In this document: one piece after another, positions 1-64,000 of the stretch
How the letters are laid out: every line of letters starts with the position of its first letter
How positions within the stretch are numbered: position 1 is the first letter of the stretch
Assembly (NCBI GenBank): GCA_029953675.1
Contig: JAMWBK010000005.1
Span: 124,001 to 188,000 of the forward strand
DNA: 64,000 bases
Direction of reading: 5' to 3'
Source: Rhodosorus marinus CCMP1338
Taxonomy: Eukaryota; Plantae; Rhodophyta
Made by a program: the position numbers and the translations under genes
Notes under the pieces: generated by a model
The model's database searches: none
What the model saw: the letters and a program-made list of their open reading frames with translations, nothing else
What the model was told of the DNA's origin: nothing

Positions 1-544
1 CGTCATAACTTCCTGGCAGTCGACCGTTACGGTAACCGGTTTCGGGGGCGAGGTGGTTGCCTACGGCCTGGCGCGGGAGATCATGCGGAGATGGTGCAGA
101 ATTCGTAGTAGCGGCTCCACCTTCCCACATACCCGGTTTCCGGGACAACTCCGTAAGGCGTCCGGTGACGCCTTGCAGCTCTTGCGAGCTGTTGACTCGC
201 GAGTACAGTTGAAAAACTGCTTTGTAGAAGTCTGTAATTTCGGACGCAGCGATGCCCAGGTCCTGGTAGCATCTGTCGAAGCTACGCAGTTGATGCAAGA
301 ATGTGGCTACCGGGTCGGTTGCGGCTGCAGACTCGGTCCGCGTTCTTGCTTGAACATGGCCTGCTTGTGGTTCCGTCGGTGCCTCCTGCACGTCGCCATC
401 AGACTGGTGCTGGTGCCTTTGCAAAACTGCCCGGGTGCCCGAGGGGTCCGGGCCGTGAATGACAAGAGGTTCGGGGTACGGGCCGCGTACCTCCCTCACA
501 ATCATCTTCGGACTCTCTTACGAACTTTTCCTTTTGTCTTCACG
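1..544 (-). mobile_element. 5' end and ORF1 N-terminus of a family-A RLE non-LTR retrotransposon, continuing left of the window
   Basis: Bases 1-~262 are near-identical to 34201-34470, the ORF1 region of the large family-A copy; on the minus strand the element starts directly after GTTAGTCTGG. Confidence 0.8.
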
Positions 545-689
545 CCAGACTAACCCCAGACTAACGTCAGACTAACGTAACTGTAAGCTTTATTGGGCAG
601 CCGCCTAACCGTGGTCCCAGACTAACGTAACCGTAAAATTTACTGGGCAGCTGCCTACTGCAGCGTATCAAACCCCAGATTAACGTAAC
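545..689. repeat. Three telomere-like CCCCAGACTAACGTAA units (545-581, 616-631, 671-689) separating 30-40 bp retroelement 3' tips
   Basis: Direct reading; the intervening pieces match the conserved 3' end GCAGCTGCCCAGTAAAGCTTACGG of families A/D. Confidence 0.85.
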
Positions 690-1526
690 GGTAAGCTTTA
701 CTGGGCAGCTGCCTACTGCAGCGCAACACTACGTCTAATCCTATCTAGGGAAAAACTTACTGGAACCCCGCTACCGGGGTCTCATGCTACGTTCAAAAGA
801 AAAAACAGGCACCAGCGGATTCTCCAACTGGTCCACGCGCAAAGCGCCTAGTGCTATCTCTGCGTTACCTCGCCATAGTTGCCGGTTTATCTGGGATCTC
901 ACGTCTCTCAGCTCCTCACTCCTGTGCAGTAGGTGTTTGCAGCTGTCGCGGAGGAACTCTTGTGCTATTTGCCCCGTACGCCCAAACGTCTCTATCGCTA
1001 TCGGGATGAACTTGTCATCCGGTTTCTCGATCACCATCGCTTCCTTGTAGTGAGCGATTTTCCACTTCTCCGCAGCTCTCGCCGCGTATCCGCTATCATC
1101 TTGGCTCCGCCGCAAATATTTTCCCTGTAATGGTGACACCACAGTCACATCCAGCGCATACCTTTGTTTGGTCCTCGGATGCCTAGCAACGATATCAGGT
1201 CGCAGTCCGTAGTTCTCGAAGTACCCCTCAGGTTCTTGCTCTACTTCCATGAACTTCCATCGCCTCAGCCACCGTGCCAGCTCTCTGCAGATTTCGTCGT
1301 GCCTACGTTGCCACAGTCCAGTTGATGTTGGGCAGTGATGAAACCGTTGTACCCCAGTCCTTCCGTGTTTACTCCGGCAACTAGTGCACTTCTCGGTGGT
1401 CCGCAATCCCGGAATTGGCAGCCCCAGCAGTTGTCGACGTTTACCTGCATCTCAACCGCACTCAATTTTTTCGGTGTCAGCGTTGGTATTTCACGCAGCC
1501 AGACTCCCGACCCGGATCCCGCGGCG
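690..1526 (-). mobile_element. 5'-truncated family-A element (CCHC + RLE domain + 3' UTR)
   Basis: ORF 771-1406: CTSC...HHC, RHDE, RPDI, LDVTVVSP, K..HY, FIPIAIETFG, i.e. zinc knuckle plus PD-(D/E)xK nuclease. Confidence 0.9.
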
Positions 1527-1539
1527 GGGGAGTAAAAGA

Positions 1540-1730
1540 GGTGCTCCGCAACAGAAAGCAGTGCAAGATCTGAGCAAAGCGCGGTAAACGGGCGTGGCAA
1601 GCCACTAAACAAACATAAACCCCTCCAGAAAAATATTTGTAACAAAAGCATCTAAAATTTAGATGCATCAAGTTGCTACACTTGATAGAACAGATACTAC
1701 ACTTGATCTTAGCCAAAAGGCCGAGAAGAT
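1540..1730 (-). ncRNA. U2: Full-length U2 snRNA sequence, probably a retrocopy
   Basis: Starts ATCTTCTCGGCCTTTTGGCTAAGATCAAGTGTAGTATCTGTTCT (canonical U2 5' end and branch-point pairing region). Stem IIa ATCAAG/CTTGAT, stem IIb GCATCTAA/TTAGATGC, IIc pairing TGTAGCAA/TTGTTACA, Sm-like ATTTTTCTGG, stem IV with TTGCAC loop; 191 nt. Confidence 0.95.
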
Positions 1731-1873
1731 CCCCAGACTAACGTAACCGTAAACTTTACTGGGCAGCTGCCTACTGCAGCGTATCACTAGTGCTACTACT
1801 ATCTAGGGAAAAGCTTACGCTAACCCCGCTACCGGGGTCTCATGCTACATAAGAAAAAACTGGGACCAGTGGA
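1731..1873 (-). mobile_element. Telomere-like unit (1731-1747) plus ~125 bp family-A 3' tip
   Basis: CCCCAGACTAACGTAAC followed by the antisense 3' UTR (gcagctgcctactgcagc, ctaccggggtctcatg). Confidence 0.85.
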
Positions 1874-2600
1874 CCCTAGACTACTTTCTACGCTGCCTCG
1901 CCTACCCCTTTGGAAGAACACTTGCACGGGAAGCGGACGCCCGGACGCGTTATCACCTCGATACGCTATTTGGAGGCCTCACTACTACGGCCATCGAGGA
2001 CCCTGACTACGAAAACTCTACACTAGCCCAGATCGCACTCCCATGTCGATGGGGAGGACTGGGATTCGCTACTAGACATCGGATCCAGCCCATCGCCTTC
2101 TACTCGGCCCGGTGCGAAACTTTCGAAGGTAATATATAAATAACGGGGAATGGCCATATCTCACAGAGGTACAAGAGCAATCATCTTCAGAGGTACCTGC
2201 AGACACACACACACTGAGGAGAATCCAAAGGTCGACAGCACAGCTTCCTGACCAAATCCGCGCGTCTGCAGCAGCAACAACGCAGACTGCGCCCAGAGGC
2301 CCCCGAGCGAATCAAGACCTTGGCCACCCTGAAGCAGAGAACCGAAACCGCCGCAGGAGCAGAAGAAGCCCGACCATGGAAACATGGTTCCATTCAACAA
2401 ACCCTCTCCAGAGAGGCACACTATGCAGCTTTCCAAAGACTAGTATCGAGCAAATCTTGGCTGAAGATCGGGCCAGAATTCGGTCCGCAGTCGGAGCTGG
2501 ATCAGGAGTGTGGTTACGGGAAATGCCGACGCTCGCCCCAAACTGAGTACAGTAGAACTGCAAGTGAATGTACGACAGCTGTTGGGTTTGCCGATACCGG

Positions 2601-2900
2601 TGTAACGATTCAGGTTTCCAACTGTCCGGATCCAAGTTATTTCCCAAACCTCCACTATTTTTTATGTTTTTCTTATCTTGGATACCTGCCTCTAGCTCTC
2701 ATCTTAGGAAGGAAGGTCGTAACTCTCGTATTTATAGTCTTCTGACCCATGACCTGGGTATGCTAGATTACTATTATTAGCCAAGACCGTACCATATCTT
2801 GCCCGCTGCGAGCCATCTTGGCCTTACCAGTTTTTGTACCCATTCTGGTTATTTTTAGCTCACCGATACGTTTAGCCAGATGTCAGGTCAGGACGTCACA
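2601..2900 (-). repeat. 3' LTR
   Basis: TGTAAC...GTCACA; differs from 7291-7590 at one base that I could see (ctt/cct). Confidence 0.95.
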
Positions 2901-2912
2901 CTCCTCCCCACT
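2901..2912 (-). promoter_or_regulatory. Polypurine tract
   Basis: AGTGGGGAGGAG immediately before the 3' LTR on the minus strand. Confidence 0.8.
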
Positions 2913-2923
2913 GAAAGAGAGAG

Positions 2924-5900
2924 CTACCCGGTTGCTGAAGAGGCTGCTCTATGAAGGTTAACATAGTATCTAATTTGCTTCCGAGTATTCTGATTCTGAG
3001 GTAGTTGATGGTAAGGTAACCATCTCAAGTCATCGGTGGTCTCACCTTGGAAGTAAACGAAATATTCGTCCAGCTGCGCAGCATTCAGTCGATGCCCAAG
3101 TACTGACTTAATCTCTCTTTGTGAATAAGTGGGTAGAAACGCTGTCGTCTTAGGAGTACTTCCTGGTTCAGGTCCATTAAATTTCCGCAAGAGAGATACG
3201 TGGAAAACGTCGTGAATGTCCTGCTTTCCTCCCAGATCCAACTTGTAAGCGACTTCTCCGATTTTTCGTAGAATCTTAAAAGGTCCAATATATCGGGGTC
3301 GAAAAACGTTTGAACCTGGAAGTTGGAGATTCTGTGTAGATAAAAGGACATAATTTCCTACTTCGTAGCTGATCTCCTTTCCTCGATCATAGTAATGACG
3401 TTGACATTCTTGGGCGTAACGTAGGTTAGCTTTTGCGAGCAACCGTTGGTCCTGTTGTTGTTGCATCATAACTGTGGCGGCCTCAGGTAGTGGTCGGGAG
3501 GGATTTTCGCTGGCGGGAACTGTGATGTCAAAAGGTAATCTCGGATTCGCGCCATAAAGCAACTCGAAAGGCGAGAATTGCGTTGAGTCTGAAACCTGGC
3601 AGTTGTAAGCTAGCTCTGCAATTGGAAGGTCGGTCGCCCAGGTCGAGGTTGTTGAATTACATCTCAGGTATGTCTTGAACGTCTGGTTCGTTCGCTCGGT
3701 TTGTCCGTCTGTTTGCGGATGATACGCCGTGCTTAGTTTCTGCTGGATCTTTATCAGCCTCATTAATTCCTTCCAAAAATGCCCCGTGAATTTTGAATCT
3801 CGATCCGAAACAATATTTTCAGGTACCCCCGCGAACCTAATCCAATGACGCATGAATAACTTCGCGGTTGTCTGTGCAGTCGCCGTTGTCGTTGTTGGAA
3901 GGAAACGGGCGTATTTGGAGAACCGATCGACAATGACAAGGATCGCGTCAAAGCCTTCGGTGGTCGTCGGTAAGGCCGTAATGAAATCCATAGAAATGGA
4001 TTGGAACTTACTATCAGGTATCGGCAAAGGTTGTAGCTTTCCTGCTGAGTATCGCAGTGGCTTCTGTTTCTGGCAGACTTCGCAGGTTCGTAGGACGTCT
4101 TCAATATCCCGCTTTAACGTCGGCCAGTAGTATTTCCGCTTTAGTAGACTGATGGTCTTCGTGATTCCGAAATGACCACCCGTAGGTTCCGTGTGGTAGC
4201 TTTCCAAAAGTTCGGGTACCATGGAGTCTGGTATACAGATTCGGTGATGCCGGTACAGGACGTCGCCCCTTCTGATAAAACCTTGCTCCCGATACTTCGG
4301 AGGACTTTGATAGATCTCCGCAAACTCAGGGTCTTCGAGGTACGCCTGCGACCAGTCCACATCGGTCGTGATAGTGGACTCAACCATCTGTTGCACGGCA
4401 TGACGACTTAACGCATCCGCAATATTCTCCTTGCCTTTTTTATACTCTATCGTAAAGGAGAAGGGCAACAGCCGGTTGACGTAACGTGCTTGCCGTTTGG
4501 TGAGTTCCTTCTGAGAGCGAAGGAACCTCAGCGGGTGGTGGTCCGTCCGAACGGTGAATTCTGAGCCCTCCAGATACATTCTCCAATTTAGGATCGCAGC
4601 TGATAATGCGAATAATTCCTTCTCATAGGTCGAGTATCTGGTCTCGGCTCCAGAAAATCGTTTGGAAAAATAAGCGATGGGGTGCTCGCCATCGTCGAAC
4701 CGTTGAAGGAGGACGGCCCCCATACCTTGATTACTGGCGTCTGTATGTACAATGAAGGTGCGTTGGAAGTCTGGTGTACGAAGCACGGGTTGTTCAGTAA
4801 TCTGCTGCTTCAATATCTCGAATGCTTTTTGCTGTTCTGGGCCCCACTCAAACTTGACTTCGTTCTTGGTTAATGCAGTCAAAGGTGCCGTAGTCATGCT
4901 AAACTTCGGAATGTAATTTCGTAGGTAATTTGCGAAACCCATGAAAGAACGTATATCTTTAACGTTCTGAGGGGTTGCCCACTGCCGTATCGCTTCTACC
5001 TTAGCAGGATCTGGTCGTCGGGTTCCGCTACCCACTAGATGTCCGAGGTAACAAGTTTCGGGTACTCCGAACGTACATTTAAATGATTTCGCGTACAATT
5101 TATGCGCCCGTAGTTTGTCGAAGACTAAATTCAGATGTACTCGGTGTGTCTCCAGGTTTTGCGAGTAGACAACAATGTCGTCAAAGAAAATTTTGACAAA
5201 GTTATTTAGCTCGCTGAAGAATATGTGGTTCAACAGTCGGGTGAACACTGCGGGTGCGTTCTTCAACCCGAAGGGCATGACTAGCCATTCGTACAGTCCG
5301 AATGGTGTCGTGAAGGCTGTTTTCGGTACGTCGCCTTCATTCACCCGCAACTGCCAGTAGCCACCTCTGAGGTCAATTACACTCAGGTATTATGCAGATC
5401 CCAATGCGTCTAGGCAGTCCTCAATGCGCGGCGGACTTGTTTGATTGGTGATGGTTTGTAAATTCAACCGTCGATAATCAATACAAAGTCTCTTGCTTCC
5501 ATCCTTCTTATCCACGAATAGACAGGGCGACGCGAAAGGAGATGAACTTGGTCGAATCAACTTCCTCTCCAATAACTTTTGTAATTGCCTCTTAAGCTCT
5601 TGTTGATCGGGCAGGCTCATGCGGTAGGGCCGTTGCACCGCTGGTTCTGCTCCGGGTACTAGCTCGATCCCAAAGTTGACCTCACGCCAGGGAGGTAACT
5701 CATTGATCGTATCCGCAAAGACGTCCGGGTAAGCTGTAGTGATATGTTCCGTCAATTGTTTTTCTTCATTTTTTCGTTGGTTGTTCCATGCAGTAGCTTC
5801 TGGTTGTTTCATACGTTCTGTTATCTGGCCAAGGTTCACTTCCTTATCAATTTCCTCATCAAGATGTTTTTCTGACTCATTTTCAGGTTCATCAGGGTTT

Positions 5901-6292
5901 TCAGGATCGTCAGAGTTTATGTCTGACACTGCCTCTGGCATCAGGGTTAGGGTTTGTTCCGGTATCAAAATTAAAGTCTGGTTCTGGAGATCCAATTGTG
6001 CGTTAAGACTTTTCAGAAAGTCTCTTCCTAGGTATCCAGGGCTTGCGGCGTCCTTCACAATATAGGGTTGCCAATTGAAGCTATGACCGCCGAGTTGTAA
6101 GGTCATTTTGGCCTTGCCCAATATTTCTATTGACGCGCCCGGGTAGGCTGTGTCCAATTTCCCGTGTTGAGTCGAAATTGTTGGAGTGACGTCCGGTCTC
6201 CCTCTCAAGACGGAATGACTGCTCCCTGTATCGACGAGCAGTGTAACGGCCTTACCATTCACCAAGCCAGGTACCGTCATATCATTATTCAT
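2924..6292 (-). pseudogene. pol: gypsy pol (protease-RT-RNaseH-integrase-chromodomain-like) with one in-frame stop at 5390-5392
   Basis: LVDTGSS protease; FFDDIVVYS RT; VHTDAS/ELFAL RNase H; H..H..C..C plus SMDF/SDRD/GQTERTN integrase. ORFs 5390-6292 and 2924-5350 share a frame across DALGSA*YLSVIDLRGGYWQ. Confidence 0.9.
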
Positions 6293-6333
6293 CTGGATCG
6301 AGACGCCTTTTCTTGCAGCAGTGGCGGCGTCGG

Positions 6334-7107
6334 TTACTGCTGCGTTCGCGGCGGAGCCGATTTCGAGACCGTCATGTCTCGGTCAGGATTATCCCAACAG
6401 ATGCGTTGGGTATGGCCCGTCTTGCCGCAGTAGTTACAGATTATGTTCGCATATTTGCTTCGGTTGAGCTCTTGCGTCCTTGGTGGATATTGACGTCCCG
6501 AACGGGTTTGTCTGCTCGCAGAAGGAGTCGCCCTTGGTACCGGTTTTGGTTGTTCGTAGGGCGTCTGTTCCTTACGCGAATTTGAGCTGCAACTCGCAAT
6601 GTCCGCTCCTTCGATCTTAAGGGCCAGGGCCTGAGCCTCTTCGAAGGTGGTTATATCTTGAATGTAAATATATTTCTTGAAGTCTGGTTGCAACCCTTCC
6701 ACGAAGCGATCAAATTTCTCCGAGTCTGATATTTCTCCAACCTGGATCAAGCATTTGTTAAAATACGCTGTATAGGCGGCGACCGTTGTGCGTTGTACGG
6801 CGCGTGCCAATTGCTGCTTGGCGCGGATCTTCGCGTCAGCCGGGTAAAATTGGGATTTTAACGCTTCCTCAAATCCGGCGTAGTGTAGGGGTCTTTTCGC
6901 GTCCGGGATGAGGGACCACCAGTAGGAGGCGTCCCCTGTGAGGTAACCCTCCGCCAAAGTAATTTTGTAGTCATCGTCGTTGTCGGGCAATCGGGCTAAT
7001 TTGAAATAAGTCCGAAGGTTGTTCAGGAAGGTGCTTATGACGAGCGCGTCCCGCTTGCCATCGTATGCCTTAGGCTGCGGTGCTTGAATCTTTATCAAAG
7101 ATGCCAT
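6334..7107 (-). CDS. gag: gypsy gag
   Basis: PKAYDG capsid motif and CNYCGKTGHTQRIC zinc knuckle. Confidence 0.9.
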   Translation of the reverse strand: MASLIKIQAPQPKAYDGKRDALVISTFLNNLRTYFKLARLPDNDDDYKITLAEGYLTGDASYWWSLIPDAKRPLHYAGFEEALKSQFYPADAKIRAKQQLARAVQRTTVAAYTAYFNKCLIQVGEISDSEKFDRFVEGLQPDFKKYIYIQDITTFEEAQALALKIEGADIASCSSNSRKEQTPYEQPKPVPRATPSASRQTRSGRQYPPRTQELNRSKYANIICNYCGKTGHTQRICWDNPDRDMTVSKSAPPRTQQ

Positions 7108-7277
7108 TCTCGTTCAAGTTTTCTGATTCTCTGGTTAAAAAGGTCAATTGCCGTTTGTTGATAGGCTAACTGCTTCTGGGTCGTCGTCTTTGAAGGTGTT
7201 ATAGGATATTCCTCTGGTTCTGAAGTTTCAGGAGTTCCTCTGGTTTCGGGGTTCAGGTTCCGTCAATCGCAACACAT

Positions 7278-7289
7278 GCGATGAGACCA
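7278..7289 (-). promoter_or_regulatory. Primer-binding site TGGTCTCATCGC
   Basis: TGG starts 1 nt after the 5' LTR; the complement ends ...GATGAGACCA like a tRNA 3' end. Confidence 0.7.
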
Positions 7290-7290
7290 A

Positions 7291-7590
7291 TGTAACGATT
7301 CAGGTTTCCAACTGTCCGGATCCAAGTTATTTCCCAAACCTCCACTATTTTTTATGTTTTTCTTATCTTGGATACCTGCCTCTAGCTCTCATCCTAGGAA
7401 GGAAGGTCGTAACTCTCGTATTTATAGTCTTCTGACCCATGACCTGGGTATGCTAGATTACTATTATTAGCCAAGACCGTACCATATCTTGCCCGCTGCG
7501 AGCCATCTTGGCCTTACCAGTTTTTGTACCCATTCTGGTTATTTTTAGCTCACCGATACGTTTAGCCAGATGTCAGGTCAGGACGTCACA
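7291..7590 (-). repeat. 5' LTR
   Basis: 300 bp, near-identical to 2601-2900. Confidence 0.95.
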
Positions 7591-8340
7591 AGCGGCAATA
7601 CGGACGTCCGGGAAGTGTACTAGTTGTGGTAGTACTCATGGTACTAACGGCGTAAAAAGGTTTCACCACTGCCCAACATCGACGGGACTATGGCAGCGAA
7701 GGCACGACGAAATCTGTACGAAGCTGGCGCGATGGCTGAATGCTGGAATTTCATCGACATTAAGCAAGAACCGGAGGGGTACTTCGAGAACTACCGACTA
7801 AGACCGGATATAATTGCAACTCATCCCAGGACGTTCCAAAGGTATGCGCTGGATGTGACGGTTACATCGCCGTGCAGGAGAAAAACGTGAATCGGAGTGG
7901 GTCAGAGAACGGATATGCAGCGAAAAGAGCGGAGAGGTGGAAAATGGCGCATTACAAAGAGGCTATGTCAGTGGAGAAGCCAGATGACAAGCTCATTCCC
8001 ATTGCGATCGAGAGCTTTAGGCGTACAGGACAAATGGCGCAAGAATTTCTACGAGATAGATGCAAGTATTTGTTGCACCGGAGCCTAGAACTGAGCCTAG
8101 AACTGAGGGATGTTCGGGCTCAGATCAACCGCAAATTATGGCAGGGGAACGCGGAGATAGCGATAGGCGCTCTCCGAGTGAACCAGTTGGCGAATGCACT
8201 GGTCCCTGTTTTTCCTTTCGAACGTAGCATGAGACCCCGGTAGCGGGGTTGGCGTAAGCTCTTCCCTAGATAGTAGTAGCACTAGTGATACGCTGCAGTA
8301 GGCAGCTGCCCGGTAAAGTTTACGGTTACGTTAGTCCGGG

Positions 8341-9394
8341 CTAACCCCAGACGGGACAGATGGCACAGGAGTTTCTCCGGGACAGCTGTAAACACCTATT
8401 GCACAGGAGATGATCCGTTTATTCAGAGGCTAACTACCCTGATAAGCGAGAGACAAGACGCTGATGACGCGCGTCCACAAACAAAGAAGAATTGGAGCGC
8501 CACAGGGTCAAAGAAAGCTCCGTGAGCAGACTATCTAAACGCCCTGGGTCGGAGCGAGGAGCTGAGCGATGTAAGATCGCAGATCAACAGGCAACTTTGG
8601 CGAGGTAATGCAGAGATAGCCCTAGGCGCTTTGCGCGTGGACCAGTTGGAAAATCCACTGGTCCCTCTTTTTTCTTTTGAACGTAGCATGAGACCCCGGT
8701 AGCGGGGTTCGGGTAAGTATTCCCCTAGATAGCCGTTAGTCTGGTCCGTAGCCGTAAGCTTTACCCCAGACTAACCTAATCGTAAGCTTTACTGGGCAGC
8801 TGCCTACTGCAGCGTAAGACTACTTCTATCGCTATCTAGGGGAATACTTACCCGAACCCCGCTACCGGGGTCTCATGCTACGTTCAAAAGAAAATAGAGG
8901 GACCAGTGGATTCTCCAACTGGTCCACGCGCAAAGCGCCTAGGGCTATCTCTCTGCATTACCTCGCCAAAGTTGCCTGTTGATCTGCGATCTTACATCGC
9001 TCAGCTCCTCGCTCCTGTGCAATAGGTGTTTGCAGCTGTCCCGGAGAAATGTGTCCCGTCTGGGGTAGTAGGCAGCTGCCCAGTAAAGCTTACGGTTACC
9101 CAATGACACAAGAGTTCCTCCGCGACAGCTGCAAACACTTACTGCACAGGAGTGAGGAGCTGAGAGATGTGAGATCGCAGATGAACCGGCAACTATGGCG
9201 AGGTAATGCAGAGATAGCACTAGGCGCTTTGCGCGTGGACCAGTTGGAGAATCCGCTGGTGCCTGTTTTTTCTTGAACGTAGCATGAGACCCCGGTAGCG
9301 GGGTTCCAGTAAGTTTCTCCCTAGATATGATTAGACGTAGTGTTGCGCTGCAGTAGGCAGCTGCCCAGTAAAGCTTACGGTTACCCCAGACTAA
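8341..9394. mobile_element. Cluster of 40-350 bp family-A 3' fragments in both orientations with telomere-like scraps at the junctions
   Basis: Repeated QEFLRDSCKHLLHRSEEL...SMRPR tails; scraps ctaaccccagac, gttagtctgg, accccagactaac, gtctggggt, cccagactaa. Confidence 0.8.
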
Positions 9395-9404
9395 AATAAC
9401 CCCG

Positions 9405-12300
9405 TAACCCATGCTCTACCGACTCCCTCACCGAGCAAATCCTACATGTGAACGAATGGTTTAATCGGAGGCTGAAAAAAAAACCCCGAGGGGAAAAAAA
9501 GACTAAGCGCGGCGAAGTACTCGCGCCTCCAACATCAAAGCGGCATTCATGCGCCACAGCAGGAAACTTAAGCGGGTAAACAACGATTGAAGACGGTCAG
9601 GGCGTTCGCGGAACAACTCCCGAAGCCAGCGAGAACCAACAGAGTCCATGAACCCAAAGCACTCAATGATCAGGGGTACCAAGCGATGTGCTAGTGCCGA
9701 AGCACGAACACCAGGGGAAGACAAAGCCCCCGCGTATTTGATCTCTTTGCGGCGTCTCATGCTGGCGGCGGCAGATCCACGGCGCTCCCCCGCAGCCGGG
9801 AGATAACGACTAGCTTGTGGGTTAGGAACAGCAAGATCAACGTATGTGGTACGGCGGCTGTCGTCACAGGTGATCACCAGGTCGGCTACACCGCGTTCAT
9901 CATTTTGAAAGTCCGCGACGGGTAAAGGTTTCTCACGTTCGATTTCCAGACCGGCTTGCCGGACTATAGGCCGAAGTTCCCGGTATAACAGGTTCAAGAT
10001 CCGTGTGTGGCGGCGGGTTCGAGCACCTTTCACCGCCGGGCAACTAGCGAGCAGGTGGGCGCCAAAATCTGCGTTGTCTTCAGTCTGAGAGCAGAGAGGG
10101 CACGACGAACCCATCTCGTACGGCCAAGGGGGCTGATGTAAGCCGAGGTATAAGCGCAGTGAAGTACGCACTTCGAAATCCGACAGTGTGAGTGGCGGAA
10201 AGGCTGGTACGGTCATGAGCCACTGAGAGCTAATAACGCCTCCAAGACTACGTAGGCGGGCGCGAGCGCGAGAAGATGAGACCATCTGCGCGAGGAGTCG
10301 GCCATATGCAGCACGGTGCAAGTCCCAAGAAAGGAGATTTTGCAGCGCATCCGTGCGTGCTTGAGCTCGGCTCCCAGCGCGCTGGGAATCATCAGGAGGA
10401 TCAACTGGAACTTCTTCTTCTGCGGCAACCACTGGGTCAATCTCCCTAGAACAGGTTCAGGCGCAGGACGAATCCCCGGGGCGGAGCCTCGAGAGCGGTC
10501 AAATACAGCTCGCCAGTCAGGAAGACGGGGTTGAACGGTTTCGGGGAGACTAGTACAGGAGTTCAGGGCGGTTTGGAGCTCCAGAAACAAGTCTTGGGCG
10601 CTTTCCGGTACGCTGGGAAGCAAGACACCCCGCGAGAGGCTCGCCATCAAATTGCGGAACTTCGAGATACCCAAGCTGCTCAAAGTGGGAAGTGCGGTTC
10701 CCCAGGCCCCTACTGCGGCTGCAGGTTGGACCACAACACGATTGCAGAGGCCCAGTCCCCCCAATCGCAATGGGAGGCCTACCTGGGCGCGCACAACATC
10801 ACAGGTGGGTCGCGGCAGAGCGCTCAGCTCTTCATCGAGAAAATACCCCAGGTCACGGAAACTTTCAGCATCCGCACGAGTGGCCAACCACCGGCCCCAA
10901 TGAGTTGGAAGTGAGCGAAGCCAATAGGTTAACCGCTGACTGCAACAATACCGAAACAGCAACAACGAGCACTGGAGAAAGCCCGGAGGTAGCCGTCGAA
11001 GCTCTGCAACCAGCTGTCTGTGCTTACCGAGGAGCTGCAGCAACTCGCCTTCAACGAAGGACGGCGACCCGTAGGGGATGCCTAAGTGGACAAAACCATC
11101 CGGTCTCCAAATATCCTGGAACGACGCAGGTACCTGCTGCTCTTGTGCAGCTACACCTCCCCAGCAGAACGATTTGTGATGATTAACCTCCAGGTCAACC
11201 CGCGAAGCCAAGGAGCGGAGACGATGCATGCGAGCTCTGCGATACAGAGGCGCTTCAACCCAGAGACATCCCCCCGAATTCGCAGACTTGCCTGCGTTAC
11301 GTACCTGACGGGGAACGCTCTCAACCAACAACATCCTGACCAGCCCGTGGCGAAAGCATGGTTCAACACAAGAAACCCTCTCGAGAGAGGCACACCACAC
11401 TGCTTCGACCCGGCTGGTCACTGATCCCCTAGTCGACCCCGATCACAGAGCTCGAATCCGCTCCGCAGCAGGAGCCGGATCAGGCGCTGGCTAAGGGATT
11501 TGCCTCAATTTGGCCCCCGAAAATTGAGTGTTAAGGGAATGCATCTGAATATACGACAGTTGCTTGCGCTCCCGATTCCGGGATTGCGACGACGGAGAAG
11601 TGTACTCCGCGCAATAGTACACACCGTACAAACGTACAAAGATTCCACCCTTGTCAGACTTCGACTGTGGCAACGGCGACATGATGAGATCTGTACTGAG
11701 CTGGCGCGCTGGCTTAATAGAAGGCACTTCAGAGACTTTCAGCAAGAACCCACAGATTACTTCACAAACTCGAATCTGAGACCCGATCTGGTGGCTGTCC
11801 ACCCTCGAACATGGCAAAGATTTGCGTTCGATGTGACGGTGGTATCACCCCTACAGGCGAGACACCTACCCAAGAGCAAAGAAAATAAATGATATCAGCG
11901 AAACACGCGGAGCGCCGGAAACTTGCGCACTATAAGGACGCGATGGCGACAGAGCATCCAGACGACAACCTGATTCCTATTGCTATTGAAACCATGGGGT
12001 GGACTGGTCAGATGACACAGGATTTCCTACGAGAAGGCTGCGGCGACATGCTCACCAAGCAGTACGAGTTGAGCGATGTGAGGGCTCAACTACACAGGAC
12101 ACTTTGGTCAGGGAATGCAGAGCTTGCTTTAGGGGCTCTGCGTGTGGATCAGTCGGACCAACCACTGATCCCTTATTTTTCTTTTTATCGTAGCTAACGA
12201 CCCCGGGTTGCTGGGGTTAAACCAAACAATCTTCCCTAGAGAGTGATAGAACTAGTGTTGCGCTGCATTAGGCAGTTGCCCAGCAAAGTCCACAGTTACG
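9405..12300 (+). mobile_element. 5'-truncated family-D element (9405-9448 + 11227-12300) interrupted by family-B copy 1
   Basis: STDSLTEQILH resumes as HASSAIQRRFNPETSP; DLPQFGPRKLS and RLE motifs match 34261-36105; CATG on both sides of the insert. Confidence 0.75.
9449..11226 (-). mobile_element. Family-B RLE element copy 1 (RT C-terminal half + RLE), 5'-truncated, one frameshift
   Basis: CPLC..HLLASC, RRHTR, VADL, VDLAVPNP, LVPLIIECFG; 3' end ...CCCCTCGGGG(T)n CAGCCTCCGATTAAACCATTC; 1-bp loss at ~10445 relative to copy 2. Confidence 0.9.
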
Positions 12301-12301
12301 G

Positions 12302-12760
12302 TAGCAGCAAATTACTGCCGTTCGAAAAACCGACGAGCAACACAACCCCTGAAACGAGACCTGGCATGCGGCCGATTGGAGTCCCCGAAGTACTCAGAAA
12401 GGTGGCGACACAGTGGATCCCACTCGATCACACGTCGGTAACCGATCGAAGACGCGCAAACGAAGACTTCAACTTTTCATCAGGGACATCCACTCTGTAG
12501 ACCTCTGCAATACAGCAAGGGAGATTTCAAAATCTCAACCCTCCAGACTGCCAGTTTCTACCTTTCCTCTCAAGTGATTACTTTTGTTTTGTCAAAGACT
12601 AGAAATACACACATTCTCCCAACGCAGTCCGTGACAATCTGTAACCAATCGAAGGATCCACTGTGTCGCCACCTTTCTGAGTACAATCGGCCCTATGCCA
12701 GGTCTCGTTTCAGGGGTTGCGTTGCTCGTGGGTTTTTCGAACGGCAGTAATCTGCTGCTA
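12302..12760. repeat. Inverted repeat of an RT-internal fragment (12302-12420 / 12654-12760) around a 233-bp unrelated spacer
   Basis: Both arms encode SSxLLPFEKP...KVATQW and both end in GGATCC. Confidence 0.8.
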
Positions 12761-14264
12761 AGGTAACCGTAAAATTTACTTTGCAGCTGCCTATGCAGCG
12801 TAACACTACGTCTAATCCTATCTAGGGGAATACTTACTCGAACCCCGCTACCGGGGTCTCATGCTACGTTCTAAAGAAAAAACAGGCACCAGTGGATTCT
12901 CCAACTGGCCTACGCGCAAAGCGCCTAGCGCTATCTCGGCATTACCTCGCCAAAGTTGCCGGTTTATCTGCGATCTTATCTCGCTCAGTTCTAGGCTCCG
13001 GTGCAACAAATGCTTGCAGCTGTCCCACAGAAACTCCTGTGCCATCGGTCCAGTCCGCCCTATCGTTCGAAATGTTTCTATTGCAATTGGGATGAACTTG
13101 TCATCCGGGTGTTCTATCGTCATCGCCTCCTTGTAGTGCGCTTTCTTCCACCTCTCTGCACAGATTGCTGCATATCCACTCTCCTCCTGACTACGCCTCA
13201 GATACTTCCCTTGCAAAGGAGACACAACCGTCACGTCCAGCGCACACCGTTGAAATGTCCTCGGATGCGTAGCAATGATGTCTGGCCGTAGCCCGTAGTT
13301 TTCAAAGTACTTCTCTGGCTCCTGTTCGATGTCCACAAAGTTCCACCTGTTCAGCCACCTTGCGATCTCTGTGCATATCTCGTCATGCCTACGTTGCCAC
13401 AGGCCAGTCGACGTGGGGCAATGATGAAAGCGTTGTACTCCGTTTGCACCGTGTTTACCACGGCATCGAGTACACTTTTCCGTAGCCCGCAGCCCCGGAA
13501 TCGGTAGCCCCAGTAGTTGTCGGATAATCACCTGCATTTCGATCGAGCTCAGCTTTTTCGGCTCCAACGTCGGCAGTTCTCGCAACCAGACTCCCGATCC
13601 AGAGCCGGCCGCCGGACCTGATTCGAGCACGATGTTCGGCGGAGATGCGCGGATTGTTAACCAGGCGTTGGAATGCGGAATGGTGTGCCTCCCGAGAGAG
13701 AGTTTGTTGTGTAGAACCATTATTCCAATCGCCTGTGTCTTCTGGAGCGTCTCCTGGGGGGTTTTCCCTCGTCTGCTGCAGGGTGACCAGTCTTTTAATC
13801 CGCAGCGGAGTTTCGGGGCGCAGCCTCGCTCGAGCAGATGATTGTATCTGGTCTGCGAGGTGTTCTGTGGACCATTGTAGTCGTGTCTCGGTGTTCGTAG
13901 CCGGAGTTATGTCTGGATAAACACGCCTCTGCAGCTCAGCGATGTAAGGCCAGTCGCCTGTATTGCTTCGAAAGGTATTTGTCCAAGCCGAGTAGTAAGC
14001 GATAGGCTGGATACGCCGTCGAGTAGCGAACCCCAACTCCCCCACCGGCAAGGCAGCGCAATCTGTTCCCAGATGTGTCCCAGGTACTCCTCGTCCTCCA
14101 TGCCACAGGTAGCAAGGCCTCCGAGCAAGTTTTCCAGATTACATCTCGTCATGGTATCCGCCTCCCTTGCCAGACTGCGGCCGAACGGGTAGGCTAGGCA
14201 TCGTAGCAGATAATCTGGACTTTACTAGCATAGCCTGAAGCGCTACGCAAGGCGTGAAGATGAA

Positions 14265-17200
14265 CTAATAACTAGGGAGGGAAGTATGCAACCCCAGGCG
14301 CCGATGGCGCGCCTCGGAAAGCATGTCGCTGGAATATCGCCAAAGGGAGACACTTAAACGCCTCAAGAGCGCCAAATATTCACAGTAGGATGCTCGGCAA
14401 AACATTTCCCGCAACCACTCTAAACCCGACTTTATCTCACGCACCGACCAAAGCTTTCCACACAATGAATGGCTGGAACCACGGTGAGAGCGACCCTCAG
14501 CGCAAAGGCAGACTGGCCATGCTCTCAGCATACCGTCGTTCCTTAACTCTTCGAAGGGCTGAAGCCGCGGCCCCGGCGGCGGGCGGCTGCGGTGAGGTGG
14601 GCGCTGGCCACGGGGCAGGTAATCGCAAGGTCCACATATGTTGAGCGTCTGGCAGCAGCGTCGGAGACGAGGAGATCGGCTATACAACGGGGCGGTGCAG
14701 AGTCCGGAGAGTTGATCTGGGCAGTTCCGACTTCAGCACCCCTCAACCAGTTATGCCCTATCCGGAGTCAAAAATTGCCGCTGAGGGATGTACTTGAGGC
14801 GAGTGTGACGCCTCGTACGGAGAAATTCCTCGCAAGCCAGTCCGCAGGAACCCAGGAAGTGGCTAGCCACAAGCGTCAATCCGGCTCTCAGCATCCCTGA
14901 CAGAAAGACGGCCGGATTAGAGTGCCACGGAGCCCGTGTGGCAACCGAGATAGATCCGTGCGGCAGAACCGGAACTGGTGTGCCATCGAGACGATGACTC
15001 CAATGACGACGGTAGAGTGGTAAACCACAGAGGAGTGCGGAGAGGTATCGGCCTCCCCATGCCGCGGAGACGAGGCGGCAGTGGTAGGCGGCGTGGAGGA
15101 AGGAGGAATTTCCTCCGAGACATGACTGTGTGAGCCGGCACTGTATGTTGGCCCCAGGTGAGGGCTATGTTGAATCACAATCAGTGCGGGAGCTCCACAA
15201 TCGGCTCAAACCCGGGTAGTCTGCAACAGGGGACCCGGGGCTAGCTCTCTCCGTCATCGGCAAGAACTCGGTCGAGGGGACAATCCTCAATCGCTTCAGC
15301 TCGTCCCCATAACAGCTCCCCTCCAGGAACGAAAGCGTGGACCCGGATTTTTGCGTCCGGCACGGCGTTGCACCTCCTGAACGCGTGTTGAAGACCATCA
15401 TAAATTGGCTGGTCAAAAAGCGGGGGCGGCAGGGGGTCACTGGATCCTTCGCGTTGGTCAAAGCCTCGAGCCAAGAGGCAGGCACTTCTTCGCATCTGGA
15501 AGGTCACCAACGTTCGCAGCGTCGGTAGCCCCAGGAGGCAAACTCGCCGCTGGCGAAGCATACCAGCCCACTGGTCTCCTCGCGACGCCGAATCCCCCTC
15601 TTGCAATCGCAACGGTAGAGCGATCTTTGCACGGATAAAGTCCCTGTCGGGAGCAGCTTCGAAGATCGAGGGGCTCATCCAAGAGCGTTCCCCAGTGTTG
15701 CAGGGTCATTTCGTCGGCTTTAGCCGCGATCCACGAGCCCCAAGCTGGAGGCAGGCTGCGCAACCAGTAGTTGAGTCTGGGAGCGGCACAAAAGCGGGAA
15801 AGCAAGCAGGCCGATTGCAGCATGCTGTCGGGTAGGTGCTCAATGGCGTCGGTGAGTTGCTTGTGCCGTGCCAAAACTCGCTCGCAGGATGCTTGGACAA
15901 AGTTGTCAGTCCCCAATCCGACGCCGTGGTGTTCGAACCCTTCACGTTCGCTGATTAGTCGCAGAGTGGGTGGCAGAGAGTTCAGCGACACGTCCCTCGG
16001 GGGTAGAAAGCGACATTTTTCTGTTTCCACAGTCAAACCGACGCGACGTGCAATCGCTTCGATCGCGGTCAGTCCCCTAGCCAGGGTGTCAGGGGTGCCC
16101 AGCAATGTTACGTCATCGTGGTACGCGCAGATTCGAAGATCCGAGACCTCAGTCGAAAGACGTAAAAGTACGAGCCGTAGGGCACAGGCATGAAGAAGAG
16201 GTCCGCAAGGGTCGCCTTGTTGGACGCCAGTATGTGCTTGAAAAACAGTGCCCTCCGGTGTCAAGTAGGGGAGGCTCTCCCCTCCGTAAATACCCGATAG
16301 AAACGGCCACGCCTCCGGAAACACACGTCGGAGCACCTCTAGCGCATGCGTCCGCGACACGCTGTTGAATGCGTTCCGGAAATCAACCACCAAGACTCCC
16401 CACTCCGGCCTACTGGCGCGTTCTAGCTCGATCCCATGGGTGATCAGTTCACAACCCCCAGAGAATCCCACCCCTACTTGCAAGGGCGCCATAAAAGCTG
16501 TGACGCGCTGGCGAAGGCGCTGGCATAGCCACCTCCCGGCTAACTTCCGTAGGCTCTCCACCATCCCGATCGGCCGGAGACGCGGGTGGGCCGGCTGGTG
16601 GTCAGGTTTCGTGAGCAAGCAAAGCTGTGCCTGCCGGAGATGTTCCCATGGCGCAGACGCACCCGATACGCCCTGGAACAACTTGTTAAGGATCCTCAGA
16701 AGCGCGCTCTGGCCAGGCTGGCTCAGGGCCTGCAATAGCTCTGTTCTTAGTCCGGAGGGTCCGGGACAGCGTCCCCGACGCGAGGTACGAAGCAAATCCT
16801 CCAGGTCAGACTCACTGAGCGTCAGATCGATGCGAAACCTGGCCAACTCCGGACGGTCCAAGAATACCTCGAATTCAGGGGACAAATCCACGTCGGACTC
16901 AGGGAACAAAGACGACACCGTCTGGGCGAGACTATCATCGTAGGGGAGGACAGGCGCCTGGCCCTCCAAAACCCGCGCCGCTCGACTTAAATCGCCCACT
17001 GCTACCAATTTCTGTACTCGAGCCGGCACGGGCGACACTGTGCCATGCCGAGTCCGACGGGCGGATGGTGCTGACGACGCCAAATAGCTGCGCTGTAGTA
17101 CTTCGAAGTCTCCCTTCAAGAACAGGGCCAGTCGGTCTCGTACTCGCCATCTGCGCTCCAATGTGTGAATGGGGGCCAGAATCAGGCGCGGCATGACCCC

Positions 17201-17437
17201 CAGAAAAACCCAAATGACTGTGTCCCGAATGTTGCGAGCCAGGCTCGTGAAGATGAAATCGAGAATGGTTCCAGCTACTAGAAGGTCTCCACGAGGAAGG
17301 ACGACTGGGGGAATGCCCCCACGGAGGGGAAGCGAGCCTCCTTCCAAAGAAATCCACCGCCGGAGCCAACTCCGAAAACGCGTACGCCAAATGCCCCAGT
17401 CTCCGCCCTCCTTCAGGACATAAGACTGTAGATCCAT
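14265..17437 (-). pseudogene. Family-C ORF2 (RT + CCHC + RLE), frameshifted in the 3' half
   Basis: RLRPIG, VDFRNAFN, GVQQGDPCGP, AYHDD in ORF 15458-17437; 3' pieces match the contiguous ORF 46336-47307. Confidence 0.9.
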
Positions 17438-17468
17438 AGGCTGCGACCTCGCAGCCGTGCCTGGAGCG

Positions 17469-18668
17469 CTAATCGTGCTTCTCCCCCTTAGACCCGGGGG
17501 AGTCGGTACTCGCTCTCTTACCTCCTATCCGCACCAAAGTCGTGAGCCGCCCACTCCGCGAGGCTCGCGGAACGGATCCCGCGGGCTTCAGCAAAGTAAC
17601 CTGGGCGTCCTCCACCGCCATGCCCTCAGTCTGCTCCCCTTCCTCACCACTCTCGCTGGAAGTAGTGCTGGAAGCAGAGCCCTCCAAAATACCCACCCGC
17701 TGCAGCTCTGTCTTGTAGCGCGAAGTCAGCACAAGTCGCCTCTCCAGATCGAAGAAACTGGAAACCGCCATGCGCAGGTGACGAGGGCCCGACCGGAACC
17801 GCTCCAACAAGATCCTCTCAAGGCGCTGAATCCGTAGCCAATGGATCGCTGCCGCCTTCACGCTGCTCTCATGCTCAGAGAGCCCTGCCGTTTCTCCTGG
17901 AGACAGGAAATTGCCCGAGAAACGGTCAAAATCGAAGTGCAAAACCACCTGCGGGTTGCAGCGCAGCCACCGGGCGCTCTCAGGCCACTGCTCGGTAGGC
18001 TTCGCCAGCAAGGCCTCCAGGTACTTGGCGGCGGTTGCGGAGACCAAAAACAGCACATCGCGGCCCTCATAGTTTGCGAAGAAGAAATCACCCCGGCTGC
18101 ACCCTAACGATTCCGCAAAAGTGTCCCGGAAGTCTCGCATAGACGGAACCTGTCCTCGTGTAGTCTGGGGCCGGACATTTCGCACCCACAGAAATTGGAG
18201 AGTGGTCTCCACAGGTCCATCCTGATGCTCGCGAGATGGTATGAAACGGAGCATAGCCGCCGTACGTGTGGCAGTGGTGCCCTTCCGCAAGACTGATGCG
18301 TACGAAGCACCCCCCTTGCGGCCACCACGTGCCCCCGAAGTAGCCGGGAGCTGGTGACCACCTGAGGGCTGGTCCAAGAGAGGGAAGTCCACAGCTGCAG
18401 TCTCCTCCACACCGGTTGCCGCACAGTCACCACCACCATTGCCTCGAGTCCCCGAGCGCTGAAGCGCGTTTTGGCCCGGCCTGCCGCTCCCCAACGTCGT
18501 ACTGTCCCGCGCAGAAGCAACAGCCCTCGCCTGTCCCGGGACAGGTTCATGTTGATTGACCGGATGTTGACTGCCTTCAGCCAATCCTGCCACTCTGGGG
18601 CAATTCAAATTCTCGTCCGAATTTGAATTTGACCTGGCCAGCAATCCCGATTCCAGCCCACCTCCCAC
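17469..18668 (-). CDS. Family-C ORF1 (399 aa, putative RNA-binding)
   Basis: Open frame ending 31 nt before the ORF2 ATG; shares FPxL, SYA, AAxLR and RNVRP motifs with ORF1 of families A and F. Confidence 0.75.
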   Translation of the reverse strand: MGGGLESGLLARSNSNSDENLNCPRVAGLAEGSQHPVNQHEPVPGQARAVASARDSTTLGSGRPGQNALQRSGTRGNGGGDCAATGVEETAAVDFPLLDQPSGGHQLPATSGARGGRKGGASYASVLRKGTTATRTAAMLRFIPSREHQDGPVETTLQFLWVRNVRPQTTRGQVPSMRDFRDTFAESLGCSRGDFFFANYEGRDVLFLVSATAAKYLEALLAKPTEQWPESARWLRCNPQVVLHFDFDRFSGNFLSPGETAGLSEHESSVKAAAIHWLRIQRLERILLERFRSGPRHLRMAVSSFFDLERRLVLTSRYKTELQRVGILEGSASSTTSSESGEEGEQTEGMAVEDAQVTLLKPAGSVPRASRSGRLTTLVRIGGKRASTDSPGSKGEKHD

Positions 18669-19936
18669 CTAGCTTCTTGGTGAGCTGAGGGAGCACTCCA
18701 CGATCACTCGCAGCCGTGATCAGGCTGGAGACAGCGGAGATAAGTGCACGCGCCTGGGTGCCAGAAGCGCCTTCCAAGTCAACCTCGGAAGAAAACGTGC
18801 CGCAGCTGAGGCGAACACGGAGTCCCCACCTGGCAGTGCCTCCTTGGGAGGAGGCTCCGTCGAGCGCGGAGATATCCCTACCATCCTGAGGGAATCCGCA
18901 AAGGAAACGTTGCACCACCAATATGAAACCGCACCGAGAGAATAATCGACCAAACCCAACCCAAATAGGAAAGGCCCCGCAACACACCCACCCGGAAGAC
19001 AGAAGTGGTTGCAAATACAAACGACGCCCCGCGGAAAATCGAGGGGAAGGCGTACCAGAGGAAGCGCTTCCCGTAAACGAACACGCTCGCGACCGAAAAA
19101 GAAACATAATCTAGCCGCGTTTCAGCTCAGTACCTGAACAATGCGACCTGTGCGTTAAGTTCATGTTGCGGTAGCTGGGCGATTTCCTTGATGACCTTTT
19201 CGTGCTTATTTTGAAGCGCACGGCACTCGTGCTCGATATATTCCCGGTTTCCTATCGGGATCGAATGGATAGTGACGCCTTCTCGGGTAACTTGTATGTC
19301 AGGTATCTCGCGATTGATGACTCGCGCCGTCGTCAAAGGCTCGGCCGTATAGCGTGCATTTGTTGAGTTGTAGGCGGGCCCCAAGAGATGGGAGCATGGT
19401 TCGGCTCCAGGCTAGTGCTTGCTTCAGTTCCTGCAGGGGTCCCACGATCGTAATATGGTCATGGATAGCGACAATCGTTAGATCAGAGAACTTTGTTCGC
19501 AGAGCTTTTAGGAACGGTGCGAGTGCTAGTGCATGTAGCACCGGCCCAAGAGGGTCTCCCTGTTGTACTCCCGTAGCTGCTTGGAGCGTCAGTCGTGAGT
19601 GTTCCGTTTGGTTCTCTCCAGGTGCAGAGCGCCAGCCGCAAAGCGTCGGCGAGTCCGCTGCGTCGCTTCCGTACCCAAGTCTGTAGACCACCGCAAGCTC
19701 CGGAAAGTGCTGGTCCACGAGTTTCTTGGCGAGGCGTTGATCAATCCTGTTGAATGCATTCTCGAGGTCAAGCCTAAGCACCACCGCGTCTGGTTCACAT
19801 GACAGATGGGCCTGGATCGCGTGAAGTGAGCGTTCGCATCCGCCACTGACTCCGATTCCTAGTTGTAATGGCACCAGGAGCGTGCGCACCCTGTCGATCA
19901 CCGCGCGAAGGGTCCATTGAGTCGCCACTTTTCGCA

Positions 19937-22556
19937 AAGAAGAAATGGCCAAGTGGTTGTCACAAGCGAACGACGACGATTGGAGCGTCCTTCATATTTG
20001 TGCCTATCACCAGGAGAAGGGAGAGACGTTGATAAAGTTGCTGGAGTATGGGGGAAAGTATTTACCCCAAGAAGAAATGGCCAAGTGGTTGGCACACGTC
20101 AACAACGACGATTGGAGCGTCCTTCAAGTTGAATGAATGGTTTAATCGGAGGCTGAAAAAAAAAACCCCGAGGGGAAAAAAAGACTAAGCGCGGCGAAGT
20201 ACTCGCGCCTCCAACATCAAAGCGGCATTCATGCGCCACAGCAGGAAACTTAAGCGGGTAAACAACGATTGAAGACGGTCAGGGCGTTCGCGGAACAACT
20301 CCCGAAGCCAGCGAGAACCAACAGAGTCCATGAACCCAAAGCACTCAATGATCAGGGGTACCAAGCGATGTGCTAGTGCCGAAGCACGAACACCAGGGGA
20401 AGACAAAGCCCCCGCGTATTTGATCTCTTTGCGGCGTCTCATGCTGGCGGCGGCAGATCCACGGCGCTCCCCCGCAGCCGGGAGATAACGACTAGCTTGT
20501 GGGTTAGGAACAGCAAGATCAACGTATGTGGTACGGCGGCTGTCGTCACAGGTGATCACCAGGTCGGCTACACGGCGTTCATCATTTTGAAAGTCCGCGA
20601 CGGGTAAAGGTTTCTCACGTTCGATTTCCAGACCGGCTTGCCGGACTATAGGCCGAAGTTCCCGGTATAACAGGTTCAAGATCCGTGTGTGGCGGCGGGT
20701 TCGAGCACCTTTCACCGCCGGCCAACTAGCGAGCAGGTGGGCGCCAAAATCTGCGTTGTCTTCAGTCTGAGAGCAGAGAGGGCACGACGAACCCATCTCG
20801 TACGGCCAAGGGGGCTGATGTAAGCCGAGGTATAAGCGCAGTGAAGTACGCACTTCGAAATCCGACAGTGTGAGTGGCGGAAAGGCTGGTACGGTCATGA
20901 GCCACTGAGAGCTAAGAACCCCTCCAAGACTACGTAGGCGGGCGCGAGCGCGAGAAGATGAGACCATCTGCGCGAGGAGTCGGCCATATGCAGCACGGTG
21001 CAAGTCCCAAGAAAGGAGATTTTGCAGCGCATCCGTGCGTGCTTGAGCTCGGCTCCCAGCGCGCTGGGAATCATCAGGAGGATCAACTGGAACTTCTTCT
21101 TCTGCGGCAACCACTGGGTCAATCTCCCCTAGAACAGGTTCAGGCGCAGGACGAATCCCCGGGGCGGAGCCTCGAGAGCGGTCAAATACAGCTCGCCAGT
21201 CAGGAAGACGGGGTTGAACGGTTTCGGGGAGACTAGTACAGGAATTCAGGGCGGTTTGGAGCTCCAGAAACAAGTCTTGGGCGCTTTCCGGTACGCTGGG
21301 AAGCAAGACACCCCGCGAGAGGCTCGCCATCAAATTGCGGAACTTCGAGATACCCAAGCTGCTCAAAGTGGGAAGTGCGGTTCCCCAGGCCCCTACTGCG
21401 GCTGCGGGTTGGACCACAACACGATTGCAGAGGCCCAGTCCCCCCAATCGCAATGGGAGGCCTACCTGGGCGCGCACAACATCACAGGTGGGTCGCGGCA
21501 GAGCGCTCAGCTCTTCATCGAGAAAATACCCCAGGTCACGGAAACTTTCAGCATCCGCACGAGTGGCCAACCACCGGCCCCAATGAGTTGGAAGTGAGCG
21601 AAGCCAATAGGTTAACCGCTGACTGCAACAATACCGAAACAGCAACAACGAGCACTGGAGAAAGCCCGGAGGTAGCCGTCGAAGCTCTGCAACCAGCTGT
21701 CTGTGCTTACCGAGGAGCTGCAGCAACTCGCCTTCAACGAAGGACGGCGACCCGTAGGGGATGCCTAAGTGGACAAAACCATCCGGTCTCCAAATATCCT
21801 GGAACGACGCAGGTACCTGCTGCTCTTGTGCAGCTACACCTCCCCAGTAGAACGATTTGTGATGATTAACCTCCAGGTCAACCCGCGAAGCCAAGGAGCG
21901 GAGACGATCATAAGCGAGTGCTAGAGTATCAGGGGCGTGCGCGATATCAGGAGAAGGGAGAGACGTTGATAAAGTTGCTGGAGTATGGGGGAAAGTATTT
22001 AGGCCAAGAAGAAATGGCCAAGTGGTTGTCACACGTCAACAACGACGGTTGGAGCGTCCTTCATTTTTGTGCGCGATACCCGGAGAAGGGAGAGACGTTG
22101 ATAAAGTTGCTGGAGTATGGGGAAAGTATTTACGCAAAGAAGAAATGGCCAAGTGGTTGTCACACGTCGACAACGACGATTGGAGCGTCCTTCATATTTG
22201 TGCCTATTACCAGGAGAAGGGAGAGACGTTGATAAAGTTGCTGGAGTATGGGGGAAAGTATTTACCCCAAGAAGAGATGGCCAAGTGGTTGTCGCACGTC
22301 AACAACGCCAGTGACAGCGTCCTTTCTTTGTGCGCAGAACGTCAGAGGGAGGGAGACACTGATCAAGTTGGCGGAGCATGGGAGAAAGTATATGTTGAAA
22401 GAAGATATGGGCAAGTGGTTGGGAACAGTGGCGGACAGGGACACTAGACTTAAGCTCGAAAATCGGCTAGGAGCCACCTCCGTTGGAGCCGGCGGTGGCT
22501 CGAACACACTCCCATATGGACGCCGGCCTAAAGAAGGCTGTTGCGTGTTGATGTGA
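19937..22556 (+). pseudogene. Ankyrin-like 44-aa (132-bp) tandem repeat gene ending in a CaaX box, disrupted
   Basis: Unit AKWLSHVNNDDWSVLHICAYYQEKGETLIKLLEYGGKYLPQEEM, about 5 copies; split by family-B copy 2; frameshifts near 22120 and 22350; ends KEGCCVLM*. Confidence 0.7.
20130..21908 (-). mobile_element. Family-B RLE element copy 2, 5'-truncated, frame intact
   Basis: Near-identical to 9449-11226; covered by ORF 20185-22032; tail CCATTCATTCA. Confidence 0.9.
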
Positions 22557-22679
22557 AGTGAAGGGGTTGTTGTTCGTCTGAAGTTTTTACTCGCGCTCGA
22601 AGGAATGACAGGGGCTGGCCCCGATGGAGCAGATGCCAGGTTGCGGATTCCATCAAAAGCAAAACTTAGAAAAGTCCCG

Positions 22680-23140
22680 TATGTTGGGAATAGGGAGGTA
22701 GATGAGTATTCGTGATCCTTCCTATCCTTTCACTCGAACTTGATTCCCTCTAGGATCACTCTGTACGCGCTGGAGTCTTCGAGATTTGTGGACTATAAGA
22801 AAAGGTTCATGCAGATGCAAGGGGACAAAGACTCTAATCCTACCTACTGGATCCTAAATGTTGGGAATAGGGAGGTATGTTGGGAATAGGGAGGTAGATG
22901 AGTATTCGTGATCCTTCCTATCCTTTCACTCGAACTTGATTCCCTCTAGGATCACTCTGTACGCGCTGGAGTCTTCGAGATTTGTGGACTATAAGAAAAG
23001 GTTCATGCAGATGCAAGGGGACAAAGAGTCTAATCCTACCTACTGGATCCTAAATGTTGGGAATAGGGAGGTAGATGAGTATTCGTGATCCTTGCAAGGG
23101 GACAAAGACTCTAATCCTACCTACTGGATCCTAAATGTTG
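22680..23140. repeat. Imperfect tandem repeat, ~180-195 bp unit, about 2.5 copies
   Basis: atgttgggaatagggaggtagatgagtattcgtgatcc...ggatcctaaatgttg recurs. Confidence 0.8.
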
Positions 23141-23319
23141 CCGTTACCTGACAACTGCAGATTACCTACGATAGCTCTGTGTTGGTAACATCAGAGCTGA
23201 CCGTCGCAGAAACCCCCGCCGCCGAAGTCCGGTCAACATATAGGTCTTGATTAGTACCCAGAATTTTCGGTTGAACATTGGAACTCGTAAGACGTTTCAG
23301 TGTCGCCCCTCGGCGCCAC

Positions 23320-23415
23320 TATAGCAGAGGGGCGCTATCTCCGTGCTAGGCTTGCATTCTTCTCTCCCTAGTTCTTAGTGCTCGTTTCACGCTTGGCGTA
23401 GCGCTTCAGGCCATT
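23320..23415 (+). mobile_element. Degenerate family-C 3' tip
   Basis: ctccctagttcttagtgctcgtttcacgcttggcgtagcgcttcaggc resembles 47292-47340. Confidence 0.65.
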
Positions 23416-23795
23416 TTGGTAAGAACCCCTACAAACCAGATTGGAAACCCCAAGCTTTCATAGACGAAAATCTCTTCCAGACCAACCCCCCTCCCCTCTC
23501 CTGAAACCATCTCATGTCGAAGGCCCTGGCCCTTGCCCCTGATACCACAGCGCCGGACCCGTTGCCCTACTCATCTTCGCCTCTCCCGAGTCTGGCTACA
23601 CAGACGTCCTGCACCCCTCTGCGCAGGAGACCGCCATTATGAACGGAGGGCTCGGCACTGTGTGGGAGCACTTTATGATCCACGGCAAAACCCCTGACGC
23701 CGACTGTGTCGCACCTCCGCCGCCTTCCGTACAGTACGCTACCGACTGAAACGAGCCCTTCAACTCACCAAAGCTCAACGTCTGTCACAGTCTAG

Positions 23796-24760
23796 TCAAC
23801 TCCTGCTGGCCGCCGATCTCGCCCTGGAGACCTTCGCCACCTGGCGAGTTTTGACTACGTTCTTCTCTTCGTGGACTACGACGCCACAACCCTCTCGTGT
23901 GGGAGAGACGGCATCTCCACCACCTCCGTGAATGGGGGTGGGCTTTGATACAGCACAGGCGGATGAGTACAGCACAGGCGGATGAGTCCGAGCCCAGTCG
24001 GACCTAGGCCTGTCCCACAAGAAGAGGAGGTCGTCCTCCTTCGTAAACGCCATTTGTGAACCATGAACGTTTGTATACCGTCCAGTTCTTTGAATGGAGA
24101 TAAAGTCACCGATCGAGTTGAAAACGGTGATGTCTCCACTTTTCAGTACTCGTACCGCCACGAAAAGGCCTGAGCGCGATACTTTCAAGTCTCCGATGTT
24201 CCCGTCAAGGGTCCACCGGCGTACAAAACTCACCCCGTTGTCGTCCAGCTTGCAGATGAACAATTCGACGTGATTCGAAGGAGATACATAAGCATCCGCA
24301 CCTCTGGAGAAGGCCAACAGTTCACCATCGTAAGAAAAATCGCTCACGATCGCTTTCACCGCTTTTTTATATTCTGTTTTAATGCGCAGGGATCTCCTCG
24401 TGCGCACTGGAACGGTTATCCTATCAACCACAATCAAACCAAGAGACGTTCTGATCCGCGCGAGAACACAGCCCGTTCCAGACACATGCCATTTGGTAGC
24501 GGTGAATTTCACCTTCAGCCCGGGTGCATCCGCTTCGAACAGCACCACCGTTGGACCACCGTTGGCTGCTTCAGCGCCTTTTCAGAAAAGGCTCGAGAAC
24601 GGGCTTCCTTCGTCCTCAGCCTCTCCTCACACTCGACAAGCTTCCTTTCGCCTCTCACGATGCAGAAAACCCGCCTGCAGCATAGTGAAAACTCCAACCG
24701 ATCCGCTCGCATCAACTGTTTCGCAATTTCATGAATTATGTCACTTGTCATCTGCTCCAT
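23796..24760 (-). pseudogene. F-box + beta-propeller-like gene, frameshifted
   Basis: MTSDIIHEIAKQLMRADRLEFSLCCRRVFCIV is F-box-like; the downstream frame has WD-like strands (DFSYDGELLAFS, LKVSRSGLFVAV). Confidence 0.5.
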
Positions 24761-25073
24761 TGCACACTTGAAGCAGTCGTCGTGATCATGACGCCTTCCA
24801 GCAGAGCGTTCTTCCTTCACAGAAGACGTATATCTGCTTTCAATCGTCTGCTGAACATTGACGCCAACTCTTCAGTGACATGCCCTCCCACGAGCCTCGA
24901 GCCTCTCGGCAAGGGCCACTCATCCGCAGTTTTAGATGATCGACTGAACCGATCGATCGATTGTTGCAGGAGGAGCCATCACTACTACAGGGAGAACTGA
25001 GAGCCGCTAAGTGAGGCAAAAATCTCGAGGCACAATGAAGAAAGCTTCTTGCACGAGCATAGCAAGCAGGTGA

Positions 25074-25093
25074 CCCCAGACTAACGTAACCCC
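25074..25093. repeat. Telomere-like unit CCCCAGACTAACGTAACCCC
   Basis: Exact 16-mer plus 4 bases. Confidence 0.85.
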
Positions 25094-26190
25094 AAAACTC
25101 TAATCCAATGTTTACAAATTCCAATGATTATTTACTTAATTGTCTTCGTTGGAAAACTTTTTTTGTTCTTTTTGATCAAACCCCACAGTAGCTCACAATT
25201 GAGACAGACCTAGTTAGACACCTGCAAAAGGATCGTCATAGTCAGAACGGAATTGCCAACCTCGAAGAGGTTGGCAACTCCAATCGTCATGACAATCTCC
25301 TACTAACCCGGTTCCGAAGATATCATGATACTACTAAAAACTTAGTTGATCGCCGCTTATTAGCTCATAAAACTATCAAATTCAGGTACGACTTATTTCG
25401 ACATTGACCAGTGAAAAGCTGTTTCATGCAGAAGAAAAATATAATAACTTGCTTATTGGATATATCCGTTCAAATATAATCCAATCGTTACCCTTCCGCC
25501 AAACTCTAATCCAATGTTTACAAATTCCAATGATTATTTACTTAATTGTCTTCGTTGGAAAACTTTTTTTGTTCTTTTTGATATCAAAAGATCTACTCGT
25601 CCGTTCATTGGATATAGTGCAAAAGATATAATCCAATCGTTGAGTTTTTGAGGATGACTACATCCAATGGTTGCTGCTAAATATAATTTTGTGGAATTAT
25701 GGAAATAATTTTGATGATTCTTTACTTATTTTGTCTTCGAGCGGAAGAACTTATTTGTTTTTTTTGTTTTCTTTTGTGTTCTTGATGGAAAGCTCGATGG
25801 GCCGGTTGTGACTCGAAGGGTATAAACGGGTTGGTCGGGGAGTGCTGTTGCACAAAAAACAGCTTGCTCTGAAGCGAATTGGTGGTTTCAATTTTTTGAT
25901 TGTGTGAGGAATACTTCGCAGCCGTTAGAGGGGATGGTGGGGGGAGGGATTTAGATTAGATGAAGTTGGGGTTGGAGTGGTGGGCTGTTGAAGAGGTCGT
26001 TGAAGAGGTAGGTGAAGCGAACTGATGGTTTCAAATTGTTGATTGCGCGACGAATAATTCGCGGTCGTGTGTGTGGGGGGGGGGGTTGGGTTGCTGAGGT
26101 TGTGGCAGGTTGGGTTTGCAGTAGTAGGCTGTTCAAGAGCTGGTTGAGGAGGTCGGTGAAGGGAACTGGTTTCAATTTTTTGATTGAAGT
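25094..26190. other. AT-rich then G-rich island of unknown origin with internal direct repeats
   Basis: ~85-bp duplication (25094-25180 / 25500-25585), triplicated GGTTTCAA(A/T)TT(T/G)TTGATTG, perfect hairpin at 25253-25277. Confidence 0.5.
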
Positions 26191-27450
26191 GGCGATGTCA
26201 CCATCACATCCACCACGTACACGCATCCGCTCGTCGGGTGTCGTGCAACGATGTCTGGGCGAATTCCAGACCCAGCAAAGAACCCGTCAGGCTCTGCTTG
26301 TATCTCCGTGAAACTCCATAGGTGTAACCATCGACTCAGTTCCACCTTTAGCTCGTCGTGCCTCTTGGTTCGCATCCCTGATGAGGTCCTGCAGTGGTGC
26401 AGCCGCTGGACCCACGCACATCGTGTGGTTGCTCGCAGACTGTGCACGTGTGTGACCGCCCTAGTCCTTGTAGTGGTAGCCCTAGAAGCATCCGCATGCT
26501 CCACAACATCTCATTTCGCGTCAACTGCCGCGGCCCTGTACTAGGACAGTCACGTAGCCAGACCCCGCACCCCGTTCCAGATGCCGATCGGATCCTCGCC
26601 CGGTCTAGGTCGTCCAGTGTTGAATCTCCAGTAAGCTCCTCAAAGGCTTGTCGGTGACACTCTCGAGAGAGCGTTTTTGGATCGGACCGTCAAACCTTTG
26701 CGTACCTGCTGTGTCCTGGACTCGGCCGGTCATACAGTTGCACAGTCTGCGAGCAACCACACGATGTGCGTGGGATCCAGCGGCTGCACCACTGCAGGAC
26801 GTCATCGGGGATGCGCACAAAGAGACACGACGAGCTGAAGGTCGAACTGAGTCGATGGCTACACCTATGGAATTTCACAGAGATAGTAGTAGAGCCTCAG
26901 GGGTTCTTTGCTTGGTCCGGAATTCGACCCCATATTGTAGCACGGCACCCGACGAGTGGTTGCGTGTACGTGGTGGACGTGATGGTAACATCGCAACTTC
27001 AAAGGAATCAGTTGAGGCATTCGAGTTGGAGCTGCGGATATGCTGCGAAACAAGCAGAACAAGCGAAGGCGTTGCATTGTAAGGAAGTGCTGAGGGTGGA
27101 AAACCGAGACCTAGTTTTTGTGCCGTTCATCTTGGAGACTTTTGGTCGAATGGGAGAGGCCAGCCTGGAATTTCTTCGCAAAAGGACGGCGCATCTGCAT
27201 GATCGTGATTCCCACCTGTCGGCGGTGAGAGGTCAAATCAATCGGATCCTGTGGCAGCAAAATGCTGCTTTAGTTGAACATGCGATGGAGAAAGATCGCG
27301 CGGATAGAATAATATTTCCCTTGAGTAGAAGTTAGATGAGACCCCTGGACAGGGGGTACCAGTGAGTTTAGAGCGAGCGCATAGTAGTGGTAATGCGTTG
27401 CGGTAGGTAGCTGCCGAATAAAGGCTACGGGGTTACGTTAGTCTGGGGTT
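26190..27450. mobile_element. Family-G RLE element fragments as an inverted pair (minus 26190-26640; plus 26715-27428) ending in a telomere-like unit
   Basis: HHCRTSSGMRTKRHDELK...RPDIV..VDVMVTS...FVPFILETFG; 3' end gctgccgaataaaggctacGGGGTTACGTTAGTCTGGGGTT. Confidence 0.8.
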
Positions 27451-27899
27451 AATATTTGTGGCGGAGCGAAGATGATAGCGGATACGCGGCGAGAGCTGCG
27501 GAGTAGTGGAAAATCGCTCACTACAAAGAAGCGATGGTGGTGGAGAAACCGGATGATAAGTTCATCCCGATAGCAATAGAGACGTTTGGGCGTACGGGGC
27601 AAATGGCACAGGAGTTCCTCCGGGACAGCTGCAAGCACTTACTGCACAGGAGTGAGGAGCTGAGAGACGTGAGATCCCAGATAAACCGGCAACTATGGCG
27701 AGGTAACGCAGAGATAGCATTAGGCGCTTTCCACGTGGACCAGTTGGAGAATCCGCTGGTGCCTGTTTTTTCTTTTGAACGTAGCATGAGACCCCGGTAG
27801 CGGAGTTTCCAGTAAGTTTCTCCCTAGATAGGATTAGGCGTAGTGTTGCGCTGCAGTAGGCAGCTGCCCAGTAAAGCTTACGGTTACGTTAGTCTGGGG
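27451..27899 (+). mobile_element. Family-A 3' fragment plus telomere-like unit (27882-27899)
   Basis: ORF 27534-27800 and conserved 3' UTR. Confidence 0.85.
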
Positions 27900-28204
27900 C
27901 GCAATATTGCCGAGCAGTCGTAGGGGAATCAAACGACGCCGCGACGAGCCTCTGTTCTTCTCGGATCGTCAAGACTGGATCAGGTGGTGGAGCGTCTTCG
28001 TCGACGACGTCACGGAAGGAGGCAGGCAGTGGACGCGCCTTACACACTGCCCGGTTCCCACACGGCGATTTGTGCCACGCGCCCAGGTTCAAACATGGAG
28101 CTGCCTCTTCCGTGCTGCATTAGAGCTCTCTATGGACAGCACCGCACCAACAAACGCCAGCCTGCTTCTTGCTGCCCAGTAAAGCTTACGGTTACGTTAG
28201 CTGG
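27900..28204 (+). mobile_element. Internally deleted family-A mini-element
   Basis: First ~270 bp of ORF2 (matches 32820-33085 antisense) joined to the last ~30 bp of the 3' end, then gttagctgg. Confidence 0.75.
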
Positions 28205-30050
28205 AGAGGGAGAAAGAACTGCTACAAGAGCAGCAGCAGCAGCAGCAGCAACAGGACCAGCACAGGGGAGCAGCACAGGAAGGAGAGAGGAATGGGGAAC
28301 ACCTTGCAGCGGAGCAGGCCACAGCAGACCCAGCCCGAACAAGCGCAGCAGAGTGGCCCCCTACGCCGAGGTCAGATGACACAGATACCCAATCAACATG
28401 TGGGCCGCCCCATTCCACAGTCGTCAGAGCCAAACGGACACCTGTCTTCGAGCCCAGTGGGACAGACGCAGCCCGGGCAGCAGTTGATGGGACAGCCGCC
28501 GATGGGACAGCCGCCGATGGGACAGCCACCGATGGGACAGTCCCACCCAGTCCTCTTGCGACGGGACAACCTTGAATTTCCTACGCTGGCACAAACTGCC
28601 TCTGGCACCACATATGCCCAACGTGCTTCAAAAGCTGTCGGAATGCGGCAACATACGGCTCTCCGCCACTTGCATGCCACAGTGGGGGGCAGCCAGTGGG
28701 CCTCCCACACAGTTCCCGTGCTGGCCACCCTACGGAACGTGAGGCCACCTAGGTATGAATCCGTTGCGCTCGCTGATTATAAGCATTTGCTATGCCAAGC
28801 CCTAGGCATTCCGGTCAGTATGGTCCCACACATTGACTTTGTCGCTACGCACGCTCTGCTAGTATGTCATCCAGATGCGATTCCGCTTATCAAGAGCTGT
28901 ATCGCTCGCGGAGTGTTCCGGACGGGAGTGTTTGGCTCCTTTGCAAAGCGTCGCAGGGACCACCAAGTCTCCCTGCATACGGGGTTAGCACCTGATCCAC
29001 AGAATTTGCTGGGCTACAACGAACGCCAGCACATTGCTGAGCAGGACATTTCTTGCCACACCTTGGCACGGGCGATTGAGCAAGTTCAACGTATCAAGCA
29101 CAACCTATCGACACGACCGCTGCCATTCTCGGTCTCAGTCGTGATTGACGCGCAACTTGACGCCCGATTAGAATACCTGGCTACCCGTGTCGCGCCTAGT
29201 CCGCAGGAGCCGGCAGCCACCTCGGGGAACACAACCACCAACGCAAACGCAACCCACCCTGCAGTCTCCACCCCGTCTGAAGTGGCCACCCACCCTGAGG
29301 CATCGGGGCACTCTGAAGTGGCCACCCACCCTGAGGCATCGGGCACTCTGAAGTGGCAACCCACCCTGAAGTGGCAACCCAACCTGAGGTCTCAACTCAT
29401 TCTGACGGAGGAGACGAGAACCCGCACGCGGAGCTCCCCTGCAACCTTCAGGAGCCTTCTCAACAGGATTCGGAGTCCTCCAGCGATATAGAAGTCGAAC
29501 AAGATGCGGAAAGGTCTACCACAGGCGACATCAGAGCCCTGAAGAAGCCGCGACGAGCCGAGACACAGTCACACCACCTCGCGAACATATATGAGTGCAG
29601 GTGACTCCCGGAAGAGACTGCGCATCACACCGTTGATCACATCCGACCCAGGGGCATGGCAGCACAAACTGCTAGAGTTCCTGGAGACGCACACCCATGG
29701 GGGACAAAGTTGGTGGAAAGTTACCCACAGTCCAGTACGGACCCGGGAACATGTGCCGAATGCTCAGGTCAAGAAATGGAACACGCTTCTGCACCAAGCC
29801 CTAGGATATGCCCTCGACTCCGATGCTGATCCTCTTCTGCGCATTTTCATCATGGTATTACCGGGTCTTGCGCTCGGAAAGTGCGATCTCCGGCCAGGAG
29901 TGCAAGTTGAACATGTCATGGAAGGGGAATTTTCGCAAGTATGGATGGCACTCAACGCGAAGGCAGCGTGCCGACCCTCGGCACGAGCGCGACGGGCCGA
30001 TGGCCATGGGGAAAAGCGTCGCAATGCGCAAGTAATTCGGTTGGCCATTT
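28205..30050 (+). mobile_element. 5' part of a family-F element: ORF1 (ATG 28292, frameshift ~29350) and ORF2 N-terminus (29591 onward)
   Basis: ORF1 with QPPMG and EVATHPEASGHS repeats and the LRNVRPP domain; ORF2 start aligns with family-A ORF2 (W..F.E..T.GG..W....HSPV.TR..VP.AQV..W). Confidence 0.8.
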
Positions 30051-33000
30051 CACGTCTCTCAGCTCCTCACTCCTGTGCAGTAGGTGTTTGCAGCTGTCGC
30101 GGAGGAACTCTTGTGCCATTTGCCCCGTACGCCCAAACTTCTCTATCGCTATCGGGATGAACTTATCATCCGGTTTCTCGATCACCATCGCTTCTTTGTA
30201 GTGAGCGATTTTCCACTTCTCCGCAGCTCTCGCCGCGTATCCGCTATCATCTTGGCTCCGCCGCAAATATTTTCCCTGTAATGGTGACACCACCGTCACA
30301 TCCAGCGCATACCTTTGTTTGGTCCTCGGATGCCTAGCAACGATATCAGGTCGCAGTCCGTAGTTCTCGAAGTACCCCTCAGGTTCTTGCTCTACGTCCA
30401 TGAAGTTCCATCGCCTTAGCCACCGTGTCAGCTCTCTGCAGATTTCGTCATGCCGACGTTGCCACAGTCCAGTTGATGTTGGGCAGTGATGAAACCGTTG
30501 TACCCCAGTCCTTCCGTGTTTACTCCGGCAACTAGTGCACTTCTCGGTGGTCCGCAATCCCGGAATTGGCAGACCCAGCAGTTGTCGAACGTTTACCTGC
30601 ATCTCAACCGCACTCAATTTTTCGGTGTCAGCGTTGGTATTTCACGTAGCCAGACTCCCGACCCGGATCCCGCGGCAGACCGTATTCGAGCTCGGTTTTC
30701 AGGGGAGATTCGTGGGTTGGTGACCAGCGTTTGGAATGCACAATGGTGTGCCTCTCGAGAGAGGGTTTGTTGTATTGAACCATTATTCCAAGCTGCAGTC
30801 TCGCCCGGGGCGCTTCGAAGAGATGTTTCTCGCGGTTGTTGCAGGGTAGTCAGTGCCAAGATCCGCGGCGGGGTTTCTGGTCCGAGCCTCCGTTGTATTG
30901 CTCGCGACGATGCACAGATCTGGTCCGCCAGCTGTGCAGTCGACCATCGTTGATCCATCGGCTCGTATGTGTCTGGTGAGCGTTCTGCCGTAACCTCCCG
31001 CTCTAGTTCAGTCAGGTATGGCCATTCATCTTCATTGTTCCGGAAGGTGTTTCTCCATGACGAGTAAAACGCGATGGGTTGGACGCGCTTTCGAGTAGCG
31101 AAACCCAAACCTCCCCAGCGGCAGGGCAGAGCGATTTGGTCCGAGATCAGCTCTGCGTAGTCCTCGTCCTCTACAGCTGTCGTAGCGAGGCCGCCGAATA
31201 GAATTTCCAGGTGATATCTGGTCATCACGTCGGCCTCGCGTGCCAGATTTCTTCCAAACTCGTATGCGAGGCATCGTAGCACATAGTCTAGTCGCGTTTC
31301 TGCACAGAACCTGAAGAGGACAATTTGCGTGGTAAGCTCCGGTTGTGGGAGCTTGGCAATTTCATCAAAGAGTTTCTCATGCTTATTTTGCAACCCCCGG
31401 CACTCCTGTTCGATATGTTCTCGGCTGCCTATCGGTATCGAGTGGATGGTGACTCCGTCTCTGGTCACTTGCACTCCAGGAATCTCATGGTTGACCACTC
31501 GCGTGGTAGTCAGTGTTCGCCCGTACACAGTGCACTTGCCGAGTTGCAGGCGTGCTCCAACAGAGGGGAGCACAGTTTTTGCCCATGCCAGGGACGCCTT
31601 CACGGCTTGTAGCGACCCGACAATCGTGATATCGTCGTGGATAGCAACAATCGTTTCGTTGGGGAACTTGGCTCGCAACGCTCTTAGAAAGGGCGCCAGG
31701 GATAGTGCATGTAGCACCGGCCCCAGTGGATCTCCCTGTTGGACTCCTGTAGTTGCTTGGAGAGTCAGGCGAGAGGTGTCGGTTTCGTTCTGTCCCGGGG
31801 AAGATCGCCAGCCACAGAGCGTCGGTGAGTCCGCGTTGTCGCTTCCATAGCCAAGTCTATATACTGGTGCAAGCTCCGGCAAGTGTTTGTCCACCAGTTG
31901 CTTGGCAAGGCGTCGGTCGATGCGATTAAAGGCATTCTCTAAGTCTAGCCGAAGGACCACCGGCCGAAGGACCACCGAATCGGGTTCGCATGACAAATGG
32001 GCCTGGATCGCGTGAAGTGAGCGTTCGCACCCGCCACTTACTCCAATACCCAGTTGTAAGGGCACCAGGAGCTCACGCACCCTGTCCATAACCGCGTGAA
32101 GAGTCTATTGCGTTGCTACCTTGCGCAAAACTTCTGGTACTCCGATAGGGCGAACTCCGGGATGCTCCTGCGGCACTGAACCCTTGTTAGGCTTCGCGAA
32201 CGGCAGGAGTCGACTACTGCGAAGGGCGCGGGTCAGAGCCGGGGAAAATTTCTCAGGAGCGGTCGCCAGTTGTCGCAATACACGAATCAACGCCACTTGC
32301 GTCGGTTGAGTTGCACCTTGGAGGTGTTCCGCTCGGAGACCGCTAGGACCTGGGCTCTTGCCCTGAGGAAGACGTGCCGCGATCGACATGAGGCCCTCGT
32401 CGGCAGCTTTTCTTGAATCCCACCGCCGCTTTAGTGTTTCGGTATTCAGAGCGAGCAAAGATTGCAGGGCGTGTGCAATCTCGTCTGGTGAGTCACCTTC
32501 CGCCGGGTTGGGAAAGAGCGCTTGTAGTTGTCTCCACGTAGCCGCGGTAAAAGGTGCCATTTCGGTGGCCTGTAGGCTCCGAGCTGCATCTGAAAGGCGG
32601 CCAAGGTGTGCTAGTTTCAGCGCTCGCTTGTGGCGCCCGAGATGTTTGCGTCGAACCGCTTCAGCTCCTTGCGGTGCGGTAGTATGCGACAGCATAGACG
32701 CCTTGTCCTCTAGAGCGCTCCAGACCGTAGAGAATTCTCCTTCAAGCACATGCGATACCTGCATGCCAACATCAAGTGCAGAGTGTCCAAGGACCAGGCC
32801 TGGAAGTCCGACAAGAAGCAGGCTGGCGTTTGTTGGTGCGGTGCTGTCCATAGAGAGCTCTAATGCAGCACGGAAGAGGCAGCTCCATGTTTGAACCTGG
32901 GCGCGTGGCACAAATCGCCGTGTGGGAACCGGGCTGTGTATAAGGCGCGTCCACTGCCTGCCTCCTTCCGTGACGTCGTCGACGAAGACGCTCCACCGCC

Positions 33001-34470
33001 TGATCCAGTCTTGACGATCCGAGAAGAACAGAGGCTCGTCGCGGCGTCGTTTGATTCCCCTACGTCTGCTCGGCATTATTGCGCTGGGTTTTCCTGGCTC
33101 TCCTGCGTGTCCATCGCGTGATGGTTGCCGTCAAGGGCAACCTGTGTCACAGTGGTATCCGGTGGAGTCTCCACGGCTGCCGGAGTCATCTCAGTATCCG
33201 GTCCGGTTCCATCGGCGGATACTCGCGAGCGCTTCTGTTGAGGTGGCTCCGGAAGGTTGCAGAGGAGCTCCGCATGGGGATTGTCCTCGTGTGCTGCGTT
33301 CTCAGGTACTTGGGAAGTCGCGCTAGTCTCAACCTGGGCGTCAACTGTCCCACGGTCTGCCTGTACATCCCCTGGAAGGGACGAGGCTTCAGGGTCTGCG
33401 TTCGAAGCGGCTGCAGGCCCAGGGGGTTCCGCGCATTCCCCGGGTACCTCAGGCGGATGTTGTCTGCCTTTTAGGAGCTCTAGTCGTGCCTCAAGAAACT
33501 CGTAGAGCGCTGCGAGAGCGTGGAAGGAGAGTTGTCGCCTGCGGATCCTCGAACGAATGCGGACAAGCTGCTCGATGGCCCGCTTCAGCGTGTGGGCAGC
33601 GATATCCCCGGGAGCGATGGTCTGACGTTCGAGGTAACCCAGAAGGTTGTCTGGGTCCAGCGCCTGGCCAGTGTAAAGGCTTACTTGTCTATCGGCGTGT
33701 CGTTGTGTGAAGGATCCGAATATCCCAGTCCGGAAAACTCCTCGGGAGATGGCACTTTGGAGAATCGGAATTGCGTCTGGATGGCACAGCAGGCAGGCAT
33801 GGGAGGCAATAAAGTCCACATGCACCACATTAGAGCTTGGCATACCAAGTGCTCTGCAAAGAACCGTTGCAAAGTCCGCAGAGGCCACCTCATCCAGCCT
33901 TGGGGGTCGGACATTCCGTAGCGTCGCGAGGACTGGAGCAACATCGGGTCCCCAGCCAGACCCCCCCGACCGTAGCGTGCAGTTGCCGTAGGGCAGCCTG
34001 TTGGGTCTGGGGTCCAGGGCGTCCACAAGTTCTGGAACGAGCATCTCCTCCTCTCGCTGGTTCTTTTTATGCTGCGAAATCGGCGAAGGTTGGCCTTGTA
34101 GGGCCCTCCCCGATGGCTGGGAATGTCTCCGCATAGTGTCCTAGATCCCGGACACCTGTCCCTCCCTGGGGCGCAGGGAGCCGGGTTCCTAAATCATGGA
34201 CGGCATAACTTCCTGGCAGACGACCGTTACGGTAACGGGTTTCGGGGCCGAGGTGGTTGCCTACGGCCTGTCGCGGGAGATCTCGCGGGAGATCATGCGG
34301 AGATGGTGCAGAATTCGTAGTAGCGGCTCCACCTTCCCACATACCCGGTTTCCGGGACAACTCCGTAAGGCGTCCGGTGACACCTTGCAGCTCTTGCGAG
34401 CTGTTGACCCTCGAGTACAGTTGAAAAACGGCTTTGTAGAAGTCTGTAATTTCGGACGCAGCGATGCCCA
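30051..34470 (-). mobile_element. Near-full-length family-A element: ORF1 (33076-34470) and ORF2 (33076 to ~30055) with a few disablements
   Basis: PGPSGLRAE, VRPIGVPE, LDLENAFNRI, GVQQGDPLGP, AIHDD, RLE motifs; stop at 32105, frameshift ~30615; TAATG stop-start at 33074-33078. Confidence 0.9.
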
Positions 34471-36151
34471 GCCCTCACGGAGAAAGTCTTGGGTCATCTG
34501 CCCTGTTCTGCCGAAGGTTTCTATCGCAATAGGAATCAGTTTGTCATCTGGATGCTCTGTCGCCATCGCCTCCTTGTAGTGTGCAAGTTTCCAACGCTCC
34601 GCCTGTTTTGCTGCATAACCATTGTTGTCTTTGCTGTTGGCTAGGTGTCTCGCCTGTAGGGGTGACACCACCGTCACATCGATCGCAAATCGTTGCCAGG
34701 TTCGACGGTGTATAACTACCAAGTCAGGTCGTAGATTCGAGTTCGTGAAGTAGTCTGTAGGTTCTTGCTGAACATCTCTGAGCTGCCATCTGTTAAGCCA
34801 GCGCGCCAGCTCAGTGCAGAGCTCATCATGTCGCCGTTGCCAGAGCCCAGTCGAGGTCTGACAATGATGGAATCTTTGTACACCGTTCGTACGGTGTGTA
34901 CTATTGCACGTAGTACACCTCTCCGTCGTCCGCAGTCCCGGAATCGGGAGGCCCAGCAATTGTCGGATATTCAGGTGCATGCCTCTCCCACTCAATTTTC
35001 GGGGTCCGAATTGTGGCAAATCTCTTAGCCAGACGCCTGAACCTGCTCCTGCAGCGGAACGGATTCGGGCACGATGTTCCGGGTCGAGTAAGGGATCCGT
35101 GACCAGTCGGGTGAAAGCAGTAAGGTGTGCCTCTCTTGAGAGGGTCTGTGGTAAGGAACCTTGCTTCACCGCAGACTGGTCAGGGGGGGAATTTGCTGCA
35201 GGGGCAGCAGTCAGGTACGTGGGGTTGAGGAGCTGTCTTATTCGGGGGCTGGTTTCCGGTCTCAGTCTCCCCCTAATGGCTGTAGTTGCCACTAGGATTT
35301 GGGAGGGGAGGTCGTCAGTAGAGCGGTGTAGTGTCATCGGGGGGTTGAGCAGCTGTGGTGTAGCTTCCTGGGTGCGTTCTAACAATTTTTGTAGGTGGGG
35401 CCAATAGCCCTTGTTAGCTGCAAAGGTTTGCATCCAACCTGTGTAGAAAGAAATAGGTTGGATGCGCCTTCTAGTGCAGAAGCCCAGTCCCCCCCATCGG
35501 CAGGGGAGTGCTACCTGCTTCCAAACCGGGTGCGTTCTATCAGGGTCGTCCGCATGGGCTGTTTGTAGACAGCCTAGTAGCCTTTCCAACTGTAGTCGTG
35601 TGTTGTAGTCCGCTTCTCGTGCTAAACTTCTGCCGTAGTGGTAAGCCACTGTCCTTAGGGTGTAGTCAAGTCTCGTTTCCGAGCAGTATCGGAACAGCGC
35701 CAGTTGTGTGTTGAGCTCTTCAGGAGGCAGATGGGCGATCTCTTTGCCCAGTGTTTCATGCTTGTTTTGTAGTGTTCTCAAAGCTTCTTCCACATATTTT
35801 CTCGTCCCAATGGGAATGGAGTGTATGGTTACTCCTTCGCGAGAAACATTGAGGTCCGGCATGTATCTGGTAACCAGTCGAGGGGATGCTATGTGGTAGC
35901 CGAATAGGGTGCACTTTTGAGGCTGTAGTTCCGCCCCAATGGTAGGGAGGGCATTTTGACTCCACAGTAGGGCATCTTTCAGGGACTCCAGGGGGCCCAC
36001 GAGCGTGATATCGTCATGGATGGCGACAGTAGTCAGCTCAGGGTATTTCTGCCGCAGTGCTTCGAGAAAAGGCGCCAGTGAGAGGGCGTGTAAGGCAGGT
36101 CCCAAAGGATCTCCTTGTTGTACTCCCGTCTGCGCTTGTAGGTGTAGGCGA
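34471..36151 (-). mobile_element. Family-D element fragment (RT C-terminal half + RLE), frame intact
   Basis: ORF 34261-36105 with GVQQGDPLG, AIHDD, HHCQTSTGLWQRRHDE, RPDL, IDVTVVSP; 5' junction abuts the telomere-like repeat. Confidence 0.9.
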
Positions 36152-36190
36152 TAACCCCAGACTAACGTAACCCCAGACTAACGTAACCCC
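36152..36190. repeat. 2.4 perfect tandem copies of CCCCAGACTAACGTAA
   Basis: taaccccagactaacgtaaccccagactaacgtaacccc defines the 16-bp period. Confidence 0.9.
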
Positions 36191-36194
36191 TATT

Positions 36195-36270
36195 GGCCGA
36201 AGTTGGCGGTATAACAGGTTCAAGATCCGTGGATGTCGGCGGGTTTGGGCGCGTTTCACAGCGTTCGTGC
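36195..36270 (-). mobile_element. Short family-B-like fragment
   Basis: Encodes RRHPRILNLLYRQLRP, cf. family-B RRHTRILNLLYRELRP. Confidence 0.65.
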
Positions 36271-36622
36271 AGAAAACAAGACTTCGACCTTTCAAACGTT
36301 CTAGAATCTAGGGAAACCTTTCTCTAACTGTTGTTTTACCCGCAGCAGGACTCTCGGAGAGCCTGGGACAGAGGAGTATCTGGTTTCAGCGGAAAGCTCC
36401 CTGCAGTGCCCATGTTGACACTGATTGGAGCTTGAACCGCAAAGCATATATCAGAGACAATTGGATGAAAGAATATCGGCTGTCCAAGCTCCGTGGTGTG
36501 GAGCTATGGAGAAAGCAAGCAAGGATCTAACAGTTAAAACCCAGAAAATTTTCTATTTATGAGTCCATAAATTGTAGTCGCACCAAGTTGATACCAATAG
36601 GAACATTGCGGTTCACAGTAAT

Positions 36623-39298
36623 TTATCTCCGTCGAACGATGGTCGGGGTAATTTTCTCGGCAAGCTCGGATTTAACATCGTTCCAGAGTATGGAAATGGC
36701 TTGCCCTCTGCTCGTAGCGTTGGACATGTCGATGGTCTTTGTCTGAGAGATCGTGACAACGGGTCCAGAGAAGGTTCCGTCAGAGCCAATAGACTTGGCG
36801 CTGCAGGTGACGGATACTGGCATAAAGTTGGTCCCAGAAACCATCTGGTCCCTTTCTAGTTCACGAGAGCACTTAAAGTCGGCAGAGCTAAGTAGATCCT
36901 CCTTGGTAATTGAAGCACCGAACATGGCGTCTTTGTGTTGGCTATAGGTAGCCTGGAATGCTTCCTCGGCGACTTCTGTAGCGTTGTACTTTCCAATAAC
37001 CTCCTTGGCATTCTCGAGCGCGGCCTTGACGCATTCCTCGTCCGAGGTAGTTCCTACGGTTCTGGTCGTCTCACTGACCTTAATACCGAGGAAGTACTTC
37101 TTCACAGTCTTCTTGACCAGCAGTATGTCGCAGCCGTACTCGTCCTTGTCGTTCGTCTTTGAGTAACTGAAGCTACTCCTCTCCTTATAGAATACTTCGG
37201 CAACGTCGTTGGCGATGTTGCTGAGCTCGTTGATGATATCGTTTAAGGCCCTCTCGATTTTGTTTCCAGCCCGCCGCAGGGCATTCACCGCATCGTTCAT
37301 CGGTAGACAGCAATCATTGCATCCGGCGATGGATAGAATGACACCATCTCCTGGGCAAGAGAACTGTTTTCCGAGAAAGTCTGCGGCCTTCTCGAGCTCC
37401 TTTCCGAGGTTGTTGAAAGCGTCCTCGGCATCATCGACAATACCCTTTCCAAAACCGGAGATCTCATGAATAGCGTCGGTCGCGAGATCAGCGATGGAGT
37501 CACCGAAATCATTGAACGCGGTGTCGCACCACTTGGCCCAGTTTTCGAGCTCGTCCTTGATGTCGGTTCCAATGCTGAGCGCGCCTTTCTCGATCAGTTT
37601 AGCGGTAGCCTTCAGGTTCTCCTCGGAGAAGGCGCTGACAGTACCCTCAAAAGCATCCTCGAAAGCAGCTCCGATGGTGTTTCCAATATCGTTGAAGAAC
37701 TCATCAGTCTCCTTGATGATCCATAGGACTCCCTCCGCGATCGCCTCGCCGATGGCTTCGAAGAACTTGGTGTTGAACTCGCCTGAAACCGAGCACTTCA
37801 GCGACGAATAGTCGGTCTTGCACTCAATGGTGACGTAACCCAGGAAGTCGAATAGCAACGGTACGTTGAGTACGAGTGCAGTATGATCCGTGTTCGCGGT
37901 GAACCCAAACGCGAAGTTGTCCGATGCCCCGACGTCAAAGTTTTTGAGGAGGTCCTTCGAGTCGATTTTGAAGGGAATCCAGTCGAACAGGTCGAGGATG
38001 CTTCCAACGAATTGAAGAGTATACTCCAAAAGCCCTTTGAGCACGGCAGGAACGGCATTGCTTCCGATGAACGCGTAAATTCCGGGCTTGAGGACCATGT
38101 CCGTGTATTCGTCTCCTGGTGGGGTCACTGCTCCGGTGGTGAAGAACATGTTCATCTGTCCCAAGGTCATCGAGTTGGAGTTCGGAAGGATCTTCTGCAG
38201 CGCCTTGACGGCAGAGAATTTGAACTTCATTTTGAGCTCAATGATCAGAGCGGCCTGGATCGTCACATCTGTAATTGAGTCAAGCAGGTCGAGCATGTCG
38301 GTATCCCAACCTTCGGAATCGGTGCCGGGCACGAACGACTTGACTGTGTTCTCAAACTTGACATTTTCAATTCCCTTCACAGAGATAATTCGTTTCTGTC
38401 CGCCGGAAAGGTCGATCACCTTCGGCAGCTTGAACTTTTCTAGCTTCAGCTTCAAACGGATGGAGTCTTGGTAGATGCCGTGGATCTCGTAGGTGATGAA
38501 CTTGTACTTTCTGGGTTCCTGCCCGGTGTAAACGTAGGCCTTGGTAACGAGCGAGTTGCTCAGGGAGAATCCAAAGGTGATAAAATCGAGGCCATAGGAT
38601 GCGACCTTGGTAAGACCGGCGGTGATTCCTCCGTCAAGGGCCACCATATTCTGTCCAAGGCACTCGAGAGCGATAGCGTTGATGGCGACTGCGACAGAGG
38701 GAAGTCCGGTGTCGGGGCAGATACTGACGGCCGCACAAAATGCTGCAGTCCCGTTCCCGGCCGTAAGACATCCTGGGAACGGTGTAGTAATCGCGAACGC
38801 GAATACAGACCACTCTGATCCCTTCAAAACAGGCAGCTCTTTGCACTTGTTGAACAACATAGGGTCTTGATCGATGTCCATCTTCGCCTTGAGCTCACCG
38901 CCTTCGAAGTTTCCGAAGCAGATGTTATTGTTCGCCCTGTCAGTAAGCATCTGCAGGGTAGCCTTGATCGATGCCTGGGTGGGATCGATGATGCTTCTCA
39001 TAATGTCCACCGCTTGGGAATCCGAGTTGGCCGAGTTAGCTACGCCATACTCACTCAGACTGCCAGGGAGCGTCAACACGTCTCCGAGCTTCACGCAGTT
39101 GGATTTTATTCCCGGGATCCGATTCAGCTGCAGGAATTCCGGGAGCGGGCCTACACCATCACATTCTGCCTGTCTGCTTACCGCGTTGAGATGCTCCGGA
39201 AGCACTGAGCTCTCATGCTGGCTGCTAGGTACTGCATCCGAGACGCTAAGCAGTGCCAACACCGAAAGCATACACCACGAAGCGCTTCTGAAAGTCAT
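36623..39298 (-). CDS. 891-aa secreted protein of unknown function
   Basis: Single long ORF, hydrophobic signal peptide MTFRSASWCMLSVLALLSVSDA, Cys-rich N- and C-regions, amphipathic helical stretch, strong C/G third-position bias. Confidence 0.85.
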   Translation of the reverse strand: MTFRSASWCMLSVLALLSVSDAVPSSQHESSVLPEHLNAVSRQAECDGVGPLPEFLQLNRIPGIKSNCVKLGDVLTLPGSLSEYGVANSANSDSQAVDIMRSIIDPTQASIKATLQMLTDRANNNICFGNFEGGELKAKMDIDQDPMLFNKCKELPVLKGSEWSVFAFAITTPFPGCLTAGNGTAAFCAAVSICPDTGLPSVAVAINAIALECLGQNMVALDGGITAGLTKVASYGLDFITFGFSLSNSLVTKAYVYTGQEPRKYKFITYEIHGIYQDSIRLKLKLEKFKLPKVIDLSGGQKRIISVKGIENVKFENTVKSFVPGTDSEGWDTDMLDLLDSITDVTIQAALIIELKMKFKFSAVKALQKILPNSNSMTLGQMNMFFTTGAVTPPGDEYTDMVLKPGIYAFIGSNAVPAVLKGLLEYTLQFVGSILDLFDWIPFKIDSKDLLKNFDVGASDNFAFGFTANTDHTALVLNVPLLFDFLGYVTIECKTDYSSLKCSVSGEFNTKFFEAIGEAIAEGVLWIIKETDEFFNDIGNTIGAAFEDAFEGTVSAFSEENLKATAKLIEKGALSIGTDIKDELENWAKWCDTAFNDFGDSIADLATDAIHEISGFGKGIVDDAEDAFNNLGKELEKAADFLGKQFSCPGDGVILSIAGCNDCCLPMNDAVNALRRAGNKIERALNDIINELSNIANDVAEVFYKERSSFSYSKTNDKDEYGCDILLVKKTVKKYFLGIKVSETTRTVGTTSDEECVKAALENAKEVIGKYNATEVAEEAFQATYSQHKDAMFGASITKEDLLSSADFKCSRELERDQMVSGTNFMPVSVTCSAKSIGSDGTFSGPVVTISQTKTIDMSNATSRGQAISILWNDVKSELAEKITPTIVRRR

Positions 39299-40707
39299 TG
39301 ATTCTTGTTTGTTCGCTAAGAAAACTCAAAGTCTTCCGTTGCCACTACTACCTCAGCCTCTTTGGTTTCTGTAGTTGCATTCTTGTCACCTCATGTCTGA
39401 AGTACTTCTGATGCCGCTAGCGACGGAGGTGCTCATATACCCATTGTCGATCGGTCCACGCAGACCATTTTCGCTACTGACCTGAAAAAGTCTCCACCCC
39501 ATTGTTCTGATCACAGAGATAGTCCCAAAGTCTCCACTAGAGCAAGAAAACAAGACCGGAGAACTGTAAACAGAGCCTCCACCTATAGCAATATCAAGAG
39601 CAATACATCCAAAAGAGGTTCTAGATGAAGAAAGCTTGAGTTCAGCGCTTTAGCGGGAACAATTCCTCAGAATCTCCTTTGCCAGGGTTACCTCAGTGCC
39701 TGCATCATGGTAGAACATTACCAGGCTCCAAAACTATTATTCGGGAAGAAGTTGCAGGTGAAAGCCATTTGGAGAGGACACCAAATGGCTAGCCTGAGTT
39801 CTAGTCAGGATTGACAGTGGGGGTTGCTGAACTACCAGACATCTCAGCTCTGTGCTTTCTCCTCTTTTCAATACGATTCCAAAGGAGATCATTTCCGGTA
39901 GTGCAAGATGATTCTACTCGTACGGAATATTCCCCACGACGAGAAAATTAGCGAGCCTGAAATAGTCAGTATCCACGGAACCAGATTCTGATCCCGTTTG
40001 CTCAAAGCGTTTATCTAAGAACGGAATGAGGTTCCAGGAAAGCAGAGAAACGAGGAATAGTGCGGGAAAGAACTTGAGCACCGTCGTACCAGAAAACGAA
40101 CTAGACTCCAAAGACACCACAGTAGTACCGCCCATTTTTTTTAATGGCTTGTGAATCCACCTATCCAGTAAAACGCCGGTACAAACCTTGGTAAGAATTG
40201 AAGTGGCTGAGGAGAGATGGTCTCCAAAACAACAGCAGTTCAGTACACAGCTTCTAGATCGGCTATAAAATTATTGTCGTTCTTCACCAGGCTCACATCC
40301 ACAGTATGAGTGAGATGCGGACGGTTCTTCCGATCTCGGCTCATCCAGCAACCAAATTCTAGAATCTGTCCATATCACATTCCAAGGACCGTTCTAGCCC
40401 ATCCGGGGGACATCCGCGTGTGTTCGAGGAAAAGGCCTGAGCGGAACCAGCGCATCTCTAAACCGTTCTCTTAGTACCATCAAACCTCCGCATACTAGAA
40501 CTGACCGCTACTTAGCATCTACATAAGAGGAAAAAAGTCACGTTCCCCCTCCATCAGCGCATCCCACTCTAGTCCATTCCAAGCACCCCAGCTCAACCCC
40601 ATTTGAGAAGATAAAAACCCCAAGTTTCTAGTATGGTCGATTTCTATTGGATACTAAACGTGCTTTCTGTTTAGTACCGATAGTAAAAATATGCTTCTTG
40701 TTCAGAA

Positions 40708-41010
40708 GGAATTGGTTTAATCGGAGTCTGAAGAAAAAACCCCGACGGGAAAAAAAAGACTAAGCGCGGCGAAGATCGCGCGCCTCCGACATCAACGCAG
40801 CGTACGCCACAGCAATTAATTTAAAACGGGTAAATAACGAGGTCAGACGGTCAGGGCGGTCGCGGAACACTTCCCGAGGCCAACGAGAACCAACGGAATC
40901 CCGAAACCCAAAGCGCTCAATGACCAGAGGTGTACCAGGCGATGAGTTAGAGCCGAAGCACGAGTGTCCGGGGAAGACAAAACCCCAGCATATTTCAACT
41001 CAGAAACGCT
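40708..41010 (-). mobile_element. Degenerate family-B 3' end
   Basis: gaattggtttaatcggagtctgaagaaaaaaccccgacgggaaaaaaaagactaagcgcggcg; translates EIKYAG..SSP..RASAL.HRLV. Confidence 0.75.
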
Positions 41011-41155
41011 CGCTTCCTGTTTAGAATGAATTGGTTTAGTCCTGTTCGACAAGTGTTTCTTTTTTAGGAAATGCTTCGTATTTTTATTGAATTACAATTA
41101 AGAGGGATGTTCTAAAACTAGTTTGTCTCAGTTGGTAGTGGATTTTGCTGGGCGA

Positions 41156-41591
41156 AAATGAGCTGATGGTTGCTTGCCCGTGCCTGGTCTGGATTCCGCT
41201 TGGCTAAATGAGCTGATGGTTGCTTGCCACTTGCCTGGTCTTACGCGGGCGAGCTACGGTATGAGAATCATTCAAGAAAAAGGGCGGTAGCGGCGATTTT
41301 CGGTTTACATTCTACTAGAATATTGCCAAAAAGTAACATTGGACTGGCATCGGAGTACGGGTTAACGCTTTATGAGTGAATCATTTTGTGAAGCAGTATC
41401 TTTGCCCGGAGGGAAGGGATTCATTCCGCTCCTCCCTTCCCTCCCCTCCCCCTTGTGTGAACTCAGCTAAGCTAATGGTGCTTCCCCTCCCCTCCCCGAG
41501 TTTACAGTTACGCTAAGACTTCGGGTGAACTCAGCAAAGCTAATGGTGCTTCCCCCTCCTCTCCACGAGTTTACAGTTACGCTAAGACTTC
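41156..41591. repeat. Two local direct repeats (~50-bp period at 41156-41241; ~67-bp period at 41458-41591)
   Basis: aaatgagctgatggttgcttgcc x2; gtgaactcagc...gagtttacagttacgctaagactt x2. Confidence 0.8.
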
Positions 41592-41759
41592 TTGGCAGGG
41601 GCTTGTTCAGATCTCCCTCGTCCTGCCGTAAGGTGCTTGTCCGGAGCTAATGTGCTTTCTTGTTTTAAGAATTTTTTCGTAGCGATCTCTCCGAATGGGA
41701 CAACCTATAGGAATCCATTGAGGGACATTCACCTTTGCGCTATTTATTGAAATCCCTTT

Positions 41760-41982
41760 TATTTGGGTTCATGGACTCTGTTGGTTCTCGCTGGCTTCGG
41801 GAGTTGTTCCGCGAACGCCCTGACCGTCTTCAATCGTTGTTTACCCGCTTAAGTTTCCTGCTGTGGCGCATGAATGCCGCTTTGATGTTGGAGGCGCGAG
41901 TACTTCGCCGCGCTTAGTCTTTTTTTCCCCTCGGGGTTTTTTTTTTTTTTTTCAGCCTCCGATTAAACCATTCATTCATTTA
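41760..41982 (+). mobile_element. Young family-B 3' fragment
   Basis: Essentially identical to the B 3' end, longer poly-T, tail CCATTCATTCATT. Confidence 0.85.
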
Positions 41983-42334
41983 TTGAAACAGGCTGTTTTG
42001 GAGCTATAGTTGGCCGGGCTGTATTTGTTTTTGTCTCGTCGGCCGCTATATAGGATCACGTAATGTACCGCTATGGATCAAATATTCAGGTAGGGTTGAG
42101 AAGCCATGAGAAGTAAAATGCGTGATTCCGGCTTGTAAAGTCTCTGGTCAACGCATTCAGCCCATGCCCGGGAGCGGAGTTGTTTCCCCATGACTATTGA
42201 ACTCGACCGCTTGCATGCATTAGGTTGCCAAGAACCATATCAGAAATAGAATAATCCGTCCTGGAACACCACGCTTCACATTCAACCATAGATTCATTCT
42301 CGTCACTTTCACACGAAGCCGACTAGCGGTGGTT

Positions 42335-42620
42335 TTACTAGTACAGCCTGAAGCGTACTCATGGCGCAAAAAGGGAATTATGAACTATGGAAAAAGCGCC
42401 AGCACCAGACGGCGGAGGCGCGCCTCGGCGAGCACGCTGCTAGAATATCGCCAGAGAGCAATACTTAAACGGCGTAGGGGTCCGCAGGTACTCAACACAA
42501 GCACTTTCACCAAAACCCGAATAGCAAATTTCGGTGTTATGTTGTTTGAGCGCAAGGACAATCTTGGCTCACTATTTTTCCGTGATGCTTTCACGTTACT
42601 TCCACCGCTATCCCCCGCTT
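42335..42620 (-). mobile_element. Degenerate family-C 3' fragment
   Basis: RRLSIALWRYSSSVLAEARLRRL and ttttactagtacagcctgaagcg. Confidence 0.7.
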
Positions 42621-43000
42621 TCCAACCAGGGTCTACGCGGTTTCGACTCGCCTTTCAATGCGCCACGCCCCTCATTCATCACGCTTTTCCTTACAGAGGG
42701 TACTCGCTAGAATTCTATCGTGATGGAAGAGTTGGGCGAGGACCTCAAGCAGTGCGTCCCTGTCCGTCAGACTACCCCCCCTCCCAAACCCGCACAAAAG
42801 ACGGGAAAAAACGCAGATGGCAGAAATCCCGCGCCTGAAACATCAAAGCATCGTGCGCCCCAACACAGAACTGAGCGGTGAGGGGCGGAGACGCACATTG
42901 TCCGTGGTGGTCAACATATGAGCCTAGGTATCAATCATTCAGTCTCCTTATCACAAACTCAACAAACCCAAGGCTGGGGTAACCCCGTAACCCCAAGGGA

Positions 43001-43155
43001 AGGGTTGTGCAAGTGGGTCGGAATTTTGCCAAGTGGGTCGGGATTACGGGATTTCGCTGTTTACGACCCACCCCTCCTTAAACCCCCCTGTTTTCGCGGG
43101 TTTAACCACTTCCGGGTCGTAAACAGTGAAAAACCCGACCCACTTGGCACAACCC
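43001..43155. mobile_element. MITE with long TIRs AGGGTTGTGC(C)AAGTGGGTCGG
   Basis: Ends are inverted: ...GGGTCGTAAACAGTGAAAAACCCGACCCACTTGGCACAACCC; related copies at 50372 and 51131. Confidence 0.75.
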
Positions 43156-44304
43156 CGGTATTAGTAGTGCCATACGAGTCCCAAACAGCGCGCGACATTC
43201 TAGCTAGAGGCTTATGTAACCGGTGGCTTGCCATCTCCAGCTCGGCTTCCACGCATTACGCGCCCTGCATAATCGCTCAAGGCTATGATGGTAAAATCAC
43301 CCTACTGTCCGCTAGGGCTCATAACGCTTTACATCACCAAACGCCGTCTACGCATTGGTGAGGAGCGGTCCTGTATTGCTTGACAAACTTCTTGATTCAT
43401 GTTCTGGTTTCAGTGCTCTTCAGATATCAAGCACTTGCAAAGGGGGGGTAAAAGCATCGCAGTTTGTTCACGCGTTCGCCCTGAAACAATCCAGATCTCG
43501 CAACCGGGGGGTGTGAAGGTGGCGAATTCGAAGGCTTTCGAAGGTGATCTGCCCGCAAACGCGCGACAGGACTTGATTCACGATTTGTGTAGTATGTATG
43601 AGCGGAAGCGCGTAGATGTTTACGTTAGTCTGGCTCACGCGGAAGCGCGTAGCCGTTTCATCCGGAAGGCGGCACGCTTTCCGAGGGCAGTTTGGTGTCG
43701 GAAGTTGTGTCCATGAGTTGAATGAACTACGATTCTACCTTACATAGTACATACAGCATCGTCAGCGAAGGTTTTACATCCCAAAAGTGATAAACACATC
43801 ATCTTCATTGATGGAGGCCACGCGACGTCTCCACAGCTGATGGCAGAACTTGTCATTAGACGAAGGAGAAGTGATGTCAGGATAGATTAAGGATGATCAG
43901 GGCATTTCAGGACTGAAAAAAACTTCATTTCTGGTTTTGGAATGCTAGCTTTTATGTCCTTGATCCAATTCAATTGGGAGACGCCGCATAAAGCAACCAT
44001 GATCACATGGTTGCTTTACCTTGGGACGGACCGTACGTTGCCATGCGGACAACCACGTGATTTATCGTCATGGTTCATTGCTAAGCCGGGCAATCTTTGT
44101 GTGAAAGGCGAGGGGCGGGCCATGAGCGGTGTAGATATCAACACTGAATTATCGGAGCGTTCTTTCAACTGTACCCTTTCAGTGAAGGAATGACTTCTTG
44201 GAGGACAGGTCAAGTGAGGAGTACATTAGACCAACTCGGATAGTGATTCATTGCTGCAGCACCCTGAAGAGAATCGTAACAGACGTAATATGTCGGAGCG
44301 GATT

Positions 44305-47300
44305 GTTGCAGCGCTACGCAAACCGTGAAAAGGAACTAAGAACTAGGTAGGGAAGCGTGCAAACCCAGGCGCCGATGGCGCACCTCTGCAAGCATGCTGC
44401 TCGAATATCGCCACAGAGAGACACTTAAACGCCGCAAAAGTATGTAGCAGACAGGATGTTAGCGAGGGATATCATTCTAAGCGTCGGTTGAGCCTTTCTA
44501 GATGACTCAAACTTTCATGGAATACCCCCGCTGCGAGCTATCCACCGAGAAGAACCTCATCCTCATCCTCGGGAAAGCGAGGTTGTTTCCCGCGTATGGA
44601 ATCTATTATCTCGTCTGCATACAGTAGATTAATAATGGTTTAATTATTCAGATTAATAATAAAACCGATTAATAAGTGTGAATACGTAGAAAACGCTGAA
44701 CTATGGGTGGTTTTACTGAACTATGGGAGAGTTTGTAAACCCAAGAAAGGGTGTTTTGCACCCCGCGACCGCGCGTGCGGAGACGCGACTCCCAGAGCTC
44801 GGTTTATCATCAGGAGGATCGCGAGGGACCTCTCCTCAGCAACCACAGGATCAAACACGGCAGGTACACGACTTTCGGGTCGCGGGGCCGCGAACCCGCA
44901 AAAAAAGGGCTCGCCAGCCAGCCAGGCGTGGCTGCAGGTCAGCAGGGAGACTAGTACAGGATGACATCGCCGATTGGAGCAAAAATTAATCACGGGCACT
45001 TTCAGGGACACTAGAATGTATGTCATCACTGGAAAGACTTACCTCCAAATTTCGGAAACTGGACACACGCAACGCTGTCAAGCAGCTCGGTTACAGAGGC
45101 CTAGACCGCCCAGACGTAGAGGGAGGCCCACTTGGGCACGAACCATATCACGGGTCTATGATGCTCTGCAACAGGCGTTCAGTAAGTGCAACGCCGTGCC
45201 GGACGAGAGCCGATCCCTATTTCACTCCTGAAGGAGCTCTTATGGGGACGAACTGAGGCGATCGCGGATTCTCACATCGACAGTGTACTCGCCGACGAGG
45301 GGGAAGCTAGCCCCGGGTCACCGGTTGCCGACTTCCCAGGTCTGAGCCGATTGTGGAGCTCGCGCGCTGATGTGATTCAACATAGTCTCACCTGGGGCCA
45401 ACTCAGTGCCGCTCACGCAATCTTGCTCAACTCTCCCCTGACAGCGCCTACCACCGCCGCTCGCCTCCGAAGCATGGGAGGCAACCTGTCGCACCTGTGG
45501 TTAACTACGCTGCCTTCGTCACTGGGTCACCGTCTCGACGCCTTTCAGTTTGTGTGAAGGAACGACGGTATGCTGAGATTATGGCCAGTCTGCCTCGCGC
45601 TGAGGGTCACTCCCACCGGTTCCAGCCTTTCATTGTGGAAAGCTTTGGTCACGTGGAGAAGTCGGGTTTGGAGTGGTTGCGGAAATGTTTCACTGAGCAT
45701 CCTGTTGAATACTTGGAACTTTTGCGGCGTTTAAGGGTCTCTCTGTGGCGATATTCGAGCACGTGCTTGCCGAGGTGTGCCATCGGCGCCTGGGTTTGCA
45801 CGCTTCCTTACCTAGTTCTTAGTTCATTTTCACGCTTTGCGTAGCGCTTTAGGCTATGCTAATAAAACTTCTTAGGTTCGTGCGGACTGTTGAGAGGTCT
45901 TCGTACGAGGCGTCACACTCGCTTCAAGTACATTCTCAGCGAATGTTTGACTCGGGTAGGGCATACGGTTGAGGTGGAATCGGAACTACCCAGGTCGGTC
46001 CTGGATAGGGCACCGCCCCGCTGTATCGCAGATCTCCTTGTCTCCGATGCTGCCGCCAGACGCTCAGCATGTGTTGACCTCGCGATTTTTTTTTTTACAT
46101 GCCCTGTGTCAAGCGCCCATCTCACGGCTGCCGCCCGCAGCCGGGGAGCAGCTGCTTTGGCCCTTCGCCGAGTGAAGGGACGACGGTATGCTGAGAGTAT
46201 GGCCAATCTGCCTCGCGCTAAGGGTCGCCCCCACCGGTTCCAGCCTTTCTTTGTGGAATGCTTTGGTCACGTGGAGAAGTCGGGTTTGGAGTGGTTGCGG
46301 AAATGTTTCACTGAGCATCCTGTTGAAAAAAATACTTGGAACTTTTGCCGCGTCTAAGCCTCGACCGAGTTCTTGCCGATGACGGAGAGGCTAGCCCTGG
46401 GTCACCTGTCGCAGACTACCTGGGTTTGTGCCAATTGTGGAGCTCCCGCACTGATGTGATTCAACATAGCCTCACCTGGGGCCAACACAGTGCCGCTCAC
46501 ACAGTCATGCTCAATTCTCCTCTCACGCCGCCTACCACTGCCGCTCGTCTCCGCGGCATGGGAGGCCATCTCTCGCACTTGTGGTTAACCACTCTACCGT
46601 CGTCATTGAGTCATCGGCTCGATGCTTTCCAGTTCCGTTCTGCCGCACTGATCTATCTCCGTTTGCCACAGGCTCCGTGGCACTCTAATCGGCCGTCTTT
46701 CTGTCAGGGATGTGAGAGTCGGATTGACGCTTGTGGCTACCACTTCCTGGGTTCCTGCGGACTGTTGGGAGGTCTCCGTACGAGGCGTCACACTCGCCTC
46801 AAGTACATCCTCAGCGAATTTTTGACTCGGATAGGGCATACGGTTGAGGTTGAGTCGGAACTGCCCAGATCAATCTCAGACTCTGCACCGCCCCGTTGTA
46901 TAGCCGATCTCCTCGTCTCCGACGCTGCTGCCAGACGCTCAACATATGTGGACCTTGCGATTACCTGCCCCGTGGCCAGCGCCCACCTCACCGCAGCCGC
47001 CCGCCGCCGGGGGGCCGCGGCTTCAGCCCTTCGAAGAGTTAAGGAACGACGGTATGCTGAGAGCATGGCCAGTCTGCCTTGCGCTGAGGGTCGCTCTCAC
47101 CGGTTCCAGCCATTCATTGTGGAAAGCTTTGGTCACGTGGATAAGTCGGGTTTAGAGTGGTTGCGGAAATGTTTTGCTGAGCATCCTACTGAATATTTGG
47201 CGCTCTTGAGGCGTTTAAGTGTCTCCCTTTGGCGATATTCCAGCCACATGCTTTCCGAGGCGCGCCATCGGCGCCTGGGGTTGCGTGCTTCCCTCCCTAG

Positions 47301-47360
47301 TTATTAGTTCATCTTCACGCCTTGCGTAGCGCTTCAGGCTATGCTAGTATGCTAGTAAAG
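44305..47360. mobile_element. Stack of family-C fragments (plus 45147-47360; minus 44305-44460) and a diverged B-like fragment (minus ~44700-45145)
   Basis: ORF 46336-47307 is an intact C-terminal CCHC/RLE; its 3' ~530 bp are the near-identical reverse complement of 14222-14760. Confidence 0.8.
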
Positions 47361-47379
47361 TCCAGTAAAGTCCAGTCCA

Positions 47380-48070
47380 GTATAGTCCAGTCTCAGAGCA
47401 GAACGGAATAGAGCTGGTTGGGTGTTCAGTTCTTGAGAGGGGAGATGTGCAATCTCCTCCAAGAGCTTGGCGTGGGTATTTTGGAGCCGACGCAGGGCTT
47501 CTTCCACGTAGTGCCGAGTACCAATCGGGATAGAGTGGATGGTCACGCCTTCTACGGAAACTTGCACAGCTGCGGTATCTCGTGCGACCAGGCGCGCGGA
47601 CTCGAGATGATACCCGAAGAGTGAGCGGTTGTAGCTGGGCTCCGAGGGTCGGTAGAGTAGTCTGGCTCCAGAGTAGTGCTGCTTTCAGGGTCTGCAGGGG
47701 TCCAACCAGCCTGATATCATCATGTATCGCGACTATGGTCAGGTGGGGGAATTGGCTCCGGAGCGCTTCCAGAAATGGTGCCAGGGATAGGGCATGTAGG
47801 GCAGGTCCTAGAGGGTCCCCTTGCTGTACCCCGGTGGTCGCCTGCAGGTGTAGGCGGTCTTTGCTCAGGTGGCCTTCCTTGGCTTTGGGACGCCAGCCCA
47901 AGAGCGTAGCGGACCCTCCGGGGTTGCCTCTTGGTATTCTGAATGCAGGAGAGTCTGTTCCTATACGAAGCTGCGAGTGTGGAATCTGTTTGCACACCGT
48001 TTTCATGGTAGTGCCGTGTCGATTCTTACCTGCTCCTACAGCTGTGGTTTGCTCCTACAGTTGAGGCGGA
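47380..48070 (-). mobile_element. Family-D-like RT fragment
   Basis: LQATTGVQQGDPLGPALHALSL, AIHDD; ends at the ETRLDY-equivalent codons where family C joins. Confidence 0.8.
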
Positions 48071-48335
48071 CGAAGGGAACCATGGCCGTTTTTTTTGCTT
48101 ATCCGAGCAGAGCAACTCTTTGGACATGACTGCTCTATGGACTAGGAAGAGAAAGATTACCCGTTGGAGATCCGCCAGGAAGTTCGTTCTTAAATGGAGC
48201 GAAAAGTTCTCCTAGCGGCTCTCTGCTCGGCTAGCTGACACTTGGGAGAAACATGTTCTGATCAAAGGGTACACGTCCGGTCATGGAAGCCTTTGAGGAG
48301 CCAGTTGTTTTATCTGTTTTGTACAATTCCATTGT

Positions 48336-49772
48336 CTACCGGACCTTCGTAAACTTGAACAAGTTGGTGGGATCTAGCTCACTTTTGATCGTGGCAATGC
48401 GCTCTTTGGCAGTGTCTGCGTACGCAGACTGTTTCGATTCTTCTTTGAAGTTCACGTTATCCAGGTTTGTGTACACGGAGGGTTTAAAAATCGGAACCAC
48501 ACCGCCTACGAGTGTTTCTCTTACCCATATTTTGGCCTTCTCGTATGCGTCTGAGTTCTCTACCTTGTCCTCTACATGGCATCCAGCAAGGCATGTTATT
48601 CTGCTCTCCCGAAGAGAGGTGCAAGCTGTTCTCCCAATGGGCACTTCGGTGCAAGCCTTTCCACTGGCAAGTAGAACAATTAACGCCTCCTTCGGTTTTT
48701 CCTCCAGTGCGGTCTCAGTTAGAGTTCGTACAGTCCCAGGACGGAATAAGGCCTCCTCATTGGCTGCTCGCATGGAAAGATAGTAACGGTGACCTTTGGG
48801 GAACATTGGTGTGTGAACGGCTTGTATGCCGATCCAATCCAGAGCGTCACAGGTATCAACTGTTGGGGGAAGAATGTCAGTGAACTCCTTGAGGAATGCT
48901 TCTCCGTCCGCCGGATTCCCGACCCAAACGTGTTGCATCAAGAGCACAGGAGCGCCGCCGAAAGGCGGTGGGTTTCCAAATGCGAACAATGGTTGAGTCT
49001 CCACTGGTAGTTTCTCAGAGTCTACCATCTGCAAGTACTTCTCCAGAATCGAGACAATAGGGTCGACAGTTTCTCCAGTAAGAGCCCACATCACGAGACC
49101 AGCGTGACCATGCACTTTCTTCTCATCCTTCTGAAAAATTTCAAGAGTGTGCAGCTTAAGCTTTAGTCGTAGAACTACACCGAGGTTCCATCCAGCTCCG
49201 CGAGCCACCCACATCTTCTCAGGATCGGTCTTATCGTCAATGTACAAGTGCTCGCCTGACGGAGTGACAACCTCGACGGCTAGAAGATTGTCCACGCTCA
49301 GGCCATGCTTTGGAGAGAGGTACCCAACCCCCCCCCCAAGTGTGAACCCAGCAACTCCTGTGTCGTAGTACTGCCCGGTTACTCCCGCTAAATCGTGTGT
49401 CACAGCCTCTTGGTCAAGATCGAAAACTATCGCGCCGGCTTCTACCCACGCGGTCTTCTCTTTCGGATCGACGTTGATGGATCTCATAAGCCTCATGTCC
49501 ACGACGAGATCTCCGGACATTGAAGCGTTGTTGAACATGTGACGCCCACCAGCGACGGATACGGACAAGTGGCGACCCCTCGCAAAGTTCAGCGCTAGTT
49601 GAACATCACGTGCGCCAAGCACTTGTACAATAACAAACGGGGAGGCCCTTGAATCATGGTTGAAGCACTCAGTCGCTTCAAAATACTCCTCTGCATCCGA
49701 CCGGAACAGAATTTTGCCACGAATAAGCCGTTTCAGCTCATCAACATCAGCCCCGACGAATTCACTATCCAT
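48336..49772 (-). CDS. FAD-linked oxidase, berberine-bridge-enzyme/VAO-like family
   Basis: FAD_binding_4-like motifs VSVAGGRH, VEAG, TGVAGFTLGGG.GYLS.KHGL.VDN; C-terminal YTNL...DPTNLF BBE motif; intronless. Confidence 0.9.
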   Translation of the reverse strand: MDSEFVGADVDELKRLIRGKILFRSDAEEYFEATECFNHDSRASPFVIVQVLGARDVQLALNFARGRHLSVSVAGGRHMFNNASMSGDLVVDMRLMRSINVDPKEKTAWVEAGAIVFDLDQEAVTHDLAGVTGQYYDTGVAGFTLGGGVGYLSPKHGLSVDNLLAVEVVTPSGEHLYIDDKTDPEKMWVARGAGWNLGVVLRLKLKLHTLEIFQKDEKKVHGHAGLVMWALTGETVDPIVSILEKYLQMVDSEKLPVETQPLFAFGNPPPFGGAPVLLMQHVWVGNPADGEAFLKEFTDILPPTVDTCDALDWIGIQAVHTPMFPKGHRYYLSMRAANEEALFRPGTVRTLTETALEEKPKEALIVLLASGKACTEVPIGRTACTSLRESRITCLAGCHVEDKVENSDAYEKAKIWVRETLVGGVVPIFKPSVYTNLDNVNFKEESKQSAYADTAKERIATIKSELDPTNLFKFTKVR

Positions 49773-50371
49773 ATGTCCGACACAAGCAGCGACAACACGA
49801 GATTATTTCTGGGGTGGGGGGTCCAGTAAAACGTTCGCGGTCAAGTTCGTTTTCTCAAAAGTTCCTATCTATTCGTACTCGTAGCAGTTGCGTCTACACC
49901 AAGTCCCGCGAGACCTACGCCCTCCTCGCTGAGGCGGTTTCATTTATATAGCATTGGCTGCGGAAAAGTTCTAGTGCAAAGCGGGTCTTGCCGAGTAATC
50001 ATACCTTCAGGCATCTGCAAGTACATCAACACATACCACCACATAGGTAGACTTGGTGCCGCCCTAAACTTCAGAGACGTTGAGCTAATCTCCTTTCCTC
50101 CGGCCTTCTAAGGCAGGGGTTGAGCTACGTCTCGGCTTTCCGCCGTATCGAGGCTTGAAAAAGTTCAAACGCATTGTTTGCTTTTCAACTCTTTTTTTTA
50201 GCGCAAAATATTAACAGTAAGCATACCGCGACCGGTAGCCCAAGCACAGCCCTACTGGAGCCCAAGCCCACACAAAATGGTTTCTGATCTGCAGAGTTTT
50301 GGGACAGTAAAATGCCATGAATGCGCTGGTCAGGGGTACCCGAGGGCGGGGGGTTTTGGGTATGTTTAGAG

Positions 50372-50515
50372 TAGGATTGTGCCAAGTGGGTCGGGTTTTT
50401 CGCTGTTTACGACCCACAAGTGCTTAAACCCGCGAAAACAGGTGGGTTTAGAGGGGTAAACAGTGAAAAACCCCGACCCACTCCGCAAAAACCCGATCCA
50501 CTTGGCACAACCCTA
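50372..50515. mobile_element. MITE copy 2
   Basis: TAGGATTGTGCCAAGTGGGTCGGG...CCACTTGGCACAACCCTA. Confidence 0.75.
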
Positions 50516-50559
50516 CTCATTCACTTAGAGCGCCTTGAGTGAGTTTTCGTTTGCGCTTA

Positions 50560-50605
50560 GCCCTACCGCTGCCGAATAAAGCCTACGGGTTAGGCTAGTC
50601 TGGGG
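50560..50605 (+). mobile_element. Relic family-G 3' tip with a degenerate telomere-like unit
   Basis: gctgccgaataaagcctacgggttaggctagtctgggg, cf. 27411-27448. Confidence 0.65.
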
Positions 50606-51130
50606 TGTCCTGACAACAGTTGGAGGTGCGAGCAACTCATAAAGGTACTGTCCTGTTCCTACGACCTGGGAGCCCGAAGAGCTCTAACAAAAAACGTAAA
50701 TTATTTTAGTGGTGAAGGAAAACCTTTTTGGGCCCTGTCTGCTTGACATGTTGAATCAGACAGTGTTCGGACAAGATCACGCAATCCGATAAAACGAGAT
50801 ATCCACAAGATGGATCGAAACCCAAGTGATGTTGCCTTTTTTTCAGCTTTTGCTGAGTGATTGGGCTCCTATGGTAAAAGCATCAAACGAATAGGTATCA
50901 TTATATTTTTGAAGTATTTTCGGAGCTCCAGACGGACAATAAATTTTCCTAAATAAATCAACTGTCTTAGACGAATCAGGTTGGACTTTCCGGTCGACTA
51001 GACCACTTAATAGCTTCGCACTAGAGAGCATATTGCGTTGGCTGGAAGTGGCAATAAACGGCTTGCTTAGTTCCATTTTCAAGGTCCACGCTCACCCAGC
51101 CCAAGCCAGGGGACTTAGGGTTACTATATC

Positions 51131-51203
51131 TAGGGTTGTGCCAAGTGGTTGCGAAAACCCAACTCACTTGGCCGGAAAAAAAGACCTACTTGGCACAACC
51201 CTA
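51131..51203. mobile_element. 73-bp minimal MITE
   Basis: TAGGGTTGTGCCAAGT...ACTTGGCACAACCCTA flanked by a (A)CTATATC duplication (7-9 bp, boundary ambiguous). Confidence 0.75.
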
Positions 51204-51210
51204 CTATATC

Positions 51211-54200
51211 TAGGGTTGTCATCACCGTCCGATAAAAAATCGTCCGATTGCATCCGATAAACAATTAAATATCTTACAGTAGTCTATCCACTTCAAAATT
51301 GTCGGACCGTCCGATAAACGTTATCAGAATCCCCATGACAGCACAAAGGTTGCTGGAGCCAAAATCAATGCCGACTGGTACTTTCAATAGACCAGTATTT
51401 ATCCTGCAGAGAAGAAATACGGTAGGAATCGAGCTGGAAGCGCTTACGTGTTTTTTTACTGATTTTCATAAATGCAGCTGTTTTGGCATCAAAACACCTG
51501 TATTTATTCCGAGAACAAATACCGCTATTTTGCGAAACGGAATGGCTGATTGTACCTGAATAAATACACCTATTCTGAAGCAGAATCGAGGGTACGATCA
51601 GAATGAAAACCGCTCTATTCTGCAACGGAATCGAGCTGCTAAGGAAAAATTACCGCTTGAGGTGCTTGAATATCTTATCTGCATGCCATTCAACAACTGG
51701 CTGTTCCATTGTTATGTATAATACGTCTATACGAAAATAGGCAATTCTGCCGTCAGGCCACCATAAGATACAGTGTAAGAAAGAGTAAAAAGTGGAAAAA
51801 ATGGTCAAAATGGGAAAACAGGCAAATTGCAAAATTCTCAAGACAGTGCACACATAGAATTGGAGTCCTCCCCCGGGGGAGGGGTATTTTGTAACTGCCT
51901 TGAAAAGGCTACGGGGTTAAAACCTCTTGCCACAATCAGCCGCCTTCCTAACTCAGTTTTTTGCCAGCCGCGATGAGGAACAAGTGCATGCTTGCTTAGA
52001 GCTGGCTTCCCCATACTTTAGAGGAGGCAGCATTCCATCAAAGCGTAGTTGGATCAAGCCAACGGTAACCGTAGAACTGAACAGAGCATACCAATGCCTT
52101 CAACTCTCAAACGCTGCACGGACTTCCATCGTGACTTCGAGCGATACTCCATCCGTTAGTAGTTCCGTCAATGGGGATGTCAGGGACGAAAAGTTATGAT
52201 GAATCCCAGGAAATATGCCAATAGTCCGCTATGCGTGCAGGTCAGCTTCAGGGTTCAAGGTAGGGCTAGTTTCCTTACGGCCTCGTTGTTTTATTCCTTA
52301 ATGGCGCCGATACATCCTCCCACTATCCGGAATCCCAAATATGTAGCACCCCTGAGAAACAGCTCCGTCTTCATCAGGTGCAGTACAGTTCGTAAATGCC
52401 AAGTTACGCAAAAACATTGAAGAAATGGTGGTGCGTGCTCTGCTTCGGTTTTGCAGTAAACCAGAATATCGCCGAGGAAGATGACATCAAACCTGCCGAT
52501 GACAGGGTTCATATTGACGAATTCAGACGAGGAAAGTATGTGTTACAACAGTAGCAGCAAAATTCCATGTCCTGAGGCTGCGCGATAACTTCCCAGTCCG
52601 CCAACATCGTGGCGCTGCCACAACTCCCCGAAAGAAGGTCACAGTTCAATGCGACAACTGAAGGAGTTCGTCGTGGTTTTCAAAATGCTCCCGACCTTCT
52701 TGACAGCCTCCTCAAGGAGTTGCCTGTGCTAGCGCTCGAACGCTGGCTTGTTGTAGGACGCACGGTGTCCGGCGTCTCTCTTTACTCAAGAGTAAGTAGG
52801 CTACGCATAAACGTATGATTAAAGGCAGAAGTAGAGAAACACAAGAAATAAACATCTATTGGAAAAAGCAAATTCCAAGTGTTCGTATCGATTATTAGTC
52901 GGTGGACGATATGCTTCTCCCGGAGGAATGGACATCGGTCCGAAGCGCTTGCTCTCGTGGGTTCGAGCACACAGACTACGGTAGCGTACCGTACAATAGG
53001 GATCGAATTTCGTTATTCTTCATTTCACACCCCCACCCCACCTCCCTACCCCCACTGCTAAAGAAGGAAGGCTACCTTCGATCTCCCTCTCTTTTTGTTC
53101 TGTAGGCAAACCTAGCCGCAACACAGCGTAGCAGCTAGGATACTAAATCGACGGTGCTCTAGATGCGAATGCTCGGTACTAAAGTTCTCTGAATTACACC
53201 GAGTGGGCGACGAAATTGATTGAGTTGTTTTGTGATGCAAACAGTCGGGCCTCACTTTCTCTGTCTACAAAAACCGCACCGTTGAAGGATTCCGCGAGTA
53301 CTAGCTCACCATAAGCATTAGCAGGAGCTACCAGACTCCCTTTTTGGGAGACCACCATTTCCGACCTTTTTTCCTCTTTTTTTAGAACACGTACAATTGC
53401 TACAGATTTTGAAATCTTGGCCTTCGTCAATTTTCGGAATCAAAAGGGCCAGAATCGAAATATGATAATTGCGAGCCTCAGATGGAACATGAGTATTGTG
53501 TGGGCCAAAACGAATGCAGCTTCCAGGAGCCCAGAATTGATAGACATCTAGATTGTTCCTGCCCTCCGATAACCTTTGCCAAGCTGGAGATGCAAAATAC
53601 CTAAGTGGCTTGCTTTGGCTCCTTGCCCATTGGCTAAAAACTCTTAATGCGCACCGAGCGTTTCTTGCGCTTTTACGACCTGTACGTAACAAAGTTGGTG
53701 CTTCGAAAGAAAGACTGCCTGCTCTAAGGACAATTAATTGCCGAATACTGCGCTCCACTGCCGTGTGAAGCCCACGACGTGGTGGCAGCCACGTAGCCTA
53801 TACGTTCCCGTTCAATCATTTTAACATTTTCGTGGCGAGAATGGCCACACCATTGCCAGAGGTTAGAAGCCACCGCCAGCAGGCTGGGCTCGTTACTTTG
53901 GTTGAGTATGGTTTCTTCAATTTGCCTGTAAAAACAAGGGTTGCCAACTGTTTTCATATTTTGGGGATCTCCAAATTCATATCACCGAAGTCGTAACTAA
54001 TTTTTCCAGAAAACACAATGGCTTGCAGGATTAAGAGGGATGGAGCATGCGTGTTTATTCTATTTTTCACAAGAGATCCTCTTAATCACAATTTTTTTTG
54101 GTCTCGTTTCACCTACTGCCCCCCAGTTTCTGTTTTATTCAAGAGACTGTGTATGTCTGGTTGGGTGTCATCTCCGTCTGATAAAAAACCTTCCGATTGC

Positions 54201-54834
54201 GTCCGATAAATGTTTATCAGACCTGAATTTCGAAATAATAGACTACCTTTGCTGGGATTCCCGTCCGATATAAGTTTCTCGGACCAGCATAGGATAGAAA
54301 CAAGAGGTTTCGTGCAATAAATGGTCCGATAAACGACCGCTTGCAATCCGATATTCAAAACTCCTTTGTGTTGGCGCTTGGCACTTACACTACCAATCCT
54401 TGCCAACCCCCAAAAAGCTCAAACTGTGGAAAACTGGGACTTCACAACCTTAACCAAAAATGTGACAGCCTGTCGATTTCAGAAATAATCATGATTCATT
54501 ACATCAACTATGACAGCTTCTCATGCCGAAACGTAATCGAAACGTAATCATAATTCATGATAATATCGAGAGTTTCTTCCTCTTCCAAGAAGTAATCATA
54601 GTGCCATGGATAGTCCGGAGATCTTTGAATATCGGACGATTTGTTGGAGCCGTTTATCGGACGCAATTGGACCTGTTGTTTTAAAGAATTTCAATCACAC
54701 ACCCTTTGCGTTTCTACTATTTTGCAATTTTCAACCTATTGAAAATTTATCGGCGCGCGTCTTTTTTTTTCAACCTATTGAAAATTTATCGACGCGCGTC
54801 CGATAAACGCTATTGGACGACCTGTGCAACCCTA
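51211..54834. mobile_element. hAT-like non-autonomous DNA transposon ends (left ends at 51211 and ~54158; right end 54834) with CCGATAAA subterminal repeats
   Basis: TAGGGTTG...CAACCCTA termini; many CCGATAA/TTATCGG motifs near the ends; no transposase recognised. Confidence 0.55.
51930..52750 (-). pseudogene. Degenerate Ty3/gypsy RT-RNaseH relic
   Basis: VIFLGDILVYCKTEAEH...YLGFRI resembles the YLDDILVYS...EH...YLG region. Confidence 0.5.
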
Positions 54835-55837
54835 CCGGGTATACTCTTGTGGTAAACCTAAAACGCCCTTCTGGGGTACGATCACTCGTATATCATGAAA
54901 CGGCTCCAATGGGTTCTCCGGGGAAGGTGACCAAAAGGCGCCTCAGCGCATGATCCGAAAACGGCGTCACTCAAATGTGGGATGCGGAGACTAGATTTCA
55001 AGACCCCAAAATCGAAAAAGGTTTTGATTGGCGTATCCAAGTCTTGTATATCTTTTTTTCGTCTTGAGCTGCCACCCAACAACACACCAGTCGTCCTCTA
55101 TCTCCTATCGACGCAACCCAGACTTGCTTAGCCGCTCAGCCGAAAGGAGTCGAGGCAACAACGCCGCAACACGCTCACAAGGGACGGGTTTATTGGGAAT
55201 GCAAGAATATTTGGGGGGTTGGGGGTATCATCAACATCCCGGCTATAGTACCAGCATCATGCGTTAATCACCAACAAATTCATTCAGTTTACTGCTGCAC
55301 CGAGGTCGGGTTCTTAATCTAATTGCTTTTTGTGTGTCGACATTTCTCGGATACCTACCACATTGGTATAGCAAAATGTGTTCAGTATCGGAGCGAGTAA
55401 CCTTCCAACACCAGCGAAACGCCACACTTGCTCGACCTTCCATGTGCGGAGCCACCAGCCGCACCGTAGAAAAACAAAATGACCCTCCAAACAATGCAAA
55501 AATTGTCCAGAAAAAAGCCCCGATAAGCGGGGGTGCTCCATCTTTTTCAATTTTATCTTTTTCTGAGCTCAATTTCGGCCAGTTGCTTTCACGCTGAAGA
55601 GACTCGGTTTTTGGATAGTGATAGCAATTCTACACATCATTGCTGAGTGTAAAACGGCGCGAGCAAAACAGTGAACGGACGATTGGTCAGCATGAGAGTA
55701 CCAGTTGGGGATAGGTAGGGGCGCGTGAGCGTTTGTGCTTCCCAGCGGAGAAAGAGTATGCGGACTGAACTTCGGTTGAGCAACTAGTTTCGGGGATGTT
55801 GGGTTGTAGCCGTGAGAGTCACCAGGCTCCCCACGGG

Positions 55838-57877
55838 ATGATGGGAATTCGTCAGGGGTGGTTAATACTGCGTTTCGCTTTAATCTTTCTTTGCGCTCTG
55901 GTTGTTGCAGCTGATGGTGAAAGCAATTTCCGCCAGATCGAGACTGCTCGCAAGTCCAACAGCTGTATTGCGAAGCTCGTTGATGTTCAGAAAGCATCAG
56001 AGGCGAAGACTCTAGCTGCCAAGTTGCAGTCTAGCACGGCCTTTTGGCACCGCGTTCCAAGGGCTCTTCCTCATCAGCAACTTTTTGATGCTTTCGTGGA
56101 CGGAGCTCGCGTGCTGGGAGGGAGAATCACTGTTTTCATGAAGCATGGAATTGCTGTTGGTGCTTTTGGGAAATCACACGAAGAATGCGACTTCTCTCAA
56201 GTGCCTAGATTAGAATTGAGCTTGGAGGAAGCTAAGAAAATCGCAAAGAAGTTTGGGAGGTCCGACGACGATGAAGGACTAAGGAAGGGCCGGTACGATG
56301 CAGAGTTGATCCTTGACCCTGTCCGTGAAATGTACATCGTTCAAGTTGAAGAGATGAGCCTAACACGCTGGACAACGTTTCATATCGACGCGAGCTATAC
56401 GGGGAAGGTTGTAGATGTGCTACACAATGAGCATATGCTTGACCCAGGTCAAGGTCGGGGTTACTTTGGGGATGTTCGGGACTTAACTGAGCTCACTACC
56501 TTGGACAAAAGTAAACAGGGGGAGCGCTACGTGCTGAGTTCTCCCTACGGGTTTTCGGAGGTTTTAGAAGCCAAATACGAGGCGGATGAAGCGAGCACGA
56601 ACATAAAAACACATCCGATAGTGGATGAGGACAACGTTTGGACGCGCAAAGACCAATCCTACACTTCGGACTTAGCCTATTTCTTGATGCTCGCGGACGA
56701 GTTTTTTTTGAGCGTTTTCGGGATAGACCTTGCATCTGAAGCTCGAATGCCCCTGCGAGGAATCGTCAGGATATCGAAGAACCTAGACAATGCATTCTTT
56801 CAGCCCCCGCTCAACTTCCTTTTCGGCGAAGGTGACGGCAAGCAGGTTCTGCCTCTATCTGCTGATGAGAGTATTGTCTCGCATGAGTGTGGCCACGGAC
56901 TGACGCACCTCACTTCGGGCTTGATCTACAGAGACTTCAGCGGGGCACTGAACGAGGCACTATCAGATATTATCGCGGTTGGTTTCGGACACCATTACAG
57001 TGGTAAGCTGGATCCCGTGATAGCGAAAAAAGCGTTCCCGGCTATGGGGGGGCTCCGAAGTATTAAGAATCCCCAGAAATTCGGTCACCCGTCACATATC
57101 AAGGACGTTGCTCATTTGGGGACTAACTTTGACAACGGCGGCGTGCATTTCAATAGCGGGGTCATCAACCATTGGTTTTATCTCTTGGCGATGGGGGGAA
57201 GCAACTCGAACAACGAAAGGCGTACCGGCAAGGTCGTTAAGGGCGTTGGGGTTGACTACGCACTGTCGGTGGCCGTGCTCTCATTCACGAGCGTTGCGTC
57301 TGATGCGGATTTCTGTGACGCCCGGGCGTCTTCCTTTAACGTGGCGGCTACCCTGTTCACAGAGGAAGAACTAAACTCAGTGCGACAAGCTTGGAATGAA
57401 GTCGGGGTGAATTCTGGTTACTGTAAGAAATCTTCCGCATCGCGAGAAAACTGTCGGGAACTTTGTGACGAGGGAATGTCTTGTGTAGTGAGAGGCAGCG
57501 CGAGCTATTGCGTACGATGTGGGTTATTCCACATGAAGCAGAGTTTGGAGACCTGGCCATGTTGCGAAGCGCATCCTGCAACTGGTAGTTGCAGGCCTGT
57601 GCGGACGCTGAAGTTCACAGACAGATGCAGAGTCCACAAGGGAATGAAAATAGTAACCGAAGAAGATGACAGACTCAACACGCGATCAAAGAAGAGCGTG
57701 AAAGCGGAAGCCTTTTGGAATGATTTCGGCTCTGTATGTCACACGTTAAACAATTTCAAAAGATACGGTGGGGTTTGTAAGATAGTCCGGAGAAGCGGTG
57801 AATGGACTTGCAGCTACAATGCTGTCAGCGAGGAGTTGCGCAGAGCGACAGAAAACCGAAACAAGAATAATCGCTGA
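55838..57877 (+). CDS. Secreted thermolysin-like (M4) zinc metallopeptidase with propeptide and Cys-rich C-terminus
   Basis: Signal peptide; NAFF, HECGH (HExxH), GALNEALSD, DNGGVHFNSG motifs; intronless. Confidence 0.92.
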   Translation: MMGIRQGWLILRFALIFLCALVVAADGESNFRQIETARKSNSCIAKLVDVQKASEAKTLAAKLQSSTAFWHRVPRALPHQQLFDAFVDGARVLGGRITVFMKHGIAVGAFGKSHEECDFSQVPRLELSLEEAKKIAKKFGRSDDDEGLRKGRYDAELILDPVREMYIVQVEEMSLTRWTTFHIDASYTGKVVDVLHNEHMLDPGQGRGYFGDVRDLTELTTLDKSKQGERYVLSSPYGFSEVLEAKYEADEASTNIKTHPIVDEDNVWTRKDQSYTSDLAYFLMLADEFFLSVFGIDLASEARMPLRGIVRISKNLDNAFFQPPLNFLFGEGDGKQVLPLSADESIVSHECGHGLTHLTSGLIYRDFSGALNEALSDIIAVGFGHHYSGKLDPVIAKKAFPAMGGLRSIKNPQKFGHPSHIKDVAHLGTNFDNGGVHFNSGVINHWFYLLAMGGSNSNNERRTGKVVKGVGVDYALSVAVLSFTSVASDADFCDARASSFNVAATLFTEEELNSVRQAWNEVGVNSGYCKKSSASRENCRELCDEGMSCVVRGSASYCVRCGLFHMKQSLETWPCCEAHPATGSCRPVRTLKFTDRCRVHKGMKIVTEEDDRLNTRSKKSVKAEAFWNDFGSVCHTLNNFKRYGGVCKIVRRSGEWTCSYNAVSEELRRATENRNKNNR

Positions 57878-58767
57878 TTCGCAGATGGTGTTGTTGGTTG
57901 GGGTGCCATGAACGTGGTTAATAATTAGCGGCAGAATGTACCTTTCTGATAATCGTGACTTTGAACTTTTAGTTGGTAAATACTATGGCGAATATTATGA
58001 GCTATGCATGGACCAAAAGTTTTGTAGCTTTTATGAACTTCCATGAATTTACTTCTCTGTCATACTGGCGTGCTGCTTGGCGGCCCTCAGTCGTTCCAGA
58101 CGCCATTCCATGGAAGTGGTGGAACAAAGAACTGGATAGGAAAGGAGAGCAAGTACGAAGTCGGAAATCAGCCATCCCAGAAGTCAGTGTGACCACGAGC
58201 CACGACGTGCTCTGGCCACGCGCTTTGTGAACAGTTGTTCTTGAAGGGGGATGGGTCTGGGGGGTCATGGACCGGAAGCGGTGATGGCTAACTGGGAGGA
58301 TCGGTCGTTGCGCAGTGCGATACTTGCATTTGCGCAAGCACGCCTGCGAGGGAAATTGAAATGAACACTTGCGTAGACAAGCTGAGGGCTCTCAGCACTG
58401 CAAAAGCTGGGCGAGTTAACAAGAGTATTTACTAAGAGTTATTAAGAAATCTTCAATTGGGTCTCACAGACGATGCTTGCTGAATTAAGGAACCGAGAAA
58501 GTTCCAACCGTTCAGAACCTCCCTTCGCACATAAATTTAGCGACTATTGTTTTCTTCGCCTCCTAGCAGCCTTGGGCACATACTGTTCAGGGTTGTTCCC
58601 TTGGATGTACATGTAAGCGGACAACCTCCAATTAGATCACTTGGGTTCGTGGGTAAACCTCCTTTGGTGAGGTTGTGAATACCCAGAGAATCACCTCGCA
58701 TATTTGGCACAGTCTTATCGGTGTGAATGGCGGAGCATTTTCCACAATAATCCCTGTTCAAATATTG

Positions 58768-60460
58768 CTACCGAATATCTCCAAACAAACCAGACACGAT
58801 TTCGTTCATGGCCGCGGGGGCTTCAAAGTGGGTTGGGGCTAGGAAACCAACCAACTTCTCCTGATAAAGTAGAGTAAAACTATGGTTAGGTCTTCGTCCA
58901 AACATCATCAAGATGAATGCATCTGGAAACAATATGAACTTGGCGTGTTCTGCTCACATGCGTATGGTATCGCAGCCTACGACCTTTGCTGGCCTTTCGC
59001 TCCACCTCTCTGCAGCGAACCAATACCAATGACGAAAAAGAAGAGGTTAAGTAGAGGCACAAAAGGCAACTGTTCAAAGCAACTCATTTCAACCTACTTT
59101 GGTGCCCTTCGTCCGAGCTTGCGGATCCGGGCCGTGCTCTTCCAGTCCGGTTGGTTGCCAACCTCCACAACGTCACGAATCAACTGCTGGTAGAAGTCGT
59201 TGTCGTCGAAGATTTCACTGTGATATTCTCCAATGCCAGGGTTGGCTTCAGAGTCACCTCCGAAGACCTGGATTGGCATACGTTTCAGACGCGTCCTGTT
59301 AACCAGCCTCTTCTGATCTAGCAGAACTTTATCGATTTGATCCAGAACACTCCGATTGAAAGCGCCAAGCTGCTTCTGACCTCCAGCTTCTATAGCCCGA
59401 TCAGACGACACGCTAAGGGTTTTCCTCATCCAACTATTTGATTGACGGCGCTCAGATTGAAGAATACCCCACAGATCGTCGACGCTGCTAATCCTTAACA
59501 AAGGACCTCGCTCTGAAGCTAGCCCAGACGTGGTGAGAAGCTTGGCCAAGCTCGTGCCTAATACCAATAAGTCACTTTCAGCAGACGAGACCAAGTCCAG
59601 TCGATCCGAGCGAATTGACGCTCCTTCGGGAGGCATACGATTCGCTGCTATCGCGACGGGCTGCAGACGAATTCGAAAAGAGAGGAGGCTGTCGTATAGT
59701 AGCTACCGAATCGGACGTGGTTAAGAGGCAAACGAACTCAGTGGGTACGGAAACACGTGCACACAGCGTCAAACTGCAAAAACAACTTTTTCTAGTGGCA
59801 AAAGCGAGAATACCTTCTGCTCATTTGCAGTAGTGGCAGCATCAACCTCCCGTTTTCTCTGCTTTTCCAGTCTCCGCAATTCTCGTATTTCGAATTCCCG
59901 AAACGACGCATTCGCATGGTCGTCCAGCTCTCCAACGGTTTGCATCACAACGTTCGTTTCGGAGTTATGCTCGACGAAGTTCTTCATCTCCGCTTCCGAT
60001 GACTTTCTACTCCGTTTGGAAACAAGAGGATCGTCATCAGATGGCTCGAGAACCACTGCGGCAGTACGGCTTTCCCGAAGAAGGTCCTTAGTACTCTCTT
60101 CGTGATCGTTTCGGTTCTCAAGAGACCGGCGTTCAATCCTCCGGCTTCGGTATCTGGCGGGAGAAAATAAGGTAGAAGGTAGAAGCTGAGCAGGATTCCA
60201 ATGGTGCATGGCTCAGCGAAAATTAGTCGAATCTTCTCAACATACTTCCGTGTATCCGGCGGTTGAAACTCCGGTTGAATACGTTTTCTTCTGTGGGCAG
60301 TCTCCTGACTTATGCCATCAGCGCCTTCAAGGCGAGGGCGATATAAAATCTCCGGCTTCGCCCTCGTGTCATCAAGTTCATCCTCATCCAAATCGGCGAT
60401 TTTCTCTGGCGTTGGATCAGAGGACACCGCTCCGCCTGCTAGAAAACTCATCGAGGCCAT
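58768..60460 (-). CDS. AATF: AATF/Che-1/BFR2 family protein, 5 exons
   Basis: Splicing four GT-AG introns joins PDTRK|YRSRR, LYDSLLSFRIRLQ..AANRMP, DDNDFYQQLI, K|EVERKASKGRRLRYHTH|EKLVGFLAP...LFG, the conserved AATF and TRAUB motifs. Confidence 0.88.
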
Positions 60461-61325
60461 AATAAGAAAGTACGTACGAGCAACAGTCAACTCGTCTCAC
60501 ATCCACCACTCCATATTGCTGGGGCTTTTCGAAGGGTTCACACTCGCGATGGATCACGAAACACACCCGAGACCGTTGCGCGCCTTCCGCCGAAAAGGTA
60601 GTGTCTCCCTGCCTGATTTAGCTATCTGCCTGGGTATCGCAAATTAGGGACAGGCGGCAAAGGTCGAAAACATTGAAGATACAGAGATTGTACTGATGAA
60701 GAAAACACCACTGAAATTTGAAAACTCGCCGTGCGCCAAAATCGCATAATCGTCATTTTCTACCGAAGCACCGCGCGTACTAATGCTCGAGGCAGTACTA
60801 ATAATGCGAGCGTGAAACAAGACGCAAGTGAGTGGTCCATCACAACGGAACTCGTTCAGAATATGCCCTGAGGGGCGAGTCAATCTTCCTCCGTGCTTAT
60901 TGGCTGAAGATTCTTAATGCTATTGACTGGACCTCTCAAATCCGCAGCCAATTGGCTGGACGTTGACCAACCGCAGCCCTGGAACGAATCACTGCATCTG
61001 TCCTGGACAGCTTGTCCCCCATTCTGCTGAAAACTGAAAGAAATATTTGACCCTGCAAGAAAAGCAAACGGAATTTCGAGCGAGATCATTGGACAGTGAG
61101 GACATCCTTCATTGCTTTATGTTTGAAAGTAAATTTTGAGTCATTTTTGGGGACGCACCAGAGGATCTAATTGCGTGTTCGTGCTATTCCGATTACAAGG
61201 GCTTGTATAACGGTTTCCAGGTAGTCCGATTCGGCAATGGCCCAGATTCTCTTGATGGTGGGGTGGAGTTGGGGAAGCAACTAGTGGGAAGTTTCACATA
61301 TTTGTGTGCGCAACGCTTATCTAGG

Positions 61326-62514
61326 ATGAGCCAGGATATTCTTTTTACGAAGGCGATGTCGTTTACGACGGCTTACTCGCGCAATGTAAGGCTTCCGGTG
61401 GGTATGAATCAAAGTGGAAGCAATGAGATCGTCGCAGCTTCGGCATCGGAAATCTCGCAACAATGGAATGCCCGGTATTCGCATGCAATTCCTCACACAA
61501 ACACGTACTACATGAAGTGCATGGTGGGTGGAATTTTGAGCTGTGGGCTTACCCACGCCGCAGTTACACCCTTAGATGTGACTAAGTGCAACATGCAGGT
61601 AATTAATCGAATACCACATGAACGTAGGTCGTGCTTGCTCACCGATTCTTTCTCCGAAAACAGGTGAATCCTGGAAAGTACAAAGGATTGATTAGCGGCA
61701 TGCGAATTATCCTTGCAGAGGAGGGATTCAGCGGTATTTGGAAAGGCGCTCTGCCAACTTTAATCGGATATTCGATCCAAGGACTCTTCAAGTTCGGCCT
61801 CTATGAGTACTTCAAGGATTACTACAGCACAATGGCGGGCGAGGAGAACAGCCTCAAGTATAGAGGGCTTATCTGGCTTGCGGGATCCGCATCCGCGGAG
61901 TTCATCGCCGACATTGGTCTGTGTCCAATGGAAATGGTGAAAGTTAAGATCCAAACTTCTCCAGCGGGTACTTGGCCAATTGCTTTCCTCCCCGCGTTGA
62001 GAAAGATGCAGGAAATGAAAGCAGAGACGAGATTCCCCTTCGGATCCGTAGTTCCCCTTTGGTCTCGTCAAATTCCCTACACGATGGCCAAGTTCTTCTT
62101 CTTTGAGAAGGTGAGCTTAGCCTCCAGACTTCTAAGGTTGTAGTTCATGCTTATCATTCTTTTCGTTTCTTCTTCTAGGTTGTTTCCGTCTTCTATACTT
62201 ACGTTTTTACCCAACCCAAGAGCAGCTATCCAAAGACAACACAGCTCGGAGTTACTTTCGCTTCTGGCTACATCGCCGGTGTTATCTGCGCGATTGTTTC
62301 GCATCCCGCCGACTCCATCGTTTCCTTGCTTGGAAAGGCCGAGAACAAAGGGAAGGGCTTTGGGACAATAGCGAGCGAGTTCGGATACTATAACCTCTTC
62401 ACCAGAGGCCTCGGTCCAAGAATTATCATGATTGGTACTCTGACCGGTTTGCAATGGTGGATCTACGATACGTTCAAGACGGCTTTCGGACTAGGCACAA
62501 CTGGTGGCAAATAA
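61326..62514 (+). CDS. Mitochondrial phosphate carrier (SLC25A3/MIR1/PIC2 family), 3 exons
   Basis: SCGLTHAAVTPLDVTKCNMQ|VNPGKY, PMEMVKVKIQT, RQIPYTMAKF, HPAD; introns 61599-61663 and 62111-62178. Confidence 0.95.
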
Positions 62515-63243
62515 ACTTGACCAGTTCACCCTTCGGCCTTCGTTTTTGGGTTTTGAGTAGCCTTTTGATGGCGTTCTGTGTCTCAAGGGCTTGAAGTTTT
62601 CTTCCTGAAGCCTGCATTGTTTCCTTTCTAAAGACTAATACAATTGTATTCTGATATCGAGTTACAAGGGCTCCTGAGGCAGGTCTCATCGAAAAAGCCC
62701 GCGCACTATTCTGCACAGAGTTCTGCCCAATTGCTTTCTATGGTCCCCAAGTTTTCTCTATTGGTGGGAGTGCTTTGGATTGATCGGGATTCCCTCTATA
62801 GGAACACCCGGACCCTTCGCACTGACATTCTTTTGAACCCCAGACTTTTGATGCCGAAACATAGCAGAGCTGCACAGTGAGCACTTCAGACTCAAGGAGG
62901 TCGCAAGGAAATTTGTCCCGTCCGGGCTTTTGGTCAACGCGGGTTGCTTGCAAACTCCGGTGTTAGTAGTACTACGAACAAGCATAACTAGAAAGACGTA
63001 GTAGAATTTACCGTCGTAACACGGAAGGCTTCAATCGGTCCCGTCGAATTGATAGACAGTTTGCTGAGCTTCGACTCCTGCAGTCAAGTGGGGCGTAAAC
63101 AACGGTGAGGTCATTCCGCTCTAACAACCCGGATGACTTTACAAGTAACTATATGACAATCCGCTCACGGGGACAACTAAATCGAAAACGCAACTTCACG
63201 CAGCTCGCCTATTGGATACAACATAAACCAGAGCCGGAATTAT

Positions 63244-63816
63244 CTACTTGCCAGACCGCCAATCGTCAACAGCAGTCATTAGTCTGGAAAGATCCTCTTT
63301 CAGCGGAAGTCTTATTAAATAGTTTGTTGGTTTCATGTCCCCGTCGAAGGCGGAGAATCGAACACTGCGCTCGTTCGCCTTGTCCAATCGTATGTCCTCA
63401 TATAAGTTAGCGTTCAGAATCAATCTCAAGCTCCCTTCCGAACGCATGATCAGGCGTGCTGACTTTGAGTCCTTTCCTACGTTGAGTTTCAGCTGCCCGA
63501 CACCGCGCTCTTTCCATTGAACTTTCTCAGTGCCCTCTAGTTCGTATAGCTTTGCTTTGGAGCGAAACTCTGCCTGCTCCATCTCTTCCCCATTGGACAC
63601 TGCACTCTCTCGGAGTTTTTGTATTGCTCCCTGCTGAGCGTTCGATGCCGGCTGTGAACTCTGAAACAGCAGCGGGGGTGTGGCATTGTCCGACTCCTTT
63701 TGCTGAAGTGCTGGTACTGAAAAGGAGAACGGTTTGTCTTCAGACGCCACAGCTGAAAAGGAGAATCCTTGGCCATTAGCGGACGGATTGGACTGTCCGA
63801 AGCTGAACGCACGCTT
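63244..63816 (-). CDS. RanBP1-domain protein with FSF repeats (Nup50/Nup2-like), last exon; the gene likely continues toward or past the window end
   Basis: WKERGVGQLKLN...ARLIMRSEGSLRLILNA Ran-binding domain preceded by AFSFG, GFSFS, PFSFS. Confidence 0.8.
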   Translation of the reverse strand, partial: KRAFSFGQSNPSANGQGFSFSAVASEDKPFSFSVPALQQKESDNATPPLLFQSSQPASNAQQGAIQKLRESAVSNGEEMEQAEFRSKAKLYELEGTEKVQWKERGVGQLKLNVGKDSKSARLIMRSEGSLRLILNANLYEDIRLDKANERSVRFSAFDGDMKPTNYLIRLPLKEDLSRLMTAVDDWRSGK

Positions 63817-64000
63817 CTAAAAGAAATTCATAGTAGCAAATAAATTAGAGCCTGGTCATCAGTGCTTTCTCGTCGAGAGCATTGCATAGTCGAGGATCAT
63901 GGGAGGTATAAACTTGCCTCGCTGTTTGGCCCGGACCAGCTTTCATTCAGGCCCTTCTTGTCAACTCCGTTGGACTGTGCGGCGTGCTCTGCTTTCCTGG

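Follow-up and report, generated by a model that had tools for sequence, protein, structure and literature searches.

Chimeric retrocopies that join a small RNA to a LINE are known from mammals and from Magnaporthe. In mammals U6, and also U3, 7SL, 5S and tRNA, are found fused to L1, while the MGL LINE of Magnaporthe makes both bipartite and tripartite chimeras (PMC4476161, PMC11838501, PMC2104539). These retrocopies carry the small RNA in sense orientation 5' of the 5'-truncated 3' part of the LINE, lack a promoter and lie at the LINE's target. For the origin of U6/L1-type chimeras three routes are recognised, namely template switching, RNA ligation and sequential insertion. The biochemical demonstration of the jumping step comes from the R2 elements of insects. 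Bibillo and Eickbush reportedly found that the R2 reverse transcriptase (RT) jumps end to end in vitro, from the 5' end of one RNA to the 3' end of another, often with the addition of a few untemplated nucleotides.

Non-LTR elements of the CRE clade that target telomere repeats have been described from fungi. MoTeR of Magnaporthe, FoTeR of Fusarium and Cnl1 of Cryptococcus encode an RT with a C-terminal CCHC/REL region, have no poly(A) and form mostly 5'-truncated, head-to-tail copies at chromosome ends with short repeat tracts between them (PMC7367193, PMC12857005). The main text of the FoTeR paper describes no template-switch chimeras, since it contains neither the word 'template' nor the word 'chimeric' (PMC12857005). 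Two further non-LTR elements, Utopia with a restriction-like endonuclease (RLE) and Keno with an AP-type endonuclease (APE), insert inside U2, the sequence of which picks up again behind the element at nucleotide 39, within the conserved TGTAGTATCTG stretch (PMC4640811). The SINEU elements combine an snRNA head with a LINE 3' tail and are multi-copy, transcribed and thought to have arisen by template switching (PMC4494074).

Here we describe a full-length U2 snRNA sequence in the genome of the red alga Rhodosorus marinus. Most probably it is not a gene but a processed retrocopy of U2 RNA, set at the integration motif of a non-LTR element within a subtelomeric array. The locus has the layout of the mammalian and MGL chimeras. 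However, the LINEs behind those chimeras cut with an AP-type endonuclease, carry poly(A) tails and insert at dispersed AT-rich sites, where they leave target-site duplications. The Rhodosorus element instead encodes a restriction-like endonuclease, lacks poly(A) and is specific for a G-rich repeat. The captured RNAs differ as well, being U2 and a pre-tRNA with an 8-10-nt linker in place of U6, and the linker is longer than the few nucleotides usual for R2. With the fungal CRE elements the Rhodosorus element has in common the RT with its CCHC/REL region, the lack of poly(A) and the mostly truncated head-to-tail copies. The fungal elements occupy canonical TTAGGG arrays right at the chromosome ends, whereas the Rhodosorus repeat is an irregular 11-16-mer of putative telomerase origin and its array extends more than 125 kb inward. 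Compared with SINEU, the architecture is alike, but there is a single U2-headed unit with an 853-nt coding tail and nothing that indicates recopying. Utopia shares the physical joining of an RLE non-LTR element to U2. Targeting of U2 genes of the Utopia/Keno type is nevertheless excluded, because their site is inside U2 and the Rhodosorus U2 runs uninterrupted across it, with elements beyond both of its ends.

The window, by which we mean the whole 64-kb stretch of DNA analysed, lies 124-188 kb from the start of contig JAMWBK010000005.1, in a genome of 31 Mb (PMC10250338). In the RepeatMasker table of the genome paper LINE/CRE makes up 9.04% of the genome and there are no SINEs. The U2 locus, approximately 125 kb from the contig start, is held in a subtelomeric array of CRE/SLACS-like endonuclease-bearing non-LTR elements, mostly head-to-tail, and the same G-rich repeat terminates all element copies of the array. 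Such arrays lie 2.6-6.5 kb from the contig end on a second contig (L008) and 124-171 kb from the end of the window's contig. The G-rich strand faces the near contig end for most elements of both contigs, and plus-strand copies also occur in the window. No analysis of this large CRE array was found in the literature searched, and the locus draws attention to it.

Read along the minus strand, the locus begins with a 143-nt, 5'-truncated 3' fragment of a CRE-like element (1873..1731) that ends in ...ACGGTTACGTTAGTCTGGGG, with the terminal motif at 1742..1731. Six further element 3' ends in the window match the fragment at 84-92% identity, the best being 8197..8340 on the plus strand (92.4%). It is followed by the U2 snRNA (1730..1536), a 10-nt linker, TTACTCCCCC (1535..1526), delimited by sequence comparison as the interval from the end of the U2 model to the start of element homology, and the 853-nt, 5'-truncated 3' part of an element that we call family A (1525..673). 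Behind it, at 672..544, homology identifies very short 3'-terminal element fragments (55 nt and approximately 50 nt) and three 11-nt repeat units, GTTAGTCTGAC, GTTAGTCTGGG and GTTAGTCTGGC, each joined behind the preceding GGG(G). The 5' region of the next element begins directly after these units (543..1) and runs off the window; within it, 1..259 matches 34201..34471, which precedes the ORFs of the reference family-A copy, at 92.6% identity. A 55-bp direct repeat (1786..1732 and 670..616, 98% identical) might be taken for a target-site duplication that flanks the whole U2-family A unit. We rejected this as unnatural for the priming geometry. Other copies of the same 55 nt are 92-96% identical to it, so the repeat is more plausibly a further tiny insertion.

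The reference family-A copy (30047..32200, minus strand) was recognised by its RT domain (Pfam RVT_1, E=7.8e-7, 29.4 bits, just under the cut-off of 29.6) and by translation of its CCHC/REL region. The translated C-terminus reads CTSC...HHC-X9-RHD-X~20-E-X~9-RPD-X14-D, the first part being a CX2C...H.C knuckle. In the CRE/SLACS clade the RT precedes a C-terminal CCHC knuckle and a REL motif of the form RHD...E...(R/K)PD...(D/E), the REL consensus being that given in PMC12857005. The homologues of the reference copy are Rhodosorus marinus proteins. By its predicted protein family A is a CRE/SLACS-like RLE element; the original prediction of an RLE element stands, with the refinement that it is CRE/SLACS-like and not R2-type. 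The copy next to U2 (1525..673) retains, with one frameshift, the coding sequence for the CCHC zinc knuckle and for the endonuclease motif RHD...E...RPD...D. It corresponds to 30676 and downstream in the reference and is 97.5% identical to 30676..30047 over 631 nt and 95.1% identical to 27899..27451. Homology, translation and tblastn place its truncation point between the RT and CCHC/REL domains of ORF2, and it has a normal 3' UTR that ends in GTTAATCTGGGG at 673.

The U2 sequence matches Rfam RF00004 at 1732..1536 on the minus strand. The hit scores 140.7 bits (gathering score 46; E=1e-28) and covers model positions 1-192 without truncation. The two 5' G's added by Rfam belong to the upstream motif, so U2 proper is 195 nt long and runs from ATCTTCTCGG to GCACCTCTT, where the original prediction had counted 191 nt. 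The invariant 5' region AUCUUCUCGGCCUUUUGGCUAAGAUCAAGUGUAGUAUCUGUUCU with the GUAGUA branch-point recognition sequence, a U-rich Sm-type site (AUAUUUUUCUGG) and all stem-loops of the model are present; intact stems had been predicted. It is the sole Rfam match in the 64 kb at E<=1, and ARAGORN found no tRNAs in the window. A second U2-like locus was seen at 18299..18060 of L008. It is degenerate, with 44.1 bits and GUAGCA instead of GUAGUA, and its homology to the window U2 also begins exactly at ATCTTCTCGG. Because only its first ~70 nt can be aligned and its score is below the gathering threshold, it was rejected as a yardstick for the native 3' end of U2. No small RNAs were found in the five transcriptome contigs scanned, and a 22-mer from U2 stem IV had no match in the metagenome/transcriptome scan. 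Exact-protein look-ups with P0003, the family-A RT ORF and a Ty3 gag gave no new loci, and those with host-gene proteins returned parts of the window only.

Several features of the junctions bear on the origin of this U2. Its first base directly abuts ...ACGGTTACGTTAGTCTGGGG. There is no room for an snRNA promoter, as predicted, because the 143 nt upstream (-1 to -143) are ordinary element 3' UTR. On the 3' side family-A homology begins 10 nt past U2, where a gene would have its own flank or processing signal. A promoter within the element UTR may formally exist, red-algal snRNA promoter motifs being undefined. The prediction had U2 pass through a short extension, TCTTTTAC, at once into family A; the collinearity with a 5'-truncated copy is confirmed, with homology from 1525 (GCCGCGGG...), and the extension is replaced by the 10-nt linker. 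The first four linker nucleotides, TTAC, continue the upstream repeat unit (GGGG^TTAC, where ^ marks a junction), and the reference family-A copy has the CTCCCC of the linker as well, 25 nt upstream of the truncation point. Ordinary element-to-element 5' junctions are typically GGGGTTA(T/C)^, and those in front of 5'-truncated copies are GGGGTTAT^, GGGGTTAC^ or GGGGTTA^. The unit as a whole has a small RNA at its 5' side and a 5'-truncated LINE 3' part with a normal 3' end, both in the same orientation. It is bounded by the motif at both ends, and the TTA(C) between its parts may equally be a remnant of the target. Because the target is itself a repeat, a target-site duplication is not definable.

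The G-rich motif GTTAGTCTGGG occurs 16 times in the window with at most one mismatch, against 0.93 expected. The repeat is an irregular 11-16-mer, either TTAGTCTGGGG or TTACG followed by TTAGTCTGGGG, and the integration motif reads ...GTTAGTCTGGGG. An unoccupied target and a typical junction were modelled on 36150..36190 (minus strand), which holds 2.3 tandem copies of the 16-mer GGGGTTACGTTAGTCT, then GGGGTTAT^, then a 5'-truncated element. U2 had been predicted to lie flush with a telomere-like repeat. It is flush, but the motif at U2 is the terminal motif common to the elements and not a clean telomere array. The repeat may be the telomere sequence of the alga. Nothing relevant to this was among the top-ranked of 142 literature string matches, the main text and supplements of the genome paper mention telomeres and give no telomere repeat sequence, and a 28-mer spanning two repeat units had no match in the metagenome/transcriptome scan.

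The original prediction called for a look at the motif for other small-RNA chimeras, and a second composite was found on L008 (3570..3192), approximately 6 kb from the contig end. It has the same architecture as the U2 locus. Three repeat units ending in GGGG are followed by a tRNA 3' half from approximately position 38 (GCGAGAGGTCCCGGGTTCAATTCCCGGATTTCCCC), the trailer TGACGAACTTTT, a 10-nt filler and family A, whose truncation point is approximately 70 nt (within about 75 nt) from that of the U2 case. As with U2, the tRNA is bracketed by GGGG^ and ^TTA. In a scan for the T-arm motif through all sequence examined, this fragment was the sole match adjoining a repeat. The tRNA starts beside position 37, which is usually modified; such a start fits an RT stop on a real RNA, not a piece of a gene. 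Small-RNA retrocopies at motif junctions recur, because this second composite is independent and involves a different RNA and junction. The cases total two, and one of them was chosen by the original prediction. Approximately 5 of the approximately 24 motif junctions examined precede a young family-A copy, and the independently found tRNA case is among them. At both small-RNA junctions there are 8-10 extra nucleotides and none at the four or five ordinary element-to-element junctions checked. No microhomology was found at the RNA/family-A junctions of either the U2 or the tRNA case.

We regard it as highly probable that the U2 sequence is a retrocopy made by the machinery of the family-A element. 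As to how it was made, our leading mechanism, to which we give an even chance, is a single-event template-switch chimera of U2 and family A. Target-primed reverse transcription would start on the 3' end of family-A RNA, and after approximately 850 nt the RT would reach the end of a broken template or fall off. It would go on to copy a U2 RNA from the 3' end to its first nucleotide, and the composite cDNA would then be joined to the upstream GGGG. This RNA was probably a precursor with approximately 8-10 extra 3' nucleotides. We infer from the sequence that U2 and the family-A piece entered together, that the linker comes from a precursor and that the steps followed each other in this order. 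Consistent with a switch, the U2 5' end directly adjoins the motif in which every element copy ends, both U2 ends are model ends, and U2 has the same orientation as a young 5'-truncated family-A copy with a normal 3' end. The extra nucleotides at both small-RNA junctions also point this way. On the other side, rejoining the flanks of U2 yields a perfect continuation of the repeat, as a stand-alone insertion at GGGG^TTA predicts. Both composites start straight after GGGG, unlike the usual GGGGTTA(T/C)^, and a chimera does not predict such a start. A switch would also have proceeded without microhomology at either junction, and the precursor extension is an assumption. If the linker is a pre-U2 extension, the native U2 flank should continue with TTTTACTCCCCC past ...CACCTCTT; likewise the native tRNA gene should have the trailer TGACGAACTTTTAATGTCTTAG if the linker of the L008 composite is derived from a transcript.

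Two sequential events are a serious rival, though a less likely one. Here an older, 5'-truncated family-A copy would have been in place behind GGGGTTAC^ and a filler, and a stand-alone U2 cDNA would have entered later at GGGG^TTA. The enzyme would nick the junction and take as template a free U2 RNA ending in ...CUCUU. The nicked bottom strand ends in AA-3', with which the last two U's of that RNA could pair. When U2 (1730..1536) is removed, GGGG rejoins TTAC to give GTTACGTTAGTCTGGGG followed by TTAC, and 21 of 21 bases match the tandem repeat at 36150..36190. For the rejoined flanks a stand-alone insertion fits about as well as a single cDNA. U2 would then end exactly at the last position of the Rfam model, the older family-A junction would be one of the forms usual before 5'-truncated copies (GGGGTTAT^, GGGGTTAC^ or GGGGTTA^), and the bracketing of the L008 tRNA by GGGG^ and ^TTA would follow the same pattern. 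The array at 544..672 shows serial insertion of tiny fragments at such junctions. However, the enzyme would have to start on an RNA without the conserved element 3' UTR, which all fragments keep, even those of 55 nt. A filler of 6-9 nt at both older family-A junctions is left unexplained, ordinary junctions having none, and chance would have placed both small RNAs before young family-A copies whose truncation points lie within ~75 nt. As both RNAs end in CUUUUA, the U-run of the RNA with one further A could instead account for the TTA. If the linkers come from transcripts, the native flanks would read ...CTCTTTTACTCCCCC for U2 and ...CTTTTAATGTCTTAG for the tRNA. The capture by an RLE element that had been proposed from the outset is upheld as far as a retrocopy at the integration motif, without a promoter and with a recurrence; its further element, a single cDNA made by switching, is rivalled by the 21/21 reconstitution of the repeat.

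The sequence-perfect U2 (140.7 bits) invites the reading that this is a genuine chromosomal U2 gene boxed in by flanking insertions or a rearrangement, either dead or expressed from a promoter in the upstream element 3' UTR. U2 loci may be few in a 31-Mb genome (PMC10250338), and the other U2-like sequence seen is the degenerate one of L008 alone. We consider a gene very unlikely. One element would have to end exactly at U2 +1 and another, truncated copy to begin no more than 10 nt from the U2 3' end, and these elements target their own motif, which a U2 gene lacks. The 143 nt upstream are ordinary element 3' UTR, and the start of the tRNA fragment at ~38 fits an RT stop on a real RNA.

It is very improbable indeed that a transcript from a U2 promoter read through into a nearby truncated family-A copy and that the hybrid RNA was retrotransposed in the manner of a SINE (5' transduction). 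Such a transcript accounts for the exact U2 +1, for a short linker as genomic 3' flank and for the normal 3' end of the element, and SINEs with U1/U2-derived heads and LINE tails are known (PMC4494074). A native U2 3' flank reading ...CACCTCTTTTACTCCCCC would favour either read-through or the template switch. However, family A integrates at the G-rich repeat and not beside U2 or tRNA genes, a single U2-family A unit occurs in the ~130 kb examined, and the RepeatMasker table is without SINEs. The L008 tRNA is moreover 5'-truncated within the tRNA, so it does not begin at a transcription start.

Ligation of U2 and family-A RNAs before reverse transcription, by an RtcB-type ligase as for U6/L1 and followed by copying in one pass, would give the same final structure and is an established alternative for U6/L1 chimeras (PMC6789731, PMC11838501). 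We hold it to be extremely unlikely at this locus. An RtcB-type ligase needs an end with a 2',3'-cyclic phosphate or a 3'-phosphate. U6 typically has such an end, whereas in U2 and in primary Pol III transcripts, which end in U-OH, it would be atypical. Linkers of 8-10 nt are also left unexplained.

An improbable extension of the leading mechanism is that a CRE-like, telomere-repeat-specific element routinely brings small RNAs such as U2 and nascent pre-tRNAs into chromosome-end arrays via their unprocessed 3' ends. Whatever lies downstream would be transcribed from a promoter in the conserved 3' UTR of the upstream element, as in Drosophila HeT-A, and the U2 copies with it. If this were true, the U2 copies could be a reserve or variant supply of U2 or the seed of a U2-headed non-autonomous element.

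To our knowledge, template jumping in the RLE lineage is mainly an in-vitro property of the R2 enzyme, and it is the LINEs with an AP endonuclease (L1, MGL) that are well documented for chimeric and trans-mobilised small-RNA retrocopies. The Rhodosorus copies of U2 and a pre-tRNA would be natural in-vivo footprints of template jumping in the RLE lineage, from the red algae, a distant lineage of eukaryotes. The linkers may record the maturation state of the U2 and tRNA met by the enzyme in the nucleus. Site-specific elements of chromosome ends could in this way seed snRNA pseudogenes and, potentially, SINE-like units.

The window contains a single U2 snRNA match in Rfam, at 1732..1536 (-), which covers model positions 1-192 with 140.7 bits (E=1e-28; the gathering score of the model is 46). 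Relaxing the cut-off to E<=1 added no further RNA-family match, and a tRNA scan of the window gave zero tRNAs. Counted from ATCTTCTCGG, the U2 occupies 1730..1536 (-), or 195 nt, and lies ~125.5 kb from the start of contig JAMWBK010000005.1. The invariant 5' region with GUAGUA, a U-rich Sm-type site and the stem-loops of the model are all present. The sequence ...ACGGTTACGTTAGTCTGGGG abuts the 5' end directly and there is no promoter space in front; the U2 is flush with the integration motif of the neighboring retroelements and shares their orientation. The U2 ends in TTACTCCCCC, and 10 bases beyond, homology to family A, a CRE/SLACS-like non-LTR element with a restriction-like endonuclease, starts at 1525. 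The original prediction of a U2 joined to the repeat at its head and to a truncated retroelement at its tail was correct in the U2 match and both junctions, but not in the exact extent of the linker.

Window positions 1 to ~47,000 are nearly all retroelement, with ordinary genes only after. In the 31 Mb nuclear genome of R. marinus, LINE/CRE elements account for 9.04% (4,036 copies) and SINEs for none in the RepeatMasker table (PMC10250338). Upstream of the U2 lies a 143-nt remnant of a CRE-like element (1873..1731, -), a 5'-truncated 3' end with 84-92% identity to six others. The downstream family-A copy (1525..673, -) shares 97.5% identity with the reference copy (30676..30047) and 95% with a third. 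It begins between the RT and the C-terminal domain, has a normal 3' end at 673, and encodes CTSC...HHC-X9-RHD-X~20-E-X~9-RPD-X14-D with one frameshift, a motif that fits the CRE/SLACS/MoTeR REL consensus (PMC12857005). In the reference copy, the RT portion matches RVT_1 and has R. marinus proteins as its closest relatives. Beyond 673 are found, in order, 3'-terminal fragments of 55 nt and ~50 nt, three 11-nt repeat units, and the 5' region of another element.

The opposite strand (+) carries an older, diverged CRE-like element (1876..2600 and 7591..8340), interrupted at 2601..7590 by a young Ty3/gypsy LTR retrotransposon. The latter has two 300-bp LTRs (TG...CA, 99.7% identical) and codes for gag, protease, RT-RNase H, integrase and a C-terminal Tf2-type SH3 domain; a clean target-site duplication is absent at its flanks (ACCGG vs AGCGG). 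The 143-nt fragment (1731..1873, -) is closest to 8197..8340 (+), at 92.4%, which is the 3' end of the inverted element starting 3 bp away. Their motif-bearing 3' ends point outwards, an inverted repeat flanking that element, and this head-to-head layout might reflect priming at either side of a single break. Element 3' ends also meet in tail-to-tail (inverted) junctions, at window 8330..9400 and at 4730..4770 of L008, a stretch near the start of contig 7, JAMWBK010000007.1 (e.g. GTTAGTCTGGGG-ttcttc-TGGGGTAACCCCAGACTAAC). The arrays are rearranged and not purely head-to-tail.

In the window, GTTAGTCTGGG occurs 16 times with <=1 mismatch (0.93 expected) and the 16-mer GGGGTTACGTTAGTCT 12 times with <=3 mismatches (0.42 expected), in tandem at 36150..36190. 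Several distinct element families share the terminus ...AATAAAG-YTACGG(G)GTTACGTTAGTCTGGGG. Transcriptome contigs L003-L005 (JGI sample 3300016967), which carry close relatives of the family-A endonuclease ORF of the window (~70-80% identical), share this 3' end, and there too it runs through GGGGTTAT into a 5'-truncated copy. At ordinary junctions the upstream 3' end mostly runs through GGGGTTAT, GGGGTTAC, GGGGTTA or GGGGTT into the next 5'-truncated copy without filler. The repeat behind the elements is heterogeneous, with 9-16-nt units and a TCTGGGG core. Irregular units near the end of JAMWBK010000007.1 (L008) are TTAGTCTGGGG, TGTCTGGGG and TTATCTGGGG, and an irregular tract at L008 2690..2650 (-) reads GTTAGTCTGGG-GTTAGTCTGGGG-TGTCTGGGG-TTATCTGGGG-TTAT. 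These units recall organisms with irregular telomere repeats. On both contigs the G-rich strand of most elements faces the near contig end, the direction expected of a telomeric G-strand; plus-strand copies also occur in the window. A literature search turned up no paper reporting the repeat as telomere sequence.

After the retroelement region, the window encodes a 478-aa FAD-binding protein / FAD oxidase (48336..49772). A thermolysin-type M4 peptidase (55796..57877, +) and a HemolysinCabind-repeat protein (L008 16505..17911) lie beside the arrays; both domains are commoner in bacteria, and the genes are possibly horizontally acquired and in subtelomeric regions. An 882-aa ORF without a Pfam domain (36623..39271, -), annotated as a gene in the assembly, is followed ~430 bp downstream by 2.3 tandem 16-mers (36150..36190) and then retroelements. 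The NCBI annotation lists five R. marinus paralogues of this ORF (51-68% identity), one of them 12.6 kb from the contig 7 end, and together they possibly form a subtelomeric gene family. In unique DNA between a HemolysinCabind gene and a PHO4-type transporter gene is a U2-like sequence (L008 18299..18060, -; 44.1 bits, slightly below the gathering score). Its first 36 nt are those of the window U2, the homology beginning at ATCTTCTCGG in both, but GUAGCA replaces GUAGUA and the 3' two-thirds cannot be aligned. The sequence is a U2 copy in decay or else a divergent variant.

Further small-RNA chimeras at repeat junctions had been anticipated, and one was found in the ~130 kb of this genome covered (the window, L008, L009 and L010). 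It lies at L008 3570..3192 (-), ~5.8-6.2 kb from the start of JAMWBK010000007.1, and has the architecture and orientation of the U2 locus. Three repeat units, GTTAGTCTGGGG-tgac-GTTAGTCTGGGG-ttac-GTTAGTCTGGGG, are followed by TGCGAGAGGTC-CCGGG-TTCAATT-CCCGG-ATTTCCC-C and then by TGACGAACTTTT, AATGTCTTAG and CATTGCGCATTCC..., the last being 5'-truncated family A. The middle piece is laid out as a tRNA 3' half, with the anticodon-stem 3' strand, an AGGTC variable loop, a 5-bp T-stem, a TTCAATT T-loop, a 7-nt acceptor strand and the discriminator base. Its T-arm is recognised by tRNA-clan models and is the only one adjoining a repeat in all sequence scanned. The piece resembles eukaryotic tRNA-Gly(GCC). 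CCA is absent and the trailer ends in TTTT, so the source was a primary Pol III transcript; a 10-nt filler separates the trailer from family A. The piece starts at about position 38, adjoining position 37, which is usually modified in tRNAs, and this start is plausibly a reverse-transcription stop. Relative to the truncation point of the U2-linked copy, the family-A part begins ~70 nt further upstream.

The general explanation that fits best by a wide margin, and one we consider highly probable, is that U2 RNA was copied into DNA through target-primed reverse transcription by the element itself. The lack of promoter space, the flush position at the integration motif, the shared orientation and the parallel pre-tRNA fragment, which can sensibly derive only from RNA, all argue for it.

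That U2 and family A arrived in one event, as a single template-switch chimera, has about an even chance of being correct. The enzyme would start on its own RNA and then switch template to the small RNA. All bona fide element fragments, even the shortest, keep the conserved 3' UTR, which suggests that the enzyme does start on its own RNA. Young family-A copies stand behind both small RNAs, and only ~5 of ~24 motif junctions examined have one, which counts for the chimera. So do the 8-10 extra nucleotides at both RNA/family-A junctions, against none at the ordinary junctions checked; they are readily interpreted as 3' extensions that had not yet been processed off pre-U2 and pre-tRNA.

Insertion of a stand-alone U2 cDNA at GGGG^TTA, ahead of an older family-A copy, is the main rival, less probable but with evidence of its own. 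Without the U2, GGGG and TTAC become adjacent again and 21/21 bases of tandem repeat are recovered, and the U2 end is then exactly the Rfam model end. GGGG and TTA also bracket the tRNA piece, and both composites start directly behind GGGG, where GGGGTTA(Y) would be usual. Two points weaken either reading. The two RNAs share the ending CUUUUA, and the TTA may then be just the U-run and one A. The CTCCCC of the U2 linker recurs 25 nt upstream in the reference copy and could mark a small internal skip. The distinction between sequential and chimeric insertions is a known difficulty for L1 too (PMC11838501).

The remaining probability is shared by three readings: read-through transduction, RNA ligation before copying, and a real U2 gene boxed in by elements, which requires two insertions at positions that these elements do not target. 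Utopia/Keno-type targeting of a U2 gene is excluded because those elements insert within U2, the gene resuming at nucleotide 39 after the insertion (PMC4640811).

The architecture of the U2 locus is that of U6/L1-type chimeras (PMC4476161, PMC2104539) and of snRNA-headed SINEs (PMC4494074). Family A resembles fungal telomere-repeat-targeting CRE-clade elements (PMC7367193, PMC12857005). What differs here is the combination of a repeat-specific element of the RLE lineage, U2 and pre-tRNA passengers, a short linker and a red-algal host. Within a limited literature search, we know of no description of small-RNA chimeras of CRE-like elements. The family-A part of the tRNA composite ends internally at L008 3200..3170 (-), where GAGAGCTGG meets GGTTACGTTAGTCTGGGG, and the break suggests that priming took place at an internal CUGG resembling the terminal motif. 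If so, initiation would depend on base-pairing between target and RNA.

Follow-up and report, generated by a model that had tools for sequence, protein, structure and literature searches.

The sequence analysed here belongs to contig JAMWBK010000005.1 of Rhodosorus marinus (GCA_029953675.1). The window, meaning the whole stretch of 64,000 nucleotides, starts about 124 kb into the contig and contains nested R2-like non-LTR retrotransposons, which encode a restriction-like endonuclease (RLE). All counts are drawn from the window plus four further loci in the R. marinus genome; L004 is a subtelomere of contig 7 and L130 a locus on contig 13. Positions in ORF2 refer to a concatenated reference of 1045 aa, in which RLDY corresponds to residues 589-592. 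The site under study is formed by the Leu-Asp-Tyr (LDY) codons, sense 5'-CTRGAYTAY-3', at ORF2 residues 590-592 of the D/A/E family. Two copies of another family, C, meet it:

14217..19105, minus strand: family C, full length, with ORF1 at 17469-18668, RT ORF at 15458-17437, an RLE region with a frameshift, and the 3' tail ...GCTAGTAAAGTCCAG
46359..47380, plus strand: second copy of family C, truncated at its 5' end; its 3' tail (47349-47380) is stuttered

Element families and the encoded endonuclease

The RT of family C matches Pfam RVT_1 with E=5.5e-15, and that of family D reaches 29.4 bits against a cut-off of 29.6. The best solved-structure matches of the C RT are R2 proteins (1.4e-10), followed by the LINE-1 ORF2p (~1e-7). 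A C-terminal profile built from seven domains of families A, D, E, C and B matched the RLE region of the R2 structures 9nl2 (E=4.9e-9), 9nl3, 9dou and 8gh6. In the alignment the CxxC, RRH, E, PD and DV motifs line up with the R2 proteins, and the residues conserved in the elements are CxxC...RRH(D/T)...E...D...K. Many copies are 5'-truncated with common 3' ends and without LTRs, and a tail-only insertion (43603-43652) is flanked by a 14-bp direct repeat. The absence of LTRs, the 5' truncation and the target duplication are together the signature of target-primed reverse transcription. The elements do not have the single ORF of the classical R2: a separate upstream ORF1 is found in C (399 aa) and D (352 aa), which argues against a strict R2 but not against the R2 superfamily. 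By their predicted RT, their Cys/His motif with RLE and the marks of target-primed reverse transcription, the elements classify as RLE-type non-LTR retrotransposons of that superfamily.

The members of the superfamily (R2, R4, NeSL, CRE/SLACS, Utopia) share with these elements the order RT, Cys/His motif and PD-(D/E)xK endonuclease, the defined non-poly(A) 3' ends, the 5'-truncated copies with short target duplications, the template jumping and the preference for repeated targets. The R. marinus elements differ in the separate ORF1, in a D-family tail that is one 16-nt telomere-like unit and in the presence of C at the studied site in both orientations; they are not tied to a particular clade.

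Junctions at the Leu-Asp-Tyr codons

A preliminary description had placed three junctions on the same codons of the A/D ORF2: a full-length C inserted with a 7-bp target-site duplication, a second, stuttered C 3' end in the orientation opposite to its host, and a copy beginning exactly at the site at 1876. All three are present as described. The breaks (i), (ii) and (iii) map to ORF2 residues 590-592, inside 11 nt. The hosts, i.e., the interrupted elements, are only 53-72% identical over the flanking 300 nt, and the junctions are therefore three separate events. The features involved are the following:

14210..14216, no strand: target-site duplication, 3' copy (plus strand ATAATCT, host sense AGATTAT)
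19106..19112, no strand: target-site duplication, 5' copy
12758..14216, minus strand: host (i), 3' part, A-subfamily, from the LDY codons to the 3' tail (ORF2 aa 591-1045)
19106..19938, minus strand: host (i), 5' part, truncated at 19938 (ORF2 aa 317-601), ~100% identical to L004 10724-11555
47380..48006, minus strand: host (ii), E-like, ending at the LDY codons (ORF2 aa 397-592), sense CTGGACTATAC at 47390-47380
1876..2599, plus strand: host (iii), first part, starting with CTAGACTAC (ORF2 aa 590), interrupted at 2600 by an LTR retrotransposon
7595..8340, plus strand: host (iii), second part, up to the 3' tail GTTACGTTAGTCCGGG
1731..1873, minus strand: inverted 143-nt fragment of 3'UTR and tail, host (iii) subfamily, 92% identical to 8197-8340

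At junction (i), the host sense strand reads ...GAAACGCGGCTAGATTAT|GTTTCTTTTTCGG on the 5' side and ...GCTAGTAAAGTCCAG|ATTATCTGCTACGATGCC on the 3' side. The duplication of ATAATCT (14210-16 and 19106-12) measures 7 bp if C ends in ...GTCC and 5 bp if it ends in ...GTCCAG. Once joined, the flanks are gapless and colinear with an intact D copy, and the microhomology amounts to only 2 nt. The first bases of C seen at this junction, GTTTCTTTTTCGG, also occur in L004 at 19789, after a different flank. At junction (ii), the C tail (47349-47392) reads GCTAGTAAAGTCCAG TAAAGTCCAG TCCAG TATAGTCCAG and continues into the antisense strand of the host, whose sense end is ...GAGACTGGACTATAC. The host site is the reverse complement of the C tail in 10/11 bases; this host sequence is genuine, since a related intact copy in L129 reads TTGGACTATAC there. 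At junction (iii), the plus-strand copy is preceded by the inverted 143-nt fragment, whose 5' end adjoins the LDY site. Only one side of each event is visible at junctions (ii) and (iii).

A fourth host comes from L130, a locus picked by its RLE-profile match and blind to the RLDY site. The 5' end of its D-family fragment (L130 20970) lies 9 nt upstream of the motif, which reads CTG-GACTATGA-GACTATGA-GAACATATT-CTACG, an exact 8-nt tandem duplication; an intact D copy has CTA-GACTATG-TG-CTACG at the equivalent positions. The duplication spans nearly the same nucleotides as that of junction (i). Among the D-family copies that reach the site in the sampled loci of the genome, 4/7 are disrupted there and 3/7 are intact. 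Intact codons in the window are the following:

31283..31294, minus strand: intact RLDY codons CGA CTA GAC TAT, in a near-full-length D copy (30047-34471)
35662..35673, minus strand: intact RLDY codons AGA CTT GAC TAC, in an E copy (34472-36150)

Repeats of this kind are difficult to assemble, and the composite of junction (i) is found twice (window 19936-14219, matching L004 10724-16334, with the A part ~100% identical). The contig 7 composite is a near-identical duplicate and therefore no new event, and it was left out of the count. That the junctions are assembly artefacts or one ancestral event copied around is extremely improbable: the four hosts belong to different subfamilies, the junction structures differ, and stutters, duplications and filler bases are what biological processes leave behind.

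The composite adjoining junction (iii) also contains a copy of the U2 snRNA:

1536..1732, minus strand: complete U2 snRNA copy between two element fragments (RF00004, 140.7 bits, model positions 1-192)
545..1525, minus strand: 5'-truncated D-type copy with a triplicated stuttered tail (ORF2 aa 795-1045), immediately 3' of U2

Bibillo and Eickbush reportedly described template jumping by the R2 reverse transcriptase in 2002, and Buzdin et al. are said to have described U6-L1 chimeric retrocopies in the same year. The arrangement found here is similar, with element RNA, full-length snRNA and element tail joined end to end and with stuttered tails; the captured RNA is U2 instead of U6, and the element is RLE-type and algal. 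Utopia and Keno are retrotransposons specific for the U2 snRNA gene, and the sequence that comes after Utopia is U2 starting at nucleotide 39 (PMC4640811). They share with this locus an RLE-type element beside U2 sequence. Utopia-type targeting was rejected: the tail adjoins position 1 of a complete U2 (1-192), not nucleotide 39, and the element fragments on both flanks indicate capture by template jumping.

Chance, RNA-level breakage and telomere mimicry as possible explanations

The clustering in the window, spotted post hoc, is by itself only suggestive. For the window alone, a uniform null would place 3 of 20-30 breakpoints inside 11 nt with a probability of 0.02-0.14, and a smoothed bootstrap gives p = 0.2. 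Breakpoints are non-uniform elsewhere too, with a loose second cluster at ORF2 aa 977-1004. Unrelated junctions may lie close together by chance in a scrambled array, with short homology biasing the end joining. The homology available is the palindromic CTAG core against CCAG/CTGG in the C tail and TCTGG in the D tail, and junction (ii) is complementary to the C tail as noted. The array is also rich in template-switch and fold-back junctions (the U2 capture, 3'UTR fragments in inverted orientation at 8340-9400, and a tail joined to an internal part at 28165). On the other hand, junction (i) has a proper target duplication with hardly any microhomology, both C junctions with D-family DNA (2/2) lie at the site (the probability of two C junctions ≤11 nt apart is ~0.005), and the blindly fetched L130 gave a further host and a duplication scar on the same nucleotides. 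With the L130 host added, the probability of 4 of 25-35 breakpoints inside 20 nt is 0.003-0.04; with its scar as a fifth event it becomes 3e-5 to 2e-3. Coincidence is hence quite unlikely, and the recurrent cutting or invasion of one short stretch of the RT gene points to preferred-site cutting and not to chance.

The preference could also arise in RNA, if RT stalling, an RNA cut or an RNA start at these codons produced cDNAs truncated at the 5' end and switches of template at the site. Indeed, 5' truncation accounts for two of the events (1876 and L130 20970), and the RTs clearly jump templates, as the U2 snRNA copied end to end between element fragments indicates. This origin is very unlikely, however, since it leaves unexplained why junction (i) has a target duplication, why L130 has a tandem one and why host (ii) keeps its 5' part; no conserved RNA structure surrounds the site (consensus energy -3.6 kcal/mol, no covariation).

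The preliminary description had proposed that the RLE nicks a cryptic telomere mimic within sister elements. All intact D/A/E 3' ends finish with ...GTTACGTTAGTCTGGGG, one unit of a 16-nt telomere-like repeat, and the following copy has GGGGTTA ahead of its 5' end at 36150, 27447-27451 and L129 2217. The terminus carries the repeat and repeat units separate the copies, as in telomere-repeat-specific elements. The repeat is also found on its own:

36152..36190, minus strand: telomere-like repeat GGGGTTACGTTAGTCT x 2.4, between unique DNA and a 5'-truncated E copy

L004 has the repeat at a distance of 3.5 kb from the contig 7 end, its G-rich strand facing outward, and the sequence read there extends to 1.9 kb from that end. 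The R. marinus genome paper gives no telomere sequence, and the 16-mer is only a putative telomere repeat of the organism.

TRAS1 and SART1 of Bombyx are APE-type telomere-repeat-specific retrotransposons. MoTeR1/2 of Magnaporthe (PMC7367193), which are RLE-type, and FoTeR of Fusarium (PMC12857005) have the same specificity. These elements resemble those of R. marinus in their one-orientation arrays at or near chromosome ends, in the telomere-like sequence at an element terminus, and in the truncated, repeat-capped copies and relics that are now chromosome-internal. The differences are the red algal host, the 16-nt unit, its place at the element 3' end and a break site that lies inside elements instead of in a telomere target.

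For the mimicry itself, CTAGACTA resembles the CCAGACTAA core of the repeat, and the telomere-targeting machinery, whether the D-family RLE or telomerase that heals an end at a seed, would take the site for a target. Besides the D-family tails, the evidence for mimicry includes L004, where the G-rich strand of every element faces the end of the contig and the repeat caps a truncated C, and the inverted insertions (ii) and (iii), oriented as expected if the host sense strand is the C-rich one. At junction (iii), the antisense TAGTCTAG+GGT agrees with the telomeric TAGTCTGG+GGT in 10/11 bases, and telomeric sequence also makes up the three filler bases; GGGGTTAC stands before the L130 fragment. 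MoTeR truncations in Magnaporthe, capped at in-frame telomere seeds, provide a precedent (PMC7367193). The core match is nevertheless weak, being 7/9 only (7/12 when extended), a quality expected by chance at ~13 sites per element, and in no copy does the RLDY site rank with the best mimics. Better mimics are unbroken: CCCAGACTACCT (10/12) in the A copy of L004, CCCAGACT (8/8) in the homologous PRL codons of C itself in at least three copies, and GTAGTCTGG or TTAGTCCGG inside C. The orientation of junction (i) is wrong for the model, and a simple asymmetric target does not predict C in both orientations. Mimicry is accordingly regarded as unlikely. The part of the proposal that stands is a recurrent site in diverged elements, with marks of a staggered cut (5-7 bp and 8-nt duplications) and with C there twice.

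A probable staggered cut and the possible role of family C

With somewhat better than even chances, the Leu-Asp-Tyr codons are a sequence-determined hot spot of breakage and insertion, most likely because an R2-type RLE encoded by the elements cuts both strands there in a staggered manner. Beside the directly observed break positions, duplications, host independence and R2-like RLE domains, the RLE is probably the cutter, and among the families that of C is the first candidate. The sense strand would be nicked after motif position 9-11 and the antisense strand 5-8 nt to the left of this nick, leaving 5' overhangs. Either 3' end could then prime reverse transcription. Priming from the antisense 3' end would give a co-oriented C with a target duplication, as at junction (i). 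Priming from the sense 3' end would give an inverted C, as at junction (ii), where 10 of the last 11 bases of the C RNA, GUAAAGUCCAG, are complementary to the host end CTGGACTATAC. Joining a broken end to another cDNA would produce junction (iii), and fill-in with re-ligation of the cut would produce the 8-nt tandem duplication of L130. A single mechanism for four structurally differing events is an economical assumption, and the occurrence of C in both orientations, unusual among site-specific RLE elements, speaks against the hot spot.

Family C had also been proposed as a site-specific parasite of the telomeric elements. In the window, L004, L125 and L128, 9-10 other C-like 3' junctions lie off the site and adjoin B or C fragments or unique DNA:

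window: off-site C-like 3' junctions at 23420 and 45866
L004: at 16334, 16990 and 19742
L125: at 11420, 13200, 13760, 20480 and 20600
L128: also represented, no coordinate

Most C-like copies thus lie elsewhere, and the two C copies at the site have opposite orientations instead of the one site and one orientation of a Tx1L-like element. Since C is autonomous (ORF1, RT and RLE), parasitism reduces at most to a preference: C is an autonomous element that may prefer the site, not an obligate parasite. It is doubtful that C is a hyperparasite of a conserved D-family RT coding motif, with a tail GUAAAGUCCAG evolved or templated to pair with the Leu-Asp-Tyr codons, an RLE that cuts this nearly palindromic sequence at nicks staggered by 5-8 nt, insertion that could start from either strand, and a telomere-associated D family inactivated copy by copy.

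The analogue suggested earlier, the non-LTR retrotransposon Tx1L, inserts into the Tx1D DNA transposon of Xenopus, as stated in a passage of PMC1919474 citing Christensen et al. 2000. The likeness holds for a landing site within another mobile element and fails for the two orientations and the many C-like copies elsewhere. Tx1L also has an APE-type endonuclease with a strict single site and orientation, whereas in R. marinus the enzyme is of the RLE type, and a related retrotransposon provides the target in one of its coding motifs.

R2-type enzymes are under development for site-specific gene insertion, so new specificities and the tolerance of both orientations are of practical interest. To our knowledge, no R2-like endonuclease from the R. 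marinus lineage has been studied. The sequences further suggest that this red alga has a 16-nt repeat that is probably telomeric, together with retrotransposon arrays associated with telomeres. Provided that an enzyme makes the hot spot, the site would be a short, testable DNA target of ~12 bp, with predictions for both nick positions, for an R2-like endonuclease. The hot spot would then also represent an RLE-type retrotransposon that naturally disables its relatives at a conserved RT-coding motif, a form of competition among mobile elements.

Retrotransposon families of the window

The window lies at approximately 124001-188000 of the contig record and is therefore internal, not terminal. The contig, JAMWBK010000005.1 (GCA_029953675.1, 3.19 Mb), encodes a host gene of the window:

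48336-49772, minus strand, host gene

The R. marinus assembly is described in PMC10250338, where no telomere sequence is given. Self-comparison, ORFs and a protein map reveal nested fragments of non-LTR retrotransposons on both strands across the left 48 kb. Three groups are distinguishable: the D/A/E family, with several subfamilies that are 53-72% identical, family C and family B. Every intact D/A/E 3' end terminates in ...CAGTAAAGNTTACGGTTACGTTAGTCTGGGG; the ends of families C and B read ...GCGCTTCAGGCTATGCTAGTAAAGTCCAG and ...CCATTCATTCA, respectively. Family C contains Pfam RVT_1, and in a search of solved structures R2 proteins match it best (E=1.4e-10), with LINE-1 behind. When the C-terminal domains of all three groups are combined in a profile, it matches R2 proteins in their restriction-like endonuclease (RLE) region at E=4.9e-9, and the CxxC, RRH, E, PD and DV motifs line up. 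The matches make all three groups RLE-type, R2-superfamily-like elements, which work as members of that superfamily do. Each group has a separate ORF1.

No gene model for the C RT is found among the called genes of the R. marinus genome, and only three gene clusters (P0062/P0072, P0081 and P0082) were usable for reaching C copies by this route. Scanning metagenome contigs for family C 3' ends with the 17-mer GCGCTTCAGGCTATGCT gave 120 matches, all of them by chance and unrelated to C; the pattern is too short for such a collection.

A motif resembling the C 3' end (TAGCGCTYCAGGC; window 17455-17475 and 14231-14246) occurs again between C ORF1 and ORF2, and in a related transcript (L002 1-20) it stands immediately 5' of where the RT begins. 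Two family B copies (9440-11229 and 20120-22421) are 99.2% identical, and one is preceded by a 132-bp tandem repeat of 3.7 copies (21937-22421) that is read into its ORF.

Breaks at the Leu-Asp-Tyr codons

The preliminary description placed three junctions at the same RLDY codons of the A/D ORF2. All three are present and map to residues 590-592 of 1045 in a concatenated ORF2 reference, the LDY codons (motif CTRGAYTAY in the D/A/E family). The broken copies, or hosts, are strongly divergent from one another and hence represent three separate events. All junctions were read from one assembly, (ii) and (iii) from one side each.

Junction (i) holds the full-length family C insertion:

14217-19105, minus strand, family C at junction (i)

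The target duplication claimed for it is borne out, with ATAATCT at both 14210-14216 and 19106-19112; its length is 5 bp if the terminal AG is assigned to C and 7 bp otherwise. The host sense strand reads GCGGCTAGATTAT|GTTTCTTTTTCGG on the 5' side and GTAAAGTCCAG|ATTATCTGCTACGATGCC on the 3' side. When joined, the flanks (...GAAACGCGGCTAGATTATCTGCTACGATGCC) are colinear with an intact D copy (...GAAACGCGACTAGACTATGTGCTACGATGCC). Junction (ii), at 47349-47392, is likewise as described earlier: a second C copy, truncated at its 5' end, has a stuttering tail (TAAAGTCCAG, TAAAGTCCAG, TCCAG, TATAGTCCAG) that passes in the opposite orientation into the antisense strand of its host. This host is E-like, with a sense strand ending ...TTCTGCTCTGAGACTGGACTATAC. 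At junction (iii) a plus-strand copy begins at 1876 with CTAGACTAC, and upstream of it lie CC and an inverted 143-nt 3'UTR fragment of the same subfamily as the host.

Approximately 25 independent D-family breakpoints were counted within the window. Under a uniform null restricted to the window, the probability that three of 20-30 breakpoints fall within 11 nt is 0.02-0.14. A smoothed bootstrap of the window breakpoints that includes the cluster itself gives P = 0.2, and P is ~0.005 for the only two junctions of C with D-family DNA falling within 11 nt of each other. The clustering from the window alone is suggestive, no more. A loose second cluster is formed by short 3' fragments at residues 977-1004.

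Host (iii) also contains, near ORF2 residue 833, a Ty3/gypsy-type LTR retrotransposon (2601-7590) with gag, protease, RT/RNase H/integrase, a chromodomain-like end and 300-bp LTRs that are 99.7% identical. A complete U2 snRNA occupies 1536-1732 on the minus strand (Rfam 140.7 bits, model positions 1-192), with no space for a promoter. Its first base adjoins the tail of the 143-nt element fragment (1731-1873) and its last base a 5'-truncated copy (545-1525). The U2 is best read as a capture in which the RT of the element jumped end to end from one template to the next, a case comparable to the U6-L1 chimeras. Targeting of U2 as in Utopia (PMC4640811) was rejected because the Rhodosorus U2 is complete, lying between element fragments.

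The block at 8340-9400 comprises short 3' fragments of the D family, four to five in number (residues ~977-1045 and UTR), whose orientation alternates and whose junctions are tail-to-tail palindromes, and an inverted B-like fragment (8413-8550). These look like fold-back or template-switch products. At 27899-28200, a D fragment with ORF2 residues 1-88 alone is fused to the last ~35 nt of a D-family 3'UTR and tail (CTGCCCAGTAAAGCTTACGGTTACGTTAG...). The copy is internally deleted, and the ORF listed at 28169 accordingly begins within a tail.

The site at other loci

A contig 7 locus (L004), which stops 1.9 kb short of the contig end, was reached via the gene model NDN08_004844 (KAJ8903744/5). 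It carries the same A|C 5' junction as (i), identity to the window being ~100% in the A part and >99% in the 5' half of C. Because of this identity the junction was taken as a recent duplicate of (i) and not counted as a fourth event. After its C tail comes another C, truncated at the 5' end, rather than the remainder of the host. The site is intact in the second D-like copy of the locus (CGT CTA GAC TTT). The gene model itself (L004 10001-12565) is chimeric, passing from the A-element ORF2 through the RLDY junction into family C, and its shorter isoform terminates ...ALFRY, directly ahead of the break.

Two contig 13 loci, L125 and L130, were found by an RLE-profile search in which the site was not a criterion; L130 therefore serves as a small prospective test. 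They form an internal cluster, chiefly of B- and C-like fragments. The one D-family fragment reaching the site in L130 begins 9 nt 5' of the motif, with GGGGTTAC before it. Its motif reads CTG GACTATGA GACTATGA GAACATATT CTACGATGCC, where the D counterpart is CTA GACTATG TG CTACGATGCC. The insertion is 17 nt long and starts with an exact 8-nt tandem duplication, covering motif positions 4-11 as against 3-9 at junction (i). Of the D-family copies sampled in the R. marinus genome that reach the site, four are disrupted there and three intact, with a probability of 0.003-0.04 for four within 20 nt, or of 3e-5 to 2e-3 when the L130 duplication scar is also counted. Transcripts of related strains (L003, L129 and P0060) have intact sites. 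The homologous RLNY/RLTY codons of families B and C showed no breaks in any of the 4-5 copies seen.

Cutting, telomere-like repeats and the role of family C

What the events would share is a DNA break at the Leu-Asp-Tyr codons that leaves 5' overhangs 5-8 nt long; the predicted nicks fall after position 9-11 of CTRGAYTAY on the sense strand and 5-8 nt to the left on the antisense strand. At (i), C cDNA would have been primed from the antisense 3' end (...GCAGATAAT, or ...AATCT) and the sense strand cut after ...GATTAT. At (ii), priming would have used the sense 3' end ...CTGGACTATAC, which pairs with 10 of the last 11 bases of the C RNA; the stutter has the look expected when synthesis starts repeatedly at the 3' end of an RNA. 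Because TTGGACTATAC is read in a related copy that is intact, this end sequence belongs to the host. At (iii), an inverted composite cDNA would have been linked through its 5' end to the 3' part of the host, and in L130 the overhang was apparently filled in and re-ligated. The cut itself would most naturally be ascribed to a PD-(D/E)xK-type RLE, and suspicion would fall first on that of C, the element found inserted. The site of host (i) contains the palindrome AGAT-T-ATCT, with the two proposed nicks symmetric around its centre, and the other hosts contain TAG-A-CTA. Such palindromes, although common when small, may be the reason that both strands are used. Complementarity of the C tail was rejected as a general explanation: among the three hosts only the E-like one matches the tail strongly, with 1 mismatch in 11, and hosts (i) and (iii) have 4-5. 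No conserved RNA structure was found at the site.

The main rival to this reading, proposed in the preliminary description, is that the site is attacked for its likeness to the telomere-like repeat. The site core agrees with CCAGACTAA at 7/9 bases, a match expected ~13 times per element by chance (own calculation), and it is never among the best when all 12-mers of six D-family copies are ranked against the repeat. Better mimics are left unbroken: the L004 A copy has CCCAGACTACCT, at least three copies of C have CCCAGACT in their own Pro-Arg-Leu codons, and matches at 8 of 9 bases occur within C. A telomere connection is compatible with the orientation of junctions (ii) and (iii), with the antisense TAGTCTAG+GGT at (iii) beside the telomeric TAGTCTGG+GGT, with the GGGGTTAC at the L130 5' end and with the way in which truncated MoTeR elements of Magnaporthe receive their caps, at telomere seeds that are in frame (PMC7367193). 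Mimicry is a weak explanation of the breaks.

The 16-nt repeat GGGGTTACGTTAGTCT is the tail of D-family elements and also forms short arrays bordering element arrays:

window 36152-36190, GGGGTTACGTTAGTCT repeat
window 25068-25087, GGGGTTACGTTAGTCT repeat
window 545-577, GGGGTTACGTTAGTCT repeat
L004 20873-20940, GGGGTTACGTTAGTCT repeat

In L004 it caps a truncated C at a distance of 3.5 kb from the contig end, its G-rich strand facing outwards. Rhodosorus marinus probably has this 16-mer as its telomere repeat, which the genome paper leaves unreported. The D family resembles the telomere-repeat-specific MoTeR and TRAS/SART elements in its tail of one repeat unit and in the GGGGTTA ahead of the next copy at three junctions; the L004 elements are moreover all directed outwards. 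At three independent junctions (window 36150 and 27447-27451; L129 2214-2218) ...TCTGGGGTTA is followed by the 5' end of the next copy, and this recurrence suggests a fixed second-strand cleavage position within the repeat. A tail-only insertion (ATGTTTACGTTAGTCTGGCTCAC, 43603-43652) between exact 14-bp direct repeats GCGGAAGCGCGTAG has the look of a D-family insertion that was aborted at a non-telomeric site and left a long target duplication.

C-like 3' ends adjoin 5'-truncated C copies at window 45866, L004 16334, L125 13760 and 20480, and in L128. At the first three the following C copy is co-oriented, and the truncations lie within 31 residues (C RLE residues 129, 142 and about 160), which may mark a second recurrent junction region, inside family C. 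Other C-like 3' ends adjoin B fragments (L125 11420), unique DNA (L004 16990) or unidentified sequence, and B- and C-like elements accumulate in L125/L130 largely without D-family hosts. The earlier comparison with Tx1L in Tx1D (PMC1919474) holds for the insertion of one element into another, but the single site and single orientation that define that system are absent in family C. Similarly, of the site-specific parasite once proposed, the obligate tie falls away, since C encodes its own ORF1, RT and RLE and has other 3' ends elsewhere; what the data allow is a preference of family C for the site.
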